A stretch of 64,000 nucleotides of DNA from NCBI GenBank assembly GCA_043800255.1, contig JAZDNF010000013.1:96001-160000 (forward strand). Reading direction: 5' to 3'. Below, piece after piece: positions 1 through 64,000 of the stretch (position 1 is the stretch's first letter; every line of letters begins with the position of its first letter). The stretch is from Candidatus Altiarchaeota archaeon. GTDB taxonomy: Archaea > Altiarchaeota > Altiarchaeia > IMC4 > SCGC-AAA252-I15. The notes under the pieces are model-generated. The model was not told the origin of the DNA. It searched no databases and saw only the letters and a program-made list of their open reading frames with translations. Position numbers and translations under genes: made by a program.

Positions 1-455
1 CCTATCAGGACGGCGCCGGAGACTGCCCGTATCAGGAAGTTCAACGCTATCATGTGAACGTCCACGAACGCGATGTCCTTCAGTTTGAGAGTGTACGCCA
101 TACTCGACAGGAACAATGCTATCGGGAACAGCGCGAACACTGTGGAGAGGGAGTATGCGAGCGCCAGTGAGGCGGCCACCAGCGTCAGCGATATCACCAC
201 CGCAGACCCTACACCCACCTCCCCTGACGCTATCGGCCTCTTCCTCTTCTCAGGGTGGTTTCTGTCCTCCTGCCTGTCTCTGATGTCGTTCAGTATGTAG
301 TATGAGGAGGATACCATGCAGAGGCTTATGAACCCGTAGACTGTCTTCAGCAGCAGCGGAGTGTTCAGCATGTTGTTGGTGAAGAACAACGCCAAAAATA
401 TGACGAGATTCTTATACCACTGTTGGACTCTCAGCAGCTTCAGGTACTGGTTCAT
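1..455 (-). CDS. UbiA-family prenyltransferase, decaprenyl-phosphate phosphoribosyltransferase-like (3' end runs off window)
   Basis: Not in the ORF track. Manual translation from ATG 455 gives MNQYLKLLRVQQWYKNLVIF...YILNDIRDRQEDRNHPEKRKRPIASG, with the RxxQWxKN and NDxxD...HPxKxxRPIASG motifs. Confidence 0.85.
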   Translation of the reverse strand, partial: MNQYLKLLRVQQWYKNLVIFLALFFTNNMLNTPLLLKTVYGFISLCMVSSSYYILNDIRDRQEDRNHPEKRKRPIASGEVGVGSAVVISLTLVAASLALAYSLSTVFALFPIALFLSSMAYTLKLKDIAFVDVHMIALNFLIRAVSGAVLI

Positions 456-456
456 C

Positions 457-999
457 TTACACTTTCGCGTAGGGTTTCAGCCTGTCCCACATGTTTCCGC
501 TGCAGTCCGGCTGAGTCACTTCCGTGAGGATGTCTTTTGGTATGTCTTCAGGCAGCAGCTTGCAGGTCATCGTCAGGTCCTTCCAATAGGGTTCAGCGAG
601 GTCTGTGATTCCAGTATTATTGTAGGTTATGACGCACCTGTCCCCGTCTTTCCCGGTTATCTCTCTCGCCTGCGTCACCTTGGGAGTGTATGCTATGACT
701 TTGGCCTTGGAACATTCTCTGGCAGCCTGGTTGAAGCAGTTCATATCAGCCCCACAGTCTGTGACGCCTACAACCTTCTCGATGACGTTGACTACCGGCT
801 TCAGGACTGTTGGAATCTCAACTGTCGTCGGCGTCGCAGTCGGCTGGGTGGCCTGGGTTCCTGTCTTGGATGGTTGTGTCTCGACCTTCTGGGGCCTAGT
901 CGCAAGATAGTAGTACACTCCCAGAAGCGATAGTAGTATTACAATCAGTATGACTGCTACGCCGACTACCATCAATGCCTTCCCAGTTTCCTTGTCCAT
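457..999 (-). CDS. Membrane-anchored surface protein with Thr/Pro-rich stalk and Cys-rich domain
   Basis: N-terminal TM helix, TQPSKTGTQATQPTATPTT linker, DCGADMNCF...EC and further Cys residues. Confidence 0.7.
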   Translation of the reverse strand: MDKETGKALMVVGVAVILIVILLSLLGVYYYLATRPQKVETQPSKTGTQATQPTATPTTVEIPTVLKPVVNVIEKVVGVTDCGADMNCFNQAARECSKAKVIAYTPKVTQAREITGKDGDRCVITYNNTGITDLAEPYWKDLTMTCKLLPEDIPKDILTEVTQPDCSGNMWDRLKPYAKV

Positions 1000-1006
1000 C
1001 TCATAT

Positions 1007-1870
1007 CTATTCGTTTATGCTTTTAAATCCCTTGTTTTTTATCCTGCTGAGGCCCTCGTCTACGCCCAGCGGCCTGATGCCCTTCGCCCTTATTTTGCCA
1101 GTGTCGAGTGATGTGTCCTTCGGCCTTTTCGCAGCCTGCCTGAGCTCTTCGGTCTTTATGGGCGTTAACAGCGTCTCGTCCAACTCGAAAGTTCTTGCGA
1201 TCTTCACCGCGAAGTCGTACCTGCTTATCCTCTCGGCTCCGGATGTGTGAAAAATGCCATGCTCATCTCTTAAAGCAATCAGCATCTCAGCCAGGTTGTC
1301 CACCAGCGTCGGAGTGTTATAGTGGTCGTCTACGACAGTTATAGTCTTCCCAGCCTCCAGGCTTTCGAGAACCCAACCTAGGAACTTTTTTTTCTGGCCT
1401 CCTCCGTAGATGACGCTCGGCCGCGCTATTATGTACACTAACCCAGACTCCTTGACCAGTTTCTCAGCCTCTAATTTAGTCTTGCCATAGTAGTTCACAG
1501 GGTTAGGCCTGTCATCCTCCTTGTACATTCCCTTTTTTCCATCGAAGACGAAGTCTGTCGAGATATGGATAACCTTCGCTCCTGCTCTCCCAGCCCCTTC
1601 GAGCACGTTCCTAGTCCCAGTGACGTTCACATCCCAGGCCTGCTTCGGGTTCAGCTCGCAGTAGTCCACGTCCGAGATTGCCGCAGTGTGGAATATTATT
1701 TCCGGCTTCTCCCCCACTATTATCTCTTTCATCCTGCCTGTGGACACGTCAGCCTGGAGGCCGTTAGCCCCGGATTTCGAAACTCCGACGCAATTGTAAT
1801 ATTCCTCAAGCGATTCCAACAGCTTCCCGCCCAACAGCCCGCCGGAGCCTGTCACAATAGCCTTCTCCAT
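1007..1870 (-). CDS. rmlD: dTDP-4-dehydrorhamnose reductase
   Basis: TGSGGLLG, HISTDFVFDG, PNPVNYYGKTK motifs. Confidence 0.9.
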   Translation of the reverse strand: MEKAIVTGSGGLLGGKLLESLEEYYNCVGVSKSGANGLQADVSTGRMKEIIVGEKPEIIFHTAAISDVDYCELNPKQAWDVNVTGTRNVLEGAGRAGAKVIHISTDFVFDGKKGMYKEDDRPNPVNYYGKTKLEAEKLVKESGLVYIIARPSVIYGGGQKKKFLGWVLESLEAGKTITVVDDHYNTPTLVDNLAEMLIALRDEHGIFHTSGAERISRYDFAVKIARTFELDETLLTPIKTEELRQAAKRPKDTSLDTGKIRAKGIRPLGVDEGLSRIKNKGFKSINE

Positions 1871-1901
1871 GTATTAAAATCAGCCTGAAAAAGTATATAC
1901 G
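1871..1901. promoter_or_regulatory. Compact divergent archaeal-type promoter region between rmlD and rmlC
   Basis: Only 31 bp between head-to-head ATGs. TATTAAAA (+) and TATATAC (-) each lie about 25 bp upstream of one start codon. Confidence 0.45.
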
Positions 1902-2351
1902 ATGATAGAGGGCGTCGGGGTGAAAAAGCTCAACCCTGTCAGGGATGATAGGGGTTGGGTTACTGAGATCCTCCGGGCTGATGATGAGCTTTTCGAGAGG
2001 TTCGGACAGGTTTATCTCACAGTAGCTTATTCTGGAGTCGTCAAAGCCTGGCACATGCACAAGAAACAGACAGACTATTTCGCCCTGATGAGCGGGAAGG
2101 CGTTGATCGCACTCTATGACGGCAGAGATGGCAGCTCTACGAGGGGGGAGCTGATGGACTATGTTGTCGATGAAAAAGCTCCGATTCTTATAAAAATCCC
2201 GCCTGGAGTCTACCACGGCTACAAGGCTTTGGGAGATAATCCGGCGTACATCATCAACACGCCAACACGCACTTACAACCGCGAGGAGCCTGACGAGCAC
2301 CGCCTCCCCCACGATTCTGAAATCATCGGATACGATTGGAGCAGAAGATGA
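1902..2351 (+). CDS. rmlC: dTDP-4-dehydrorhamnose 3,5-epimerase family (cupin)
   Basis: DDRGWVTE, VKAWHMH, IPPGVYHG motifs. Confidence 0.85.
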   Translation: MIEGVGVKKLNPVRDDRGWVTEILRADDELFERFGQVYLTVAYSGVVKAWHMHKKQTDYFALMSGKALIALYDGRDGSSTRGELMDYVVDEKAPILIKIPPGVYHGYKALGDNPAYIINTPTRTYNREEPDEHRLPHDSEIIGYDWSRR

Positions 2352-3301
2352 GGTTGCTGGTCACTGGCGGCGCGGGTTTCATCGGGAGCAATTTTGTAAG
2401 ACAATATCTAAGCGGGCATTCAGAGGATGAAATCATCAACCTAGACCTGCTCACCTATGCCGGCAACCTTAACAATCTGAAGGCGGTGGGAGACAATCCT
2501 AAGTATTCCTTTGTCAGGGGCGACGTCTGCGATGCTAAGTTGGTCCGTAAACTGCTCAGGGACTGCGATGTCATCGTGAATTTCGCAGCCGAGACCCATG
2601 TTGACCGCTCTTTTACAGATTATATGCCGTTCGTGAGGACGAACGTGCTCGGCACTAGAACCCTCCTGGAGGCTGCTTTGGACTCTGGTGTTGAGAGGTT
2701 CGTTCAGGTCTCCTCTGATGAGGTCTACGGGAGCATCATCGGGGGCTCTTTCAACGAGTCCAGCCCTCTCAATCCTACGAACCCCTACTCCCTAACCAAG
2801 GCTGCCGCAGACCTGCTGGCGCTGTCATACCATAGGGAGCAGGGCCTTCCTGTTCTCGTATCCAGGAGTTCGAACAACTATGGGCCCTTTCAGAATCCTG
2901 AGAAGCTGATCCCAAGGTTCATCACCAATCTCTTGGAGGATAAAAAAGTTCCGCTGTATGGGGACGGACTGCACGTCAGGGAATGGATTCACGCGTCAGA
3001 CAACTGCGATGCAATAGAAACTTTAATCAGAAAAGGCTCTGCCGGAGTCTACAATGTCGGCAGCGGCTGTGAGCGAACCAACCTGGAAGTAACGCACACG
3101 CTGTTAAACTTATTAAAGATGGGGGAGGAATACATAACCTACGTGGCTGACAGGCCATTCCACGACAGGAGATACTCGCTGGACTCACATAAGATGAGAA
3201 CTTTAGGCTGGTCTCCTAGGCTGGACTTCGACTCATGTCTGAAGTCCACCATAGACTGGTACAAGAGCAACAGATGGTGGTGGGAGCCTCTGAAAAGATG
3301 A
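2348..3301 (+). CDS. rmlB: dTDP-glucose 4,6-dehydratase
   Basis: TGGAGFIGSNF, LTYAGN, AAETHVDRS, SSDEVYG, YSLTK. ATGA overlap with rmlC supports the start at 2348. Confidence 0.93.
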   Translation: MRLLVTGGAGFIGSNFVRQYLSGHSEDEIINLDLLTYAGNLNNLKAVGDNPKYSFVRGDVCDAKLVRKLLRDCDVIVNFAAETHVDRSFTDYMPFVRTNVLGTRTLLEAALDSGVERFVQVSSDEVYGSIIGGSFNESSPLNPTNPYSLTKAAADLLALSYHREQGLPVLVSRSSNNYGPFQNPEKLIPRFITNLLEDKKVPLYGDGLHVREWIHASDNCDAIETLIRKGSAGVYNVGSGCERTNLEVTHTLLNLLKMGEEYITYVADRPFHDRRYSLDSHKMRTLGWSPRLDFDSCLKSTIDWYKSNRWWWEPLKR

Positions 3302-3414
3302 AAGACGTCTACATTCACCCGACTGCTGAGGTTCTTCTGACTCCGATCCATCCTGCGCTTAATAAGAAGGACTTGAATTTTATTGTTGATATGGTGGGTG
3401 AAATCTGTGGGTAA
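3298..3414 (+). pseudogene. 38-codon chimeric scar: N-terminus of a WbpD-like hexapeptide acetyltransferase fused to the C-terminus of a DegT/WbpE-like aminotransferase
   Basis: Manual translation MKDVYIHPTAEV|LLTPIHPALNKKDLNFIVDMVGEICG*. It overlaps both the rmlB stop and the next start. Confidence 0.65.
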
Positions 3415-4408
3415 GTTGAATGCTGCTGTCATCGGCGTCGGCTCGATGGGGAAGAACCATGCTAGGATTTATTTCGAGTCTGACGAGGTCAACCTCGTTG
3501 CCGTTGCGGACTCTGACAGGAAGCAGGCCGCATCGGTGGGGGAAAAGTACGGGTGCAACTTCTATGAGGATTATAAACAGATGCTGCCTTCTGAGAAAAT
3601 CGACCTACTTTCTGTCGTGGTTCCAACACAGTATCACAAGAGGGTTGCATTCGACTGCCTTGATTCCGGAATCGACATTCTCATTGAAAAGCCTATCGCC
3701 CACACCATCAAAGATGCTGAAGCTATCATAGGGAAGGCCAAGAAAACCGGCCGTAAGGTGATGGTCGGCCATATCGAGCGTTTCAATCCTGCGGTGTGGG
3801 AGCTGAAGAAGAGGCTTGACAGGAAAGAGTTGGGGCGGATTTTCAAGATTTCGACTCAACGGGTGGGTCCTTTTCCGGCTAGAATCCGTGATGTGGGCGT
3901 CGTCATCGACCTCGCAACCCACGACATCGACATCATCAGGTATTTGACTGGTTCCGAGGTCATGCGCCTTTACGCTGAAGCTGAGCGTAAAATCCACACC
4001 AAGCATGAGGATCTCTTAGATGGGGTTCTCAAGTTCAGGAACAACGTTATCGGAATATTGAGTGTCAACTGGCTGACTCCTGAGAAGATCCGTGAGATCT
4101 CCATCGTAGGAGAGAAGGGCATGTTCACCGCCAAGTACTTGACGCAGGAGTTGTTGTTCTACGAGAACGTTGACGCTGTCAGAAGAGGCTATGAGTATTC
4201 TGACATCCTGATGGGGGTCTCAGAGGGAGATATCACGAGCATCAGAATCAACAAGCAGGAGCCGTTGCGAGTGGAACTGAACTATTTCATCGACTCCGTC
4301 AGAAAGGACAAACCTGTTCCCATAACCCCGGAGGACGGTCTCGAATCCCTGAGAATCGCGACAAAGCTGATAGAATCCTCAAAAAAGAACAAAGTCATCA
4401 GATTATAG
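3407..4408 (+). CDS. Gfo/Idh/MocA oxidoreductase, WbpB-like UDP-GlcNAcA 3-dehydrogenase
   Basis: IGVGSMGKNH, EKP, GHIERFNP, DLATHDID motifs. GTG start at 3407 inferred. Confidence 0.8.
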   Translation: MGKLNAAVIGVGSMGKNHARIYFESDEVNLVAVADSDRKQAASVGEKYGCNFYEDYKQMLPSEKIDLLSVVVPTQYHKRVAFDCLDSGIDILIEKPIAHTIKDAEAIIGKAKKTGRKVMVGHIERFNPAVWELKKRLDRKELGRIFKISTQRVGPFPARIRDVGVVIDLATHDIDIIRYLTGSEVMRLYAEAERKIHTKHEDLLDGVLKFRNNVIGILSVNWLTPEKIREISIVGEKGMFTAKYLTQELLFYENVDAVRRGYEYSDILMGVSEGDITSIRINKQEPLRVELNYFIDSVRKDKPVPITPEDGLESLRIATKLIESSKKNKVIRL

Positions 4409-4485
4409 TACATCAGAGGCATTAGGGAGGGGACATTGTCGCCTGAAATTTAAGTGGGTGTGAATGTGAAGTTTTCCAGGATTTT

Positions 4486-4719
4486 TCAGCTACTCGCTAG
4501 TGTTCGCTTATCGAAGAGCACATACTCAACTGAAGCATTTGTTTTGGGTATGGGTATTTTATCTTCTACCATCCCCTTTATGTGCGACTCTAGGGCTTCG
4601 TACATGTTTTTTTCAGCCTGTTTTTTGGTTGAACCTGTGGCCACACATCCTTCCAGACCTGGGGAGTAGGCTGAGTATCCGTTTTCTGTTTTCTCGTAGA
4701 CTATCAGAAACTTATACAT
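4486..4719 (-). CDS. hicB: HicB-family antitoxin
   Basis: YSAYSPGLEGCVATGST..EALESHI...IP pattern. Confidence 0.85.
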   Translation of the reverse strand: MYKFLIVYEKTENGYSAYSPGLEGCVATGSTKKQAEKNMYEALESHIKGMVEDKIPIPKTNASVEYVLFDKRTLASS

Positions 4720-4918
4720 TAACTGTCACCTCGTTTTTTCAACTGTGCTTGTTTTAGTATGCTATTTAAGGTTCCAGTGGCAAGATGGTGGCTCGGATGT
4801 CCAGCGATGGTCACACGACCCTTCTCACGTGGTGTTTAAATTGCATGTGGCTTCCTTTGGTTTCCAGAAGGTACCATCCATCTGACTTTAAAAGCCGGAT
4901 AACATCTCTTACCTTCAC
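4719..4918 (-). pseudogene. hicA: HicA-family toxin, frameshifted
   Basis: GTG 4918 gives MKVRDVIRLLKSDGWYLLETKGSHMQFKH. One nt is missing near 4825; the shifted frame continues KGRVTIAGHPSHHLATGTLNSILKQAQLK to a TAA overlapping the hicB ATG. The span is 200 nt. Confidence 0.8.
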
Positions 4919-5078
4919 ATAAGATAAGGGCTTTCATTTGATAAAAATGGGTATAAGAGGGGAAATCCCTTTAGCTGAAAAGATGATCAAAAAGCGAGAG
5001 GTTCGCCTATTATTTCAAGTGAGGTATATTGTTCCACATGTAACAGATATGTTCCAACGTATGAAAGCATAAAAACTC

Positions 5079-5177
5079 ATGAGGAACAGGATTATAGTAG
5101 ACGGCAGGAGCCTCTTCGACCAGGGGGCTGGGGTAAAGGCGGGGTTCAGTTATCGGAGGATTGGCAGGGGAGAGTAG
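5079..5177 (+). pseudogene. C-terminal remnant of a UDP-glucose/GDP-mannose dehydrogenase family gene (WbpA/WecC-like)
   Basis: Manual translation MRNRIIVDGRSLFDQGAGVKAGFSYRRIGRGE* matches the IVDGRN.F.....GF.Y..IGR tail of the family. Confidence 0.6.
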
Positions 5178-5208
5178 TTTATTATATTCTGTTCTTATTT
5201 TTATCGGT

Positions 5209-6177
5209 ATGGACGAGATTTATAGTCTGGTGGCAGTATTCGTGGTAGCTTTTGTTGCCACCTTTGGTTTGACGCGGAAGTTCATTCTCAGGTTTCATGC
5301 TGGCGGTTATGTGGTTAGTGACATGTATAAGCCTGATAAGCATGATGTTCCTACGATGGGGGGTATCGCGATTTTGGGGGGTGTTATGGTAAGTTTGATT
5401 GTCGCGCAGCTTCTTATCGAGTCGCATGAGTTTGTGGAGAAGCTGCTCATCTTCTATTTTATTGTGTTCATTTATGGCGTTTTCGGTTTGTTGGATGATC
5501 TTATCAAGATTAAGAGTCGTTGGAAGAGGGTCTATATTCCGTTGTTTCTTGCCCTGCCCATCGCCTTGTTGAATACTGGCGAGTATATTACTTTCTCACC
5601 ATTGGATTTTCAGCTGTATGTCGGTTGGCTTAAGCCGTATGTTATCGCCCCCCTTTATGTGATGGTTGTTGCGAACATGGTTAACATGCATGCGGGCTTT
5701 AACGGCTTGTCTGGGGGTCTTAGTTGGATTCTGATGTTCTTTGTCGGCTTGAAGGTCGTGTTGGATGGGAATGTTTCTCAGCTTAATTATCTTATGCCTA
5801 TTTTCGGCTCTCTTCTCGCGTTCATGTGGTATAACAAGTATCCTAGCAGGATTTTTTTGGGGAATTCTGGCACGATGATAACGGGCGTCGCTGTCGGCGG
5901 ATTGTTGGTTCTGTACAACATGGAAATCTTCGGACTTGTGATACTCTTGCCTCACATCTTCAACTTCCTCCTCTGGATTTACTGGCTCATGAACATGCAC
6001 GTCCACCCGCATGTGAAATTCGCCAGACTCCGCGAAGACGGCACAATAGAACCACCAAACAAACTCACGCTAAAGTACATAGTAACCCACTACTTCAGAG
6101 TAGGCGAACTCAGAGCAATACTAATACTGTACGGGATAACGACCGTGTTTGGAATCATTGGATTATTGTCAATGTGA
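5209..6177 (+). CDS. MraY/GPT family polyprenyl-phosphate GlcNAc-1-phosphate transferase (AglH-like)
   Basis: DMYK, PTMGG, GLLDD, NMVNMHAGFNGL, NKYPSRIFLGNSG motifs; multi-TM. ATG 5209 preferred as start. Confidence 0.85.
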   Translation: MDEIYSLVAVFVVAFVATFGLTRKFILRFHAGGYVVSDMYKPDKHDVPTMGGIAILGGVMVSLIVAQLLIESHEFVEKLLIFYFIVFIYGVFGLLDDLIKIKSRWKRVYIPLFLALPIALLNTGEYITFSPLDFQLYVGWLKPYVIAPLYVMVVANMVNMHAGFNGLSGGLSWILMFFVGLKVVLDGNVSQLNYLMPIFGSLLAFMWYNKYPSRIFLGNSGTMITGVAVGGLLVLYNMEIFGLVILLPHIFNFLLWIYWLMNMHVHPHVKFARLREDGTIEPPNKLTLKYIVTHYFRVGELRAILILYGITTVFGIIGLLSM

Positions 6178-6190
6178 ATTTATCGTTGAG

Positions 6191-7603
6191 ATGAGAATAG
6201 TTTTGATTAACCCCCCATTCACGGGGATTTATGGCAGATATAAATCAGCAGCTAGGTTAGCAGCAGTATATCCCCCGTTAGGATTGACTTATCTTGCTTC
6301 TACAGTGAGAGACCATGATGTTAGGATATTGGATATGGAAACAGAACGTATGGAGATTCCAGATGTTCTTGAAAAAATAAAAAAATTTAAACCTGATGTT
6401 GTAGGGGTAACTTCGACAACACCCGTTTACCAAAATGTAGTGGAGATACTCAAGAGAATAAAACAGTATGATGGGAGTATCATCACGCTTTGTGGGGGGT
6501 CACATATAACATCCCTACCAGATGAGACTCTAAATCTGTGTGAGGATATAGATATTGGAGTTATCGGAGAGGGGGAGATAACGTTTAGAGAGATTATAGA
6601 TTGCGTGGAGAGCGGGGAGGATTATTCTAATGTTGAGGGCACCAGTATTAGAAGCGGGAACATAGTTAGATTAAATAAGAATAGAAAGCTTATAGAGAAT
6701 TTGGATGGGATAAGATTCCCAAGTAGGGATCTGTTGGATTATAAAAAATATTTGTGGAGTGTGCCCCACAAGGGTTTTGTGCCAATAACAACGATTATGA
6801 CGTCTAGGGGCTGCCCATTCAAATGCATCTTCTGTTCTCAGAGGGTTATTTTTGGTGAAACGGTTAGATACCGGTCAGTTGATAATGTGATTAAAGAATT
6901 GAAGTTAGCTGTAGAGGAACAGAATATAAAGCATTTTATCTTCCTTGATGATACACTGGGACTGAATAAGAAACTCACTTATGAACTATGTGATAGAATA
7001 ATCAAGGAAGGACTCGATATAACTTGGGAGGGGACAACAAGAGCGGATGTTGCTACTAAAGAATTGCTTAAAAAGATGAGTGACGCGGGACTGAACAGGA
7101 TTTCATTTGGGGTTGAAAGTGGAAATCAACACATTCTAGATGCTGCAAAAAAAGGTACAAGATTAGAACAGATTAGGATGGCTTATGAGAATGCAACTAC
7201 TGTTGGTTTAGAAACGCGAATGTCAATAGTTCTTGGTTTGCCTTTTGAAACAAAGGAGACCATTGAGAGGACAATTAAGTTCATGAAATCGTTAAAATGT
7301 CAGCAGGCGTATGTTAATGTTGGAACACCCTTCCCAAAAACAGAGTATTGCTACATGGCTAAAAATGGATATGGCGGACTTAGATTATTGACTGATGACT
7401 GGAGTGAATATCGCAGATGGGGAAACGCTGTGATAGACGTAAATGACCTTTCTAAGGAGGATTTGATTAAATTTCAAAAAAAAGCTATGATCGAGTTTTA
7501 TCTTCAGCCAAGACGGATTCTCTACAATCTAAAACGTGCTGGAATCAAAGCAGCTATTAAGAATTCTATCAAGTTCGTAGAAAGCTTTTTTATATCCTCG
7601 TAG
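6191..7603 (+). CDS. B12-binding domain radical SAM protein
   Basis: LINPP..PPLGL, GGSH, GEGE, SRGCPFKCIFC, GVESG. Confidence 0.9.
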   Translation: MRIVLINPPFTGIYGRYKSAARLAAVYPPLGLTYLASTVRDHDVRILDMETERMEIPDVLEKIKKFKPDVVGVTSTTPVYQNVVEILKRIKQYDGSIITLCGGSHITSLPDETLNLCEDIDIGVIGEGEITFREIIDCVESGEDYSNVEGTSIRSGNIVRLNKNRKLIENLDGIRFPSRDLLDYKKYLWSVPHKGFVPITTIMTSRGCPFKCIFCSQRVIFGETVRYRSVDNVIKELKLAVEEQNIKHFIFLDDTLGLNKKLTYELCDRIIKEGLDITWEGTTRADVATKELLKKMSDAGLNRISFGVESGNQHILDAAKKGTRLEQIRMAYENATTVGLETRMSIVLGLPFETKETIERTIKFMKSLKCQQAYVNVGTPFPKTEYCYMAKNGYGGLRLLTDDWSEYRRWGNAVIDVNDLSKEDLIKFQKKAMIEFYLQPRRILYNLKRAGIKAAIKNSIKFVESFFISS

Positions 7604-7608
7604 AGTGA

Positions 7609-8571
7609 CTATGTTTTCCGATTCTTTCTAGTTTCATAAAGAATCTCATCCAGCATCCTCCTGTGCCTGTCTAGCATGTCAACTATGAAACTGAGGATTA
7701 GGAATACGAATCCAAGTACCATCGACAATCCAGCTAAAGTGACCAGTGACCTGTAGGGGTGTACAAGACCGGTAAAAATCCACCGAATGAAAAGTAGGGC
7801 ATTAATGAATGAACCTAAGAAGAGGAATGCCAGGCCTATTGATCCAAAGAATAGTATCGGACTATAATCTCGTGCAGTTTGGATCAATATGGTTGATGCC
7901 TTTAGACCATATAGTAGAACATTATCCGCTATTTTTGATTTGCCGAATTTTCTCGCACTAACAGTACAGGGGATTTCGATAATCTTGAATCCTTTTTTAG
8001 CCAGGGTTATTATTACCTCCTGAGTATACGTGTGAGTCCCAAAAGAGTTTATGTTAAGAGCCGCTTCACGTGAATATACCCTAAAGCCGCACTGAGCATC
8101 GAAGAACTTTTGATGAGTTAGATAGTTTACTAGGTGTGTGAAAAGTTTATTCCCAATTTTCTTAGTTAACGGCATTTTTGGCTCTAACTCCTTATCCAAA
8201 AATCGTGAGCCTAGGACCACATCAGCATCACTATACAACAGATTTTTCAATAGAATCGGTATCTCTGTGGGATTAAATTGCCCATCTGCATCTAATGTGA
8301 CTATGAAATCTGCGCCCATCGAAAGAGCCTTTTGTATCCCATCTGAGAAGGAGTTTCCAAGGCCCATGTTTCTGGAATGCTGTATGATAACATCAGCACC
8401 AGCCTCCTGAGACACTTTTTGAGTATTATCTGTTGAACCATCATCCACCACTAGGACTTCTATCTCGGATATCCCTTCTATTTTTCGTGGGATTTCTTTG
8501 ATTACATTACCAATAGTTTGTTCTTCGTTGAATGCAGGTATAACAACTACTAGTTTTGTTTTAGTATACAT
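7609..8571 (-). CDS. GT2 glycosyltransferase (polyprenol-phosphate glycosyltransferase-like) with C-terminal TM helices
   Basis: IPAFNEE, VDDGSTD, DADGQ, DAQCGFR. Confidence 0.88.
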   Translation of the reverse strand: MYTKTKLVVVIPAFNEEQTIGNVIKEIPRKIEGISEIEVLVVDDGSTDNTQKVSQEAGADVIIQHSRNMGLGNSFSDGIQKALSMGADFIVTLDADGQFNPTEIPILLKNLLYSDADVVLGSRFLDKELEPKMPLTKKIGNKLFTHLVNYLTHQKFFDAQCGFRVYSREAALNINSFGTHTYTQEVIITLAKKGFKIIEIPCTVSARKFGKSKIADNVLLYGLKASTILIQTARDYSPILFFGSIGLAFLFLGSFINALLFIRWIFTGLVHPYRSLVTLAGLSMVLGFVFLILSFIVDMLDRHRRMLDEILYETRKNRKT

Positions 8572-10069
8572 CTCTTAGTACCTCGTAGACAGAATAGTGA
8601 TCATCTAATGAATATCTCTCTCTAAATCTATTTCGATTCGATTTTAAAATATCTTTATAAGCTAGGTTGGCATCGGGGCTATAATACCCTCCCAATACGA
8701 TATACATCCCACAGGTTATATTTGATCTTTTTATTGCTTCCAAAGAGTATTCTGAGAAGTCAATTGATTTTCTATCGGAGTAAAGATACATGTAAAATGG
8801 TCGATCAGATATCACAATGTCACTTTCATTCGTGTTCTCTTGAATCCATTTTGCAAGAGTTATGTAGTTTTCTGTCGAGTCTGGATTTTTAGACTTGTGA
8901 TTCACTACAGATAAAGTTATCGAAAACCCTAACGCTGAGACAATTATAAGTAAGAGTATGATTTCATAAAGCAGCATCGATGCAACCTTTTGATTCAGTA
9001 TTTTTATACTCCTTAAACCGCTAATAAAGTAGATTATGAAAAACAGTAATACAGGTAGTAGAAGTCGACCATTACCCGTTACCCTGTGCTCGATTATTAT
9101 GCTAACCAAGTAGACGATAGTGATTATCTCAAATAGAGTTATGTTTTTCTTTGCAGTAGTGTATAGACCGTACGACATAACAATGCTTATCAAACATCCA
9201 GAGACAAGTAATAGATTGTTAAGGGAGAGTAACGGTAGACTAAATGAGATTGACATTGGGTAAAGGTATACTAAAAGATTGAACAAAGGGAACAAATTTA
9301 GGGGTACATAATAAAAGAAGTAGCCTATAAACCTCTCTAGCAGTATTCTGAAAAAATCGAGGGATAAGATGCCTCCTTCAGGTCCAAACTCATTGAGATC
9401 TATGGTAGGATTTGAATAATAGTTATGGGTATAAATGAGGTAGACTACAAAGAGAAGGACTAGCGCTCCAAATATGACCGCCTCCCTCGATTGTTTTTTA
9501 CCAATCGAGTACAAGAGCATTACAGTTAGTACAACTATCCCGACAATCCTAGTAAAAAGAAGAGGAATGAGAAAGAACAAAGAGTATATAAAATACCGTC
9601 TATCATTGGAGTTCTGATGTTGGTAGGTTAATGCCATAAACGTCAGGAAAAAGAAGAGGTAGGGTACGTCCGTCAGTATCTTTCGGGAATATATCATAAA
9701 CATAGGGCTGAGCGCCATTATGATAGTCGCGTATATTGCAACTCTCTCATCGAAAAATCTTCTAGAGATGAAGTAGATGATAGGTAGAGTTGCTATTGCA
9801 AAGAGAACAGTAATTAGCCTAGCAACAGAGTAACTGCCATTTGCAAACCAGAATACTGGAACAAGGATGATGGGATAAACTGGCAAAACCTGTTTCTCGA
9901 AGGGGTTAGCTGGGTGGGATATAAGCCGATAACCATTTTCTATGGATAGCGATTTAGCGAGCACTAAGTAGTAACCAGTATCTGGTTCAGCATATTCTAT
10001 CCCATTTATTGAGTATAGATAGAGTAGAGAAATGATAGCAAACACCACGAACACAACATATTTTCTCAT
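8561..10069 (-). CDS. GT-C fold membrane glycosyltransferase (ArnT/PMT-like)
   Basis: EPDTGYYLVLAKSL after the first TM helix, P.YP motif, many TM helices, C-terminal soluble domain. Confidence 0.7.
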   Translation of the reverse strand: MRKYVVFVVFAIISLLYLYSINGIEYAEPDTGYYLVLAKSLSIENGYRLISHPANPFEKQVLPVYPIILVPVFWFANGSYSVARLITVLFAIATLPIIYFISRRFFDERVAIYATIIMALSPMFMIYSRKILTDVPYLFFFLTFMALTYQHQNSNDRRYFIYSLFFLIPLLFTRIVGIVVLTVMLLYSIGKKQSREAVIFGALVLLFVVYLIYTHNYYSNPTIDLNEFGPEGGILSLDFFRILLERFIGYFFYYVPLNLFPLFNLLVYLYPMSISFSLPLLSLNNLLLVSGCLISIVMSYGLYTTAKKNITLFEIITIVYLVSIIIEHRVTGNGRLLLPVLLFFIIYFISGLRSIKILNQKVASMLLYEIILLLIIVSALGFSITLSVVNHKSKNPDSTENYITLAKWIQENTNESDIVISDRPFYMYLYSDRKSIDFSEYSLEAIKRSNITCGMYIVLGGYYSPDANLAYKDILKSNRNRFRERYSLDDHYSVYEVLRDVY

Positions 10070-10134
10070 TTTAAAGGTTAATTATAGATATATTAGCCTC
10101 CCATATAAGTTTAATGTTTTACTCTCGCCAGTAA

Positions 10135-10345
10135 CCTGCTCTAGATTTAGTGGCTGATGAACATGCATGTCTACCCGCACGTGAAATTCGCAAAACTCCG
10201 CGAAGACGGCACAATAGAACCGCCGAACAAACTAACGCTAAAGTACATTGTAACACACTACTTCAGAGTGGGGGGTCAGGGTCATAATTGTATTGTATAG
10301 CATAACAACGATTTTCGATACTAGTGGTGGTGTTTGTACCTTAGG
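10135..10345 (+). repeat. Degenerate direct duplicate (pseudogene fragment) of the aglH 3' end (about 5966-6177)
   Basis: ACTCCGCGAAGACGGCACAATAGAACC and flanks match 5966-6100. The copy encodes WLMNMHVYPHVKFAKLREDGTIEPPNKLTLKYIVTHYFRV, with upstream stops and a downstream indel. Confidence 0.9.
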
Positions 10346-10403
10346 ATATTGTTTTTTACTATTATTTGACATATTTAGAGTATACTCGGACTGTATATAG
10401 AAC

Positions 10404-11528
10404 ATGGAAATCTGCTCAAGATGTGTTTTAGACACCACTGTTCCTGAGATACAATTCGATGAGAATGGAGTCTGCCAGTACTGTAAAATCCACGATGAGA
10501 TGGAGAAAATCTACCCACTTGGTGCGGAGGGGAAAATTAAGTTGGATAGGATTGTTGAGAAGATTAAGCGGAAGGGGAGGGGCGGAGAGCATGACTGTAT
10601 TGTCGGGGTTAGCGGTGGCCGGGACAGCACGTATACTCTCTATTTGGCAAAAAAGTTGGGTCTCAGGCCATTGGCTGTACACTTTGACAACGGTTGGAAT
10701 TCTGAGATAGCTGTCCGCAATATCCAGAGGGCAACAACTAAACTTGGTGTGGACTTGCATACTGTCGTAGCAGACTGGGAGGAGTTCAAAGACCTTCAGA
10801 TATCATTCCTGAAAGCTTCGGTACCCGATGCAGAAGTGCCAACAGACTGGGCTATATACTCAGTGTTGTTTAAAGTAGCCTCTGAAGAGAACATAAAGTA
10901 TGTCCTGCAGGGGCACTCATTCCGTACTGAGGGAACATCCCCCATAGGGTGGACGTATATGGATGGCAAGTACATCAACAGCGTCCAGAAGAGATTCGGA
11001 ACGAAGAAGATCACAAGCTTTCCAATTATGACGATGCCACATCTCGTGTATTACATGTTCGTAATGAAAATCAAGGAGGTTCGCCCTCTTGAGTATGTGA
11101 AATACAATCAGAAAGAGATTAACAAAATCCTGGAGAAGGAATTGGGTTGGGAGTACTACGGCGGCCACCATCATGAGTCCACGTATACTCACTTCTTTCA
11201 GTCATATATTCTCCCGAAAAAATTCAACATTGACAAGAGGAAGACGGAATACTCTGCGCTTGTTCGTTCGGGCCAGATGGGGAGGGAGGACGCCATTAGT
11301 GAGATAAGAGACCATCTCTATCCTGAGAATCCTGAGCTCATAGACTATTGCACGAAGAAACTCGGGCTAAGCCTAGAGGAGTTTGAGGCTATCATGGCTA
11401 AGCCTCCGAAAAGCTTCGGAGACTATCCCACGTACCATCCTTTGATACAATCGACGAGGATCCTGATAAGGATAGCATGTGATTTTCACTTGTTGCCGAG
11501 GATATTATATCTGAAGTATGCACTATAG
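10404..11528 (+). CDS. N-acetyl sugar amidotransferase (WbuX/WbpG/PseA/AglX-like)
   Basis: CSRC...CQYC, PP-loop SGGRDS, FDNGWNSE. Confidence 0.88.
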   Translation: MEICSRCVLDTTVPEIQFDENGVCQYCKIHDEMEKIYPLGAEGKIKLDRIVEKIKRKGRGGEHDCIVGVSGGRDSTYTLYLAKKLGLRPLAVHFDNGWNSEIAVRNIQRATTKLGVDLHTVVADWEEFKDLQISFLKASVPDAEVPTDWAIYSVLFKVASEENIKYVLQGHSFRTEGTSPIGWTYMDGKYINSVQKRFGTKKITSFPIMTMPHLVYYMFVMKIKEVRPLEYVKYNQKEINKILEKELGWEYYGGHHHESTYTHFFQSYILPKKFNIDKRKTEYSALVRSGQMGREDAISEIRDHLYPENPELIDYCTKKLGLSLEEFEAIMAKPPKSFGDYPTYHPLIQSTRILIRIACDFHLLPRILYLKYAL

Positions 11529-11537
11529 GAGGAGGAG

Positions 11538-12152
11538 ATGATCGTTATAGTGGATTATGGTGTTGGTAACCTGAGTTCTGTCTCCCATAAGATGGGTAAA
11601 CTCAAAATTGACGCAATAATCTCCGATGACGTTAAAACGTTGATGGATGCGGACAAGATTATCCTGCCGGGTGTGGGGTCATTCGCTGCAGGTATGGGAA
11701 ACTTAAGAGAGCTGGGACTAATCGAGATTTTAAAGAGAAAAGTTGTGGAGGAGAGAACTCCCATCCTAGGCATATGTTTGGGGATGCAACTTTTTTCCAA
11801 ACACAGTGAAGAAGGCGACGCGGATGGCCTGGGTTGGGTTGATTGTGAGACAAAAAAGTTCGTCTTCGACGATGGCAAGAAACTTCGAGTGCCGCATGTT
11901 GGTTGGAACACGCTTAGTGTGGTTAAAGACAGCCCCCTATTGGATTCTGTTCCGGCTGACATGACGTTTTATTTCACGCATTCCTATCACCTGAGTTGCA
12001 GAGAAAAGGATATTCTTATAGCCACTACAGCGTATGGTTATGATTTTCCTTCGGTGATTCAAAAGGACAATATATTTGGAGTTCAATTTCACCCGGAAAA
12101 AAGCCATAAAAGAGGCATGCAAATAATAAAGAATTTTGTTGATTTGATATGA
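11538..12152 (+). CDS. HisH-like glutamine amidotransferase (WbuY/AglY-like)
   Basis: DYGVGN, GICLG and FHPEK triad; glycan-cluster context. Confidence 0.88.
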   Translation: MIVIVDYGVGNLSSVSHKMGKLKIDAIISDDVKTLMDADKIILPGVGSFAAGMGNLRELGLIEILKRKVVEERTPILGICLGMQLFSKHSEEGDADGLGWVDCETKKFVFDDGKKLRVPHVGWNTLSVVKDSPLLDSVPADMTFYFTHSYHLSCREKDILIATTAYGYDFPSVIQKDNIFGVQFHPEKSHKRGMQIIKNFVDLI

Positions 12153-12925
12153 TGACACCCAGAGTAATCCCTGCCCTGCTCTTGAAAGGGACGGGTCTTG
12201 TGAAAGGGATTAATTTTAAGAATCACAGATACGTTGGAGATCCTATAAACGCGGTGAGGATTTTCAACACTAAGGAGGTAGATGAACTCGTCTTCCTTGA
12301 CATTTCTGCCACGCAGGAGGGCAGGACTATCAGTCTGGACGTTGTCAGCCAGATTGCGGACGAATGTTACATGCCTTTCGCCGTTGGCGGGGGTATCAAC
12401 TCTGTCGAACAGATTAGAAGATTGCTGTACGCGGGAGCCGAAAAAGTCTGCATTAACACGGCAGCAATTGAAAATCCCGAATTGATTGAAAAAGCGTCGC
12501 AGATTTTTGGAAGTCAGAGCATCGTAGTATCGATAGACGTCAAACATAAACTCTTTAGAGGTTATGATACAGTAGTTCGCAGCGGTTCTAAATCAATTGA
12601 CCGTGATCCTGTTGACATGGCTGCTGAGGTTGAGAAGTTAGGTGCGGGCGAGATTTTACTAACTTCCATTGACAGAGAGGGGACTATGGAAGGCTACGAT
12701 ACTGAGATTATAAAACAAGTCTCTGACGTAGTTAATATACCTGTAATCGCCTGCGGCGGCGCGGGAAAATTACAGGACCTGTCTGATGCAATCACTATTG
12801 GAAACGCTTCAGCTGTCGCAGCAGGCAGCTTTTTCGTATTCCACGGTAAAAGACGTGCAGTACTAATTAATTTCCCTTCTAAGGAGGAGCTTGAGAGACT
12901 TTTTAATCAGGAAAGAGTAACATGA
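12149..12925 (+). CDS. HisF-like cyclase (WbuZ/AglZ/HisF2-like)
   Basis: RVIPALLL, YVGDPINAVRIFN, SIDREGT. Confidence 0.88.
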   Translation: MMTPRVIPALLLKGTGLVKGINFKNHRYVGDPINAVRIFNTKEVDELVFLDISATQEGRTISLDVVSQIADECYMPFAVGGGINSVEQIRRLLYAGAEKVCINTAAIENPELIEKASQIFGSQSIVVSIDVKHKLFRGYDTVVRSGSKSIDRDPVDMAAEVEKLGAGEILLTSIDREGTMEGYDTEIIKQVSDVVNIPVIACGGAGKLQDLSDAITIGNASAVAAGSFFVFHGKRRAVLINFPSKEELERLFNQERVT

Positions 12926-13944
12926 AAATCTTAGTAGATATAGGCCACCCAGCGCACGTACATTATTTCAAGAATTTTATTTGGTTAATGCAGAAAAAAG
13001 GTCATGAGTTTCTATTCACTGCAAGGGAGAGGCCAAACGTTTTCGACTTGCTTCGTGCGTACAATTTTGAGTATGTGAGCCGAGGCAAAGGCGCATCTAA
13101 TCTTCTGGGGAAGATAGCGTACATCCCAAAGGCGGATTTTCTGATCTATAAAACGGCAAAGAAATTCAAGGCAGACCGGTTTATGAGTTTCAGCTCCATG
13201 TATGCTGCCCAAGCTTCTAAGATGCTAGGCAAACCCTGCATCACCTTTGACGATACGGAACACTCGACATTAGAGCATAGACTGTACGCTCCATTCTCGG
13301 ATATAATCTGCACTCCAACTTGTTTTAGAAAGGATTTTGGACAAAAGCATGTGCGCTTCAACGGTTATATGGAACTTTGTTATCTCCACCCCAGATACTT
13401 TAAGCCGAATCCTGCTGTGCTGGAGGAAGTAAACCTCGACCAGGAGGATAAGTTCTTTATCCTCAGATTTGTCTCCTGGAAGGCTGGGCATGATGTTGGA
13501 CAAAAAGGCTTCAGCGTGGAGGCGAAACTAAAGCTTATAAAAGAGATGGAGAAACATGGTAGAGTCCTAATATCCTCTGAGGAACAACTATCAAAAGATT
13601 TGGAAAAATACAGGGCACCAATTACTCCCGAGAAGATGCATGATTTATTGTACTATGCGACAATGTTCGTAGGTGAGGGAGCAACAATGGCAAGCGAATC
13701 AGCAGTATTAGGAACACCTTCGATCTACGTCAACACACTAAATCTCAGTTACCTGGAAGAGCAGGAGGAGAGGTATGGATTAACATATAATTTCTCAGAA
13801 GCCACTCCAGCGCTGGAAAAAATAATTGAATTGCTCAAAAACAATAATTTGAAAGGAGAGTGGCAAAAGAGGAGGGAGAAACTAATAAAGGAAAAAATCG
13901 ACGTGACAGAGTGGATGGTAGAATTCGTTGAGAATTTCAGGTGA
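12922..13944 (+). CDS. DUF354 family protein (GT-B-like)
   Basis: MKILVDIGHPAHVHYFK, DDTEH, GEGATMASESAVLGTP. Confidence 0.8.
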   Translation: MKILVDIGHPAHVHYFKNFIWLMQKKGHEFLFTARERPNVFDLLRAYNFEYVSRGKGASNLLGKIAYIPKADFLIYKTAKKFKADRFMSFSSMYAAQASKMLGKPCITFDDTEHSTLEHRLYAPFSDIICTPTCFRKDFGQKHVRFNGYMELCYLHPRYFKPNPAVLEEVNLDQEDKFFILRFVSWKAGHDVGQKGFSVEAKLKLIKEMEKHGRVLISSEEQLSKDLEKYRAPITPEKMHDLLYYATMFVGEGATMASESAVLGTPSIYVNTLNLSYLEEQEERYGLTYNFSEATPALEKIIELLKNNNLKGEWQKRREKLIKEKIDVTEWMVEFVENFR

Positions 13945-13950
13945 GATTAG

Positions 13951-15789
13951 ATGTGTGGTATTTGCGGATTTAATTGGACTGGCAACGAAAAAATCAGGCT
14001 GATGATGGAAAAACTCCACCATCGAGGACCAGATGATGACGGAGTTCTCGCAGGTAGGAATGTAACGCTTGGGCACAGGAGATTATCGATAATAGACTTG
14101 TCTGAACTGGGACATCAACCGATGAATGACTCGGCTGGCAGGTACACAATCGTCTATAATGGAGAGGTATACAATTTTGAGGAATTACGAGAATCCCTCA
14201 AGAGGAGAGGGTATAAGTTTGTCTCAGACACAGATACGGAGGTAGTTCTCTACGCATATATCGAATATGGAGAAAAATCTCTGGACATGTTCAATGGCAT
14301 GTTTGCATTTTGCATATACGATCGAGAAAAAGATAGTTTATTCTTAGCCAGAGACAGATTCGGCATCAAACCGTTGTACTACTTTTTCGATGGTACGCGA
14401 TTCATTTTCTCGTCGGAGATTCCCGCAATACTAGTACATGACATCAAAACAAAACCTAACAAAAGGGTTATCAGAGATTTCCTTTTGTACGATATAACCG
14501 ACCACACTGATGAAACATTCTTTGAAGGCATTAGGATATTCCCAAAAGGTCATTGCGCAACGTTTAACCTTAACGCTAATAAACTGAAGATAAAAAAGTG
14601 GTGGGTGAATGATTTCTCAAGAAAATCTAATATAGAGTACAATACCGCTGTCAACGAATTTAGAGAGCTTCTAAGGGACTCCGTGAACATCAGACTTATC
14701 AGCGACGTTCCTGTGGGAACGTGCCTGAGCGGGGGTATTGATTCTTCAGCTATCGCCTGTCTGATAAACGATTCCAAGAAAACAGAGATAACAACATTCT
14801 CAGCGGTTTTCCCAGGATTTAGTAGGGATGAATCACACTACATGGACACGGTTTGTGGTGTAACCGGTATGAAGAATGAACGAACATATCCAACTGCCGA
14901 AACCATACGAGACGATCTGTTTGAATTCGTGAAAGCTCATGGCGAACCGGTACCTGGGCCGGCACCGTACTCATCCTACTGCGTGTTCAAACTAGCGAAA
15001 AACGATAACGTCACTGTCCTCCTTAATGGGCAGGGTGCGGATGAACTACTGGCAGGGTATCATTATTTTTATGGATTCTATCTGAAAGGCCTGCTAAAAA
15101 GATTGGCACTTAAACGCTTCTTGTTTGAACTTCTCAGCCTACTACACAGTCGTGAATCCAAACTCGCCCTTCTATCTCTGATATATCTCAACATGCCCAG
15201 AAGACTGCAACGTAACTACTTTGCAAGAAAATCGAATATTAACAAGAACCTTTTAAAGGCAAGAGGGACTGATTTTTTTGAAAAATATTATTCATGTTCC
15301 AACCTCAAAGATACACTTAAGTTCCATATCGAACATAAACTGGAACACCTGTTGAAATGGGAAGACCGCAACTCAATGGCTCACTCAAGAGAGGCTAGGG
15401 TACCATTCTTAGATTATCGAATTGTAAAATTTATACAACGAATGCCTGAGGAGTATATAATACGCATGGGTCTGACAAAATCCATCCTAAGAGATGCTAT
15501 GCGGGAGGTGATTCCCAGCTTAATATTGGATAGAAAAGACAAGATAGGTTTCGACACGCCTGAAGATGAGTGGCTCAGAGAGGAGAACATGAAGAACCTT
15601 GTATATAACCTCTTTGTTGACAACGACCCGGCAAGTATTGACTATATAGACATCAAGAAAACTAGAGCAATCATAGCCAACCACACCTCAAAAAAAGTCA
15701 ATGAGGGTAGGATGCTATGGAGAACCCTCTTCCTTGAGATGTGGTTAAAGACATTCTTTAGCGATAAAAGGGGGTATGATATAAGATGA
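13951..15789 (+). CDS. asnB: Asparagine synthase-like amidotransferase (sugar carboxamide formation likely)
   Basis: MCGICG, HRRLSIID, LSGGIDSS, GQGADE, RVPFLD. Confidence 0.88.
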   Translation: MCGICGFNWTGNEKIRLMMEKLHHRGPDDDGVLAGRNVTLGHRRLSIIDLSELGHQPMNDSAGRYTIVYNGEVYNFEELRESLKRRGYKFVSDTDTEVVLYAYIEYGEKSLDMFNGMFAFCIYDREKDSLFLARDRFGIKPLYYFFDGTRFIFSSEIPAILVHDIKTKPNKRVIRDFLLYDITDHTDETFFEGIRIFPKGHCATFNLNANKLKIKKWWVNDFSRKSNIEYNTAVNEFRELLRDSVNIRLISDVPVGTCLSGGIDSSAIACLINDSKKTEITTFSAVFPGFSRDESHYMDTVCGVTGMKNERTYPTAETIRDDLFEFVKAHGEPVPGPAPYSSYCVFKLAKNDNVTVLLNGQGADELLAGYHYFYGFYLKGLLKRLALKRFLFELLSLLHSRESKLALLSLIYLNMPRRLQRNYFARKSNINKNLLKARGTDFFEKYYSCSNLKDTLKFHIEHKLEHLLKWEDRNSMAHSREARVPFLDYRIVKFIQRMPEEYIIRMGLTKSILRDAMREVIPSLILDRKDKIGFDTPEDEWLREENMKNLVYNLFVDNDPASIDYIDIKKTRAIIANHTSKKVNEGRMLWRTLFLEMWLKTFFSDKRGYDIR

Positions 15790-17276
15790 AGAGAGAACAC
15801 ATCGCCCTACTAACGCTAGTTCTGCTGAACATTATCATCCGTTTTCCGATAACACCACATGAACTTGGCGTAGATTCCTTTGTAATCCATAATATGGCAA
15901 GCTCTATATTAGAATATGGTTATGCAAAATGGATCGTGCATCCACTATCTTTTTTTGGCTTATACGCCTACTCTTATGCTTCGGGGATACCGTATCTGTT
16001 GGCTATATGTTCACTACTAACTGGGCTAGAGATGGAGTTGACGATATACGGAGTCTCCTTATTGCTGGGGATTACAGGTATGTTTACTGCCTTTAGCCTG
16101 GCGGGAGAATTCGACAAAAGTTTTGTTTTCAGACTCATAGTGGCATTTATTTTCTCATTATCTCCACTGGCTCTGAAATTCACTATCTGGACTATTTCAA
16201 CAAGAGGTCCATTTATTATGCTGCTGCCCCTTTTGATCTGGTGCTTTTTGAGGATGTATAAGGAGTATGACCCCAGATACCTGACCACAAGCATGATATT
16301 CTTTATTTTATTGGCATCTACGCATAAGATGTTTGCGTTAATATTCTTGATAATTGGAGCGTATATTATTGCATTTTGGCTGTCAAAAATAACAAGAGGG
16401 GGTAACATGAAACATTCGATATACTTGTTCTCTTTTCTTTTCCTCTTTCTTTTTCTCATTCAGTTTTTTTTAAACGACGCTAGATGGGCGATAAGGTACA
16501 CCCCCTTCTTGGGGCGAGGATGGTATGACTATTTAATTGCTACTGTTTTTGAAATATCAGCAAGACTTGGTTTTTTAATGCCACTCACACTTATAGGATT
16601 GGTATATTTAGTATCTAGTGGAAATGGATCCAAAGAGTGTTGGTTTTTGATAATTGTTGTTTTAATATTCACGCCGTTACTAAATCAGGTCATGTACTTT
16701 TACCAAACACTCTTGCCCTTCTTTTCCATATTATCGGCTTTTGGAATTATTTATCTCCTCGGTATTTTGGATAGACTGATCAACCGACGGTATTCAATTA
16801 CCTTGATATTAATTGCCATCACTTGCTTTTCACTTTTTACCCTTATAGTGAGATACACAAACAAGGACCAGTACGGGTATAGTAATTACATGTTAAAATC
16901 AACTTATTCTTTAGCAGAGTTCATACAGAAGGATACAGAGGACAACATGATTTTTGGATCGGATATAGGTAGAGTATCTGCCTTTGTTACAAATCCAAGC
17001 CCCCCCATAGAAGAACCAGAATATTTTATTTATGATTTTTTAGATGAAAGAAATCTAAAAGTTATTAGAAAACCAATTCCTAGATCATTCAACGAGATTC
17101 TGAGTTTTGTAAGATACCCATACGGCGTTAAAAGACCAAGTTGGGGATATGAGGTAGAGTATATGTTAGGAAAAAAAGATGAACGAGTTAATTTTCCGGG
17201 TTACGATAGAGAAAATGTAGTATATGATAACGAGTTGGAGATCGTATGGGATTCTCAACGCAGCGATAGCATTTAA
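15786..17276 (+). CDS. Multi-TM membrane protein, GT-C/polymerase-like
   Basis: About 11 TM segments, HELGVDSF loop after TM1. Confidence 0.55.
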   Translation: MKREHIALLTLVLLNIIIRFPITPHELGVDSFVIHNMASSILEYGYAKWIVHPLSFFGLYAYSYASGIPYLLAICSLLTGLEMELTIYGVSLLLGITGMFTAFSLAGEFDKSFVFRLIVAFIFSLSPLALKFTIWTISTRGPFIMLLPLLIWCFLRMYKEYDPRYLTTSMIFFILLASTHKMFALIFLIIGAYIIAFWLSKITRGGNMKHSIYLFSFLFLFLFLIQFFLNDARWAIRYTPFLGRGWYDYLIATVFEISARLGFLMPLTLIGLVYLVSSGNGSKECWFLIIVVLIFTPLLNQVMYFYQTLLPFFSILSAFGIIYLLGILDRLINRRYSITLILIAITCFSLFTLIVRYTNKDQYGYSNYMLKSTYSLAEFIQKDTEDNMIFGSDIGRVSAFVTNPSPPIEEPEYFIYDFLDERNLKVIRKPIPRSFNEILSFVRYPYGVKRPSWGYEVEYMLGKKDERVNFPGYDRENVVYDNELEIVWDSQRSDSI

Positions 17277-17281
17277 CAAGG

Positions 17282-17881
17282 ATGATGGATGACTCAGAAA
17301 AACATAGGTTCGATAAGATTAGGGAGTTTGCGAGTAAACATGTTAGTAAAGACTCGCGTGTATTGAATGCTGGTTCGTCCGACGGACAAGTGCTCGACAA
17401 CCTCAGATTGGATAACGTAGTAAACGTCGATATCAGAAAAAATAACCTCAAAAATTTCATTTTGGGAGATTGCCACGAATTACCTTTTAAGGATGACATA
17501 TTCGACTTGTGCATATTCACGGAGGTTCTGGCTTTTGTTCAAGACCCACTCAGAGTTATCCGTGAAATCCAAAGAACAAGCAAAAAAGTTCTCGTTACAA
17601 GCCCTAACAATACAACACTCAGAAAAGGATTGTGGTTATTGCGAGGAAAGACGTACTGGAGATCTGGAAATGTCACTAAAAATGTTTTCTGGAGGGAGTA
17701 CAATTGGAACGAAACAAAAAAGATGTTTGAGGATAACGGATTCCAACTGGTTCACGGAGAGGGCATTGGTTTTATAATAGGCAAACCAAAATATCTACAT
17801 TTGGAGAGATTAGAAAACGTATATCCGAGATTACTATCGAGTAAGGTGTTAATGTTGTTTGAAAGGGAAAAATTATCTTGA
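17282..17881 (+). CDS. Class I SAM-dependent methyltransferase
   Basis: VLNAGSSDG, LPFKDDIFD. Confidence 0.75.
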   Translation: MMDDSEKHRFDKIREFASKHVSKDSRVLNAGSSDGQVLDNLRLDNVVNVDIRKNNLKNFILGDCHELPFKDDIFDLCIFTEVLAFVQDPLRVIREIQRTSKKVLVTSPNNTTLRKGLWLLRGKTYWRSGNVTKNVFWREYNWNETKKMFEDNGFQLVHGEGIGFIIGKPKYLHLERLENVYPRLLSSKVLMLFEREKLS

Positions 17882-18934
17882 ATGAAAACTGCGTTGATAA
17901 CAGGTATAACAGGACAGGATGGGGCATATCTGGCAAATTTTTTACTTGAACAGAGATATGAAGTGTATGGTACCTTTAGACGACTTTCCACACCTAATTT
18001 CTGGAGACTTCAATACCTAGATATATTCGACAAAGTTGGACTTATACCCGCAGACCTCATTGATTCTGCATCGCTTATAGAAGCTATAAAAATATCAAAG
18101 CCTGATGAGGTATACCATCTCGCTGCCCAGAGCTTTGTTGGAGCATCATTTGAGCAACCTGTTGGTGCAGGAAGTATAACTGGATTAGGAGTAACCAGAA
18201 TCCTTGAGGCCATAAGGGAGATAAATCCCAGAATAAAGTTTTACCAAGCATCTACAAGTGAGCTCTATGGAAAGGAAAATTCTAAACCCCAGGATGAGGA
18301 TACACCATTCAAACCTGCAAGCCCATATGCAGCAGCCAAACTTTACGCTTACTGGATTACGTCGATATATAGAAGAGGTTATGGGATATACGCATGCAAT
18401 GGCATACTCTTCAATCATGAATCACCATTAAGAGGATTGGAATTCGTGACAAGAAAGATAACTAACAGTGTAGCAAAGATATCTTTGGGCTTAGAGAAAA
18501 AACTCAAACTAGGTAACCTCAAGGCAAAAAGGGACTGGGGTTACGCTCCAGAGTATGTTGGGAGTATGTGGCTTATGTTACAGCAAAAACAACCAGACGA
18601 TTATGTGATAGCAACAAACGAAACACATTCTGTCAAAGAATTCGCTGAACGAGCATTTGACATTGTTGGTTTGGATTGGCAAGAACACATTGATATAGAT
18701 AAACGTTTCCTTAGACCACTTGACGTTGATGTTTTGCAGGGAGATTACTCTAAAGCAAAGAAAAAGTTGGGTTGGAGTCCAAAAGTGAAATTTAAGAAGC
18801 TGGTTGAGATTATGGTAAAAGAGGATTTAGGTAGATGGGAAAAATGGCAGAATGGTGAAAGATTTCCATGGGACGCACCAAATTACCCTAACGAATCAAG
18901 GATACTTTCTCGAAGTTTATCTCTAGACAGGTGA
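17882..18934 (+). CDS. gmd: GDP-mannose 4,6-dehydratase
   Basis: ITGITGQDGAYL, LAAQSFV, ASTSELYG, YAAAK, FNHESPLRG. Confidence 0.95.
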   Translation: MKTALITGITGQDGAYLANFLLEQRYEVYGTFRRLSTPNFWRLQYLDIFDKVGLIPADLIDSASLIEAIKISKPDEVYHLAAQSFVGASFEQPVGAGSITGLGVTRILEAIREINPRIKFYQASTSELYGKENSKPQDEDTPFKPASPYAAAKLYAYWITSIYRRGYGIYACNGILFNHESPLRGLEFVTRKITNSVAKISLGLEKKLKLGNLKAKRDWGYAPEYVGSMWLMLQQKQPDDYVIATNETHSVKEFAERAFDIVGLDWQEHIDIDKRFLRPLDVDVLQGDYSKAKKKLGWSPKVKFKKLVEIMVKEDLGRWEKWQNGERFPWDAPNYPNESRILSRSLSLDR

Positions 18935-18937
18935 TCT

Positions 18938-19342
18938 TTGAGTATGGACGTCGAAAAGATCGAACACGGGGGTAAGCTATTTGCCATTATCCTCAGAAAT
19001 GGTTTTGAGATGGATGGTGTAAATTTTTTGACTCCGAAGGATAATCCCTTACAACTTGGTATTCTAAAACACAGAAAAGGCCATGAGATTAGACCCCACA
19101 TACACAAAGAAAACGAAAGAATTATAAAAGATACTCAGGAAATCTTGTATATCGTTAGAGGGAATGTAAGAGTCAACTTCTATGACGATGAAAAGTTTGA
19201 AAGCACTATATTGAATGAAGGAGATGTCATTTTACTTCTCCAAGGAGGGCATGGCTTCGAAATTCTGGAAGATTCAAAGATAATCGAAATAAAGCAAGGA
19301 CCCTATATGAGTCCAGATGTTGACAAGAAACCGTTAAGATGA
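18938..19342 (+). CDS. Cupin-fold protein (WbuC-like/sugar isomerase)
   Basis: PHIH...QEIL...GGHGFE...EIKQGPY. Confidence 0.7.
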   Translation: MSMDVEKIEHGGKLFAIILRNGFEMDGVNFLTPKDNPLQLGILKHRKGHEIRPHIHKENERIIKDTQEILYIVRGNVRVNFYDDEKFESTILNEGDVILLLQGGHGFEILEDSKIIEIKQGPYMSPDVDKKPLR

Positions 19343-20436
19343 TACATGTTTGTGAGCCTACCATAGGTGAAGAAGAACTAGCAAATGTTGTTGATTGTAT
19401 AAAAACAAACTGGATTTCGTCCAAAGGCAAATACATCGAGGAATTCGAAAATAAATTTAGCAAATACTGCGGTGTCAAACACGGCGTAACAACAACAAAC
19501 GGTACCACTGCACTACATCTGGCAATTTCATCTTTGGGGATAGGAAAAGGCGATGAGGTCATTATGCCTACATTCACCATGATAGCCACAGCATTTGCCG
19601 TTACATATACTGGTGCTAAGCCGGTATTTGTTGACTCTGAGCCAGAAACATGGAATGTAGATGTTGAAAAAATTGAAGAGATGATAACAAACAAGACTAA
19701 AGCTATAATGCCAGTTCACATATACGGCCACCCCTGCGATATGGACAGTATAAGCGATATCGCAGACGACAATGACCTCTATGTGGTAGAAGACGCTGCT
19801 GAAGCCCATGGCGCTGAATACAAGGGAAGGAAGGTTGGAGGATTGAGCGATATTGGATGCTTTAGTTTCTACGCTAACAAGATTATTACAACGGGGGAGG
19901 GGGGGATGGTAGTAACCAACGATGAGGAATTGGTAGAAAGAGCAAGGGAGCTGAGGGATTTAGCACACTCCAAGAAAAAACGCTTTCTTCATGAGCGGGT
20001 AGGATACAACTACAGAATGACAAATGTACAGGCAGCTATCGGGGTGGCTCAAATGGAAAAAATAGAAAAGTTTGTCAACGCACGAAGAAATAATGCGAAC
20101 CGCTATAACTCCCTTTTAATAGGTATTAATGGGATAACCTTGCCACCGGAGAAACCTTGGGCAAAGAACGTATACTGGATGTACTCAATCTTGATAGACA
20201 AAGAAAAGTTTGGCATTAGTAGAGACGAACTTATGATGAAACTAGAGGATAAAGGAGTAGGTACCAGGGCTTTTTTTGTGCCAATGCATAAACAACCGGT
20301 ATATGATAAGGCAAAGGGTCAATTTCCAGTCTCTGAGCGTCTTGCAGAAAATGGCCTCTATTTACCATCTAGTTCTAAGTTAACTGAGAAAGAGATAAGA
20401 TGGGTATGTGATGCTATCTCGTCTCTAAGCAGGTAA
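19339..20436 (+). CDS. DegT/DnrJ aminotransferase, GDP-perosamine synthase-like
   Basis: EDAAEAHG, FSFYANKIITTGEGG; two genes downstream of gmd. Confidence 0.85.
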   Translation: MIHVCEPTIGEEELANVVDCIKTNWISSKGKYIEEFENKFSKYCGVKHGVTTTNGTTALHLAISSLGIGKGDEVIMPTFTMIATAFAVTYTGAKPVFVDSEPETWNVDVEKIEEMITNKTKAIMPVHIYGHPCDMDSISDIADDNDLYVVEDAAEAHGAEYKGRKVGGLSDIGCFSFYANKIITTGEGGMVVTNDEELVERARELRDLAHSKKKRFLHERVGYNYRMTNVQAAIGVAQMEKIEKFVNARRNNANRYNSLLIGINGITLPPEKPWAKNVYWMYSILIDKEKFGISRDELMMKLEDKGVGTRAFFVPMHKQPVYDKAKGQFPVSERLAENGLYLPSSSKLTEKEIRWVCDAISSLSR

Positions 20437-20450
20437 TTTGTAGGGATAAT

Positions 20451-21425
20451 ATGGGTGGCAATAAGAAAAAAATTGGTTGGATACAGAGCACTATGATAGC
20501 CTCAGGCGGCTTGGTCCATGATAAGAAAGTTATGGATATCCTATCACGGGAATTTGATTTAGAGGTCGTAGATGCTAGCATAAAAAACTACAAAAATTAC
20601 ATGTTTCCGAGAGTTATTTACGGGTTATCAAAAATCCAAGGAAAAAAGGATTTGTGGATTAGAGGATTTGAGGGAACCATATCGATGCCATTCGACAAGA
20701 CACACGGAAAAAATTTGGTATTAGTATATCACATAGATCGCTCTACCAGACCACTGTATGTGAGACCATTCTACTACATTATGGAAAAAATATTTTATAG
20801 AAATCTAAAGAAAGTTGAGGTGGTAGTAACTATATGTAAGGAATTTTACAACCAGTTCGGAGAGAAGGGCTTGAAGGATGTCAGGATAGTATACCCGGGT
20901 TACGATATCTCACAATTCAAATTTACTGATGATGAAGTGCAAGAATTTAAAAAGAGGTATGGTCTCTTGGAAAAACCTATAATCTACATAGGAAACTGCC
21001 AAAAGGCAAAAGGCGTGGTTGAATCATATGACGCGCTAAGATATATGGATGTTCATTTGGTTACTAGCGGGGATGAACGTGTGAGAATACCTGCACGCAA
21101 CCTGAATCTAAGCTACAGGGATTATCTATTGCTGCTTAGGGCATCATCGGTTGTAGTGGTGATGTCAAAGTTCTTGGAGGGTTGGCTGCTGACGGCACAT
21201 GAAGCAATGCTCTGCAAAACACCGGTTGTTGGTTCTCCGGGTTTGAGAGCGATACTTGAGGATGGCGGGCAGATAGTATGCGATGACTTTTCTAAACTTA
21301 GGCAGAATGTGGAATACCTTATGAAACATCCAGAAGTCGGTGAACGAGGATACGATTATGTCAAACAGTTCACTGATGAAAGATTTGAAAAGGAGTGGTT
21401 AGGACTTGTTAGAGAAGTTATATAA
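20451..21425 (+). CDS. GT4 glycosyltransferase
   Basis: EGWLLTAHEAM (Ex7E), GT-B pattern. Confidence 0.75.
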   Translation: MGGNKKKIGWIQSTMIASGGLVHDKKVMDILSREFDLEVVDASIKNYKNYMFPRVIYGLSKIQGKKDLWIRGFEGTISMPFDKTHGKNLVLVYHIDRSTRPLYVRPFYYIMEKIFYRNLKKVEVVVTICKEFYNQFGEKGLKDVRIVYPGYDISQFKFTDDEVQEFKKRYGLLEKPIIYIGNCQKAKGVVESYDALRYMDVHLVTSGDERVRIPARNLNLSYRDYLLLLRASSVVVVMSKFLEGWLLTAHEAMLCKTPVVGSPGLRAILEDGGQIVCDDFSKLRQNVEYLMKHPEVGERGYDYVKQFTDERFEKEWLGLVREVI

Positions 21426-21426
21426 G

Positions 21427-22605
21427 ATGAGAAAGTTGAACATTTTCATAATCTGGGGTAATTTTCCACCGGTGATTGGAGGAGGTTCCTCAAGAGGTTA
21501 TCGGGTTTTTAAAGAGCTAGCTAACAGAGGCCATAAAATAAATGTTTTTGTTGGGAAAATACCGGGTACACCATCCCATGAACGATTATCAAAAAACTTG
21601 GAGCTTTATAGAGTACCCCCCTCGTTCCATTATCCACTTAGGAAAGGTGTGTATGTTAGGATATTGAATCATTTCGTAATTCTGATCAGGTATCTGGCAT
21701 TATTTCCTCTATTAGTCTACTTACATCTAAGAGAACCGGCAAATCTGATGATTGTAGAAGCCACCAACTGGGAATTTAGCCCAAAAATTATGAAATTTCT
21801 AAAGATTAATACATTGATGATATCACCGTGGGTCATGTTTAAAAAGATATTTAGACTATCTGTGTTTGTTTATTTCACAAACATGTGGTATGCAAATGAG
21901 ATTCAGATTAAAGGGGAAGTAGATTACGCTGAAAGGATACTTATTGTGGATTCGTGGATGGAGAAAAGACTAGTTGAACTGGGAGTTAAGAAAGAGATAT
22001 TTTATGTCCCTGTTTGTATTGATAGCAACAAAAATAGGATTACGCCCGATAACAACATCGTGTTGTATGTGGGACGGCTTAGTAAGGAAAGGGGATGCGA
22101 TGTCTTGATAAAATCGATACCATACATCAAAGAAAAGATTAAAGATGTTGAGGTCGTGTTGGTGGGAGGGGGTGCGGAAAGAGAAAACTTAATGAAGCTT
22201 GCAGAAGATCTGGATGTAACTGAGAATTTAAAGTTCGTCCGAGAAGTTGATTCCCGCAAAATTGATTCTGTATACGCTTCCGTAAAACCAAAAGTACTTG
22301 TAAATCCTCTGAGATTGCCAGGGATAGGCAACACTACGATAGAAGCGTTGGCATATGGAATCCCAGTTATAAAATCAAAAATACCAGGATACGATGAACC
22401 TGTAATCGAAGAAGGAAAAAATGGATATCTCTTTAAACTTGATGACCCGGAAAATCTTGCGGAAAAGATAATTGCCACACTTAGAAACACTGGGAACTGG
22501 AGGGCACTCTCTGATAACGCATTAAAGACTAGTAAAGAGTTCGAACTTGAAAGGATTGTAGACAGGTTAGAACAAATCCTCCTAAGAGACTTTAATAGCC
22601 CATAG
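21427..22605 (+). CDS. GT4 glycosyltransferase
   Basis: FPPVIGG, YVGRLSKERG, IEALAYGIPVI. Confidence 0.82.
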   Translation: MRKLNIFIIWGNFPPVIGGGSSRGYRVFKELANRGHKINVFVGKIPGTPSHERLSKNLELYRVPPSFHYPLRKGVYVRILNHFVILIRYLALFPLLVYLHLREPANLMIVEATNWEFSPKIMKFLKINTLMISPWVMFKKIFRLSVFVYFTNMWYANEIQIKGEVDYAERILIVDSWMEKRLVELGVKKEIFYVPVCIDSNKNRITPDNNIVLYVGRLSKERGCDVLIKSIPYIKEKIKDVEVVLVGGGAERENLMKLAEDLDVTENLKFVREVDSRKIDSVYASVKPKVLVNPLRLPGIGNTTIEALAYGIPVIKSKIPGYDEPVIEEGKNGYLFKLDDPENLAEKIIATLRNTGNWRALSDNALKTSKEFELERIVDRLEQILLRDFNSP

Positions 22606-22629
22606 TTTTATTAATAAAGACTAAAAAAT

Positions 22630-24000
22630 ATGAACATTCTGATATTCCAGCCCCCTAAGGTTGACGGTATGTACGCCATACGGGAGGAATTTTGCCATGG
22701 TAAAACAGACCTTAAGGTAAATCCGTATGATATCGCAATACTCTCTTCGGTGTTCAAGGAGAACAATTTCAGGACACAGTTATATGATTGCCAAGGATTA
22801 GACTGGGGTGAAGAAGAACTTTTCAGTAAGATATCCAATTTTCAACCTGATTGGATTATAAGCCAGACATCGTTTGCATCATTTGGCGAAGACAACAGAT
22901 TATTCAACAAGATAAAGAAAACATTTGGAACAAAGGTTATATGCAACTTCAATCCGCCGCTTACAAAAGGAATGGCGGAGATATTTTTTAGTCATTCCGA
23001 TGTCGATTATGTCACAATAGATGAGCCGTATTACTCACCTTTTGAACTGGTACTCAAAGACAAAAAGGATGGATTTGCATATAAAAAAGAGGGGGAAGTA
23101 GTCTACAATCGTAAAAAAAATCTTATGGAAATTAGCAGACTACCGATTCCAGACTATTTATCACTTCCGATGCACGTCTACGACAAGGTGTTCATCAATA
23201 GCATTCGCGATTGCCCTTTTCCATGCACCTTCTGCACGCAGTACTCGACCAAGAGGTTTAAAAAACGCGGCTACTATTCTGCAGAGCGCTTATTTAATGA
23301 GGTGGACATCATCAGGAAAAAATTCGATAAAAAACTTCTTTTAATTGCGGACTCAAACCCATTCTTGGATAAAGAGAGACTTCAACGATTCTGTGAACTT
23401 GTGATAGGAGCGAACTTAGATATTAAATGGGAGTGTAATGGACGTGTTGGTATGGTAGATCCTTTTCTCGTTCAACTTCTGAAAAAAGCGGGTTGCACGG
23501 ATATCGTTCTCGGCATAGAGTCTGGCTCAGATAAGATGCTGGATAGCATGAAGAAGGGTATTACCTCAGAGGAAGCTATAAAAACCGTCAATCTATTAAA
23601 AAATAGTAATATGTCAGTAGCATATCACATAGTCATAGGGTTCCCTGGGGAGACAAAGGAGACCATTAACGAGACAATAGAGTTCATAAATAAAACAAAG
23701 CCAGATAATTTTTCGGTCAATATTGCAACACCTTTTCCTGGAACGGAATTTTTCGATTACTGCATAAAAAGTGGATTGTGCTCGGAAAAAGAATTCTTTG
23801 ATAAAAAATTCGACCACCGAACAACGCCGTTAATCAAAAGTGATTTGAACCTCAACGGAGAAAAACAGAGGATAACTAGAACTTTGAAATTTAAGCCATG
23901 GTATATCAAAAATAAGTTATTGAGATGGATTAGGGGGGATTATCCGTATAGATTATCGAACCTTATTGAATCAGGGATAGACATCCTAAAGGGCCAGTAG
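22630..24000 (+). CDS. B12-binding domain radical SAM protein
   Basis: CPFPCTFC, GIESGS, GFPGET, TPFPGT. Confidence 0.85.
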   Translation: MNILIFQPPKVDGMYAIREEFCHGKTDLKVNPYDIAILSSVFKENNFRTQLYDCQGLDWGEEELFSKISNFQPDWIISQTSFASFGEDNRLFNKIKKTFGTKVICNFNPPLTKGMAEIFFSHSDVDYVTIDEPYYSPFELVLKDKKDGFAYKKEGEVVYNRKKNLMEISRLPIPDYLSLPMHVYDKVFINSIRDCPFPCTFCTQYSTKRFKKRGYYSAERLFNEVDIIRKKFDKKLLLIADSNPFLDKERLQRFCELVIGANLDIKWECNGRVGMVDPFLVQLLKKAGCTDIVLGIESGSDKMLDSMKKGITSEEAIKTVNLLKNSNMSVAYHIVIGFPGETKETINETIEFINKTKPDNFSVNIATPFPGTEFFDYCIKSGLCSEKEFFDKKFDHRTTPLIKSDLNLNGEKQRITRTLKFKPWYIKNKLLRWIRGDYPYRLSNLIESGIDILKGQ

Positions 24001-24017
24001 TTGTAAATCGAACGTAA

Positions 24018-25031
24018 ATGAAAAGAAAAAAGATTTTGTTTGTTAGAACATCGGCCGATGTAAATGCGCCTTTTGTTCAGAATGATATTGACTTATTGAG
24101 AAAGCATTTTGATATAAGAATCGTTGATTTTATTTTTACAAAAAAAAATCTAAAAGGGACTCTAGAGGGTATAGTAACCTTGATTGCAGGGGTTTTTTGG
24201 TCAGACTTAACGTTCTCTTGGTTTGCCAGTACTCATGCGTATATGGCTATTTGGTTGTCGAAATTGTTCAGGAAGAAAGCCGTTGTAGTGGTTGGTGGGC
24301 TCGAAGTGGCAAAAATACCAGACATAAATTACGGCTTTTTGTTAAACCCTAAATCTGCTCGTATGGTGAAATTCATATTGGAGAATGCAGACCGGGTGTT
24401 AACAGTTGATGACGGATTAAAAATAGACGCTATCAAAAATGTCGGCGTAAATGGGAGTAGTATTCAAACAGTGGCTCTAGGATTTAATCATGAAAAGTTT
24501 AAACCGGGTGACGAGAAAGGAAAGTTGGTGATAACGGTTTCCAAATGTGAAAATTGGGGGACGGTTAGATTGAAGGGGTTGGACACTTTTGTAGAATCGG
24601 CGAAATTCCTACCTAAAGTGAGATTCGTAGTGATTGGAATTGAAGGGGATGCCTTAACAAAACTGAAGAATATTGCTCCGCCGAATGTTGAATTAATTGG
24701 TTACATAAATCAAAAAAGACTAGGGGATTATTACCAAAAAGCAAAGGTTTATTGTCAGCTTTCGTTGCGTGAGGCATTTGGATGTTCTTTAGGTGAGGCA
24801 ATGCTTTGTGGGTGCGTGCCTGTTGGCACAAACGCACAGGGGGTAAAAACGTTGATAGGCGATACAGGCTTTTATGTTCCTTACGATAATCCAAAAGTGA
24901 CTGCAGATGCAATAGAAAAGGCATTATATTCAGAAAAAGGAAGGATTGCCAGGAATAGGATTAAGGTAAAATTTACTCTTGAGAGGAGAGAAAAAGAGTT
25001 GATAACCGTAATTGATAATCTGTTGAAATAA
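24018..25031 (+). CDS. GT4 glycosyltransferase
   Basis: KGLD, EAFGCSLGEAM. Confidence 0.85.
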   Translation: MKRKKILFVRTSADVNAPFVQNDIDLLRKHFDIRIVDFIFTKKNLKGTLEGIVTLIAGVFWSDLTFSWFASTHAYMAIWLSKLFRKKAVVVVGGLEVAKIPDINYGFLLNPKSARMVKFILENADRVLTVDDGLKIDAIKNVGVNGSSIQTVALGFNHEKFKPGDEKGKLVITVSKCENWGTVRLKGLDTFVESAKFLPKVRFVVIGIEGDALTKLKNIAPPNVELIGYINQKRLGDYYQKAKVYCQLSLREAFGCSLGEAMLCGCVPVGTNAQGVKTLIGDTGFYVPYDNPKVTADAIEKALYSEKGRIARNRIKVKFTLERREKELITVIDNLLK

Positions 25032-25053
25032 CTCGAACACAGGTTATGATTTT

Positions 25054-25986
25054 TCAGCTGAATAATCGCGTTTTAATTGATTTTAGTCTGTTATAATCGA
25101 ATTTAAACAGAGTCCAGAGATAAAATGTCCACAGTATATTTACTAACCGGTAGTGTCTGATACTGTAAGCAAGATATTTTTTCAGATCACCATATGCTTC
25201 CGATTTATCTGATTTTTTCCAATGATATTTTGCAGACATTGGATATAGGCTATGCGCTATATCATCAAGTTTAGTCTTGTTGGATACTAGCGGATCACTG
25301 ACGATAGAGAATAGAACATTCTGCCTAATTTTTCCAAAATTTATCTCTCTGCTCATCATCCCTGAGTGCTCTCTATACATAGCCAGAGGTTCTGCTATAT
25401 AACCTATTTTGTAGTGTAATGATGCTCTTAGTAAAAATTCATAATCCTCCGCAGGTCGTATGTGATGTCTTTCGTTAAAAAATCCAACAGTATCAATGAC
25501 CTTACGTCTCATGAAAACTGTAAGGACAGGGATGAAATCACCCTCCAAGAGGCTCTCAAAAAGTTCTCCTTCTTGGGAATGTGTTTTTCCCAGGATCACA
25601 CCCTTTTGATTCTCATTCTCATCGATTATCCATGCGTTTGAATAAACTAGACCGTACTCTGGATGTCTTTTGAGATATGCGAGTTGTTTTTCTAGTTTTT
25701 CAGGCATCCATAGATCATCAGAGTCACAAAATGCAATATAGTCGCCTTCGGCCTTTTTCATGCCATAGTTTAAATTTATTGCAAGTATGCCATTATTGGC
25801 ATTTTTGAAGTATCTAATTCTTTTGTCAGCAAAAGATTTCACAACGGACTCAGTATCATCAGTTGAGAAATTGTCAACAATTATCAACTCAAAATCTCTA
25901 AAAGTCTGAGTCAATATTGAATCTATCATTTTCTTCAACAGCTTTGATCGGTTATAGGTTATCGTAATGATACTTGCCTTCACCAT
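25054..25986 (-). CDS. GT2 glycosyltransferase
   Basis: TYNR, VDNFSTD, CDSDD, EDYE. Confidence 0.9.
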   Translation of the reverse strand: MVKASIITITYNRSKLLKKMIDSILTQTFRDFELIIVDNFSTDDTESVVKSFADKRIRYFKNANNGILAINLNYGMKKAEGDYIAFCDSDDLWMPEKLEKQLAYLKRHPEYGLVYSNAWIIDENENQKGVILGKTHSQEGELFESLLEGDFIPVLTVFMRRKVIDTVGFFNERHHIRPAEDYEFLLRASLHYKIGYIAEPLAMYREHSGMMSREINFGKIRQNVLFSIVSDPLVSNKTKLDDIAHSLYPMSAKYHWKKSDKSEAYGDLKKYLAYSIRHYRLVNILWTFYLWTLFKFDYNRLKSIKTRLFS

Positions 25987-26008
25987 TTTCCGTCATTAGA
26001 ACTTTAAC

Positions 26009-26812
26009 TCAGCACTCGCATATTGCAACATATTTATAAGGTTCAACAGAAGTCTCTCGAATCAAATTCACGCCAGCTTCTTTATAAAGCCTTCTAAGCT
26101 CACTATGACTTCTGGCATAACCATGAAATTTTCCTCCGTAACTGGAGCCTACTGGCTTGATTTTATTTAGGATACCCTTGGTTATTGGGATTTTTCGGAG
26201 TCTGCTAACGATGGAAGATCTAATATCTCTGATGAACATCTTCGGGAGGTCACTAGTTGGGATATAACCAGCATAGAAATCGATAATCTGCCTCACGCCT
26301 GTCCTCTTAAGTCCTCTAAACAAGTTTATGAATTGCACATCATCCATAACATATGCAGACCCAAAGAACACTGCAACGTCAAAATCAACGCCAGATTTTT
26401 TCTGCAACTCGGTAATATCATCATTGAAGAAATCAAATTTCAAGGGAATAATCGATGGAAAGTGTAATTTAGCCTTTTCGATATAGAATGAGTTAAAATC
26501 TGCCGCAATGACTTTAGAATCCTCAGGAAGTGCGCACTTTAGAAGGTATTCAAGAACGCAGGGTCCAGCCCCAAGGGATAGGATATTTTTGAATCTCTCA
26601 TCGTTTAAATGCTGTATCAGAAAACCTAATGCGGGAAGCTTTATTGCATTTTGAGAAAGGTACCAGCGTAAGAGCGACTCTCTTGTTTTGAATTCTTTGC
26701 TCTGTTCTTGTTTGGTAATCCATGACAACTCTTCGGAGGTGAATCGTTCCGTACTGTCAATTTTCTTAAGCAATTCAAGGTTGTGTGATTTTGTATATTG
26801 TTTGTATTTCAT
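26009..26812 (-). CDS. Putative class I SAM-dependent methyltransferase
   Basis: ILSLGAGPC and VIAADF motifs. Confidence 0.55.
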   Translation of the reverse strand: MKYKQYTKSHNLELLKKIDSTERFTSEELSWITKQEQSKEFKTRESLLRWYLSQNAIKLPALGFLIQHLNDERFKNILSLGAGPCVLEYLLKCALPEDSKVIAADFNSFYIEKAKLHFPSIIPLKFDFFNDDITELQKKSGVDFDVAVFFGSAYVMDDVQFINLFRGLKRTGVRQIIDFYAGYIPTSDLPKMFIRDIRSSIVSRLRKIPITKGILNKIKPVGSSYGGKFHGYARSHSELRRLYKEAGVNLIRETSVEPYKYVAICEC

Positions 26813-26832
26813 GGCCGACAGAAAATAGGGAT

Positions 26833-27996
26833 CTAACTGTCACTTTTCAATACATCTTTCACGCTGTCTATGACATACTCTACATCATTCTCAGTCATTT
26901 TTGGGAAAAGTGGTAGAGTGATAATTCTATTGTATAGATCTTCTGCTGTGGGACAAATGCCCCTTTTGTACCTAAGATTCTGATAATAGGTGTGGTAATA
27001 CACAGGGACATAATGGACTGCTGCTGCAATATTATGTTTAGCTTTTAACTCATTGAACACCTGCTTCCTTGATTTCCCTATTTTTTCTGTGTTAAGCTTT
27101 AGAACGTATATATGCCAGGAGGATTTGCCGTCAGGCGACTGGTAGGGGATTGTCAATCCCTCAACGTTTTTGAACGCCTTATTATACATGTCCACATATT
27201 TTTTTCTGATTGAAAGGAATTTGTCCAGCTTTTTTAGTTGTGATATCCCCAATGCAGCCTGTAAATCATTAAACCGATAATTGTGGCCCAAATATTGCTG
27301 GTCGCTGACCCAGTCGCCGTCTTCGTCTCTCAACTTTAACTTTTTAGGATCTCTCGTTATCCCATGATTCCTAAATTGCGCCAGTTTTTCGTAAATTTCT
27401 CTGTCGTTTGTTGTAATCATCCCGCCCTCAAATGTATTTATCTGCTTCACAGGATGTGTGCTGAAAACATTCATAACAGATATGGAACCTATCATTCTGT
27501 CTTTATAAGTTGCGCCGACGGCGTGACAGGCATCCTCAATCACAGTCAGACCATGTTCTTCTGCGATCGCATTTATTGAGTCCATGTCAGCAGGCTGTCC
27601 AGTATAGTGTACAGGCATTATCGCTTTAGTTTTTTTTGTAATTTTCTCCCTGATATGTTCTGGATCGATGTTGTACGTATCTTCTTGAATGTCTGCAAAT
27701 ATCGGTGTACCACCACAGTATAGCACACAATTGGACGTTGCTGCAAAAGTCATTGGAGTTGTTATGACTTCATCACCTTTGCTTATCCCTGCTGCGAACG
27801 CACATGCATGCAACGCTGCCGTGCCGTTTATGAAAGCTACAGCATACTTCGCATCAACGTATTCTGCAAACTTTGTTTCATACTCCCTCACCGTCGGAAG
27901 GGCGCCTTTGAACCCCCTATTTAAAACCTCCATAACTCCGTTTATATCGTCATCGTCAATCCAAGGTTCCGCATAGAACAGCGTCTCTTTTCTCAT
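26833..27996 (-). CDS. DegT-family sugar aminotransferase, PseC-like
   Basis: EDACHAVG, FSTHPVK..TFEGG, RNHGITR, VHYVPVY. Confidence 0.85.
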   Translation of the reverse strand: MRKETLFYAEPWIDDDDINGVMEVLNRGFKGALPTVREYETKFAEYVDAKYAVAFINGTAALHACAFAAGISKGDEVITTPMTFAATSNCVLYCGGTPIFADIQEDTYNIDPEHIREKITKKTKAIMPVHYTGQPADMDSINAIAEEHGLTVIEDACHAVGATYKDRMIGSISVMNVFSTHPVKQINTFEGGMITTNDREIYEKLAQFRNHGITRDPKKLKLRDEDGDWVSDQQYLGHNYRFNDLQAALGISQLKKLDKFLSIRKKYVDMYNKAFKNVEGLTIPYQSPDGKSSWHIYVLKLNTEKIGKSRKQVFNELKAKHNIAAAVHYVPVYYHTYYQNLRYKRGICPTAEDLYNRIITLPLFPKMTENDVEYVIDSVKDVLKSDS

Positions 27997-28015
27997 TGTA
28001 AGTCCCCTCCATCAC

Positions 28016-28465
28016 TTATCTGTGCTTTAGACTCCAATCGTATTTGATATGACTTTTAAAAGGATCATATCTTATCATCTCATTAGGATCGTGCGGTTCT
28101 GTAGCACAATTAGCTACTATGGCAGGTTTAACTCCGATCGTCTTGTAACCGTTTACAACACCCGGGGGGATTTTTATCACTTCATACTTGTCTTCGCCGG
28201 TGAATATTTCCATGAGTTCACCATATGTCTTAGAATCTTTTCGTTCGTCGTACATGACCAGCTTAATCATACCCTGGATGACAGCATAGAACTGGGTTTG
28301 CCTTGTGTGTAGATGCCACCCTTTGATCACTCCAGGATATGCCATGGAAAAATATATCTCTCCGAATTTTTCAAATTCTGGGTCGTTAGCTTTTAGCATA
28401 TGCATTATCATACCCCTCTCATCAGGTATCTTCTTCTTCGGGATTACCTTAACATCGTCTATCAT
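28016..28465 (-). CDS. RmlC-like NDP-sugar 3,5-epimerase
   Basis: DERG, VIKGWHLH, IPPGV; paralog of 1902..2351. Confidence 0.82.
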   Translation of the reverse strand: MIDDVKVIPKKKIPDERGMIMHMLKANDPEFEKFGEIYFSMAYPGVIKGWHLHTRQTQFYAVIQGMIKLVMYDERKDSKTYGELMEIFTGEDKYEVIKIPPGVVNGYKTIGVKPAIVANCATEPHDPNEMIRYDPFKSHIKYDWSLKHR

Positions 28466-28481
28466 TTTTCATACCACCTCG

Positions 28482-29507
28482 TCATTTCACCCAGTACAAG
28501 TTTTCATCCAATTTGCCATTTTCTCTAAGGAACGTCAATTGTTTTAATCGGGTGTAGCACCTGCTTTGGAAATCTTCAAACGTTAGATTCGCTTTCCGGA
28601 ATCCGTCCAGCAACTCCAGCGTGCCTTTCTGTATGTCCCATGTTGGTTTGAAGGTCTTCAGTGTTTTGTTGATTTTATCAAATGATACATTGTATGTTCT
28701 TGAATCGGAACCATGTTCGTAAGTATATTCCACCTCGCATGACGGCAGTTGTTTTTTTATGACATTTGCAAGATCCCTGATCTGATAATTCTCCTTATTC
28801 TGCCCTACGTTAAAAGCCTGGTTGTGTATTAACTCTTGGGGTTCCTCTAACGCAGATAAAAACGCCTTAGAGATGTCCCCAATGTGGACTAACGGCCTCC
28901 AGGGCGTACCATCGCTCATTATTTTGATTTTTCCGGTGGTATAAGCCCATCCGCATAGGTTATTCAGAACCAAATCGAACCGCATTAGGGGGGACAACCC
29001 GTATGCGGTACTATTTCTCAAGAATACTGGTGAGAAGTCCTTTGTCGCTATTTTTTTCAGGTCAGTTTCTGAGTCTACTTTTGATTTAGCGTATGCTGTT
29101 ATTGGATTTTGAGGTGACTCCTCAGTTAAAGCTTTTTGGTCTGAGATACCGTAGAGACTGCATGATGACGAGTAGATGAACCGTTCGACGCCGTTTTTTA
29201 TTGCTAGTTTTGCCAGTTTAACAGTGGCTTTGTGATTTATCTCGTCTGTCAGTTTCGGATCTAAGCTGCCCATCGGATCATTCGATAGTGCCGCCAGGTG
29301 GCATATTGCATTAATACCTGCAATGTCTTTTTTCGACACATTTCGGATGTCTTTAGTGATTTGTCTTATCTCAAAACCGTCATGGAACAATTCACAGTCA
29401 GAGTAGTAGCCGCTATCGTATCCGATTACATCATATCCTTTTTCTACTAATAGTTTTGTCAGTATTTTGCCGATGTAACCGTTGTTTCCAGTAACTAGAA
29501 TGCTCAT
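28482..29507 (-). CDS. NAD-dependent sugar epimerase/dehydratase (extended SDR)
   Basis: TGNNGYIG, LAALSNDP, SSCSLYG, YAKSK. Confidence 0.85.
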   Translation of the reverse strand: MSILVTGNNGYIGKILTKLLVEKGYDVIGYDSGYYSDCELFHDGFEIRQITKDIRNVSKKDIAGINAICHLAALSNDPMGSLDPKLTDEINHKATVKLAKLAIKNGVERFIYSSSCSLYGISDQKALTEESPQNPITAYAKSKVDSETDLKKIATKDFSPVFLRNSTAYGLSPLMRFDLVLNNLCGWAYTTGKIKIMSDGTPWRPLVHIGDISKAFLSALEEPQELIHNQAFNVGQNKENYQIRDLANVIKKQLPSCEVEYTYEHGSDSRTYNVSFDKINKTLKTFKPTWDIQKGTLELLDGFRKANLTFEDFQSRCYTRLKQLTFLRENGKLDENLYWVK

Positions 29508-29586
29508 TTAAACCTCAACCAGATAGGATGCTTAAACGGATAAGATAACTATTGGAATATTGCTTTTATATATGTAACTAGAACGC

Positions 29587-30375
29587 TCATTTCCATACTT
29601 TCCATTCGGCTTTGCCGGAAGTCCACAGCTTGTTTAGGTAGTCCATATCCCGGACATTATCCATGCAGTACCAGAAGTTATTGTGGACAAATGCACGTAA
29701 CCTCCCATCTTCTGCGAGTTTTTCCATAGCCCCGAACTCAAAATCACAATCCTCGTCATGAGTCAAGTAATCGAAAAAATCCTTCTTGAAAACAAAGAAG
29801 CCGCCGTTTATAGTGCCAGAACCAAGCTGCGGTTTCTCCTCGAATTTTTTTACTTTATCGCCGGAGAGTATTATCTCCCCGAAGAGGGAGGGAGGTCTAA
29901 CTGCCGTTACTGTTCCAATTTCACCATGCCTGAGATGGAAGTTATGTAGTTTATTGATGTCAACATTCGCAATCCCGTCTCCGTATGTAAGATGGAAGTT
30001 ATCTGATTTAACATACTTTTCTATGCGTTTTATCCTGCCCCCCTTGAGTGTTTCCAAGCCGGTATCGGCAAATGTTATTTCCCACTCGTCCCCGTTGCTG
30101 GAATCGTGGATTACGGGTTGCTTGTGGGGGTCCATATCAAGGGTGAAATCGCTTGAGTTTATCCGGTAGTGATAGAAATACTCTTTGATGTACTCTCCTT
30201 TGTAGCCTAATGCTAGTATGAACTTTTTGAAACCATAGTGCGCATAGATCTTCATTATGTGCCACAATATCGGCCTCCCTCCGATCTCAACCATCGGCTT
30301 AGGCTTAGAAACCGTCTCCTCCATAAGACGAGTTCCCTTACCACCACATAGAATGACGACCTCTGGTTTTTCCAT
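29587..30375 (-). CDS. rfbF: Glucose-1-phosphate cytidylyltransferase
   Basis: LCGGKGTRL, KPKPMVEIG, LTYGDG, FWYCMD. Confidence 0.88.
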   Translation of the reverse strand: MEKPEVVILCGGKGTRLMEETVSKPKPMVEIGGRPILWHIMKIYAHYGFKKFILALGYKGEYIKEYFYHYRINSSDFTLDMDPHKQPVIHDSSNGDEWEITFADTGLETLKGGRIKRIEKYVKSDNFHLTYGDGIANVDINKLHNFHLRHGEIGTVTAVRPPSLFGEIILSGDKVKKFEEKPQLGSGTINGGFFVFKKDFFDYLTHDEDCDFEFGAMEKLAEDGRLRAFVHNNFWYCMDNVRDMDYLNKLWTSGKAEWKVWK

Positions 30376-30406
30376 GATTTTCTCTATTTCTTATCTAAAC
30401 GAAATC

Positions 30407-32266
30407 CTACCTTATAAATACATCATACATTTCATCATTTATTTCCCCAAATAGCCCACCTATTGTTTGCCCCCATCCGCCTCTTTTTGAGGATATAATG
30501 CTTTCCTCGTTATCGATAATTTTTCTCACAGCATGCTTGATCTCTTCGGGCGAACTGACGCTTATTCTAGTTTCTGGATTGAGATCTAGTGGGTCCAAAT
30601 CTAGCTTGTAATCTGACCGTACATGAACTACGGGGACAGTTAGAGCCATAGCTTCAACGCATGTTGTTGAGGATGTGTAGAGCAACAGATCACTTTTCAT
30701 CAAAAGATTACTGAGCAAACCGTTTGAAATAGTGAAATGTGGGGGTAATGAATTTATCCCTAGGTGGTTTTTCATAGAATCAAATGGTGTTAAAGGATGA
30801 CACTTTAGTACTACCTCATAGTCATGTTCATCTTCGAACGCCTTGAGAGTTTTCCATATTAATTCTAAGGCCTCATTCTTATCAACCGATGTTGTAACGA
30901 TAATCTTGTGCGGAAAGTGAGAGTCTTTTGACGTTCCTTTGACTTTGGTTGAATCTCTCATGCGTAGGATATGTGCAAACCGTATTGCACTTCCACACCT
31001 TATTTTTTTGGCGTCATAACCGGATTCTAAAAACATTTTTTGAGTGAGTTTTCCACTGGTGATTATCACATCAGGGGACGGCATCACAGCTGACTCGTTC
31101 TTTGAGAAGAAATAATTTAGGAACATGTTCGAGACGGGGACATGCTGGTAACCTATGACATTTGTTGCAGGATAGAACTCCCTAAAAGCAAAACAGTAAG
31201 CTTTCTCCCATACCTGATTTTCATAGGTATAAATGAATCTATCTACAGGTAATCTTCTTTTATTAATATTTTTTACAATATTGTATCGGAGCAAGCTTCG
31301 TTCCACCCTGGATCCTGTCCAATCATCCTTTAGGTTTTCGTAAATCAAGTCAGATATGTCGAAATTCTCGAACAGCGGATAACTCTGGGTTTTAGGATAG
31401 TCCATAAACGTTTTGAACATGACGCTGAGTATGTCTGAAAAATTAATAAATGCTTCGGGAATCAAAAAGTTCTTTTTGCTTTGATCTATCTTTTTGATTA
31501 ATTCACCGTAGGAGTTTCCAATAATCTGTGAAACGATCAGTACATCCTCTCCATTCTGGATTAGATAATCGCTCAAATCTCCAAAATAGGTGTCCACGTA
31601 ATTGTCATCTGAATCAAATGAGCGTTGGTCAACCCAGTTGTGGAGTAATACAAAGCCTTTTCCCTTTTGATTTTTTTTTGGTCGAATATTGCTGAATTGA
31701 TATTTTCTCATTAAGATCAGCTTGTATAAGCTGTCTGTAAAAAAGACTCGTTTATATCGGAAGAACCTGGAGATATCCCCGAATAGCTCATGTATATCTT
31801 GCGTCAGTGATTCTACCCTGAGAACCGCATGTTTTTGTGTGGAACAACAATTCTTGAGGATGCTCTTTCTGAGATACCTACTTTCAACAAAGAACACAAT
31901 AGTACCCCCGTTCTTATTTGACTCTAGGATATCTGAACAAACGTTGAGATAGCAACACTGTAGGAATACCCTCGAATTAAGTGGACTCTTCTCTGAGAGG
32001 GATTTTGACCACCATAGGAGAGAGTTATTTTTAACGCTTAATTCTCCAACATAGTTGATATATTTCTGGCGCAGAATGTTGGCAGTTTCCTGTATTTTTT
32101 CCGAAATATCGATTCTCTGACCGTTATTTCCAATCGATTTTTGGAGAAACAATGCCTTCACCACATCTTCCCCAAGATAAGCCCACCGGAATTGTCTTCC
32201 ATGAGTATGTTCTAGTGCCCTGTATACGCTTTTCTCCAAAGGCGGGCAGATTATAACCTGCATCAT
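30407..32266 (-). CDS. Surface carbohydrate biosynthesis protein, GT-B-like (candidate ulosonate transferase)
   Basis: YENQVWEK, GYQH, LKCHP, SSTTCVEA. Confidence 0.55.
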   Translation of the reverse strand: MMQVIICPPLEKSVYRALEHTHGRQFRWAYLGEDVVKALFLQKSIGNNGQRIDISEKIQETANILRQKYINYVGELSVKNNSLLWWSKSLSEKSPLNSRVFLQCCYLNVCSDILESNKNGGTIVFFVESRYLRKSILKNCCSTQKHAVLRVESLTQDIHELFGDISRFFRYKRVFFTDSLYKLILMRKYQFSNIRPKKNQKGKGFVLLHNWVDQRSFDSDDNYVDTYFGDLSDYLIQNGEDVLIVSQIIGNSYGELIKKIDQSKKNFLIPEAFINFSDILSVMFKTFMDYPKTQSYPLFENFDISDLIYENLKDDWTGSRVERSLLRYNIVKNINKRRLPVDRFIYTYENQVWEKAYCFAFREFYPATNVIGYQHVPVSNMFLNYFFSKNESAVMPSPDVIITSGKLTQKMFLESGYDAKKIRCGSAIRFAHILRMRDSTKVKGTSKDSHFPHKIIVTTSVDKNEALELIWKTLKAFEDEHDYEVVLKCHPLTPFDSMKNHLGINSLPPHFTISNGLLSNLLMKSDLLLYTSSTTCVEAMALTVPVVHVRSDYKLDLDPLDLNPETRISVSSPEEIKHAVRKIIDNEESIISSKRGGWGQTIGGLFGEINDEMYDVFIR

Positions 32267-32270
32267 CAGT

Positions 32271-33047
32271 TCAATCAGATAGTTTCTTGAATTCCTTGAC
32301 TACGTCCTTAAATTCGTAGTATAGAACTGCACAGTCTACGAAGTAGGTAATGAATTGGAACCCAAGATCTCTTAGGAGCCGTATCTCTTCAAGGTTATGG
32401 GCAAGTGACCCGACCGCAATACCCTTGCTATGGATTTTTTTGGCATTTTTTTTCATGAATTCCAAGACTCGGAGGTCGTTCACCTTGCCGGGCTTTCCAA
32501 CAGCCTGTGATAGGTCGTACTGTCCGATGTAGATGACATCAATGTGTTTCTCATCTATTATTTTATCGATGTTCTTCATACCCTCGACTCCTTCAACAAT
32601 GAGAACCGTCATAGTCTCCTCATTTTCATTTGCAGCATGAGACTCAATGTTGTCTCGAGAGTAACCACCAGTCCGCGTATACGGTGTGAATCCGCGCTTT
32701 CCTATGGGAGCATATTTTGCATTGGATATCGCATGTTTTGCATCTTCTGCATTCTCTATATGTGGGATGACGACGCCATGAGCTCCGATGTCTAAGGCAC
32801 TTAGTATCGTTGCTTCATCATTTTTGGCAACTCGTATGATTGGAGTGCAATTCCGTGCCTCTGCCGCCCTTACGCAGTTTTCTGCAGTTTCTGTGCTGAA
32901 TGGCCCGTGTTCCATGTCAATGATGACAAAATCAAGACCAGCAGCACTGATAACCTCAACTGCGGTGGGAGAGGGGATGGTACACCATGTTCCCAAGACC
33001 AAGTCACCTTTTTTCAGTCTTTTTTTCAACAGATTTGTTTTGTTCAT
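32271..33047 (-). CDS. HpcH/HpaI pyruvate aldolase family
   Basis: IDMEHG, IRV, LDIGAHGVVIPH, YIGQYDLS. Confidence 0.88.
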   Translation of the reverse strand: MNKTNLLKKRLKKGDLVLGTWCTIPSPTAVEVISAAGLDFVIIDMEHGPFSTETAENCVRAAEARNCTPIIRVAKNDEATILSALDIGAHGVVIPHIENAEDAKHAISNAKYAPIGKRGFTPYTRTGGYSRDNIESHAANENEETMTVLIVEGVEGMKNIDKIIDEKHIDVIYIGQYDLSQAVGKPGKVNDLRVLEFMKKNAKKIHSKGIAVGSLAHNLEEIRLLRDLGFQFITYFVDCAVLYYEFKDVVKEFKKLSD

Positions 33048-33055
33048 GTTTCGGA

Positions 33056-33811
33056 TTATGTTATTTTAATTTTGGAGATATCCTTTATAACATACGCGGT
33101 AATTCTTCTCAGCTCTCTTTCAGGGGTTAGACCGCTGCCTACGCCAATTGAAGCCCTTATTTCAGAGTTTAATCCCATTTTCACGTCTGTTATAGCATCT
33201 CCAACCATAACGGTCTTTGATTTGGGTATCCCAAGCTCTTTGACGATGAGGTTAATCATGTCTGGAGCGGGTTTTCCGTTTTTCACACTATCCGCACCGA
33301 CAATATAATCTATCTTCTTTGACAGCATTAGGTGATCCATTATCAATTTGGCTCGGTCCAATTTATCTGTAGTGGCGATGGCTATCTTGCATGAGCTAGT
33401 ATTCAACGCCGTGAACAGGTCATAAAGCCCGTCTAATGGTTTCACTAATTCGTCCAATTTATCATATGAAATCCTGTCAACTTCATTGAATACTCTAAAA
33501 CAGAGGTCATGTGTATTTTGATGTCCGATGTTTGAAAGATAATCAACGGCGGCCTGCATCACAACTTCCCTCTTTTTCAGACCGACTGGACCCTCTGACC
33601 TTATCCTTCTGTTTTTTTCATCTATCCCCATCGCATACATAAGCTCTTTTTTGTGTTTTGAATTTATTCCCAACCGCTCACAAATAAGTTCAGCGCGATA
33701 TCTCACCATCTGAGACCAGTAAGTGTAAACATCAATCAAAGTCCCATCTCTATCGAATATCATGAGCCCAACACCTTCTATTTTTTTACCATCTATACCC
33801 AAATCAACCAT
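33056..33811 (-). CDS. HAD-family phosphatase
   Basis: FDRDGTL, KPAP, MVGDAITD. Confidence 0.88.
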   Translation of the reverse strand: MVDLGIDGKKIEGVGLMIFDRDGTLIDVYTYWSQMVRYRAELICERLGINSKHKKELMYAMGIDEKNRRIRSEGPVGLKKREVVMQAAVDYLSNIGHQNTHDLCFRVFNEVDRISYDKLDELVKPLDGLYDLFTALNTSSCKIAIATTDKLDRAKLIMDHLMLSKKIDYIVGADSVKNGKPAPDMINLIVKELGIPKSKTVMVGDAITDVKMGLNSEIRASIGVGSGLTPERELRRITAYVIKDISKIKIT

Positions 33812-33838
33812 GATATTACCTTGTGTGGATAATTTATT

Positions 33839-35215
33839 TCAAAAGTTTTTCTTTATTTTCCTCAAAATATTTGTAACGATACTATTTTCTCCGAATAGTG
33901 CAATTATCCTCTTTTTTATTATCCTCTTGTTTATTTTGTAAGGATATATAAGAATTTCCCAATTTTCATAATAATATCTAAGTTTTTCTTTATACTTTTC
34001 GGGATAGTTTAAAACAGTATCTCTTCTCTCATTTGAAAAATCCTCGTACATTTTTTGATTAACTAAACCCTTTGAGAAAGAGTAATCACCAAGCACGGTC
34101 CCTTTGTAGGGGTAATATATACTCACGCCGCTATCTGTTGGTCTAATTTTTCTATTTAATTTTATAGTATCCCCTAGCATATCCTCGGTTTCACCGGGAA
34201 CTCCAATTATATTAAAAGCACAAGTCTCAATTCCATATTTTCGACAAAGACTGAATACCATAATAATTTGTTCATTAGAGATATTACGGTTCATTATTGT
34301 ATTTCGGACATACTCATTCCCAGATTCTATTCCAAATAAAATTCGATAACACCTTGCTGCTTTGAGTAATTTTATAAATTCTTCATCAACCACGTTTGGT
34401 CGCAATAAACATATAAATTTGATATTAATCTCTCTTTTATATTTCTCACAAAATTCTTTTCCCCATTTTTTGTCTAAACCAAACGTGTCGTCTAAAAACC
34501 AAACTGTATCGAATTTATATTTTTCAAGTGCATCTTTAATTTCATTGATACATGAGTCTACAGACCGATACCTAAGCGTATTATGCGACATCCCATAACG
34601 TTTAGCAAGAGCATGATTACTACAATAGGAACATAGATAGGGGCAGCCCCTTGAAAACAAAAATGGTGCATATCCGTTTATTTCTATAAATTCCTCGAAC
34701 AAAGAATCTTTTATCGGATAGGGTAGAATATCAAGGTGTCGAATTAGGGGAGTAAGTGTGTTTATAATAACTCTACCGTATTTTCTATATGCAAAGTTAT
34801 TTGTATCTCTGTAATCCTTGCCTTCATTGATTTTATCTAAGAAATCGCTGAACGCCAACTCTGATTCGCCAACGAAAATGCCATCGATATCCGTAGTTTC
34901 CAACAAGGCATCAGGATATAATGTCACATGGACCCCCCCCACGACAATAATTATTTTTTCATTAACATCTTTTATCAGTTTTGCCAATTTTTTAACACAA
35001 TTATATTGAGATGAAACCGAAGTAAACCCAACAACTGTTGGATTAAAAGAATTTACCTCTTCAATCAATTTATTAAATTCATTTTCTTCGCGTATTGATA
35101 GAATTTTGACATTATATCCCTTGTTTTTAATATAACTGGCAATGCTACTAATGCCAAAAGAATAGGGCACTTCATGAAACCCACTAATATTTGTAATGAC
35201 AAGTAAAACATTCAT
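33839..35215 (-). CDS. B12-binding domain radical SAM protein
   Basis: GGVH, SRGCPYLCSYC, GIESG; visibly more AT-rich than its neighbours. Confidence 0.88.
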   Translation of the reverse strand: MNVLLVITNISGFHEVPYSFGISSIASYIKNKGYNVKILSIREENEFNKLIEEVNSFNPTVVGFTSVSSQYNCVKKLAKLIKDVNEKIIIVVGGVHVTLYPDALLETTDIDGIFVGESELAFSDFLDKINEGKDYRDTNNFAYRKYGRVIINTLTPLIRHLDILPYPIKDSLFEEFIEINGYAPFLFSRGCPYLCSYCSNHALAKRYGMSHNTLRYRSVDSCINEIKDALEKYKFDTVWFLDDTFGLDKKWGKEFCEKYKREINIKFICLLRPNVVDEEFIKLLKAARCYRILFGIESGNEYVRNTIMNRNISNEQIIMVFSLCRKYGIETCAFNIIGVPGETEDMLGDTIKLNRKIRPTDSGVSIYYPYKGTVLGDYSFSKGLVNQKMYEDFSNERRDTVLNYPEKYKEKLRYYYENWEILIYPYKINKRIIKKRIIALFGENSIVTNILRKIKKNF

Positions 35216-35225
35216 TTTAAGCTTG

Positions 35226-36218
35226 TTATCTCATATTATCCAAAATCAATTTTTCAGCCGTTGAAACCGCCTTTTCAATAAGTTTTATATTACCCTGAAA
35301 ATCTTTCTTGCCAATGTGGTCCTTGATTATTTTTCTTGCAAATGTTCCGATTGCTACACCATTTATCTCAACACCGCATAATTTTGCGAGTTCCCCAGTC
35401 TTACTGTTCGTTCCGCCTGATGCAGTAACAAATACGGGTATTTTACTCTTCCGTATAATGTCTGCTATTGCGATTGTCTGCAATGTTGTGTTATAGTCAT
35501 CTTTTCCCCCGCTCATCGGGGCGCCATCTGCTTGTATTACGAGCCTGCTCCCGCTTATCTCATAAACCTCCTTTATCCTCCTGATTAGATGTGTGTCAGA
35601 CAGTTGGGATCTGTCGAGGCACATGCTTATAAAATTGTTGGGTATTAGGGAGTCTATGACCCCCCAGTCTGCCATAACCGCATTATCATCTGGAATAATG
35701 GCATGAAGCTCTAACGTTTCTGTCCCATTCGCTATGCATTCTGGGAGTATTCTGTCAAAATCAACTTTTCTATTGTAGAACTCTACAGCCTTCTGTCCGC
35801 ATACTCGCTCACAGGCTCCGCAGCCGATACACCTGATCTCTTGGATGATAAAATCGTTGTTTATTGCACCCTGCAGACACGCCTCCAAACACTTGCCGCA
35901 TTTTATACATATATTATATTTAATTCTTGCCTTGCGGACATGAGGATCACCTTTCAGGCCAACGCTTACGTTTATGAACGGCCTAATTTTGATTTTCCGT
36001 TTTAATTTTGGGGCGAGTTCCTCTGCCTTATCCAACGCCGTTACGGCACTCTTAACAACATCCACATTCGCTGAAATGTCAATTGCCGTAGCTCCGGCAA
36101 GTGCATAAACCAAGGTTAGCTTATACACCTCTGCTGGATCTTCGTTTCCCGCACCACAGACTACTTTAAAATATTTTCCCTTTTGGAAAATTCTTTTTAA
36201 TTCCTCGTATCTGCTCAT
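35226..36218 (-). CDS. LdpA-family 2x[4Fe-4S] protein
   Basis: FKVVCGAGNED...VYALAGATAID, GDPHVRKA, CIKCGKCLEAC and CIGCGACERVC, QADGAPMSG, ASGGTN. ATGA overlap with kdsB. Confidence 0.78.
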   Translation of the reverse strand: MSRYEELKRIFQKGKYFKVVCGAGNEDPAEVYKLTLVYALAGATAIDISANVDVVKSAVTALDKAEELAPKLKRKIKIRPFINVSVGLKGDPHVRKARIKYNICIKCGKCLEACLQGAINNDFIIQEIRCIGCGACERVCGQKAVEFYNRKVDFDRILPECIANGTETLELHAIIPDDNAVMADWGVIDSLIPNNFISMCLDRSQLSDTHLIRRIKEVYEISGSRLVIQADGAPMSGGKDDYNTTLQTIAIADIIRKSKIPVFVTASGGTNSKTGELAKLCGVEINGVAIGTFARKIIKDHIGKKDFQGNIKLIEKAVSTAEKLILDNMR

Positions 36219-36967
36219 TTCACGTACTGCTGCCATATTTTGTCCTTCTTCATTAATCCCTTAACAATCTCCAACTCTTCGGGAGTGTCAACAGACTGCG
36301 TATCATGGTCCACTATGAATGCCTTCATCTTATAACCGTGTTCCAGAATCCTGAGATATTCTATGTATTCGATTTTTTCAAGTGGTGAGAGACCCCATCG
36401 CGCATATTTAATGAGAAAATCCTTCCTGAAGGAAACTAGGTTGTAAAGTTTGAGAAGTTTATCATGTTTTACCCTAGCCGTAGACGGTATATCCTCACGA
36501 GAGAAGTACAATATTTCATCGTTGAGGTTTACAACAACCTTGCACTCGTTGATATTGTTGAATTGATTTGTTCTACACAGCAATGTCGCTGCTTGTAGGC
36601 CTTCATCCTCGATTAATGGCCGCACGACCTTTGATATATCCTCAGGCATTACAAGCGGTTCGTCCCCCTGAACATTTACCACTATCTCACAGTCTATTTC
36701 TTTGACAGCTTCTGCAATCCGGTCAGACCCTGTTCTGTGCTCCTTTGAGGTCATTACAGCCTGCCCTCCGTGTTCCTCTATCACCTTACATATTTCTTTA
36801 GAATCGGTAGCCACATATACTAAATCAAGATCCTTACATAGTTTAGCTCGTTTCATGACATGGACTATCATAGGCAAACCGAGTATATCCTTCAGCGGCT
36901 TGCCGGGAAATCGACTTGACTCAAGTCTTGCAGGTATTACACATACGACCTTTTTATCCTGTATCAT
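36215..36967 (-). CDS. kdsB: 3-deoxy-manno-octulosonate cytidylyltransferase family
   Basis: PARLESSRFPGKPL, TGSDR, NVQGDEP, YFSR, SVDT. Confidence 0.88.
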   Translation of the reverse strand: MIQDKKVVCVIPARLESSRFPGKPLKDILGLPMIVHVMKRAKLCKDLDLVYVATDSKEICKVIEEHGGQAVMTSKEHRTGSDRIAEAVKEIDCEIVVNVQGDEPLVMPEDISKVVRPLIEDEGLQAATLLCRTNQFNNINECKVVVNLNDEILYFSREDIPSTARVKHDKLLKLYNLVSFRKDFLIKYARWGLSPLEKIEYIEYLRILEHGYKMKAFIVDHDTQSVDTPEELEIVKGLMKKDKIWQQYVK

Positions 36968-38664
36968 ATAACACCTCCAACATAATAGTTTTCAAACGAT
37001 GTGGGAGTTATTATCTTAAAGGGTTCCATCTTGGCCTTTATTTGGTACTGGTATAGTTTCTGTAAGTCTTCTTCCATCTTCTCCTGCAGCGTTGACTCGG
37101 TTTCCAATCTTGAAACATAATCTCCCTTGTAGAAATGTGCGGATTTCTTCTTGCTTTTGTAGCCATCCATTCCAGCGATATAGATGCTCTTAGCACCCAT
37201 CACAATTGCTAGAGGTATCATCAATATGACAACGGTTGCTGGCTCAGTGTATATCACCCCGCCTTTAATGTCGAAATCATCTTTTGATAGATATTGGATT
37301 GCCTCATAGTCCAGGTTAGGATTCAACTGCTTGACGTGCTCGTGCAGATAACTACCTATCATCAACTTTGAATGCTTGTCGACTGTTGAGATGTATTTTT
37401 TAAATCTCTCGAAGTCGTTGAATATGTGGTACGTCGGTATGAATTTCTTCCCTAGGTAATTAGAGCCGAGGACAATCGGATTTTTCTTTTTGATGAACTC
37501 CTTTATCTTTTCCTCATACTCATTCAATGATGGACCATTTGCGATTATAAGAAAATCCATCCCTTTGTGCCGGTTAACATACGGGGGCTCATCTATAGGG
37601 ACACTGATCTTTATTTTTGACAAATCAACAGGAACATCGGATCGCTTGTCTAAAATCACCGTCTTGTCGATGGCTTTCTGAAGAAGATCCTTGTCAAAAC
37701 CCACGGTAGTCATGTTCTTTAGAGTTGATAGTATTGAGAACACATCTCGCATAGAATATCCCCTTTTCATCAATTCTAAGGAGTATGTTGGGTGGCAGTT
37801 GCTGACGCCTGACAAGAGATAAGGTATGTCATAGCCCCAATGGATATCATATTTTACAATCTTGAGTTCCTTATCAATGAACTCCAGTAGGGGTATCAGA
37901 TCATATCTTTGACTATTAAACTCGTTCAGAAACAATAGGATGGTTTCTATTGGGAGGTTGCCTGCACCCCTTCCCATGCCGTTAATGGATGCATCAATAT
38001 ACTCTGTACCTGCTTCAACGGCAGCTATTGTATTTGCAAATGCTAACTGTAGATTGTTATGTGGGTGAAAGCCAATAACTTTCCCAGTTCCACTCTTGAA
38101 TATTTGAATTAGGTTACTGAGTTCATTTGGTAAAAGAGAGCCAAAACTGTCAGCCAAGTAGATTATGTCAGCGTTTGATGTTCGTATTTTATCAATCGCA
38201 TTTTCGATTTGATTTTGCGTATATTTTGTTATGCCCATTAGATTAAGTGTTACAACATATCCCTCATCAATCAGATCATCTGAGAGTACTATTGCTTCGT
38301 CTAACTCTGGTTGGTAGAAAGCTAACCGGATAATGTCTACTAGTGAGCTGCCTTTTTTTACAAAGTCGTCTTTTTTTATTTTTCCAATATCACCCATAAT
38401 CGAAATCTTTAGGTTTGACTTTTCAGATACTATAGAGTTGATAAACTCCTCAGGTGTGTGTCTCCATATCCCAGTATCCTCCATTACTCCTTTAGTGGTT
38501 CTGTATCCCAACTCCATGATATCTGTTCCAGAATGGGAGATCGCATCATATAGTTTCTTGACGAATGAGTAATCAAATCTCCATTTGTTCAGATGTCCAC
38601 CATCTCGTATAGAACAATCCAATACCTTAACTTTCTTGAATTTTTCGAAAGAATCTGTTTGCAT
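36964..38664 (-). CDS. DRE-TIM (HOA-like) aldolase fused to a Maf/DUF115/CstII-like domain
   Basis: LDCSIRDGG, ADSFG, FHPHNN, GMGRGAGN; C-terminal IIANGPSL and IYIAGMDGY..HFY. Confidence 0.75.
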   Translation of the reverse strand: MQTDSFEKFKKVKVLDCSIRDGGHLNKWRFDYSFVKKLYDAISHSGTDIMELGYRTTKGVMEDTGIWRHTPEEFINSIVSEKSNLKISIMGDIGKIKKDDFVKKGSSLVDIIRLAFYQPELDEAIVLSDDLIDEGYVVTLNLMGITKYTQNQIENAIDKIRTSNADIIYLADSFGSLLPNELSNLIQIFKSGTGKVIGFHPHNNLQLAFANTIAAVEAGTEYIDASINGMGRGAGNLPIETILLFLNEFNSQRYDLIPLLEFIDKELKIVKYDIHWGYDIPYLLSGVSNCHPTYSLELMKRGYSMRDVFSILSTLKNMTTVGFDKDLLQKAIDKTVILDKRSDVPVDLSKIKISVPIDEPPYVNRHKGMDFLIIANGPSLNEYEEKIKEFIKKKNPIVLGSNYLGKKFIPTYHIFNDFERFKKYISTVDKHSKLMIGSYLHEHVKQLNPNLDYEAIQYLSKDDFDIKGGVIYTEPATVVILMIPLAIVMGAKSIYIAGMDGYKSKKKSAHFYKGDYVSRLETESTLQEKMEEDLQKLYQYQIKAKMEPFKIITPTSFENYYVGGVI

Positions 38665-38781
38665 AATTCTATCAGCTCTTGGGTATATTGTAGATATAGG
38701 TATAAACATAAAAAGTATCTTAAACCTAGCAGTCAACAAAAATGGATTAGTATATCACAATCCACAAATTACAAGTGCTTT

Positions 38782-40296
38782 CTAGTTACTTGAGATAGGT
38801 CGACCAAGTCTAGTCGCTTCTCTCCAGATGTTGACAATCTTCTCTTTTGGGAAATAGGTCAGATAAAACAATCTGATCACAATCATCCATACGATAATAT
38901 ATAGTATGAGTGAAACCCCGCTGTGGAAGAATACGTTCTGAATCTTGCTGGTGTAGGACATATTGACTAAGTATATAATGAAACTGATAGATGGAGGGAG
39001 TAGAATGCGCTGTATAAACCCGATAAATTCTTGCGTATTATAGAACATATAACGTCGAACTGCGTAGAATAGCGTTAGTGCGATAAGTCCTTGTACAGTG
39101 ATAGTTGCCACTGAAACGCCGAGTATTCCATAACCCATTTTGATAACAAGATAATCTAATATCACATTTAGAATCAATCCGGCTATCCAAATCTTGGTAT
39201 TGAGAGTCTGCTTGTTTACAACGGATGATGGGAGTATGACGCCTGGCACACATATAATTGCCATGAAGAAAATGCTGAATGTAAGTATATTAAAAACAGG
39301 TATACTTTCGATGAAGTTAGTTGTTACCAGATGAACTAACAAATAGAAACCTATCTGGCTGATGCCTATAGTCAATGCTGTTGCTATTGACAGATAAACT
39401 GCAATCTTTTGTAACGGTTTGAATCCTTCAATGTGATTTCTCGATTGCCCCAAGCCGGTCCATAGTATCGGCTGTAATACCCCTCCAAATTCAGAGAAAA
39501 ATAGGATAGCGTAGGAGACCATACCCAATGCATAGGAGTAAAGACCCATCTCATGTAGTGGTAGAAAGGCAGCAATCATCGTGCTGTCTGCCATACGATA
39601 ACCCCAATAGGCAATCGTTAACAGCGCCATAGGTATCCCAATTTTCATCAGTTTGACTGTCTCATTCCAGTTTATTTCAAAATGATAATTAATCCCACCT
39701 TTCTGTAGGTAGTATATGAACGCTAATATGGCACCTAATATAGGAGCTAGTAATACTGCGTAAATTTTCAGCCAGAATATTAGTGCTATTGTAACTACCG
39801 GCACGGTGATTCCTTTGATGAGATAGCCAGTTGCTACTTTGTTAAAGTTCTGCCTGGCATGGTTGAAAAGTGACCAGTTATCTGCGTTAGATGATATCAT
39901 ATAGGTCACTGCGGTTAGAATGAGGCCAATCTGGATTATTTTATTGGAATAGAAAAAAGAGGTGCCCAGGATAACAAGGAAGGGTAGAAATGTGTAAAGA
40001 AATTTGCTGGTTATTGAAACGTTTTGTATGTGTAACGCTTTTTCTTTTTCTCCCTTGCCTAACAGGTATGGCACCTCTCTCGAAGCAGCTGACTCTAATC
40101 CAGGGTTTATCAGACCAGCATAGGTAAGCCACAACCCGAGTAAACCGATAATACCGTATTCTTCTGGAACGAGGATCATCGCGACTATAATGCTCTTGGG
40201 TATGGATATGATTTTACAAAAAATGTTTACCGCATTAAATTTAAGAGACTGCCTCAGAACGCTTGATATAGTTACATTGTTTTTTGGTTCCATCAT
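38782..40296 (-). CDS. Oligosaccharide flippase (Wzx/MOP family)
   Basis: 12-14 TM helices, L.PEEYG, ADSTMIAAFL...GLYS. Confidence 0.8.
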   Translation of the reverse strand: MMEPKNNVTISSVLRQSLKFNAVNIFCKIISIPKSIIVAMILVPEEYGIIGLLGLWLTYAGLINPGLESAASREVPYLLGKGEKEKALHIQNVSITSKFLYTFLPFLVILGTSFFYSNKIIQIGLILTAVTYMISSNADNWSLFNHARQNFNKVATGYLIKGITVPVVTIALIFWLKIYAVLLAPILGAILAFIYYLQKGGINYHFEINWNETVKLMKIGIPMALLTIAYWGYRMADSTMIAAFLPLHEMGLYSYALGMVSYAILFFSEFGGVLQPILWTGLGQSRNHIEGFKPLQKIAVYLSIATALTIGISQIGFYLLVHLVTTNFIESIPVFNILTFSIFFMAIICVPGVILPSSVVNKQTLNTKIWIAGLILNVILDYLVIKMGYGILGVSVATITVQGLIALTLFYAVRRYMFYNTQEFIGFIQRILLPPSISFIIYLVNMSYTSKIQNVFFHSGVSLILYIIVWMIVIRLFYLTYFPKEKIVNIWREATRLGRPISSN

Positions 40297-40301
40297 TTAT
40301 T

Positions 40302-42260
40302 TTACTCGTTTTTATTTATGATGTCTAGGAGAGCACTAGCCGCCCTGATATCGCTTTTACCGTCATCCAGATGGGTGCCATACATTTTTAAAAATTCTCG
40401 ATTTTTCAAGTCAACATGAGTGTCGAGTTTGCCATCATTCAAAAAGGTGTCTAAAGCCGTTGTGAATTCATTTAGGTTAGGATAACAATATGCGCGACGT
40501 TTTAACAAATCTTCTGCTTCTTTGTCGATATGAAGGTGTCCAGTATATACGAAAATAGGTTTTGTTGTAGTGAGCGCCTGTAGGAGTGTTGTTGAAGGGA
40601 AATCAGTAATTATTATGTCGGATACCGGGAATAGCTCTTGGAATAGGAATTCTGTCCGTATGAACATACAGTTATCATAACCTTGCTTGTCTGCGTATGA
40701 GCGTAGTGGTGTTTCCCGGAACATAAGATTTGGGTGAATTTTTATAAGCGAAAGATAATCTTTTTTCTTTGCAATAAGATCAAGAATTGACGTTTGGGTA
40801 TCCCACAAGCACCTATCGATTAATGGAGGACGCCAAGTCACGTACATATTATTTTGAAGAATGTTTGTTGTAACGTATAGGATAGCTTTCTTGTAATTTT
40901 TTTGCTGTGGATAGTGCCCTAATTCTTTTGAGATGTTTAGGTTCGAGAGTGAGTCCAATGTAGAAGAACCAATAGCCGTGATGACGGTAGCATAATGTTT
41001 AGCAACTTCTTCGTATTTTTTTAGTACTCCCTGCCCATAAACAAAAAGATAGTCTGGAGGTATTACGTCGTAATATACAACCATAGCAGCTTCATGATAC
41101 CCGCAAGAGCCATGCTGCCAACCAATAACCGGTATGCCTAAATTTTGCGATGCTGTTGAAATTGAATTTTCAATGCATGTTGAAAAACTACGGCCAAGAA
41201 CGGCTTGAATTCTTTTCTTCGTTATAGTTTTTACTGCCGTATTATGGACATTTAAGCACAGTGGCGCCAAATCTAGAACTAAAAATTTGAGCCTGTCTTT
41301 GACTATAGGGAAAAAGTTGATGTCATTCCATAAAAAAAATCTGGTAAATTCTGTGTCAGATTCCAATTCGTCCAATACGTTCCCCAAAGCGTGATAATCG
41401 GACGGTTTGAGAAGATTGTTATTAATCCAATATTGTAAATCGTTTTTGATTCTGAAAATCGGGCCTAATCCAGAAGATTGAAGTTGATCTTCAGAAACGT
41501 TCCAATCGTATCCATTTCCGACAATAAGAACTGGCAATTGCGTATCTGCCCCACGATGGCAGCTAAGATTATGTAATGCTAACTTTAGATTTCCTTTTCG
41601 AATGCCCTTAACGAAACTTAAAATACTCGGGTGACTTTCCAAGCAATTTAAAACTCCTTTTTTAATTTCCCTTGATAAGGATATGTTTTTGCGTTCTTCA
41701 AAAGAATTGGTTTTTGACTGATACATGATGCCCAATTTTTCGGTTTTAGTACTCCAATCGGTATCAAGGCCGAGAAGTTTTGAATAAACCGATTCGCAAT
41801 TGTTAAAAAGTAGGTATGGAGCATTTTCAGAAAAACCGAACGGGTATTCCTTAGTACCATAGAAGTAAAGGATATCCGGCGCCTCTCGTTCAATCAATTT
41901 TGATAATTGGAATAATCGCGTTGTTATTGCATCATACACTACCTTGAGGTAATAAAAATTGAAGGATGCAGGTTTTATCCTGAATTTTTTAAAATCTGGG
42001 AGAAAATTTTGAATTTTATTATCGATAATTTTTGAAAACTCTTCAACACGTTGATAATTTTTTAGACCTATTGCGTATAATTCATCTATATCGTAGTAAT
42101 CCTCAAGGGTGCCATAAGGTACCTTATGACTATCTAACTCGTAGACGGCGAATGGAGAAAGTGCTATAATCTCTGGATTACCCTTGAATTTTTCACTATG
42201 GGTTAGATAGTCATTGACTTGTATTTCATCCTCTAGTAATACAATTGATTTTTTATTCAT
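40302..42260 (-). CDS. Surface carbohydrate biosynthesis protein, GT-B-like (candidate ulosonate transferase)
   Basis: GWQHG, IKIHP, DFPSTTLLQA. Confidence 0.5.
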   Translation of the reverse strand: MNKKSIVLLEDEIQVNDYLTHSEKFKGNPEIIALSPFAVYELDSHKVPYGTLEDYYDIDELYAIGLKNYQRVEEFSKIIDNKIQNFLPDFKKFRIKPASFNFYYLKVVYDAITTRLFQLSKLIEREAPDILYFYGTKEYPFGFSENAPYLLFNNCESVYSKLLGLDTDWSTKTEKLGIMYQSKTNSFEERKNISLSREIKKGVLNCLESHPSILSFVKGIRKGNLKLALHNLSCHRGADTQLPVLIVGNGYDWNVSEDQLQSSGLGPIFRIKNDLQYWINNNLLKPSDYHALGNVLDELESDTEFTRFFLWNDINFFPIVKDRLKFLVLDLAPLCLNVHNTAVKTITKKRIQAVLGRSFSTCIENSISTASQNLGIPVIGWQHGSCGYHEAAMVVYYDVIPPDYLFVYGQGVLKKYEEVAKHYATVITAIGSSTLDSLSNLNISKELGHYPQQKNYKKAILYVTTNILQNNMYVTWRPPLIDRCLWDTQTSILDLIAKKKDYLSLIKIHPNLMFRETPLRSYADKQGYDNCMFIRTEFLFQELFPVSDIIITDFPSTTLLQALTTTKPIFVYTGHLHIDKEAEDLLKRRAYCYPNLNEFTTALDTFLNDGKLDTHVDLKNREFLKMYGTHLDDGKSDIRAASALLDIINKNE

Positions 42261-42417
42261 AGATACTTTACCACTCCATTTTAATCTGGTAATCTCCTAT
42301 AACTTAGGATTAATTCGTTTGCCATCTTTGCTATATAGGGGCAAAATTGAGGCCTAATATCCCACAAATTAAATGTCAACGTGAGGGATAACCCAAAGAG
42401 GCATTAGGTAATAAGCT

Positions 42418-43935
42418 TTATTGCATTTTAAGGATGCTCCTAGCTACACGTCTTATTGCTTTAGGTATGCTCGTTTTTATCCAATCCGGAATTGTGTTTC
42501 CTAGGTAGACGTAGAGCGCATATATGTAATAAGTCTTAGGTTTTGTCTTCTTATGGTAATATAATTTTAATTCTTCTCTCATAATTTGACCCCAATGCCG
42601 CCATACTTTGTCAGGCTCCTTTGTCAGATTAATTAAAGGTGCCCCCCCATGCTCAGCAACGAAATCGAGATATTCTTCAACATCTTGGACAAGTTTATTT
42701 TCTTCAACATATCGCCAAATAGGGGTCTCGGGTAGAGGAACCAGGTAGTTCAAAGAGAATTTATATGCGTCAACATCTTTTAAGAATTGGATTGTTTCAT
42801 AGATTGTTTCTGTCGTTTCTTTTGGGGATCCTATGACCAACTGTACGCAACACGCCATTCCCAAGTCTAATGTCAACTTGGTTATTCTCCTGTTTTGCTG
42901 GGAGCTTATACCTTTTCTATACTCTCTCAAGATTGTGTCTGAACCGGATTCCTGGCCGTAATCGACTTCAATACATCCAGTTTCTTTCAGCCGGATAAGC
43001 ATTCTCTCGTCAACCTTATCCGCTCTTGCACCAGGTACTACATAGAAAATATCAAGATTGTTCTTTTCTATCGCATCACACAATTCCATAACCCAACCAT
43101 AATCTGAATTAAACAATTCGTCATAGAAATAAAATCCACTGACCCCATATTTTTCCTTGATATATTTTATGTGGTTAGTCACATAATCCACACTATGTCT
43201 CCTGACTCCCCGGACATGCCTATAACAAAAAAGGCATCTGTTGGTACAGCCTGAAGACGTAGGAATCTCAATGTAGTGTGTTCTCGACCCCACCCGCGCT
43301 CTTGCATTGGAAATAATCGAATCACTAAGGAGTAAATCTTCATACATTTCAAGCCGATTCTTTACTGGGGACAGATACCGAGATACATCAATGAGCTGGT
43401 ATGCAGGAAATGGAATTTCGTCTAAATCTTTTATTTGCTCGGCAGGATCGTTTCTTACAGCCCTCCCATCTAGGGGATAGGATAGTCCAAGTATGTCATA
43501 TATCGTTTCCTTTTTTTCAAATCTCCTCAAAAATATAGGGAGGCTGACATCTGCTTCGCCATGGAAGACCACATCTACTTTGGTTTTTGTAAGCAATAAT
43601 TCATAAACGGATGCAAGAGCCCCACCGGCAATTTGCACAATTTTGGGGTATTTGCTCTTTATATGTAAAGATAATTGTTTGGTTCTCCCATAGGATGTTG
43701 CAATACCCCCGTAACCTATGATGGAAGGTTTATAATCTTCTATAATTTTATCAATTTTATCAAAGAAGTGGCCATTATCAAACTCTCGGAGTTCAATATC
43801 ATCCAAGTAGGGGTCTATTATTCTCGCTTGGTGACCGCATCTTTCGATTATTGATCCCACATATAATAAACCCCAAGGCACTCCAAACCCCGCAATTCCT
43901 CTGCGGGAGGGCACGTTTATCAGTAATATGTTCAT
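42418..43935 (-). CDS. B12-binding domain radical SAM protein
   Basis: LLINVP..PWGL, GEAD, SSGCTNRCLFC, GQESGS. Confidence 0.88.
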   Translation of the reverse strand: MNILLINVPSRRGIAGFGVPWGLLYVGSIIERCGHQARIIDPYLDDIELREFDNGHFFDKIDKIIEDYKPSIIGYGGIATSYGRTKQLSLHIKSKYPKIVQIAGGALASVYELLLTKTKVDVVFHGEADVSLPIFLRRFEKKETIYDILGLSYPLDGRAVRNDPAEQIKDLDEIPFPAYQLIDVSRYLSPVKNRLEMYEDLLLSDSIISNARARVGSRTHYIEIPTSSGCTNRCLFCYRHVRGVRRHSVDYVTNHIKYIKEKYGVSGFYFYDELFNSDYGWVMELCDAIEKNNLDIFYVVPGARADKVDERMLIRLKETGCIEVDYGQESGSDTILREYRKGISSQQNRRITKLTLDLGMACCVQLVIGSPKETTETIYETIQFLKDVDAYKFSLNYLVPLPETPIWRYVEENKLVQDVEEYLDFVAEHGGAPLINLTKEPDKVWRHWGQIMREELKLYYHKKTKPKTYYIYALYVYLGNTIPDWIKTSIPKAIRRVARSILKMQ

Positions 43936-43978
43936 AGAATTACCTCTGCAGGCTATCATTTACTTTGGAGTATCTCAA

Positions 43979-45037
43979 TTATTTGTGGTCTATCCTGTCC
44001 CAGAATATGACTTCATCCTCGTTAATATCCTTTCTTGTCTTTTTGCCTACAAGATCATTTAAAAATTTTGGCTCGATGCCAGTTCCAGGTCTTTTAATGA
44101 CGATCATTTTTTGGGTTATCTTTGTTCCTTTTGGTATGAACAGTTTTGCCACTAGGCTCCTTCTTGCAAATTTTCGTGCTTTATTCTCTGATTTTGTAGG
44201 TTTTTTTGTTTTGATCCCCATTGCCTTTTCTAAGACTCTGAAGCTATTTACAATATTTCTCAAATCCTCATAATCCGCCGATATCTCATGGTCATAGCCG
44301 GGTCTACTTTTATCAAAAGTGAAATGTTTTTCAATTACCTTAACGCCCATTGCAACAGCAGCAGTTAGTACATAGAGACTTTCAGGCATTTTAGTATGGT
44401 CAGAATATCCGACGGTATGTTGTGGAAATTTCTCAATTATATCCCTTATCATGTTTAGGTTTACATCCTCGATTTTTGTCGGATAGTTGGTGGTACAGTG
44501 TAGTAGGATAATCTGACCATTACCCTCAGACTCAATAATCTCGACAGCCTCCCGTATCTCATCGATTGTTGATGCTCCAGTGGAGAGGATTATCGGTTTC
44601 TTCTTTTTTGCTATATGCCTTATGAGAGGATGATGTGTTATGTCCATGGAACTAATCTTGTAGATGGAAACTCCAAGCTTCTCCAGCATATCTGCCGATT
44701 CCTCATCCGCAGGCGTCGAGAATAACACTATACCTGCATCATCCGCAACCTGCTTCAACTCCTGATACTGATTGAAACTAAGCTGTGGCATCTCATTGAA
44801 CTCTTCATACTGAGTCTCTCCAGGGCATCCTTCTATATCCCAGAACTTCGGCGCATCCCTTGTTACGAGCTTGTCAGGGACAAATGTCTGGAATTTTACA
44901 GCATCTGCACCCGCCAGAGCAGCCTCTTTTACCATTTCCTTTGCACGCTCAAAATCATTTTCAAAGTTGCATCCTATTTCGGCAATGACAAAAACAGAAG
45001 CTCTGCCAGTAATATCTTTAAGTAGATTATTTTGCAT
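43979..45037 (-). CDS. neuB: Nonulosonic acid synthase (NeuB/PseI/LegI family) with SAF domain
   Basis: IAEIG, GADAVKFQT, LHCTTNYP, GYSDHT, IEKHFT, RRS, KRPGTG. Confidence 0.9.
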   Translation of the reverse strand: MQNNLLKDITGRASVFVIAEIGCNFENDFERAKEMVKEAALAGADAVKFQTFVPDKLVTRDAPKFWDIEGCPGETQYEEFNEMPQLSFNQYQELKQVADDAGIVLFSTPADEESADMLEKLGVSIYKISSMDITHHPLIRHIAKKKKPIILSTGASTIDEIREAVEIIESEGNGQIILLHCTTNYPTKIEDVNLNMIRDIIEKFPQHTVGYSDHTKMPESLYVLTAAVAMGVKVIEKHFTFDKSRPGYDHEISADYEDLRNIVNSFRVLEKAMGIKTKKPTKSENKARKFARRSLVAKLFIPKGTKITQKMIVIKRPGTGIEPKFLNDLVGKKTRKDINEDEVIFWDRIDHK

Positions 45038-45067
45038 TTTTTATGCCTGATTTTCTATATGAGTATT

Positions 45068-46039
45068 TTAAAAGATCTCTGTGGAGTCCCCCATCGTAAA
45101 ATACCAATTCATATTATCTTTAATTTCTTCTGCATAATCAAATTGTTTATTCATGCGTATAACAAGAGGGATTTTAGTGTTTTCTTTGGAGAATCCTTTT
45201 TCCTCTAAAACCTCTTCAAATAATGGATTCCCCCATATCCAGCAAGTAACTTCATCAACATTATGTTCACTGAAAAAATTCAAACTTCCATCAACAAGTT
45301 TATCTAATGTATCTTTATCACCAGAACAGGTGAAAACATCTAATATGTGTCCCCTAAGGATCTTATCTTCTCGATAAAGCTTTAAGACAGTATACCCCCC
45401 GAGAGTTTTACCTTTGTATACTCCAAAGGGGAAATATTTCCAATCTGGCCGTTGTATATACCTCCAATTTAGATAATTTTTGTTTCTGACAACAGCGATT
45501 TTGTAGTCTTTACGACAGGAATCCCAGAGGTTATCAAAATCATCACCAAATTTGTCAATCTTGTGAAAACCGGGCAGCTCCTGTTTACCCACTAGGTTAG
45601 GTTTTGTTATTTTAAGGGCATCAAAAAAAATCAGATCAGAATACCCCATAAATCCTTTGTGAAGCGTATAGGAGCGTTTGTTGGGAAATCCGTAAGTGAC
45701 GGGGATATTGTTTTCTTTTAGATCTTCAAACAATTTATCGCTAATAAATTTTAAAAGACCTCTGTTTTGATATTTACTTTCGACCAGGGCGGCAATCGTG
45801 TGAGAGGCAATAATCTCTTCGTCAAAAACTTTTAGTCTAAACGGAACAGCTGCAAAATGGGCGATAATTTTCTCATCTTCTGTCATAACCCAAATGAAAG
45901 ATTTTCCCGAGGGATTGGCATCGGCATACTTCCAATACCAGTTGCTTAAATCGGTTCTGTTCCAAGGATGATCTTCCAGTCGCCTATCCAACGCCAAAAT
46001 TTCTTTTTCATCCCCCTTTTGATATGGCCTAATTTCCAT
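45068..46039 (-). CDS. Tandem GNAT-fold acyltransferase
   Basis: YQNRGL, YGFPN, R..NYLNWRY, TMGDS. Confidence 0.72.
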   Translation of the reverse strand: MEIRPYQKGDEKEILALDRRLEDHPWNRTDLSNWYWKYADANPSGKSFIWVMTEDEKIIAHFAAVPFRLKVFDEEIIASHTIAALVESKYQNRGLLKFISDKLFEDLKENNIPVTYGFPNKRSYTLHKGFMGYSDLIFFDALKITKPNLVGKQELPGFHKIDKFGDDFDNLWDSCRKDYKIAVVRNKNYLNWRYIQRPDWKYFPFGVYKGKTLGGYTVLKLYREDKILRGHILDVFTCSGDKDTLDKLVDGSLNFFSEHNVDEVTCWIWGNPLFEEVLEEKGFSKENTKIPLVIRMNKQFDYAEEIKDNMNWYFTMGDSTEIF

Positions 46040-46110
46040 GATTCGCACACCATATAACATATATTTTCGTATTTAAGACGTATAAGCCCCACACAAAAAA
46101 CAAAGGAGTT

Positions 46111-47193
46111 TTACAGAGCCATTTTTCTCATATTGGATTTATCTATTGAGGTGGAAGTGATTATCTTGGATAATCTTTCAGAACCCAAGCCGTCGGTAAT
46201 TCTTTTTGCATTTTTACTAAGTGAAACACGTTTCTTCTTATTCCCTAGTAGGTCTTTTAAAGAGTCTGCTATCAGCTCTTTTGGGATATCCGTTCCAATC
46301 CCTAAGTTTATTACTGCATTCTTCCGGGCGAAAATTTGGGCTACAGTATCGTGTAGTTTATGATGACCGATAACAATTGATGGAACTCCGAATATCGCCA
46401 GTTCATAGAGTGTATTACCGGCTGCGGTTATGGCGATATCACTTTCAGCCATGAATTTATACATTTGTCCTTGTGTAACATCCCATTCAAATTGATAAAC
46501 ATTCTTCAACTGGGATTCCAAAGATCGGAGTTCTTTTCTGTGTTTGGAAGACACAGCATGGCCGACTACAACAATTATTTTCTGTTTTAAATCCAGAAGC
46601 TCTAGTGACTTGATTATTTTAGATGTCAGACCATGAGGGTCCTCACCACCTTGATTTATAAAGATAGTTTTAGAGATTTCAGATATCCTTTTCTTTTTTT
46701 TCCATTCCTTGTGTAATATTTCTGGGAGCAACATATATTCTGGGTCGATACAGTATAAGGCTTTGCTCTTGGAAAATTTTTTATAAAATTTCTTGTTTTG
46801 AGCGATACTAAAATTGACTACTATATCCCCCGGAATCGCCCCGTGTTTATCGTCATCAAGAATAACTACTAAGAGTTGACTTGAATCCTTTAGGGTCTGA
46901 AAATAATCAGTATTCTTGTTCAAAAGATCGCAAATTAAAATTTCGATGTTTGATTTTTTGATAAACTTCAGTATAATGTCTATTTCTTTTTCTTCGCTTA
47001 TGTCCTTATCCAATTTTTTAACATGATAATTTTTTTCTTTTAAAATATTTACTGCAGGTGAAAAATTTTTTGTTAAAAAAAGGATGTTACAGTCCTTTCT
47101 TTTTTTTAGACTGTCTGCCAGCACAATGGATTCCATTAAGTGCCCCATACCAATTTTCTTACCGGCATCTACTCTAAAACAAATGTTCACCAT
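46111..47193 (-). CDS. PseG/SpsG-like NDP-sugar hydrolase
   Basis: FRVDAGKKIGMGHL, GGEDP, AAGNTLYE. Confidence 0.8.
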   Translation of the reverse strand: MVNICFRVDAGKKIGMGHLMESIVLADSLKKRKDCNILFLTKNFSPAVNILKEKNYHVKKLDKDISEEKEIDIILKFIKKSNIEILICDLLNKNTDYFQTLKDSSQLLVVILDDDKHGAIPGDIVVNFSIAQNKKFYKKFSKSKALYCIDPEYMLLPEILHKEWKKKKRISEISKTIFINQGGEDPHGLTSKIIKSLELLDLKQKIIVVVGHAVSSKHRKELRSLESQLKNVYQFEWDVTQGQMYKFMAESDIAITAAGNTLYELAIFGVPSIVIGHHKLHDTVAQIFARKNAVINLGIGTDIPKELIADSLKDLLGNKKKRVSLSKNAKRITDGLGSERLSKIITSTSIDKSNMRKMAL

Positions 47194-47199
47194 CTCGGA

Positions 47200-47865
47200 T
47201 TAGTTCCACTTATCGCGTATAACAACAAAGGCTTCCGCCGCTTTAAAGCCCACTTCAGTACCGCGTTTTATGGCTAAAATTTCTACACTCTTGTCAGAAC
47301 GGGGGTGTGGGAAATCCCTTTTTTCAGTCTGATAGCATCGCAATGCTTTGATTTTAGTCTCTAGATATTTTTCTATGTTTATGTAGAAATTAGGTAGAAA
47401 TGCAAGTTCGCTAAGATTGGGGGATTGTTCTGTCGATGATGGAGTCTCGTAGGATAATATCTTTTTAATTCCGAGATTTGCAAACGGTCTCAATGCAATC
47501 ATCGCCGCCTGGAACACAGCCCTATGGTCCTGATGGTTATCTCCTCTGTGGGTTACATACACGGTTTCGGGCTTAATCTTATTAACATATTGTTCTAATG
47601 GGATGAGTATGTCTTGGATGGAAACATCCAATCTCTCATCGTTTAAATTGAAAAATTCCGCCTCCTTGTATCCTAACACCTTTTTAGCTTTTAGGGCACA
47701 TTGAACTTCGATTTTATTTTTTTCATCGTTGAATTTGTGGTCATAGATGCGGTGCGCGATGAAACAAACGTATACTTCATCTTCCTCTGAGACGTGTCTT
47801 GCGATTGTTCCACCCATACCTAAAACCTCGTCATCCATGTGGGGTGCAATTACGAGTATTTTCAT
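47200..47865 (-). CDS. PIG-L family deacetylase
   Basis: APHMDDE, DNHQDH, YETPSSTE, HPRS. Confidence 0.88.
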   Translation of the reverse strand: MKILVIAPHMDDEVLGMGGTIARHVSEEDEVYVCFIAHRIYDHKFNDEKNKIEVQCALKAKKVLGYKEAEFFNLNDERLDVSIQDILIPLEQYVNKIKPETVYVTHRGDNHQDHRAVFQAAMIALRPFANLGIKKILSYETPSSTEQSPNLSELAFLPNFYINIEKYLETKIKALRCYQTEKRDFPHPRSDKSVEILAIKRGTEVGFKAAEAFVVIRDKWN

Positions 47866-48965
47866 TTTATTCCCTTCGGTCGAGCATCCATGGATTTAAT
47901 ATCAAGGTGCTGGTCTATATATACATTCATCTTAATTTTCTTATTACCAACTTTAATAACTTCCTCTTTGGTGATTCCGCCGTCACAACAGAGTTGGCAC
48001 GGGGCCAATTTTAACCTTCTTTTATTTTTCATCAAATCTCGCACACGATTAAACGCTTCACCATGCCATATATCACGCAACGATTGCTCTTTCACGTCGC
48101 CCAAGATATTACCTTCCAAGTAGTCACTGTGGCATTGCGCAACTCGGCCATCCCACATAACAGCCATCCTCTGCCATGGAGACTGACAGATGTAGTTGGG
48201 ATCACGGATGAAATTCATCTTCTCATCGGACCGTATCTCATCTGCAATAAAGTTTATTCTGTCTGCGACGGGAAGCCAGAAGTTTCTGTATTTTTCTGGA
48301 TTTTCCCTTATTGCCGACCAGATAGTTTGAACGCGAATCAAAGGCTTCTTTAAAACCTTGCTATCTCGATACTCCTTTAAGAATTTTACTTTCTTGACTA
48401 TATTCTCGAACTTTTCAGGATACCTTATCCTCTCGTAGGTTCCATCTAATCCATCAATCGAAAAACTCATCCAATCAAGACCAACATCTACCAATTTTTT
48501 TGATAATTCGGGATTAAGTCGCTCCCCGTTTGTCAAGAACGACACATCTTTTATGCCGCTGTCTTTAGCGTATTTCACCATATCGACAATTTTTGGGTTT
48601 AGGAGGGGCTCACCACGCCAACTTAATTTCACCGAATACACTCTCTCCCTCACGCACTCATCTATTACCTTTTTGTATAAGTCGAACTCCATGTTTCCTT
48701 CTTGTATTCCCCTCTTCTTCATCAGATGCCTTCCACACATAGGACATTGCATCTGGCACAAACTCGAAGTTTCAATATCAACATGACTTGGGAAGTCAAA
48801 TACATGGAAAAAACGTGGGCCGAAATGCCATTTGAACCTGTCTTTTACGTGAGCAACCACGTGGCCCTGACCAAGAAAGTATCTTAAATTCTCCCATCTG
48901 CTGCTAAGGCTGAAGTAATCATGATTTATTTTTACGTCGAACCAATTTTGATTCCAGAGGTTCAT
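47862..48965 (-). CDS. Radical SAM protein with SPASM/twitch domain
   Basis: CQMQCPMC, GEPLL, TNG, CQSPW...DG.VAQC...CQLC. Confidence 0.88.
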   Translation of the reverse strand: MNLWNQNWFDVKINHDYFSLSSRWENLRYFLGQGHVVAHVKDRFKWHFGPRFFHVFDFPSHVDIETSSLCQMQCPMCGRHLMKKRGIQEGNMEFDLYKKVIDECVRERVYSVKLSWRGEPLLNPKIVDMVKYAKDSGIKDVSFLTNGERLNPELSKKLVDVGLDWMSFSIDGLDGTYERIRYPEKFENIVKKVKFLKEYRDSKVLKKPLIRVQTIWSAIRENPEKYRNFWLPVADRINFIADEIRSDEKMNFIRDPNYICQSPWQRMAVMWDGRVAQCHSDYLEGNILGDVKEQSLRDIWHGEAFNRVRDLMKNKRRLKLAPCQLCCDGGITKEEVIKVGNKKIKMNVYIDQHLDIKSMDARPKGIK

Positions 48966-48980
48966 GGCTTCTCACTAATT

Positions 48981-50132
48981 CTAGGATCCTTTCAAAGTTT
49001 GATAAAGATATTCCCGATAGCGCTCACTAGTTGCCCATAACGATTTAGATTTATAGATTCTTTTGAACGCGTTTTTGGAGATAGGAAACTTAGAGGCTGG
49101 CACTTCTATATGCCCGCCACCTTTAGGTTCTGCATCTTCGCTATTATCATGGAAGAAATACAATTTGCATATTCTAGTAATCTGAGAGAGGTATTCTTCG
49201 ATTGTAGAGTAGTCCATTTCAGATAAACTACCGACATTTATAAACAAGTCTGCAGAATCTGGTGCAAGTCTAGGAAGCTGGAAATTAGGCATTAGAATGA
49301 TGTCATACTTGTCAAGGGTATTAAATGAGATGTCCATGCCTTCAGTTTCGCCAAACAAGAGAATCTTCTTTTCAGGGAAAGCATTCATCAAATAATACTG
49401 CGCAACTAAAAGAACTTCAGGTAAGTCGAAGTCGATATACTTACACGGTTTAACTGAGGATAACAGATAGTGTGCAAGACCCCCATAACCGCCACCAATT
49501 TCAGCAACAACTGGTCGTCTAACGTCAATAAGTAGGTTTTTGACGTGACTAGCATAATAATGATGCCGACAGGAATTTGATGTGATTAGATTGCCTTCGA
49601 TAATATACCCCCAGGGATTGCCTATAGGGGGGACAGATAGGTTACCGACATCGGCGTTATCAACAAAATCCTTCCATACCGTAAAATCCTGCAGAATGCA
49701 GTTAACGAATCTCCTCTTCCTGGAAGCGTTACCATCGATGATATCCTGATGATAGGCGTAGGATAATAGACCAGCAGCACCACTATTGCGAAAGAAATTC
49801 TTGAGCAGATTGCTCAGGGACGGAATATCGTTGTCAGCAAGGGCTTTTAAATAGTTTGCACGTCTTGTTTTTATGTCAATGTCCCACTCACCTCCGGGCT
49901 TATAAGCAGGGGGCACATTCTTTTGTTCTGCCTTCGCTTTATGGTAAGAAACAAGTATCCTGTTTACTATAGCCTCGTGATATTTGCTACTGATAGGGTT
50001 GGTAATGAGTGCCAATCCATTTTCAAGGAGGGAAAGGTCCGCTAGGGGGTTAGAGTCAAAACTCCTGCGAGTGTTCAAGTCCGAATAAACTTTTTTGATA
50101 GCTGAAAGTACCTTGTCGGTTGGGTTAGTCAT
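48981..50132 (-). CDS. Putative sugar O-methyltransferase
   Basis: GNP, EIGGGYGG, DLPE, SLSEM. Confidence 0.75.
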   Translation of the reverse strand: MTNPTDKVLSAIKKVYSDLNTRRSFDSNPLADLSLLENGLALITNPISSKYHEAIVNRILVSYHKAKAEQKNVPPAYKPGGEWDIDIKTRRANYLKALADNDIPSLSNLLKNFFRNSGAAGLLSYAYHQDIIDGNASRKRRFVNCILQDFTVWKDFVDNADVGNLSVPPIGNPWGYIIEGNLITSNSCRHHYYASHVKNLLIDVRRPVVAEIGGGYGGLAHYLLSSVKPCKYIDFDLPEVLLVAQYYLMNAFPEKKILLFGETEGMDISFNTLDKYDIILMPNFQLPRLAPDSADLFINVGSLSEMDYSTIEEYLSQITRICKLYFFHDNSEDAEPKGGGHIEVPASKFPISKNAFKRIYKSKSLWATSERYREYLYQTLKGS

Positions 50133-50541
50133 CGGGGATATCTATCTCCTCCATTAGTTCGATTAATCCGGTTTGTTTTTTATACAAAAAAACAATTTTT
50201 CTATTATTGAATGCTCTAGAGGGTAATAATTTTGTTGCAACTACAAACCCTTTTTCCCTTAAGGTTTTTAACGTCTTGTCAAAATTTTTTGCAGTGTATG
50301 CCATATGGTAGGGAATCGCATAATTATTTTTTAGAAATCGATTAACTGGATTATGCGGGTTGTCGGGCGTAATCAACTCGACTAACGGATGATCCGGCTT
50401 CCTTAAAACTGCAATTCTTATGTTTTGGTTTTCGTCTTTAGCGGTGTTAATAAGGGTGAATCCTAGAGACTCAAATGCTCCTATAGTTTCATCTAGATTC
50501 TCGGTTGCATAACCCAGGTGGTGGAACTTAAGTTCATTCAT
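50125..50541 (-). CDS. VOC family protein (methylmalonyl-CoA epimerase-like)
   Basis: FHHLGYA, ELI.P, YHMAY, GLIELME. Start re-assigned to ATG 50541. Confidence 0.82.
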   Translation of the reverse strand: MNELKFHHLGYATENLDETIGAFESLGFTLINTAKDENQNIRIAVLRKPDHPLVELITPDNPHNPVNRFLKNNYAIPYHMAYTAKNFDKTLKTLREKGFVVATKLLPSRAFNNRKIVFLYKKQTGLIELMEEIDIPDD

Positions 50542-50543
50542 CT

Positions 50544-51575
50544 TTATTTTGATTTGCCCTCTGCCAGCAGAATGGCATACTTTAAGGCATCGAAAAGACT
50601 GCCATAATCCGCAGTTCCTTTCCCGGCTTTGCCGAATGCCGTGCCGTGGTCCACGGAAGTACGGATAATGGGCAGGCCGAGAGTGATGTTGACCCCCTTC
50701 ATAACCCATGATCTGGAATCTTCGTTATATATGAAACCTAAGACTTTGGTTGGAATGTGTCCTTGGTCATGGTACATTGCTACAACAGCATCGTACATTC
50801 CCCCTTTCGCCTTTGAGAAAAGGGTGTCTGCGGGAACGGGTCCTTCTGCCTTAATTCCTAGCTTTTGAGCTTCTGTTACGGCGGGTGAGATTTCTTTTAT
50901 TTCCTCATCGCCGAATGCACCGCCCTCTCCACTGTGGGGATTCAAACCGGCCACGCCTATTTTCGGCTCTTTGATATTCAGTTGTTTGCATGTGCTATTC
51001 GCTAGTTTAATTACGTCGATTATTCGATCCTTTTTGATATATTTTGTTATTGCATCTAAAAGGGAGACATGCGTGGTAACGTGGAGAACCCTAAGGTTTC
51101 CGTGAGCCAGCATCATAGAGTATTTTTTTGTACCTGTTAAACCTGCTAACATTTCCGTATGTCCTGCGTATTTTTTTCCATAACCCCCTAGAACAAATGC
51201 TTCTTTGTTGATGGGATTAGTTACAATGGCATCAATTTTTTTTTCTAATGCCAGCTGAATCGCTTTTTCTATGTACTCCCCCGCAGCTTTACCGGCCTTT
51301 GATGAAATTTGACCAAAGGTGTAATCAGAGGGGGATATGTTGTCCAAATCGCACACGTAAACTCTGCCGGGTGAGATACGTTCATCCACATCGCGTATTT
51401 TCTCAAATTTAACGCTTGATTTTATTACATCAAAACCCTGCTGGACAACTTTCGCGTCACCAATGATTATGGGTGTGCACATTTTGGTGACATTCTCGTA
51501 AGTCAACATTTTAGCCGTTATTTCAGAACCAATCCCCGCGGGATCGCCAATCGTAATGCCGATCTTTGGTAGCAT
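50544..51575 (-). CDS. pdxA: PdxA-family NAD-dependent dehydrogenase/decarboxylase
   Basis: GDPAGIG, GHTE, GLNPHSGE, YHDQG, RTSVDHGTAF. Confidence 0.88.
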   Translation of the reverse strand: MLPKIGITIGDPAGIGSEITAKMLTYENVTKMCTPIIIGDAKVVQQGFDVIKSSVKFEKIRDVDERISPGRVYVCDLDNISPSDYTFGQISSKAGKAAGEYIEKAIQLALEKKIDAIVTNPINKEAFVLGGYGKKYAGHTEMLAGLTGTKKYSMMLAHGNLRVLHVTTHVSLLDAITKYIKKDRIIDVIKLANSTCKQLNIKEPKIGVAGLNPHSGEGGAFGDEEIKEISPAVTEAQKLGIKAEGPVPADTLFSKAKGGMYDAVVAMYHDQGHIPTKVLGFIYNEDSRSWVMKGVNITLGLPIIRTSVDHGTAFGKAGKGTADYGSLFDALKYAILLAEGKSK

Positions 51576-51578
51576 ACA

Positions 51579-52355
51579 TTACACCTCCTTGAGTAGATCA
51601 ACCAATTGACTATGGACACTGCCATTAGATGCAACGAGTTCCTTAGAATCCGTGGAAATGTTATCACCATTAAAATCAGTAACCATGCCACCCGCCTCCC
51701 TAACAAGCGTAACGCCGGCAGCAAAGTCGAAAATCTTTGTATTATTCCAGACTCTCGCATCGATTATTCCCGAGGCGATTAAACCAAAATCATAGACTGC
51801 GGAACCGAAAATCCTAGTAGTAAAACTATGATCAACTAATCTTTTGTATCTCTCAAACGAGTATTTACTCAGATAAAATTGATTATCGTAGGTAATCATG
51901 CTTTTCTCTAAAACTTTGTTATCAGAGACTGCTATGGGCTTTCCGTTCATAAATGCGCCGTTTCCCTTTACAGCATAGTACATCTCATCAAAATAGGGTA
52001 GGTGTATGACACCAAGGACGAACTCGTGTTTGCTCAATAATGCGATAGAGACGCCAAAATTTGGAACACCCGCAATAAAGTTATGGGTTCCGTCCACTGG
52101 ATCTACAACCCAGAAAAGATTACTGTCGATGTTTTCGCTTAATCTCTTCTCTTCTGACAGAACGGGATAAGGAAATTTTTCGGTTAATAGTCTATGGGAT
52201 AGGTTTTGACATTCGATATCCACATTTGAAACAAACTCTTTGGGGGTTTTTCTAATTACCTTTAGATCCTTTCTAAAATGACCTTGTTGGATTTCTCCAA
52301 CTCTGCGTGCTGTCGATTTTGCAACCTCGAGCTCTACTAAAAAATCACTTTTCAT
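51579..52355 (-). CDS. Inositol monophosphatase family protein
   Basis: SEE, WVVDPVDGTHNF, FDFAAG. Confidence 0.88.
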   Translation of the reverse strand: MKSDFLVELEVAKSTARRVGEIQQGHFRKDLKVIRKTPKEFVSNVDIECQNLSHRLLTEKFPYPVLSEEKRLSENIDSNLFWVVDPVDGTHNFIAGVPNFGVSIALLSKHEFVLGVIHLPYFDEMYYAVKGNGAFMNGKPIAVSDNKVLEKSMITYDNQFYLSKYSFERYKRLVDHSFTTRIFGSAVYDFGLIASGIIDARVWNNTKIFDFAAGVTLVREAGGMVTDFNGDNISTDSKELVASNGSVHSQLVDLLKEV

Positions 52356-53862
52356 TTGAAACCCCTCTCAGTTTTCTTCTTAGATTCTTTCCGGACGGGC
52401 CTTTAGGTATATTATCAACAAATTCGACTTTATCAGGTATCTTATCACGGGATATGTATTTTTTGCAGAAATTTATTATATCGGTGTCTCTGATATTCTT
52501 GTCTTCTTTCAGAACAATAAATGAAACAATTTTTTCACCTAGATATTCGTCAGGGACTCCGACAGTAGCTACTTCTTTTATTTCATCCATCTTAGATAAA
52601 ATTTCATCAATTTCGTCAGGAGAGATATTAACTCCCCCCTTTATTATCAAATCTTTTTTCCTTCCAGTGAAGAAAAAGGTATTATCCCTTGTTACATACC
52701 CCAGGTCACCAGTGTGGAAGTAGTTATCCTTTACGACTTTATTGTATAATCTCTCGTTATTGCGATAACCAATAAAAACATTCTCGCCTTTGATTACTAT
52801 CTCCCCGATTTCGCCTGGCCCGAGTATGTGGTTTTGTTCATCCATGATTTTTGCTTCATTAACGTCCAATGGCTTCCCGATACTCCCAGGTTTCCATCCT
52901 TCATCCAATGGATAATCAATGTGCGTAGGTCCAGTCTCGGACAGTCCATAGAGGTTGGCCACTCTGATGCCATATTTTTGCATGAATTTGACTTGTGTAT
53001 CTTTTGGCAGGGTGGCAGAACCGCATCCAATAAATCTTATTAGTCTAATATTTTCAAATTCATTTTTCTTGTAGGGTGTGTTTAAGAGCGCTACAAGAAT
53101 GGATGGAACCACTTCTACATAAGTAATATTCTGTTCTCTCATAATCTTCCAAAATTTTGCTCTTATTTTCCAAAAAGATTCAGTCAATACTAATGTTCCT
53201 CCACAGAGTGTACAGGGGAGAAACGAGTAATTAATAGACGCAGTATGGCCTAATGGCAGTATTATTAGATGGACCTCGTTTTCATCAAATCTAAATCCCC
53301 GGATGATAGATGAAATATTTTTTATGATGTTATTATGTGAAAAGACAACCCCTTTGGGATTTCCAGTTGTGCCAGAGGAATAATAGACACATGCTGGGGA
53401 ATCCTTCTTTGGGACGAAATCGATATAATTTTGCTTCGTTTTTTTTAGACTATCGATAAAATCTGTTTCAATTAAAAAGATGTCGGAGGGGGTGTTTGTT
53501 TTCAGATCTGGGTAGTGACTTTCTTGACAGAGGGTAATTCGTGGTTTCATGTTTTCTATGTATCGGGATATGTCTTTTCCATCTAGAGTATATGGATAGG
53601 GATTAAAGATGCAGCCAAGTCTAAGTGCGGAGAGGTACAGTAGGATATATTCTACACTGTTTTTGATAACCGCGGATATTATGTCGCCTTTTCTTAAACC
53701 GAGTGATTCATACAGAGAGCATACCCTATCCAGCAGATTGTTTATTTTTGAAAAACTATATTTCTCTTCATCCTGGATTAGAAATATTTTATCAGGATTT
53801 TTGTCTGCATAATATGCTATGGAGGAGCTGATGTTTGTGATATCCTCAAATTTCATTGCCAC
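52345..53862 (-). CDS. AMP-forming acyl-CoA/acyl-ACP ligase
   Basis: YSSGTTGNPKG, YGLSET, HTGDLG, PKGPSGK. Confidence 0.9.
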   Translation of the reverse strand: MAMKFEDITNISSSIAYYADKNPDKIFLIQDEEKYSFSKINNLLDRVCSLYESLGLRKGDIISAVIKNSVEYILLYLSALRLGCIFNPYPYTLDGKDISRYIENMKPRITLCQESHYPDLKTNTPSDIFLIETDFIDSLKKTKQNYIDFVPKKDSPACVYYSSGTTGNPKGVVFSHNNIIKNISSIIRGFRFDENEVHLIILPLGHTASINYSFLPCTLCGGTLVLTESFWKIRAKFWKIMREQNITYVEVVPSILVALLNTPYKKNEFENIRLIRFIGCGSATLPKDTQVKFMQKYGIRVANLYGLSETGPTHIDYPLDEGWKPGSIGKPLDVNEAKIMDEQNHILGPGEIGEIVIKGENVFIGYRNNERLYNKVVKDNYFHTGDLGYVTRDNTFFFTGRKKDLIIKGGVNISPDEIDEILSKMDEIKEVATVGVPDEYLGEKIVSFIVLKEDKNIRDTDIINFCKKYISRDKIPDKVEFVDNIPKGPSGKNLRRKLRGVSNEK

Positions 53863-54091
53863 TTTTTATCGCTTTTTTCTGTTCTAAAATCCTATAAACA
53901 TCTTTGATGGACATTATACTAAAAATTTCTTCCATTTCAAATATTACATTAAATTCTTTTTCTAAAGCATTGATTAATTTTAATTGACCGAGTGAGTCCC
54001 ATTTTTCTATGTCGTCTGACGTCATCTCCATATTTATACCGGCTATGTCTATCTCAAATACTGAGGCAATTATCTCTTTGACCTTTTTCAT
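53846..54091 (-). CDS. Acyl carrier protein
   Basis: 81 aa, acidic, WDSL phosphopantetheine site, LEKEF. Confidence 0.85.
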   Translation of the reverse strand: MKKVKEIIASVFEIDIAGINMEMTSDDIEKWDSLGQLKLINALEKEFNVIFEMEEIFSIMSIKDVYRILEQKKAIKSGNEI

Positions 54092-54156
54092 GATAATCGA
54101 TAATGGCGTACCTTGGAAATGTAAGTAAGGGATTATATTTTGTGGTTAATAAGGGA

Positions 54157-54570
54157 CTACATTGCCCTATTTCTTCTAAAGATAATAGCAACCGCAACAG
54201 CCAAATTAATGGAATGGGATAAGCTTATACGGATATCGAACTCGCCCGTATTATGGTTTAATAGTTTGCCTAAAGGGGTGCCCTTGTCGTCATTTATAAT
54301 CTCGACTTCGTTATAGGCTATTTTCTTGTTAAACGATGACAATGCTTTTACGACTGCTTCTTTTCCTGCAAATTTGGCGGCAAAATGTTGAGAGGGTTTT
54401 GATTTGCCCATACAATATTTGATTTCCTTTTCCGTAAATATTTTTTTTAGGAATGCATTATCTAGACTAGTATCTTCCTCGAACCTAGAGGTATCAACAC
54501 AGTCGATACCGATTTCCACATCAGTAATTCCTAATGCCCGGGAGGGGGGGGTCATATTTTCTTTTGACAT
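54157..54570 (-). CDS. acpS: Holo-ACP synthase (AcpS-type PPTase)
   Basis: IGIDCVD..RF, FTEKE, FAGKEAVVKA, ISLSHS. Confidence 0.88.
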   Translation of the reverse strand: MSKENMTPPSRALGITDVEIGIDCVDTSRFEEDTSLDNAFLKKIFTEKEIKYCMGKSKPSQHFAAKFAGKEAVVKALSSFNKKIAYNEVEIINDDKGTPLGKLLNHNTGEFDIRISLSHSINLAVAVAIIFRRNRAM

Positions 54571-55187
54571 GACGTTAACCTCTTTTTCAAGACTTGTTCC
54601 GCAAGCCAGAAGTCGAACTCATCATCGATTTCTATGTTTTGCTCTCGGTCTAGGATGACTCTTTCTATTTTCTTGCCGAACCGGTCCCCTTTGCGAATCA
54701 AATCCGCTTTTATGACGTAGACGTTACCATCATCATAAAAGAAACCTTTGATATCCTGCCTGCGGAGGTTATGTGACCCGTATTCTCTGTAGTTACACAT
54801 AAAACCAGTAGCGAGTGAATCGACACCAGAATCCAAGAATCTTTTGATACACGTATCAATTAGACCATTATTACGTATTGGTGACGTAGCCTGCAATAAA
54901 ACGACAACATCCGCATTTATCTTTTTTAGAACATCTTGTAGAACTGAGAGAGTTGTTGCCTCATCAGTGGCTAGTTTAGGCGGGCGCTGAACGACATCTG
55001 CACCATATTTTTTCGAAATCCTGGCAATCTCCTCATCTTCAGTCGAGACAACGTACTTGTCCAATAACTTCGATTCTTTTGCAGCCTCTATAGTCCATGC
55101 AATCAATGGTCTTCCGCATGAGAGTCTGATATTCTTTCTGGGAATACCCTTGCTCCCGCCGCGCGCGGGAGTAACGCCAAGTATCAT
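54552..55187 (-). CDS. neuA: Acylneuraminate cytidylyltransferase (NeuA/PseF family)
   Basis: PARGGSKGIPRKN, QATSPIR, EIDDEFDF. Confidence 0.88.
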   Translation of the reverse strand: MILGVTPARGGSKGIPRKNIRLSCGRPLIAWTIEAAKESKLLDKYVVSTEDEEIARISKKYGADVVQRPPKLATDEATTLSVLQDVLKKINADVVVLLQATSPIRNNGLIDTCIKRFLDSGVDSLATGFMCNYREYGSHNLRRQDIKGFFYDDGNVYVIKADLIRKGDRFGKKIERVILDREQNIEIDDEFDFWLAEQVLKKRLTSCQKKI

Positions 55188-55192
55188 AACAA

Positions 55193-56125
55193 TTAGATTA
55201 AACCCTGCTTACGAGCTATCTCCCGGCCCTCTTTTTTATACCAGTCTATGTACTTCTTCAAACCCTTCTCGAAAGTTATCTTTGGTTCCCAACCAATATC
55301 TTTTCTTGCCTTCTCGCTTACGACTTCCTTGCCGCTGAAATCGCCCTCCCTCGACCCCTCATATTTTATCTCAACGTTCCCAAGGATATCTTTCACAGTT
55401 TCCGCAATCTGCTTTATGGTAATCTTCTCCTTCCCGCTTAGATTGTATATCTGATTCTCTGCTATTTTTTTCATTGCAAGAACATTACCCTCAGCCAGAT
55501 CAGTAACATAGACGAATTGCCTGTACTGCATACCACCACCAAGTATGGTTATCGGTTCGCCCTTCAACGCTTTTTCAACAAAGATTTGGATGACCGTGCC
55601 CGGCCTAGCTCTCTCTCCATAGGGGATGCCATACCGCAGGATTGTATATGGAACGTGGTACAGCTCCTTATAGTTCTGGCAGTAGAACTCAGACGCGAGT
55701 TTGGTTGAAGTATAGAGATGAGTCGGCGCTAATGGGGGAGTTGTCTCATCAACAACCTCTTTTAATGTGTTGCTATAAACCCACTCAGTACTAGCGTATA
55801 TTATCCTCTTAGCGCCGGATTTTCGGATAGCCTCTAGCACATTTATTGTTCCGGTAGTATTCACGCTCTCGGCTAAAACCGGGTTCTTGAAAACATCATT
55901 AACATTGGCTATGGCCGCAATATGATAGACAAAATCAACATCCTTCATAGCCTTTGTTAAAGCGTCTAAGTCAAGTAGCGACCCCTTCGTGAATTCAACC
56001 TCCTTTTTACTGTGATACATTGGCTCATACAGATCATATACCCTGACGTCTAATTTTTCTTTTAATAACTTGTCAACAATAGTTGAACCAATAAAACCAG
56101 AACCACCGGTTACAAGAACTGCCAT
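55193..56125 (-). CDS. NAD-dependent sugar epimerase/dehydratase
   Basis: TGGSGFIG, ASTEWVY, YTSTK, RYGIPYG. Confidence 0.85.
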   Translation of the reverse strand: MAVLVTGGSGFIGSTIVDKLLKEKLDVRVYDLYEPMYHSKKEVEFTKGSLLDLDALTKAMKDVDFVYHIAAIANVNDVFKNPVLAESVNTTGTINVLEAIRKSGAKRIIYASTEWVYSNTLKEVVDETTPPLAPTHLYTSTKLASEFYCQNYKELYHVPYTILRYGIPYGERARPGTVIQIFVEKALKGEPITILGGGMQYRQFVYVTDLAEGNVLAMKKIAENQIYNLSGKEKITIKQIAETVKDILGNVEIKYEGSREGDFSGKEVVSEKARKDIGWEPKITFEKGLKKYIDWYKKEGREIARKQGLI

Positions 56126-56126
56126 C

Positions 56127-57245
56127 TTACAATACCTCCTTCAGAGAATCAACTACATAATTTGCATCATCCTTAGTCATTGTGGCATAAACTGGCAGGC
56201 AGATATGCCTCTTGCATAAATCCTCTGCAATTGGGAAGTCACCTTCCTTGTAACCGTGCGCGTCTTTGAATATCGGCTGTAAATGACATGGAAGTTCATA
56301 GACCTCACCACTCAGACTGACATCATACTTTTCCTTCAATTTCTTTTTCAACTCTGCCCTATCCACGCCGTCATCAAGAACTGCAATATACTTGTAATAG
56401 TTCGACTTGGAATTTTCTGGTATTTTTAGCACATTTATTTTATCAACTTCGTTAAGACGTTTATCATAAACTTTTGCAGCATTCCTTCTGTCCTTCAGGA
56501 ACCCCTCAAGCCTCGAAAACTGGGAAAGACCGATTACTGCATGAATCTCGCTCATCCTCCAGTTATAACCCAATTCAGTGTGAATATTGCCGAGAAAACC
56601 AGCCTTACCCTGGTCCCTGAAAACCCTAGCTCGCTTATCCATCTCCTCATCGTCTGTGACAATCATGCCCCCTTCGCCGCTGGTCATCACCTTTGTAGGA
56701 TAGAAAGAGAATGATGCTGCCTGCCCGAAAGTACCAGCCATTTTCCCATCTAGTGTGCTCCCATGCGCATGAGCAGCATCCTCGAATAGGAATACGTCGT
56801 TGTCTTCGCAAATCTTTTTAATCTCGCCTATTTTTGGCGTAACAAGCCCGCCAATGTGGACGATTATTACCCCTCCAGTCTTCTTTGTGATTTTTTCATT
56901 CAACTCATCAGGGTCTATGGAAAACGTTTCTGGGTCCATGTCTAGAAACTTTACCTTGCCGCCAGCATGCAAAACAGCCGCGGGTGTTGCAACAAAGGTA
57001 TTAGTTGGCACAAGGACTTCTTTATCCTTCACATCAAAAATCCGGAGGGGTATCTCAATTGAACTTGTTCCGCTATTGACAGCGGTCGCAAATTTTGTCC
57101 CAACATAGACCGCAAATTTTTCCTCGAATTCCTTGCCGTATTTGCCTAAAGTTAACCAACCAGTGCCTAAAATCCCATTAATCTTTTCGAGGATATCCTT
57201 CTTATCCTCCTCGGGGAAGTATATTTTAGCTGCAGGAATTTTCAT
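56127..57245 (-). CDS. DegT/DnrJ family sugar aminotransferase
   Basis: EDAAHAHG, FSFYPTKVMTSGEGG. Confidence 0.9.
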   Translation of the reverse strand: MKIPAAKIYFPEEDKKDILEKINGILGTGWLTLGKYGKEFEEKFAVYVGTKFATAVNSGTSSIEIPLRIFDVKDKEVLVPTNTFVATPAAVLHAGGKVKFLDMDPETFSIDPDELNEKITKKTGGVIIVHIGGLVTPKIGEIKKICEDNDVFLFEDAAHAHGSTLDGKMAGTFGQAASFSFYPTKVMTSGEGGMIVTDDEEMDKRARVFRDQGKAGFLGNIHTELGYNWRMSEIHAVIGLSQFSRLEGFLKDRRNAAKVYDKRLNEVDKINVLKIPENSKSNYYKYIAVLDDGVDRAELKKKLKEKYDVSLSGEVYELPCHLQPIFKDAHGYKEGDFPIAEDLCKRHICLPVYATMTKDDANYVVDSLKEVL

Positions 57246-57285
57246 GGTTCTTTAATATTTATCAAAATCATTATTAAAACCAGTA

Positions 57286-57430
57286 GTTTCGGACAGCTTT
57301 GCTCCTTAACTCCAAATAGGAGCGGCATAAAGGAGCATCTGAAACCATTTGGGAGCAGATGGGGGTAAAAAGGAGCAACCGCCGACAAAAAGGAGCAGAA
57401 CGCTATTTAGGAGCAAAGTCGTTTCGGACA
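57286..57430. repeat. MITE-like element with 10-bp direct repeats, terminal inverted repeats and 20-bp phased internal GGAGCA repeats
   Basis: GTTTCGGACA at 57286 and 57421; CTTTGCTCCT...AGGAGCAAAG just inside them; GGAGCA at 57332, 57352, 57372, 57392 and 57410. Confidence 0.6.
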
Positions 57431-57454
57431 TTCTGGCATTGTGGTACACTATTT

Positions 57455-59530
57455 TTAAACCAGTGACAGGTTATGTAAAGGAACATTATCCGCTAGGAGT
57501 TTTATGCCCTGTATACGAACCTCGGACCTTGTGGCAAGTATCGCTACGGAACATATCTCAAAATTTTTATCTATCACAGAGTTCAACTTGAGTTCATCAT
57601 TGAAATATGCGCTGATAGTGCCATTTGACACATTGACTTTAAATGACTGCCATTGGTCCAATTTTAAAGTGCGTCCACCGATGTTACTTGATAGTTTCTC
57701 ATCAGACCTGAATAGATTAAACTCGTCCGACTCAGAGCCGATTACATAGCTTATAGAGTAGCTCGTGTTATCGCAACCATGTATAGAGAATCCAACATTA
57801 TGCCTAGGTCTCTGGCGCACTATATAAAAATCACCTTCAAACAAAACATTCTTGGATTTTATAGGATAAATCTTAACACTTGACGTGTCATCAGGAGTAT
57901 AGATCCATAAAAGATCATTATTTATTCCCCACGAATTCGTGACATTTGGTAAGTCTATACCATACCACCTATGGAATTCCATTATGTGTATCAGTGAACC
58001 ATTATACAGAATATCAGCATAACTATTCTTTATTTTAGGGAACGGCAGGAAGGGAGTCTCTATTCCCTGTAGTGAATACCTAGACGTGCAGAGGATAGAA
58101 TCAGATTTCACGTAGTTGCCATCCCTAAAATATTTAGTTTTATAATAAAGGTCTTTATCGTAATCTAAGTTCTTCACATCCCGCGGATAAGAGACGTCCA
58201 TGCCTGTGAGAGGGTAGAACCATTCGCATATTTGATCAAGATTCAGGAGTACTGTAGAATTCACATGAGCAGCCGCAACAGTGAACTCACCAACTTCATC
58301 ATGGCTGATTGTGAACGTCTCCCCATATTTGTTGAACTCATAGAACATAGTAGATGAACCATACAACAACAGAAAGATCAGTATAAATGGTTTGTACTTT
58401 GTTTTTAAGACATTCGCAGAAATCAAGGAGAACAGGACGTAGTATATCTCAAGCAACCGCCGAGGATCACCACTTTCTGCCCGTACTATGTCAACAAAGT
58501 ATAAAAAAGGTATTGAAACAACAAACCAAACCCACAATAATCTATTTTTGCTTAGGAAAACGCCAGGTACTACGAACAACGCAGGTACGAAAACTACTAC
58601 AAGTTTGACCAGGTATAGCTTGTCAAGTAATAAATGCGAGAAAAAGAAGGGACTGTAAAACCCACCCCTAGAGGAGTAGTAAATAACACCGATGGATAAT
58701 GCTGTGAGAGTTATCACTGTAAAATTCAACCTCCGCTCAACTAGTAGGTATGCAATAGCGAATGATATGAGGAACAGGAAGATCCGCGGCTGGATGATAA
58801 AAACTGAGAATAGAGACACTAACAGAAGAGATCGGTTGTTAGTTAGTGCAGAATAAATTGCAACAATTGTGACAAGCACTGCAAATTGTGAAGTATATCC
58901 TCCCCAGAAGATGTAGAAGTAGTGGGGGATGAAGACTGCTGCTATGAGGACGGCGCCTTTAGCGTAAACCTCTAATTTCTCAGCAACAAGATAGATGAAC
59001 AACAAAGTGAAAGTTAATGCAACTACAGAAGTGAACTTGATAGCGTCAATAATGCCAACCGTTCCGGCGAAAAAGGAGGTGAAAAAGTGATAACCCTTAG
59101 GATAGTCGGTCAAGTAGGAATTCAAAAGAGGAATTCGTAACGAATCGCCCTCCAGGATTATCCGGATGAAAGAAGCGTGAGTAATGATGTCACCAGCAAG
59201 AAAGGTGGCGAAAGTCGCATAATAGACCAGAAAGATAAGGCCATAGATGCTGATTCCGAGGAGAACCTGGCGATCATCCTTAGAAAGCGAAATCTTAGAC
59301 AGATTCTTCAAATTTGGAAGACCGGCTAAGGTTAGGACAATAAAGGGTAAGTAGTCGTTTTGGAATGTGAAATAATTCAACCCAGAAATCACTATCACAG
59401 ACAACACCATAAGCAGGAAAGCCCGAGGAACATCAGACAAGGAATAAACCTTTCGGGGGAGGAACAGGCTCAGAATAGCGAAGAAGGATACAGAATATAA
59501 CGCAACGTGCAATAGATAAGAGGCTAACAT
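57455..59530 (-). CDS. Large multi-TM membrane protein (GT-C-like) with C-terminal beta-rich extracellular domain
   Basis: GDIITH...DYPKGYH loop, many TM helices, C-terminal LamG-like stretch with several N-X-S/T sequons. Confidence 0.6.
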   Translation of the reverse strand: MLASYLLHVALYSVSFFAILSLFLPRKVYSLSDVPRAFLLMVLSVIVISGLNYFTFQNDYLPFIVLTLAGLPNLKNLSKISLSKDDRQVLLGISIYGLIFLVYYATFATFLAGDIITHASFIRIILEGDSLRIPLLNSYLTDYPKGYHFFTSFFAGTVGIIDAIKFTSVVALTFTLLFIYLVAEKLEVYAKGAVLIAAVFIPHYFYIFWGGYTSQFAVLVTIVAIYSALTNNRSLLLVSLFSVFIIQPRIFLFLISFAIAYLLVERRLNFTVITLTALSIGVIYYSSRGGFYSPFFFSHLLLDKLYLVKLVVVFVPALFVVPGVFLSKNRLLWVWFVVSIPFLYFVDIVRAESGDPRRLLEIYYVLFSLISANVLKTKYKPFILIFLLLYGSSTMFYEFNKYGETFTISHDEVGEFTVAAAHVNSTVLLNLDQICEWFYPLTGMDVSYPRDVKNLDYDKDLYYKTKYFRDGNYVKSDSILCTSRYSLQGIETPFLPFPKIKNSYADILYNGSLIHIMEFHRWYGIDLPNVTNSWGINNDLLWIYTPDDTSSVKIYPIKSKNVLFEGDFYIVRQRPRHNVGFSIHGCDNTSYSISYVIGSESDEFNLFRSDEKLSSNIGGRTLKLDQWQSFKVNVSNGTISAYFNDELKLNSVIDKNFEICSVAILATRSEVRIQGIKLLADNVPLHNLSLV

Positions 59531-60825
59531 TTTACATTTTCACCCGCCAGCAGCCACTTCCAGACAGGAGTTATGGTTATCTCTCTGCCGTCTATTCTTT
59601 TCTCCTCCTCCTGGCTGCTTGTTATGATGACGCCCGCTTCAAGCTTGTGGGTTTCCATCGCCTCCATCAAGCCGTTTATCTCGCGTCTTTCGTTCTCCTC
59701 ATCTAGTTTGTGGGTCACCTGTATTGCTGAAACGACCCTGTTTTTCTCCTGAACGAGGAAGTCGCACTCAGCCCTGTTCTTGTGGTAGTACACTCGCTTA
59801 CCTCTCCGCCTCAATTCCACATACACGAGGTTTTCCATGAGTCTACCAGTGTCTTCCGCGAATTTGAAGCTGACAGCATTGAGCAGACCGTTGTCTATGC
59901 AATACAGCTTCTTTATCGAGCCGAGCTGTTTCGTGATCGAATAGTCATATTTGAGGTTTTGGAAGAACAAGTACGCATCTTCAAAGTGAGAGACATATTC
60001 GATTATCGTATTCTTGCTTGTGCTGAGCCCCAAAGATTTCATCCTGTTTGCCAGTTTGCTGTATGAGAGCTCCCGGGACGTCAGCTCGAAAAGTAGGTTC
60101 GCAAGAAGCCGCAACTTCTTGATCTCCTTGATACTGTGCCTTTCGACTATGTCTTTGAATATCATAGCCTCATAATAGCTCTGGAGGATCAGTTCTTTCG
60201 GCATCTGGCTGAAGACCACGGCAGGATAGCCTCCACCAGCCAAGAATTCATCGTACTGCTTTTTCACTTCATGCCTGTCTCTGCTTTCTGATAATGTTCT
60301 CAAATCGTAGGGGACATTTTTCCACGATAGGTATTCCCTGAAGCTCAGAGGGAATACTTCATAGTTTAGGACCCTGCCCCTGAGTTTTGTTGAAATCTCA
60401 CGGCTAAGCATCTTGGAGGACGAACCGGTAAGGATTAGTTTCACGTTCTTCTGGGTGTCATATATTCTTCTAACCCACATATCCCAGTCTTTGACATTCT
60501 GTATCTCATCAAAGAAGAGGTAGATGCTCTGCTCTTTGTCTACGTTGGAAAGTTCGTAGAATGAATCCATCAGAAACTCCATGTCTTTAGCCTCTGCGCC
60601 GAGAAGCTTCTCATCCTCGAAATTCACGTAAAGTATGTTCTCTTTGGGAACTCCGTCGCTTATGAGACGGTTCATCATCTGGAAGCAAAGGTACGTCTTA
60701 CCTGCCCTCCTTGGGCCGGTTATCGTAACGATGAAATCTACTGTAAGATTAACGCTTACCTCCCTTGGCATAAGTTTCGGCAGCTCGAATTCCTTCCATT
60801 GGACTATAATCTTCTTATGTTCCAT
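59524..60825 (-). CDS. AAA+ ATPase (AAA_14 + DUF4143)
   Basis: GPRRAGKT, FFDEIQ, TGSSS, GGYP, KLYCIDNG, ENLV, ECDF. Confidence 0.9.
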   Translation of the reverse strand: MEHKKIIVQWKEFELPKLMPREVSVNLTVDFIVTITGPRRAGKTYLCFQMMNRLISDGVPKENILYVNFEDEKLLGAEAKDMEFLMDSFYELSNVDKEQSIYLFFDEIQNVKDWDMWVRRIYDTQKNVKLILTGSSSKMLSREISTKLRGRVLNYEVFPLSFREYLSWKNVPYDLRTLSESRDRHEVKKQYDEFLAGGGYPAVVFSQMPKELILQSYYEAMIFKDIVERHSIKEIKKLRLLANLLFELTSRELSYSKLANRMKSLGLSTSKNTIIEYVSHFEDAYLFFQNLKYDYSITKQLGSIKKLYCIDNGLLNAVSFKFAEDTGRLMENLVYVELRRRGKRVYYHKNRAECDFLVQEKNRVVSAIQVTHKLDEENERREINGLMEAMETHKLEAGVIITSSQEEEKRIDGREITITPVWKWLLAGENVKC

Positions 60826-60949
60826 ATTCACAGTGAACAAATTGTGTTTAATCTGTATAGTATAGTGAACAATAGTATATAAGCCTGTGCTATCGAACTA
60901 CAACCATAAAAACACACATTTGGCAACATGACAACCGCCCAACAACACC

Positions 60950-61672
60950 TTAATAGCCCACATCATACCTGAAATAAATCACATTCTCCTTGCCATAGAG
61001 CATGACCGTGAACCTGTCAGCTACTGTGAGAGAGGACTCCTCAACCCGCGAAGAATTAACCAAAATTCTGCCAGCTGAACCGTAGAACGTCAGATTAACA
61101 CTGCTGTAGGATACGCTATCATTGTTTAGGCTGTAGGTATCCCCGTGCCAGGAGAAAGGCTCCTGCACCAGACTATCGACAGAAAAATTCACATGATAGA
61201 CTTCGCCAAAACCGGGAAGACTAAAAGAGAGAGGATAGTAGGAGATGCTAGAGTCGAGTGAAATGTTTGCTGGCAAGCCGAAGAAGCCGCCAACCTCGGC
61301 TAAAGACGAGGAAAGAGAATAATTGATTGAAGAGTTGACACGCCAGAGGAGGCCCTCAGGCCTCACCAGGATTGTAAAAGTGGCCGCCTCGCCGGGCAAG
61401 AGAGTGACATTACTGGTGATGTTTTTGATGTCAGAACGGAGGTAATAGAGATAGTTAGTAGGACCCCGCTCGTGATTCACGATCGAATAGGAGAAATTGT
61501 AAGTCCGATTGAGTTCAAGATGGCGGGGAAGCTCACCCGGCTTGTTGAAATACAACTCGGTGAAATACTCCGGCTTGACGATATAATCCTTAGCCAAAAT
61601 CATGAAAAAAGACAAGACAATGCCGAAAACACAGGCGATTATGATAGCATCCAGTAAGGAATCATCTGACAT
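60950..61672 (-). CDS. DUF1616-like membrane-anchored secreted protein
   Basis: N-terminal TM helix, EYFTELYF, IVNHE, 11 N-X-S/T sequons. Confidence 0.6.
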   Translation of the reverse strand: MSDDSLLDAIIIACVFGIVLSFFMILAKDYIVKPEYFTELYFNKPGELPRHLELNRTYNFSYSIVNHERGPTNYLYYLRSDIKNITSNVTLLPGEAATFTILVRPEGLLWRVNSSINYSLSSSLAEVGGFFGLPANISLDSSISYYPLSFSLPGFGEVYHVNFSVDSLVQEPFSWHGDTYSLNNDSVSYSSVNLTFYGSAGRILVNSSRVEESSLTVADRFTVMLYGKENVIYFRYDVGY

Positions 61673-61675
61673 GGT

Positions 61676-62491
61676 CTAGACAACCTGAAACTGGAAGACA
61701 ACAGTGCGCACAAACTCCCCCCCAGATTCAGGATCGAACTGTGATGGCTTCTTATGAACCTCAACCAAGAAAGTGCGCACAGGAGAGACATAGAAATCAG
61801 TACGGACCTCGGAAGAGGCTGTGAGAGTATCACCAACCCTGCTGAGACGCACACTAGTAGTGTCAACAGTCCTCGAGAACTTGGAAGAAACCTCAGACGT
61901 GTAAGACTTCTCGAAAGGCTGACTTCTGAGCTCCTCCAGAGACAAATTCATATGATAAACCTCGCCGAACTCGGTAAGATCAGAGGAAAGGGGAAGATGA
62001 TAATTCTCCTCAATGAGAATTGGAAGACCGTCGCTTCTGACAAACAATTGAACCTCCTTCTTCCCAGCAAGCCAGGAATTTTTCACAATATCTAAGGATG
62101 TCGAATTCTTGGAAACAGAGGTTGAATTAAGCTTCCACTTGCCATTAGAGGGAGATAAGATAAGAGAAACCGTCTTAGACTGCTTGGGATTCAGGATAAC
62201 CTCAGCAGATTGGTTGACATAATCCGAGAGAACACGGTAAACGTAGGTTGTAGGCTCAAGCTCAGCGGACGTCAAAGTGAAGACGATACTATAAGAACGG
62301 TTAGAGGAGACCTCATAGACTGGAGTGGAACCGTTAGCATACTGCAGATAGACGGAAGGATCTGGGAGATCAGACTCAACGTTAAAGTAGAGATAAGTGT
62401 CGCCCTCCTTCTCAGGCAGGAAAACCAGCAGGAAAACTGCCCCAATTACCACAACCACCAATATAACCGCAAAATAAACACCAGACTTCAT
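61676..62491 (-). CDS. Membrane-anchored secreted protein, paralog of 60950..61672
   Basis: N-terminal TM helix; shared PLS..L..FGEVYH.N.S...L...PF block. Confidence 0.6.
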   Translation of the reverse strand: MKSGVYFAVILVVVVIGAVFLLVFLPEKEGDTYLYFNVESDLPDPSVYLQYANGSTPVYEVSSNRSYSIVFTLTSAELEPTTYVYRVLSDYVNQSAEVILNPKQSKTVSLILSPSNGKWKLNSTSVSKNSTSLDIVKNSWLAGKKEVQLFVRSDGLPILIEENYHLPLSSDLTEFGEVYHMNLSLEELRSQPFEKSYTSEVSSKFSRTVDTTSVRLSRVGDTLTASSEVRTDFYVSPVRTFLVEVHKKPSQFDPESGGEFVRTVVFQFQVV

Positions 62492-62645
62492 TCTAGATAC
62501 TATAGATTGGAAACACCTTAATAAAATACAAAAAGGCTGCGCCCTGCCAGAAAATTGCCGCCAAAAGAAGTTTGACGGGGGATAAAGCCGTAGAACGGAT
62601 TAAAGAGGTACGAGACTGAGAGCACATAGTGGATGACTGCCAAAA

Positions 62646-62689
62646 GTGTTCAATAACAGTGAACAATATTGTTCATCAGCAATGAACAC
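62646..62689. promoter_or_regulatory. Tandem palindromic operator-like sites TGTTCA-N7-TGAACA x2
   Basis: Sites at 62647-62665 and 62670-62688; perfect central palindrome TGAACAATATTGTTCA. Confidence 0.55.
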
Positions 62690-62795
62690 GTTTAGACTAC
62701 CAGCAAGTACGATACTTGGAAGAGGCTGGAATGACAAAGCGGGAACACCCCTACGGGAGAAACGTGCCCGCACTGACGCTGGGATATGCTTATCG

Positions 62796-62827
62796 TATTG
62801 CGCAATAAGTTAGATTATTGCTCAATA
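62796..62827. promoter_or_regulatory. Tandem palindromes TATTGCGCAATA / TATTGCTCAATA upstream of abiEi
   Basis: 12-bp palindrome at 62796 and a one-mismatch copy at 62816. Confidence 0.45.
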
Positions 62828-62932
62828 GGAGGATCGAATCGCCTAAAGCCATGAATCATGAGCGTCAAGAACCGCCGGTCATATATCGGTGGAATACCGC
62901 ATTTAAATAGTTATAAAACATATAGAGTTATA

Positions 62933-63712
62933 ATGATAAAAACAACACAACATGATATAGATTATAGGGGGATATCCAAAAACGAACGATACCTCACAGA
63001 CCTCATAAAAGAGAACAATTTGACAGTATTCGGGGTCCGGGAGGTATACAGACTAAGCTCCTGGAACAAGACGAGAGTGCACAACACACTCCACACGCTA
63101 AAAGAAAAAAGGAGGATAACAAGGATAAAAAGAGACAAGTACGCGCTAAAAGACGAAATAAACCAAAAAACATTCGAAATAGCGACGACAACAATAAGGC
63201 CATCATACATCAGCTTCTGGACGGCACTAAACCACTACGGTTACACAGACCAACAGATAAGACAAGTGCAGGTAATAACAACAAAACAACAAAAGACCAT
63301 AAGATTCGACAACCACACGATAGAGGTAACAACATTTCAACCCAGAAGATTCTACGGATACAAAAGAGAGGAGGAGTACACGATAGCGGAAAAAGAGAAA
63401 GCGCTGGTGGACTCCCTGCACCTGCCGGAAAAATGCGGCGGATTCAACGAATACGCACAAAACCTTGAAAACGCCATGGAAGACATCGACCAAAAAAAAC
63501 TTATAGACTACGTCATCAGATTCAAAAACAAAACCCTCACCTCCAGAGCAGGCTACATGCTCGAAACCTTAGGAATAGAGGCTGGAAAACTTCAAAAACA
63601 CAAATCAGAAACCTACGTCAAACTAAACCCTGAAAACGAGGGAACAGGAGAACACAACAGGAGATGGAATATAATAATCAACCAGAAACAGAGTAGAAAG
63701 GCGATAGGATGA
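62933..63712 (+). CDS. abiEi: AbiEi-family type IV antitoxin / transcriptional regulator
   Basis: N-terminal wHTH (RIKRDKY), YISFWTALNHYG, EKEKALVD; coupled to the downstream NTase. Confidence 0.82.
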   Translation: MIKTTQHDIDYRGISKNERYLTDLIKENNLTVFGVREVYRLSSWNKTRVHNTLHTLKEKRRITRIKRDKYALKDEINQKTFEIATTTIRPSYISFWTALNHYGYTDQQIRQVQVITTKQQKTIRFDNHTIEVTTFQPRRFYGYKREEEYTIAEKEKALVDSLHLPEKCGGFNEYAQNLENAMEDIDQKKLIDYVIRFKNKTLTSRAGYMLETLGIEAGKLQKHKSETYVKLNPENEGTGEHNRRWNIIINQKQSRKAIG

Positions 63713-64000
63713 TAACAAAGGAGGAACTGGAAAAGATAACAAGGACCGGCAACTTAAACCTATACCAACAAGAGAAGGATTACCTGCTGAAGACCTTCCT
63801 ATACAACTACTACAAGAGATTCGACAACGCAATATTCAAAGGAGGCACATGCATAAAATACTTATACGGGTTAGACAGATTCTCCGAAGACCTCGACTTC
63901 AACCTCAAAAACACACCAAAGAAATTCAAAAAAGAAGTGGAGGAAACGCTCAAGGAAATCGGCAGGCTAGGAATAACAAACAACTTCAAAAAAGAAGAGA
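63709..64000 (+). CDS. abiEii: AbiEii/AbiGii-family nucleotidyltransferase toxin (partial)
   Basis: Not in the ORF track. Manual translation MITKEELEKI...EKDYLL...IFKGGTCIKYLYGLDRFSEDLDF; ATGA overlap with abiEi. Confidence 0.88.
   Translation, partial: MITKEELEKITRTGNLNLYQQEKDYLLKTFLYNYYKRFDNAIFKGGTCIKYLYGLDRFSEDLDFNLKNTPKKFKKEVEETLKEIGRLGITNNFKKEE

Follow-up and report, generated by a model that had tools for sequence, protein, structure and literature searches.

A link between acyl carrier protein (ACP) genes and sugars has been proposed before: for the ACP genes of an Aeromonas island, the authors of that study suggested a lipo-sugar (PMC7874193). Literature searches found no paper on the cassette described below, in keeping with the first-pass annotation of this DNA, which knew of no described pathway that combines PdxA and IMPase-family enzymes with an ACP and NeuB. 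The cassette lies in the genome of a Candidatus Altiarchaeota archaeon, within an operon that we read, with moderate confidence, as making a sialic-acid-like sugar for the cell surface. The product would be a nonulosonic acid of the 5,7-diamino type, resembling pseudaminic or legionaminic acid and activated with CMP; one of its N-acyl groups would be, in place of acetyl, a small polar acid built on a dedicated ACP. The chemical steps of this pathway are inferred.

The window, meaning the whole 64,000-nucleotide stretch of DNA that was analysed, holds 15 co-directional ORFs on the minus strand at 43979-57245 (Table 1). Families were assigned by Pfam and NCBIfam profile scores with cut-offs, and both the span and the families named in the first-pass annotation are confirmed. 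None of the 15 reading frames is interrupted, and they are tightly coupled. Intergenic gaps range from 1 to ~70 nt, and five junctions overlap (CMP-transferase/AcpS, ACP/ligase, ligase/IMPase, VOC/methyltransferase and rSAM/PIG-L). Two gene models were corrected: the VOC protein starts at the ATG at 50541, which is residue M57 of the long ORF and lies just past the PdxA stop, and the GNAT protein has 323 residues, from the ATG at 46039. Co-directional glycan genes run on downstream to ~25 kb, which makes the lower boundary of the operon at 43979 arbitrary.

Table 1. Genes of the operon and of the region downstream, with profile matches.
Feature	Position	Strand	Profile matches
DegT/PseC/LegC-type sugar aminotransferase	56127..57245	-	PF01041 377 bits; PseC 256 bits and LegC family 234.5 bits, both below equivalog cut-offs
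Extended SDR, probable NDP-hexose 4,6-dehydratase or epimerase	55193..56125	-	PF01370 184 bits; best NCBIfam dTDP-glucose 4,6-dehydratase 164 bits, LegB 119 bits, PseB only 65 bits
CMP-nonulosonate synthetase, PseF/NeuA-like	54552..55187	-	PF02348 (CTP_transf_3) 94 bits; PseF TIGR03584 126.8 bits, below cut-off 205.7
AcpS-type phosphopantetheinyl transferase	54157..54570	-	PF01648 57 bits; TIGR00516 62.5 bits, above cut-off 59.8
Acyl carrier protein (ACP)	53846..54091	-	PF00550 32 bits, above cut-off 20.8
Adenylate-forming ligase	52345..53862	-	PF00501 238 bits; C-terminal PF13193 54 bits
IMPase-family phosphatase	51579..52355	-	PF00459 (Inositol_P) 179 bits
PdxA-family NAD(P)-dependent dehydrogenase	50544..51575	-	PF04166 348 bits; TIGR00557 342.8 bits, above cut-off 290
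VOC/glyoxalase-fold protein	50125..50541	-	PF13669 (Glyoxalase_4) 60 bits; TIGR03081 44.9 bits, below cut-off
NanM-type putative O-methyltransferase	48981..50132	-	TIGR04371 113 bits, above cut-off 44, residues 170-330; no match in Pfam search
Radical SAM/SPASM enzyme	47862..48965	-	PF04055 60 bits; PF13186 52 bits
PIG-L/LmbE-family de-N-acetylase	47200..47865	-	PF02585 78 bits
PseG-like nucleotide-sugar hydrolase	46111..47193	-	TIGR03590 146.3 bits, below cut-off 153.55; weak GT28 C-terminal Pfam match
Tandem-GNAT acyltransferase	45068..46060	-	PF13527 (Acetyltransf_9) 46 bits, N-terminal half only
NeuB-family nonulosonate synthase	43979..45037	-	PF03102 277 bits; SAF 44 bits; NeuB_NnaB 359 bits and PseI 289 bits, both below equivalog cut-offs
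Downstream co-directional genes	36215..43959	-	Pfam: B12-radical SAM enzyme, 652-aa putative transferase, flippase, HMGL-like/MptE(Maf)-like fusion, second CMP-transferase

The sugar enzymes all score below the NCBIfam equivalog cut-offs, which means that the stereochemistry of the nonulosonate is not fixed by the gene families. In the whole genome, which is 93% complete, the cluster ACP is the sole PP-binding domain and the cluster AcpS the sole ACPS/PPTase domain, and among the 61 genomes of the phylum an ACP of any kind is present in only 2. The ACP retains its serine in a W-D-S-L motif, of which W-D-S is invariant across 19 homologues. The earlier description of a self-contained thiotemplate module with its own PPTase thus holds.

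Related cassettes occur in many other genomes. A neighbourhood survey fetched 39 loci, 36 of which carry a related ligase (at least 35% identity). Among these 36, an IMPase homologue adjoins or is fused with the ligase in 30, an ACP is found in 21, NeuB in 19, PdxA in 15, PIG-L in 10, GNAT in 8 and AcpS in 1. The ligase-IMPase-PdxA-ACP set recurs in Fibrobacterota, Omnitrophota, Clostridia, Aminicenantes, Saganbacteria and others, often with PseG-NeuB-GNAT-VOC ahead of it and PIG-L behind, and the complete order PseG-NeuB-GNAT-VOC-ligase-IMPase-PdxA-ACP-PIG-L is seen in four loci and nearly so in two more. In seven loci a VOC homologue lies between GNAT and ligase. It had been proposed that PdxA, IMPase and VOC belong with the ACP and ligase, and these counts bear that out. 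In a Methanosarcinales MAG, the Maf-like fusion and the second CMP-transferase of our locus have counterparts (63% and 52% identity, respectively) next to AcpS-ACP-ligase genes.

Four modules without PdxA have a divergent GAPDH/E4P-dehydrogenase-like gene instead, and the PdxA, mannitol-dehydrogenase and GAPDH/E4P-dehydrogenase families all use phosphorylated substrates. Oxidation by GAPDH-type enzymes starts from aldehydes, whereas that by PdxA- and mannitol-dehydrogenase-type enzymes starts from secondary alcohols, so different modules may build different acids. Where GNAT is absent, a PglD/NeuD-type LbH N-acyltransferase adjoins the module (three loci), so that the module is always paired with an amino-sugar N-acyltransferase. 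In Sphingobium the module consists only of the GAPDH-like gene, ACP, ligase, IMPase and LbH acyltransferase, and no NeuB match was found within 10 kb of it. Sphingobium mellinum DSM 7458 and Desulfamplus magnetovallimortis are among the carriers in culture.

The closest solved structures to the ligase are oxalate-CoA ligase and malonyl-CoA synthetase, which act on small anionic acids, and the cluster enzyme probably loads an acid of this kind on the ACP. Fusions of ligase and IMPase were found in five cases, and fusions of ligase, a mannitol-dehydrogenase-like domain and IMPase in two, one of them in the Methanosarcinales MAG. These fusions point to joint action of ligase, dehydrogenase and phosphatase, in which the IMPase would strip phosphate from the acyl unit. 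Their domain order suggests that tailoring follows loading. The first-pass annotation had the acyl group built first and loaded afterwards; its tie of PdxA and IMPase to the ACP and ligase stands, but the fusions favour the reverse sequence.

Among solved structures, those of PdxA2/D-threonate-4-phosphate dehydrogenases are closer to the cluster PdxA than that of E. coli PdxA is. The cluster protein retains the conserved active-site motifs of the family and shares an insertion of 8-11 aa with all 16 cassette copies, which on sequence grounds marks it as a distinct subfamily. It is also the only PdxA of the genome, where PdxS is present and a search for PdxJ found none; this argues against a role in vitamin B6 synthesis. 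The VOC protein is a weak relative of methylmalonyl-CoA epimerase and may act as an epimerase or isomerase on a thioester-bound acyl group.

The GNAT is the best-conserved protein of the cassette (46-64% identity in 8 loci); in the protein collection searched, its family numbers 153 members, unnamed and ~323 aa long. Its AlphaFold2 model (pLDDT 90.4) resembles Eis-like double-GNAT proteins and N-myristoyltransferase (TM ~0.6-0.67), and the tandem-GNAT assignment is borne out by this confident model. The protein probably moves the acyl group from the ACP onto a sugar amine. The predicted ACP-GNAT complex has a median score of 0.44 against 0.00 for the best control. Of 80 solved complexes 58 attain the mark, as do 2 of 110 mismatched pairs; with a score of 0.60 or less, however, only 7 of the 80 attain it, along with both of the mismatched pairs. 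Contacts agreed fully (100%) between runs, and the partner had a pLDDT of 85; the prediction weakly backs the pairing of the two proteins. PIG-L homologues (31-38% identity) accompany the GNAT in 7 of the 10 loci that have them, and another variant of the cassette holds a NodB-type deacetylase that is not homologous to PIG-L, both of which agree with the earlier reading that the sugar is deacetylated and then re-acylated.

In the pathway that we propose, the aminotransferase would provide the C4 amine of a nucleotide hexose, while AcpS would convert apo-ACP to holo-ACP in a host that has no other PPTase. The ligase would adenylate a phosphorylated small hydroxy-acid and thioesterify it to the ACP, the first candidate being 3-phosphoglycerate and the second a 4-phospho-C4 acid such as 4-phospho-erythronate or -threonate. 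The PdxA-like dehydrogenase would then oxidise the carbinol adjoining CH2-O-phosphate, the IMPase would dephosphorylate the acyl unit, and the VOC protein would epimerise or isomerise the product. In the archaeon, further decoration could come from the NanM-like methyltransferase and perhaps from radical SAM enzymes; tblastn found no homologue of this methyltransferase among the 39 fetched loci, and weak homologues of the radical SAM/SPASM enzyme (25-30% identity) occur in four loci. The finished acyl group would pass through the tandem GNAT to the sugar amine, and PseG, NeuB and the CMP-transferase would complete the sugar. The acceptor may be the C4 amine formed by the SDR and aminotransferase, in a step equivalent to that of PseH, or a C2 amine unmasked by PIG-L. 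A single N-acyltransferase and a single deacetylase would have to serve two nitrogens, so it is ambiguous which one is acylated, and one of the amines may be left free. We know of no precedent for PdxA acting on a thioester-tethered substrate, which counts against the proposal. So does the decarboxylation that known PdxA2-type enzymes carry out on their C4 substrates: on the free acid, it would destroy the carboxylate needed by the ligase. The ligase product could also be a CoA thioester rather than directly loaded ACP.

Much less probable is a reading in which an ordinary small acid or amino acid, such as hydroxybutyrate or alanine, is what the ACP, ligase and GNAT handle, and PdxA and IMPase serve the sugar side: they might, for instance, supply a phosphorylated sugar or nonulosonate precursor, or take the phosphate off one. 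IMPase enzymes normally use sugar or polyol phosphates, and the nearest solved relatives of this one are inositol monophosphatases; animal sialic acid synthesis passes through a 9-phosphate intermediate, and the substrates of PdxA2-type enzymes are free sugar-acid phosphates. However, such a division of labour fits poorly with the fusions of IMPase and dehydrogenase to the ligase, with the Sphingobium module, or with an IMPase that follows the ligase in 30 of the 36 loci regardless of the surrounding sugar genes.

Slightly less probable still is that the carrier-protein module acts on something other than a nonulosonate nitrogen, such as an oxygen, another glycan sugar, a lipid anchor or a protein. 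Further sugar genes are numerous in the window, which also has a second CMP-sugar module; N-myristoyltransferase, a structural neighbour of the GNAT, is a protein acylase, and the Aeromonas proposal involves a lipo-sugar. Against this, GNAT sits directly between NeuB and the VOC or ligase genes in seven loci, its replacements are of an amino-sugar N-acyltransferase type, and a de-N-acetylase accompanies the cassette.

PPTases release 3',5'-ADP, and the IMPase could in principle be a CysQ-like phosphatase that clears this by-product and leaves the acyl group untouched. CysQ belongs to the same family (110 bits), yet the HisN (168.6 bits, the best NCBIfam match, below its cut-off) and IMPase models outscore it, the fusion partner is the ligase and not AcpS, and bacterial loci without AcpS retain the IMPase, which makes this role very improbable.

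The host is archaeal, as a check of contig taxonomy called for in the first-pass annotation indicates. The genome (1.75 Mb, 50.2% GC) encodes an EF-2 75-79% identical to those of Altiarchaeota/Altiarchaeales MAGs and a GGGP synthase (166 bits). On the same contig, 11-14 kb upstream, lies a backbone gene whose orthologues, 55-68% identical, are present in 20 of 20 family genomes. The contig backbone is thus, on sequence evidence, native to the archaeon. It is hardly credible that mis-binning or a chimeric assembly placed a bacterial fragment here, or that the cluster lies idle as a dead import: its ~57 kb island does have 39-42% GC and its closest homologues are mostly bacterial, but the island is embedded in a 215 kb contig whose two flanks match the GC of the genome, that backbone gene is conserved, the 15 coupled frames are intact, and only the archaeal copies of the cassette pair the ACP with an AcpS, which fits adaptation to a PPTase-less host.

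The cassette was probably acquired by inter-domain transfer, and AcpS moves with it because Altiarchaeota have none of their own. It is not an archaeal invention, since its carriers are mainly bacterial, and no archaeal novelty as such follows from its presence here. It would be an undescribed version of ACP-dependent sugar N-acylation, spread over many bacterial phyla.

The 15 genes that the first-pass annotation had read as one co-directional run are confirmed as such by ORF calling and by family assignment with Pfam and NCBIfam. In transcription order, they encode a DegT-type aminotransferase, an extended SDR, a CMP-transferase, AcpS, an ACP, an adenylate-forming ligase, an IMPase-family phosphatase, a PdxA-family dehydrogenase, a VOC (glyoxalase-fold) protein, a NanM-type O-methyltransferase (matched in NCBIfam alone; 113 bits, cut-off 44), a radical SAM/SPASM protein, a PIG-L deacetylase, a PseG-like hydrolase, a GNAT and NeuB. 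The ACP matches PF00550 at 32.1 bits (cut-off 20.8) and AcpS matches PF01648 at 56.9 bits (cut-off 25). The ACP carries the serine motif W-D-S-L, of which W-D-S is invariant in 19 homologues, and this serine is the putative phosphopantetheine site that would be loaded by the ligase.

Co-directional sugar genes continue downstream with a B12-radical SAM enzyme, a putative transferase, a flippase, an HMGL-like/MptE(Maf)-like fusion, a second CMP-transferase and others, and the entire window is a surface-glycan region. The Maf-like fusion and the second CMP-transferase are 63% and 52% identical, respectively, to proteins encoded next to AcpS, ACP and ligase in a Methanosarcinales MAG (locus L108), and might transfer the activated sugar. 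Genes similar to the three B12-binding radical SAM genes of the island also lie beside the cassette in loci L095, L096, L101, L111, L119, L122 and L124, a recurrence that suggests C-methylation of the sugar or of the acyl group. The protein encoded directly upstream of the operon has no tblastn similarity at E <= 1e-8 to an unannotated 693-aa protein downstream of the L102 cassette. The repeats between this gene and the operon may be a regulator binding site; the pattern has 5 matches in the window against 1.4 expected, 5 being reached in 1 of 100 shuffles. For window 46000-55900, a search for public sequencing runs, RNA included, gave no entry.

Positions of the operon and associated features (window numbering unless a contig or locus is named; the window is G000:C14:96001-160000)
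Feature	Position	Description
Operon	43979-57245	15 minus-strand ORFs; gaps of 1 to about 70 nt, or overlaps
VOC gene start	50541	ATG; not the start of the long ORF
Low-GC island	C14:100,001-160,000	39-42% GC
Glycan island	4500-62000	The low-GC island, about 57 kb; begins with GT4 initiating transferase, B12-radical SAM enzyme, GT2 and PMT_2-type GT-C; ends near AAA_14/DUF4143 ATPase and AbiEi-like gene
B12-binding radical SAM genes	6149-7603; 33839-35215; 42418-43959	Three in the glycan island
Second unusual module	32271-36236	LdpA-like 4Fe-4S protein, B12-radical SAM, HAD phosphatase, HpcH/HpaI aldolase; immediately upstream of a 619-aa protein that matches Epimerase_2 weakly
HAD phosphatase gene	33056-33811	Part of the second module
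Maf-like fusion and second CMP-transferase	36215-38739	Fusion of 591 aa
Counterparts in Methanosarcinales MAG	L108:6850-9347	Adjoin AcpS-ACP-ligase
Intergenic region upstream of operon	57246-57454	Looser GCTCC repeats and recurring GTCCGAAAC word
Exact repeats	57329-57397	Three copies of TGCTCCTTT
Upstream protein	57455-59530	691 aa, same strand as operon; no Pfam match
Backbone gene	C14:81830-84652	941-aa protein
Double-GNAT paralogue	G000:C2:37758-38780	Same genome; distant, 359-aa frame, 28-31% identical
Second ACP locus of the phylum (L137)	G011:C31:85700-105600	AcpS-ACP-ligase region at locus positions 9594-11701

The archaeal origin proposed for the contig holds. No 16S rRNA gene was found in the incomplete genome (1.75 Mb in 17 contigs, 93% complete, 1.3% contamination), and EF-2 was used for taxonomy in its place. 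The EF-2 protein is 75–79% identical to those of Altiarchaeota/Altiarchaeales MAGs and at most 62% identical to those of other archaea. A GGGP synthase match (166 bits) is present, while MCR was not found in this 93%-complete genome. Moreover, the contig backbone is native, because the 941-aa protein has full-length orthologues (55–68% identity) in 20 of 20 other genomes of the family. The operon itself lies in an island of low GC content, compared to 50.2% for the genome and 50–52% for both flanks. The cluster GNAT has no orthologue among the other 60 genomes of the phylum, three of which contain paralogues of no more than 35% identity.

In the 93%-complete genome, no PP-binding or ACPS match occurs apart from the cluster ACP and AcpS, in agreement with the earlier proposal of a self-contained carrier module with its own PPTase. 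Across the phylum, a PP-binding match occurs in 2 of 61 genomes, this one and a second Altiarchaeota genome (G011). At the G011 locus, AcpS and ACP are 46% and 35% identical to those of the cluster, the ligase is a different AMP-ligase (25% identical), the neighbours are aminotransferase and SDR sugar genes, and no IMPase or PdxA was found. Carrier-protein chemistry is foreign to this lineage.

Relatives of the ligase number in the thousands, and among the best are forms of 752–774 aa that include an IMPase domain (P0012, P0020, P0048, P0061). A single ligase sequence recovered no relatives from one-genome-per-species contigs; an alignment of 31 ligases used as the query yielded 39 loci, of which three with unrelated ligases (22–24% identity) were left out. 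Metagenome contigs searched with the ligase gave one 1.5 kb fragment of 35% identity. The 31 window proteins were then compared with the 36 remaining loci by tblastn, and matches were counted within 10 kb of the ligase. The co-occurrence that the first-pass annotation proposed to look for is evident: IMPase is found at 30 of the 36 loci, ACP at 21, NeuB at 19, PdxA at 15, PIG-L at 10, GNAT at eight and VOC at six (seven at a laxer threshold). AcpS is found at one. A Fibrobacterota SAG (L094), an Omnitrophota MAG (L098) and two Clostridia MAGs (L102, L107) preserve the order PseG-NeuB-GNAT-VOC-ligase-IMPase-PdxA-ACP-PIG-L, and Saganbacteria (L101) and Aminicenantes (L106, L097) nearly do. The best-conserved cassette protein is the GNAT (46–64% identity), which belongs to a family of 153 proteins without names, each about 323 aa long. 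Many of these are encoded on contigs equal in length to contigs with a ligase relative, and probably identical to them. In all, the cassette occurs in eight or more bacterial phyla and in several lineages of archaea.

The origin of the archaeal copies was considered with a quick maximum-likelihood tree of 34 ligases, rooted at the midpoint. The five archaeal ligases fall at four or five different points of the tree, always next to bacteria; the window ligase pairs with a Proteobacteria/Sphingobium group (SH-aLRT 99), that of L118 with a gammaproteobacterium (99), and that of L109 with Omnitrophota (98). This tree hints at several inter-domain transfers. Repeated transfer of that kind is in line with the tree, the low-GC island and the fact that relatives lack the cassette. 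AcpS lies beside the ACP at one of four archaeal loci with a related ligase and in G011, compared to none of the 32 bacterial loci with a related ligase. The proposal of ACP-dependent N-acylation of a nonulosonic acid was borne out in each part tested, with one correction: this Altiarchaeota genome probably acquired a widespread, mainly bacterial cassette together with the PPTase that it needs.

Variants of the cassette inform its mechanism. In L108, AcpS and ACP are followed by a single 1112-aa chain that combines ligase, mannitol-dehydrogenase-like and IMPase domains, and P0243 is built likewise. In modules that lack PdxA, a divergent GAPDH/E4P-dehydrogenase-like gene adjoins ACP-ligase-IMPase; these are found in Sphingobium mellinum (L093), Anaerolineales (L103), Methanobacteriota (L109) and Pelagibacterales (L120). 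At loci without the GNAT (L093, L095, L119), a PglD/NeuD-type hexapeptide N-acyltransferase adjoins the module, with a NeuC/LegG-type epimerase also present in L095. A FabG-like ketoreductase follows PdxA in L095 and L096, the latter also with a class III aminotransferase; L119 has a xylose-isomerase-like TIM-barrel protein, and in L103 a NodB-type deacetylase replaces PIG-L. The variants argue that the ligase, the phosphatase, the ACP and a dehydrogenase whose family is known to act on phosphorylated compounds form one unit. Judged by sequence, this unit is always paired with a putative amino-sugar N-acyltransferase, and often with a de-N-acetylase.

More distant arrangements also exist. In L113, L116 and L118 (marine Pseudomonadota and a Methanobacteriota MAG), the conserved order is NeuB, GT2, DUF4910/M28-like, ligase, IMPase, a 135-aa protein, an Antibiotic_NAT-type acetyltransferase, a LIC12162-family transferase and a CMP-transferase, and no ACP was found there by tblastn. 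In P0292 (902 aa), a relative of the ligase with 33% identity is fused with a D-isomer-specific 2-hydroxyacid dehydrogenase, and Pseudothioglobus has ligase-aldehyde dehydrogenase fusions of 969 aa; these are further small-acid ligases joined to dehydrogenases.

Parts of this logic are known from other systems. The Vibrio cholerae O1 tetronate module (rfbK-O / wbeK-O) N-acylates perosamine and employs LuxC/LuxE-type reductase and iron alcohol dehydrogenase chemistry. It resembles the cluster in placing a dedicated ACP and an adenylating ligase within a surface-sugar cluster, and in the small hydroxy-acid N-acyl group proposed here. In contrast, neither LuxC/LuxE-type reductase nor iron alcohol dehydrogenase Pfam families occur among the 15 genes; PdxA-like, IMPase, VOC, tandem GNAT and PIG-L proteins are specific to the cassette, and the proposed acceptor is a nonulosonate precursor rather than perosamine. 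Building the N-acyl group of an amino sugar with an ACP and a ligase is, on this example, an old idea. In the FkbH glyceryl-ACP route to methoxymalonyl-ACP in polyketides, a phosphorylated C3 acid is tethered, loses its phosphate, is oxidized on the carrier and is O-methylated. FkbH itself is one enzyme of the HAD type, and its substrate is 1,3-bisphosphoglycerate. The same logic is proposed for the cluster, which has an adenylating ligase and an IMPase-family phosphatase instead; none of the 15 genes encodes a HAD domain, the nearby HAD gene being part of the downstream module. The product would go to a sugar amine rather than to a polyketide synthase.

The canonical PseB, C, H, G, I, F pathway shares with the cluster an aminotransferase, a PseG-like hydrolase, a NeuB-type synthase and a CMP-transferase, with the GNAT at the position of PseH. 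However, the SDR scores 65.2 bits against the PseB cut-off of 407.75 (TIGR03589); its better matches are dTDP-glucose dehydratase (164 bits) and LegB (119 bits). PseC (256 against 423.5), PseG (146.3 against 153.55) and PseF (126.8 against 205.7) are likewise below their equivalog cut-offs, and NeuB is below both PseI (289.1 against 340.25) and the higher-scoring NeuB_NnaB (358.9 against 399.65). PseH is a single-domain GNAT that takes acetyl-CoA as donor, whereas the 15 genes encode one acyltransferase, the 323-aa double GNAT. In addition, seven extra acyl-unit genes and a deacetylase are inserted in the cluster.

Nonulosonates with N-glyceroyl or di-O-methylglyceroyl groups occur on Campylobacter jejuni flagellin and in Tannerella forsythia. 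The latter has Pse5Am7Gra, and the genetic basis of the N-glyceroyl group is stated to be unknown (PMC5378307). By analogy, such glyceroyl nonulosonates are the kind of product that the cassette could make. In the open-access literature searched, supplements aside, the combination of PdxA-like protein, IMPase, VOC, double GNAT and PIG-L was not described, and the earlier remark that no described pathway is known to unite PdxA, IMPase, ACP and NeuB stands within that literature. The same search found no paper on Altiarchaeota nonulosonates and, in titles and abstracts, nothing on the function of Cj1307, Cj1308, acpP2 and Cj1299; the main text of two nonulosonate cluster surveys (PMC13317340, PMC7371886) does not mention the cassette terms. 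Aeromonas Group II flagellin glycosylation islands are reported to contain ACP, 3-oxoacyl-ACP reductase, AMP-dependent synthetase, LuxE and LuxC between pse genes, with function uncharacterised (PMC7874193). As in the cluster, an ACP and an AMP-dependent synthetase are set among pseudaminic acid genes; the Aeromonas islands differ in being bacterial and flagellar and in their fatty-acid-like and LuxCE partner enzymes, and in the sections consulted no phosphatase, PdxA or tandem GNAT is reported (PMC7874193).

The nearest solved structures to the ligase are oxalate-CoA ligases and malonyl-CoA synthetase (190–217 bits). These relatives point to a small acid with a distal negative charge as the probable substrate. 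The PdxA protein is a family member by sequence (TIGR00557, 342.8 bits, cut-off 290.35), and its motifs GHTE, HVTTH, NPHxGE, YHDQGH and TSVDHGTA align with solved PdxA structures. It is nearer to PdxA2/D-threonate-4-phosphate dehydrogenase (240–312 bits) than to E. coli PdxA (167 bits). An insertion of 8–11 residues with a conserved tryptophan is common to 16 of 16 cassette copies and absent from the four aligned solved PdxA/PdxA2 sequences. A role in vitamin B6 synthesis is rejected, since PdxS is present (358 bits), PdxJ was not found in the 93%-complete genome, and the cluster copy is the only PdxA there. The IMPase is generic, with a Thermotoga inositol monophosphatase as its closest structure.

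PdxA enzymes oxidize the carbinol adjoining a CH2-O-phosphate, and both 3-phosphoglyceroyl and 4-phospho-tetronoyl thioesters offer such a carbinol. Tentatively, 3-phosphoglycerate is the favoured acid, because it is a universal metabolite, because other variants have a GAPDH-like partner, because N-glyceroyl and methylated glyceroyl nonulosonates exist whose enzymes are not known, and because the cluster contains an O-methyltransferase. A C4 4-phospho acid is rather unlikely, and the remaining probability falls on other acids. A D-alanyl carrier of the DltA/DltC kind was set aside, as no DltA occurs among 27 PDB matches of the ligase at E <= 1e-40.

The predicted model of the GNAT (pLDDT 90.4, pTM 0.89) matches 3n7z, 2i00, 2hv2, 2ozg and N-myristoyltransferases in Foldseek (E 1e-13 to 1e-18, TM 0.60–0.67, identity 10–16%). 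The chain is thus predicted to contain a pair of GNAT domains, an arrangement also seen in Eis-like acetyltransferases and N-myristoyltransferase; the third, C-terminal domain of Eis proteins is absent from its 323 aa. Against solved structures, its single sequence gave nothing at E <= 0.01, and a profile gave matches at E 0.02–0.2. The GNAT-ACP complex scored 0.47, 0.44 and 0.43 in three runs (best of three controls, 0.00), where 58 of 80 solved complexes and 2 of 110 mismatched pairs reach the mark used, and where, at scores of 0.60 or less, 7 of the 80 solved complexes and both mismatches do so. The contacts agree at 100% between runs and the partner pLDDT is 85. As a whole, the prediction weakly supports a GNAT-ACP pairing. 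The cluster contains one N-acyltransferase. Its acceptor may be the C4 amine (N7 of the final sugar), since the GNAT takes the PseH position in PseG-type loci and the hexapeptide enzyme the LegH position in LegG-type loci, or the C2 amine (N5), since a deacetylase travels with the cassette.

Taken jointly, these observations allow a reading that is possible, though on balance doubtful as a whole. PdxA and IMPase would act on an ACP-tethered phospho-hydroxyacyl thioester, in which the phosphate is a handle removed late. This would be a new route to polar N-acyl groups of sialic-acid-like sugars, widespread in uncultured bacteria and captured several times, each time with a co-transferred AcpS, by archaea otherwise without carrier-protein chemistry. 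The Altiarchaeota cell surface would then carry a new nonulosonate that is acylated and perhaps O-methylated.

Non-acetyl groups on pseudaminic and legionaminic acids shape antigenicity and recognition, and the enzymes that add them are largely not known (for N-glyceroyl, as stated in PMC5378307). The cassette is a compact, testable candidate, with Sphingobium mellinum DSM 7458 and Desulfamplus magnetovallimortis as cultured carriers. If the joint reading is true, the PdxA and IMPase families would gain a new job in carrier-protein chemistry. This archaeon apparently keeps an ACP and a PPTase for glycan decoration alone, a clean case that is relevant to the debated lack of ACP-based metabolism in archaea.
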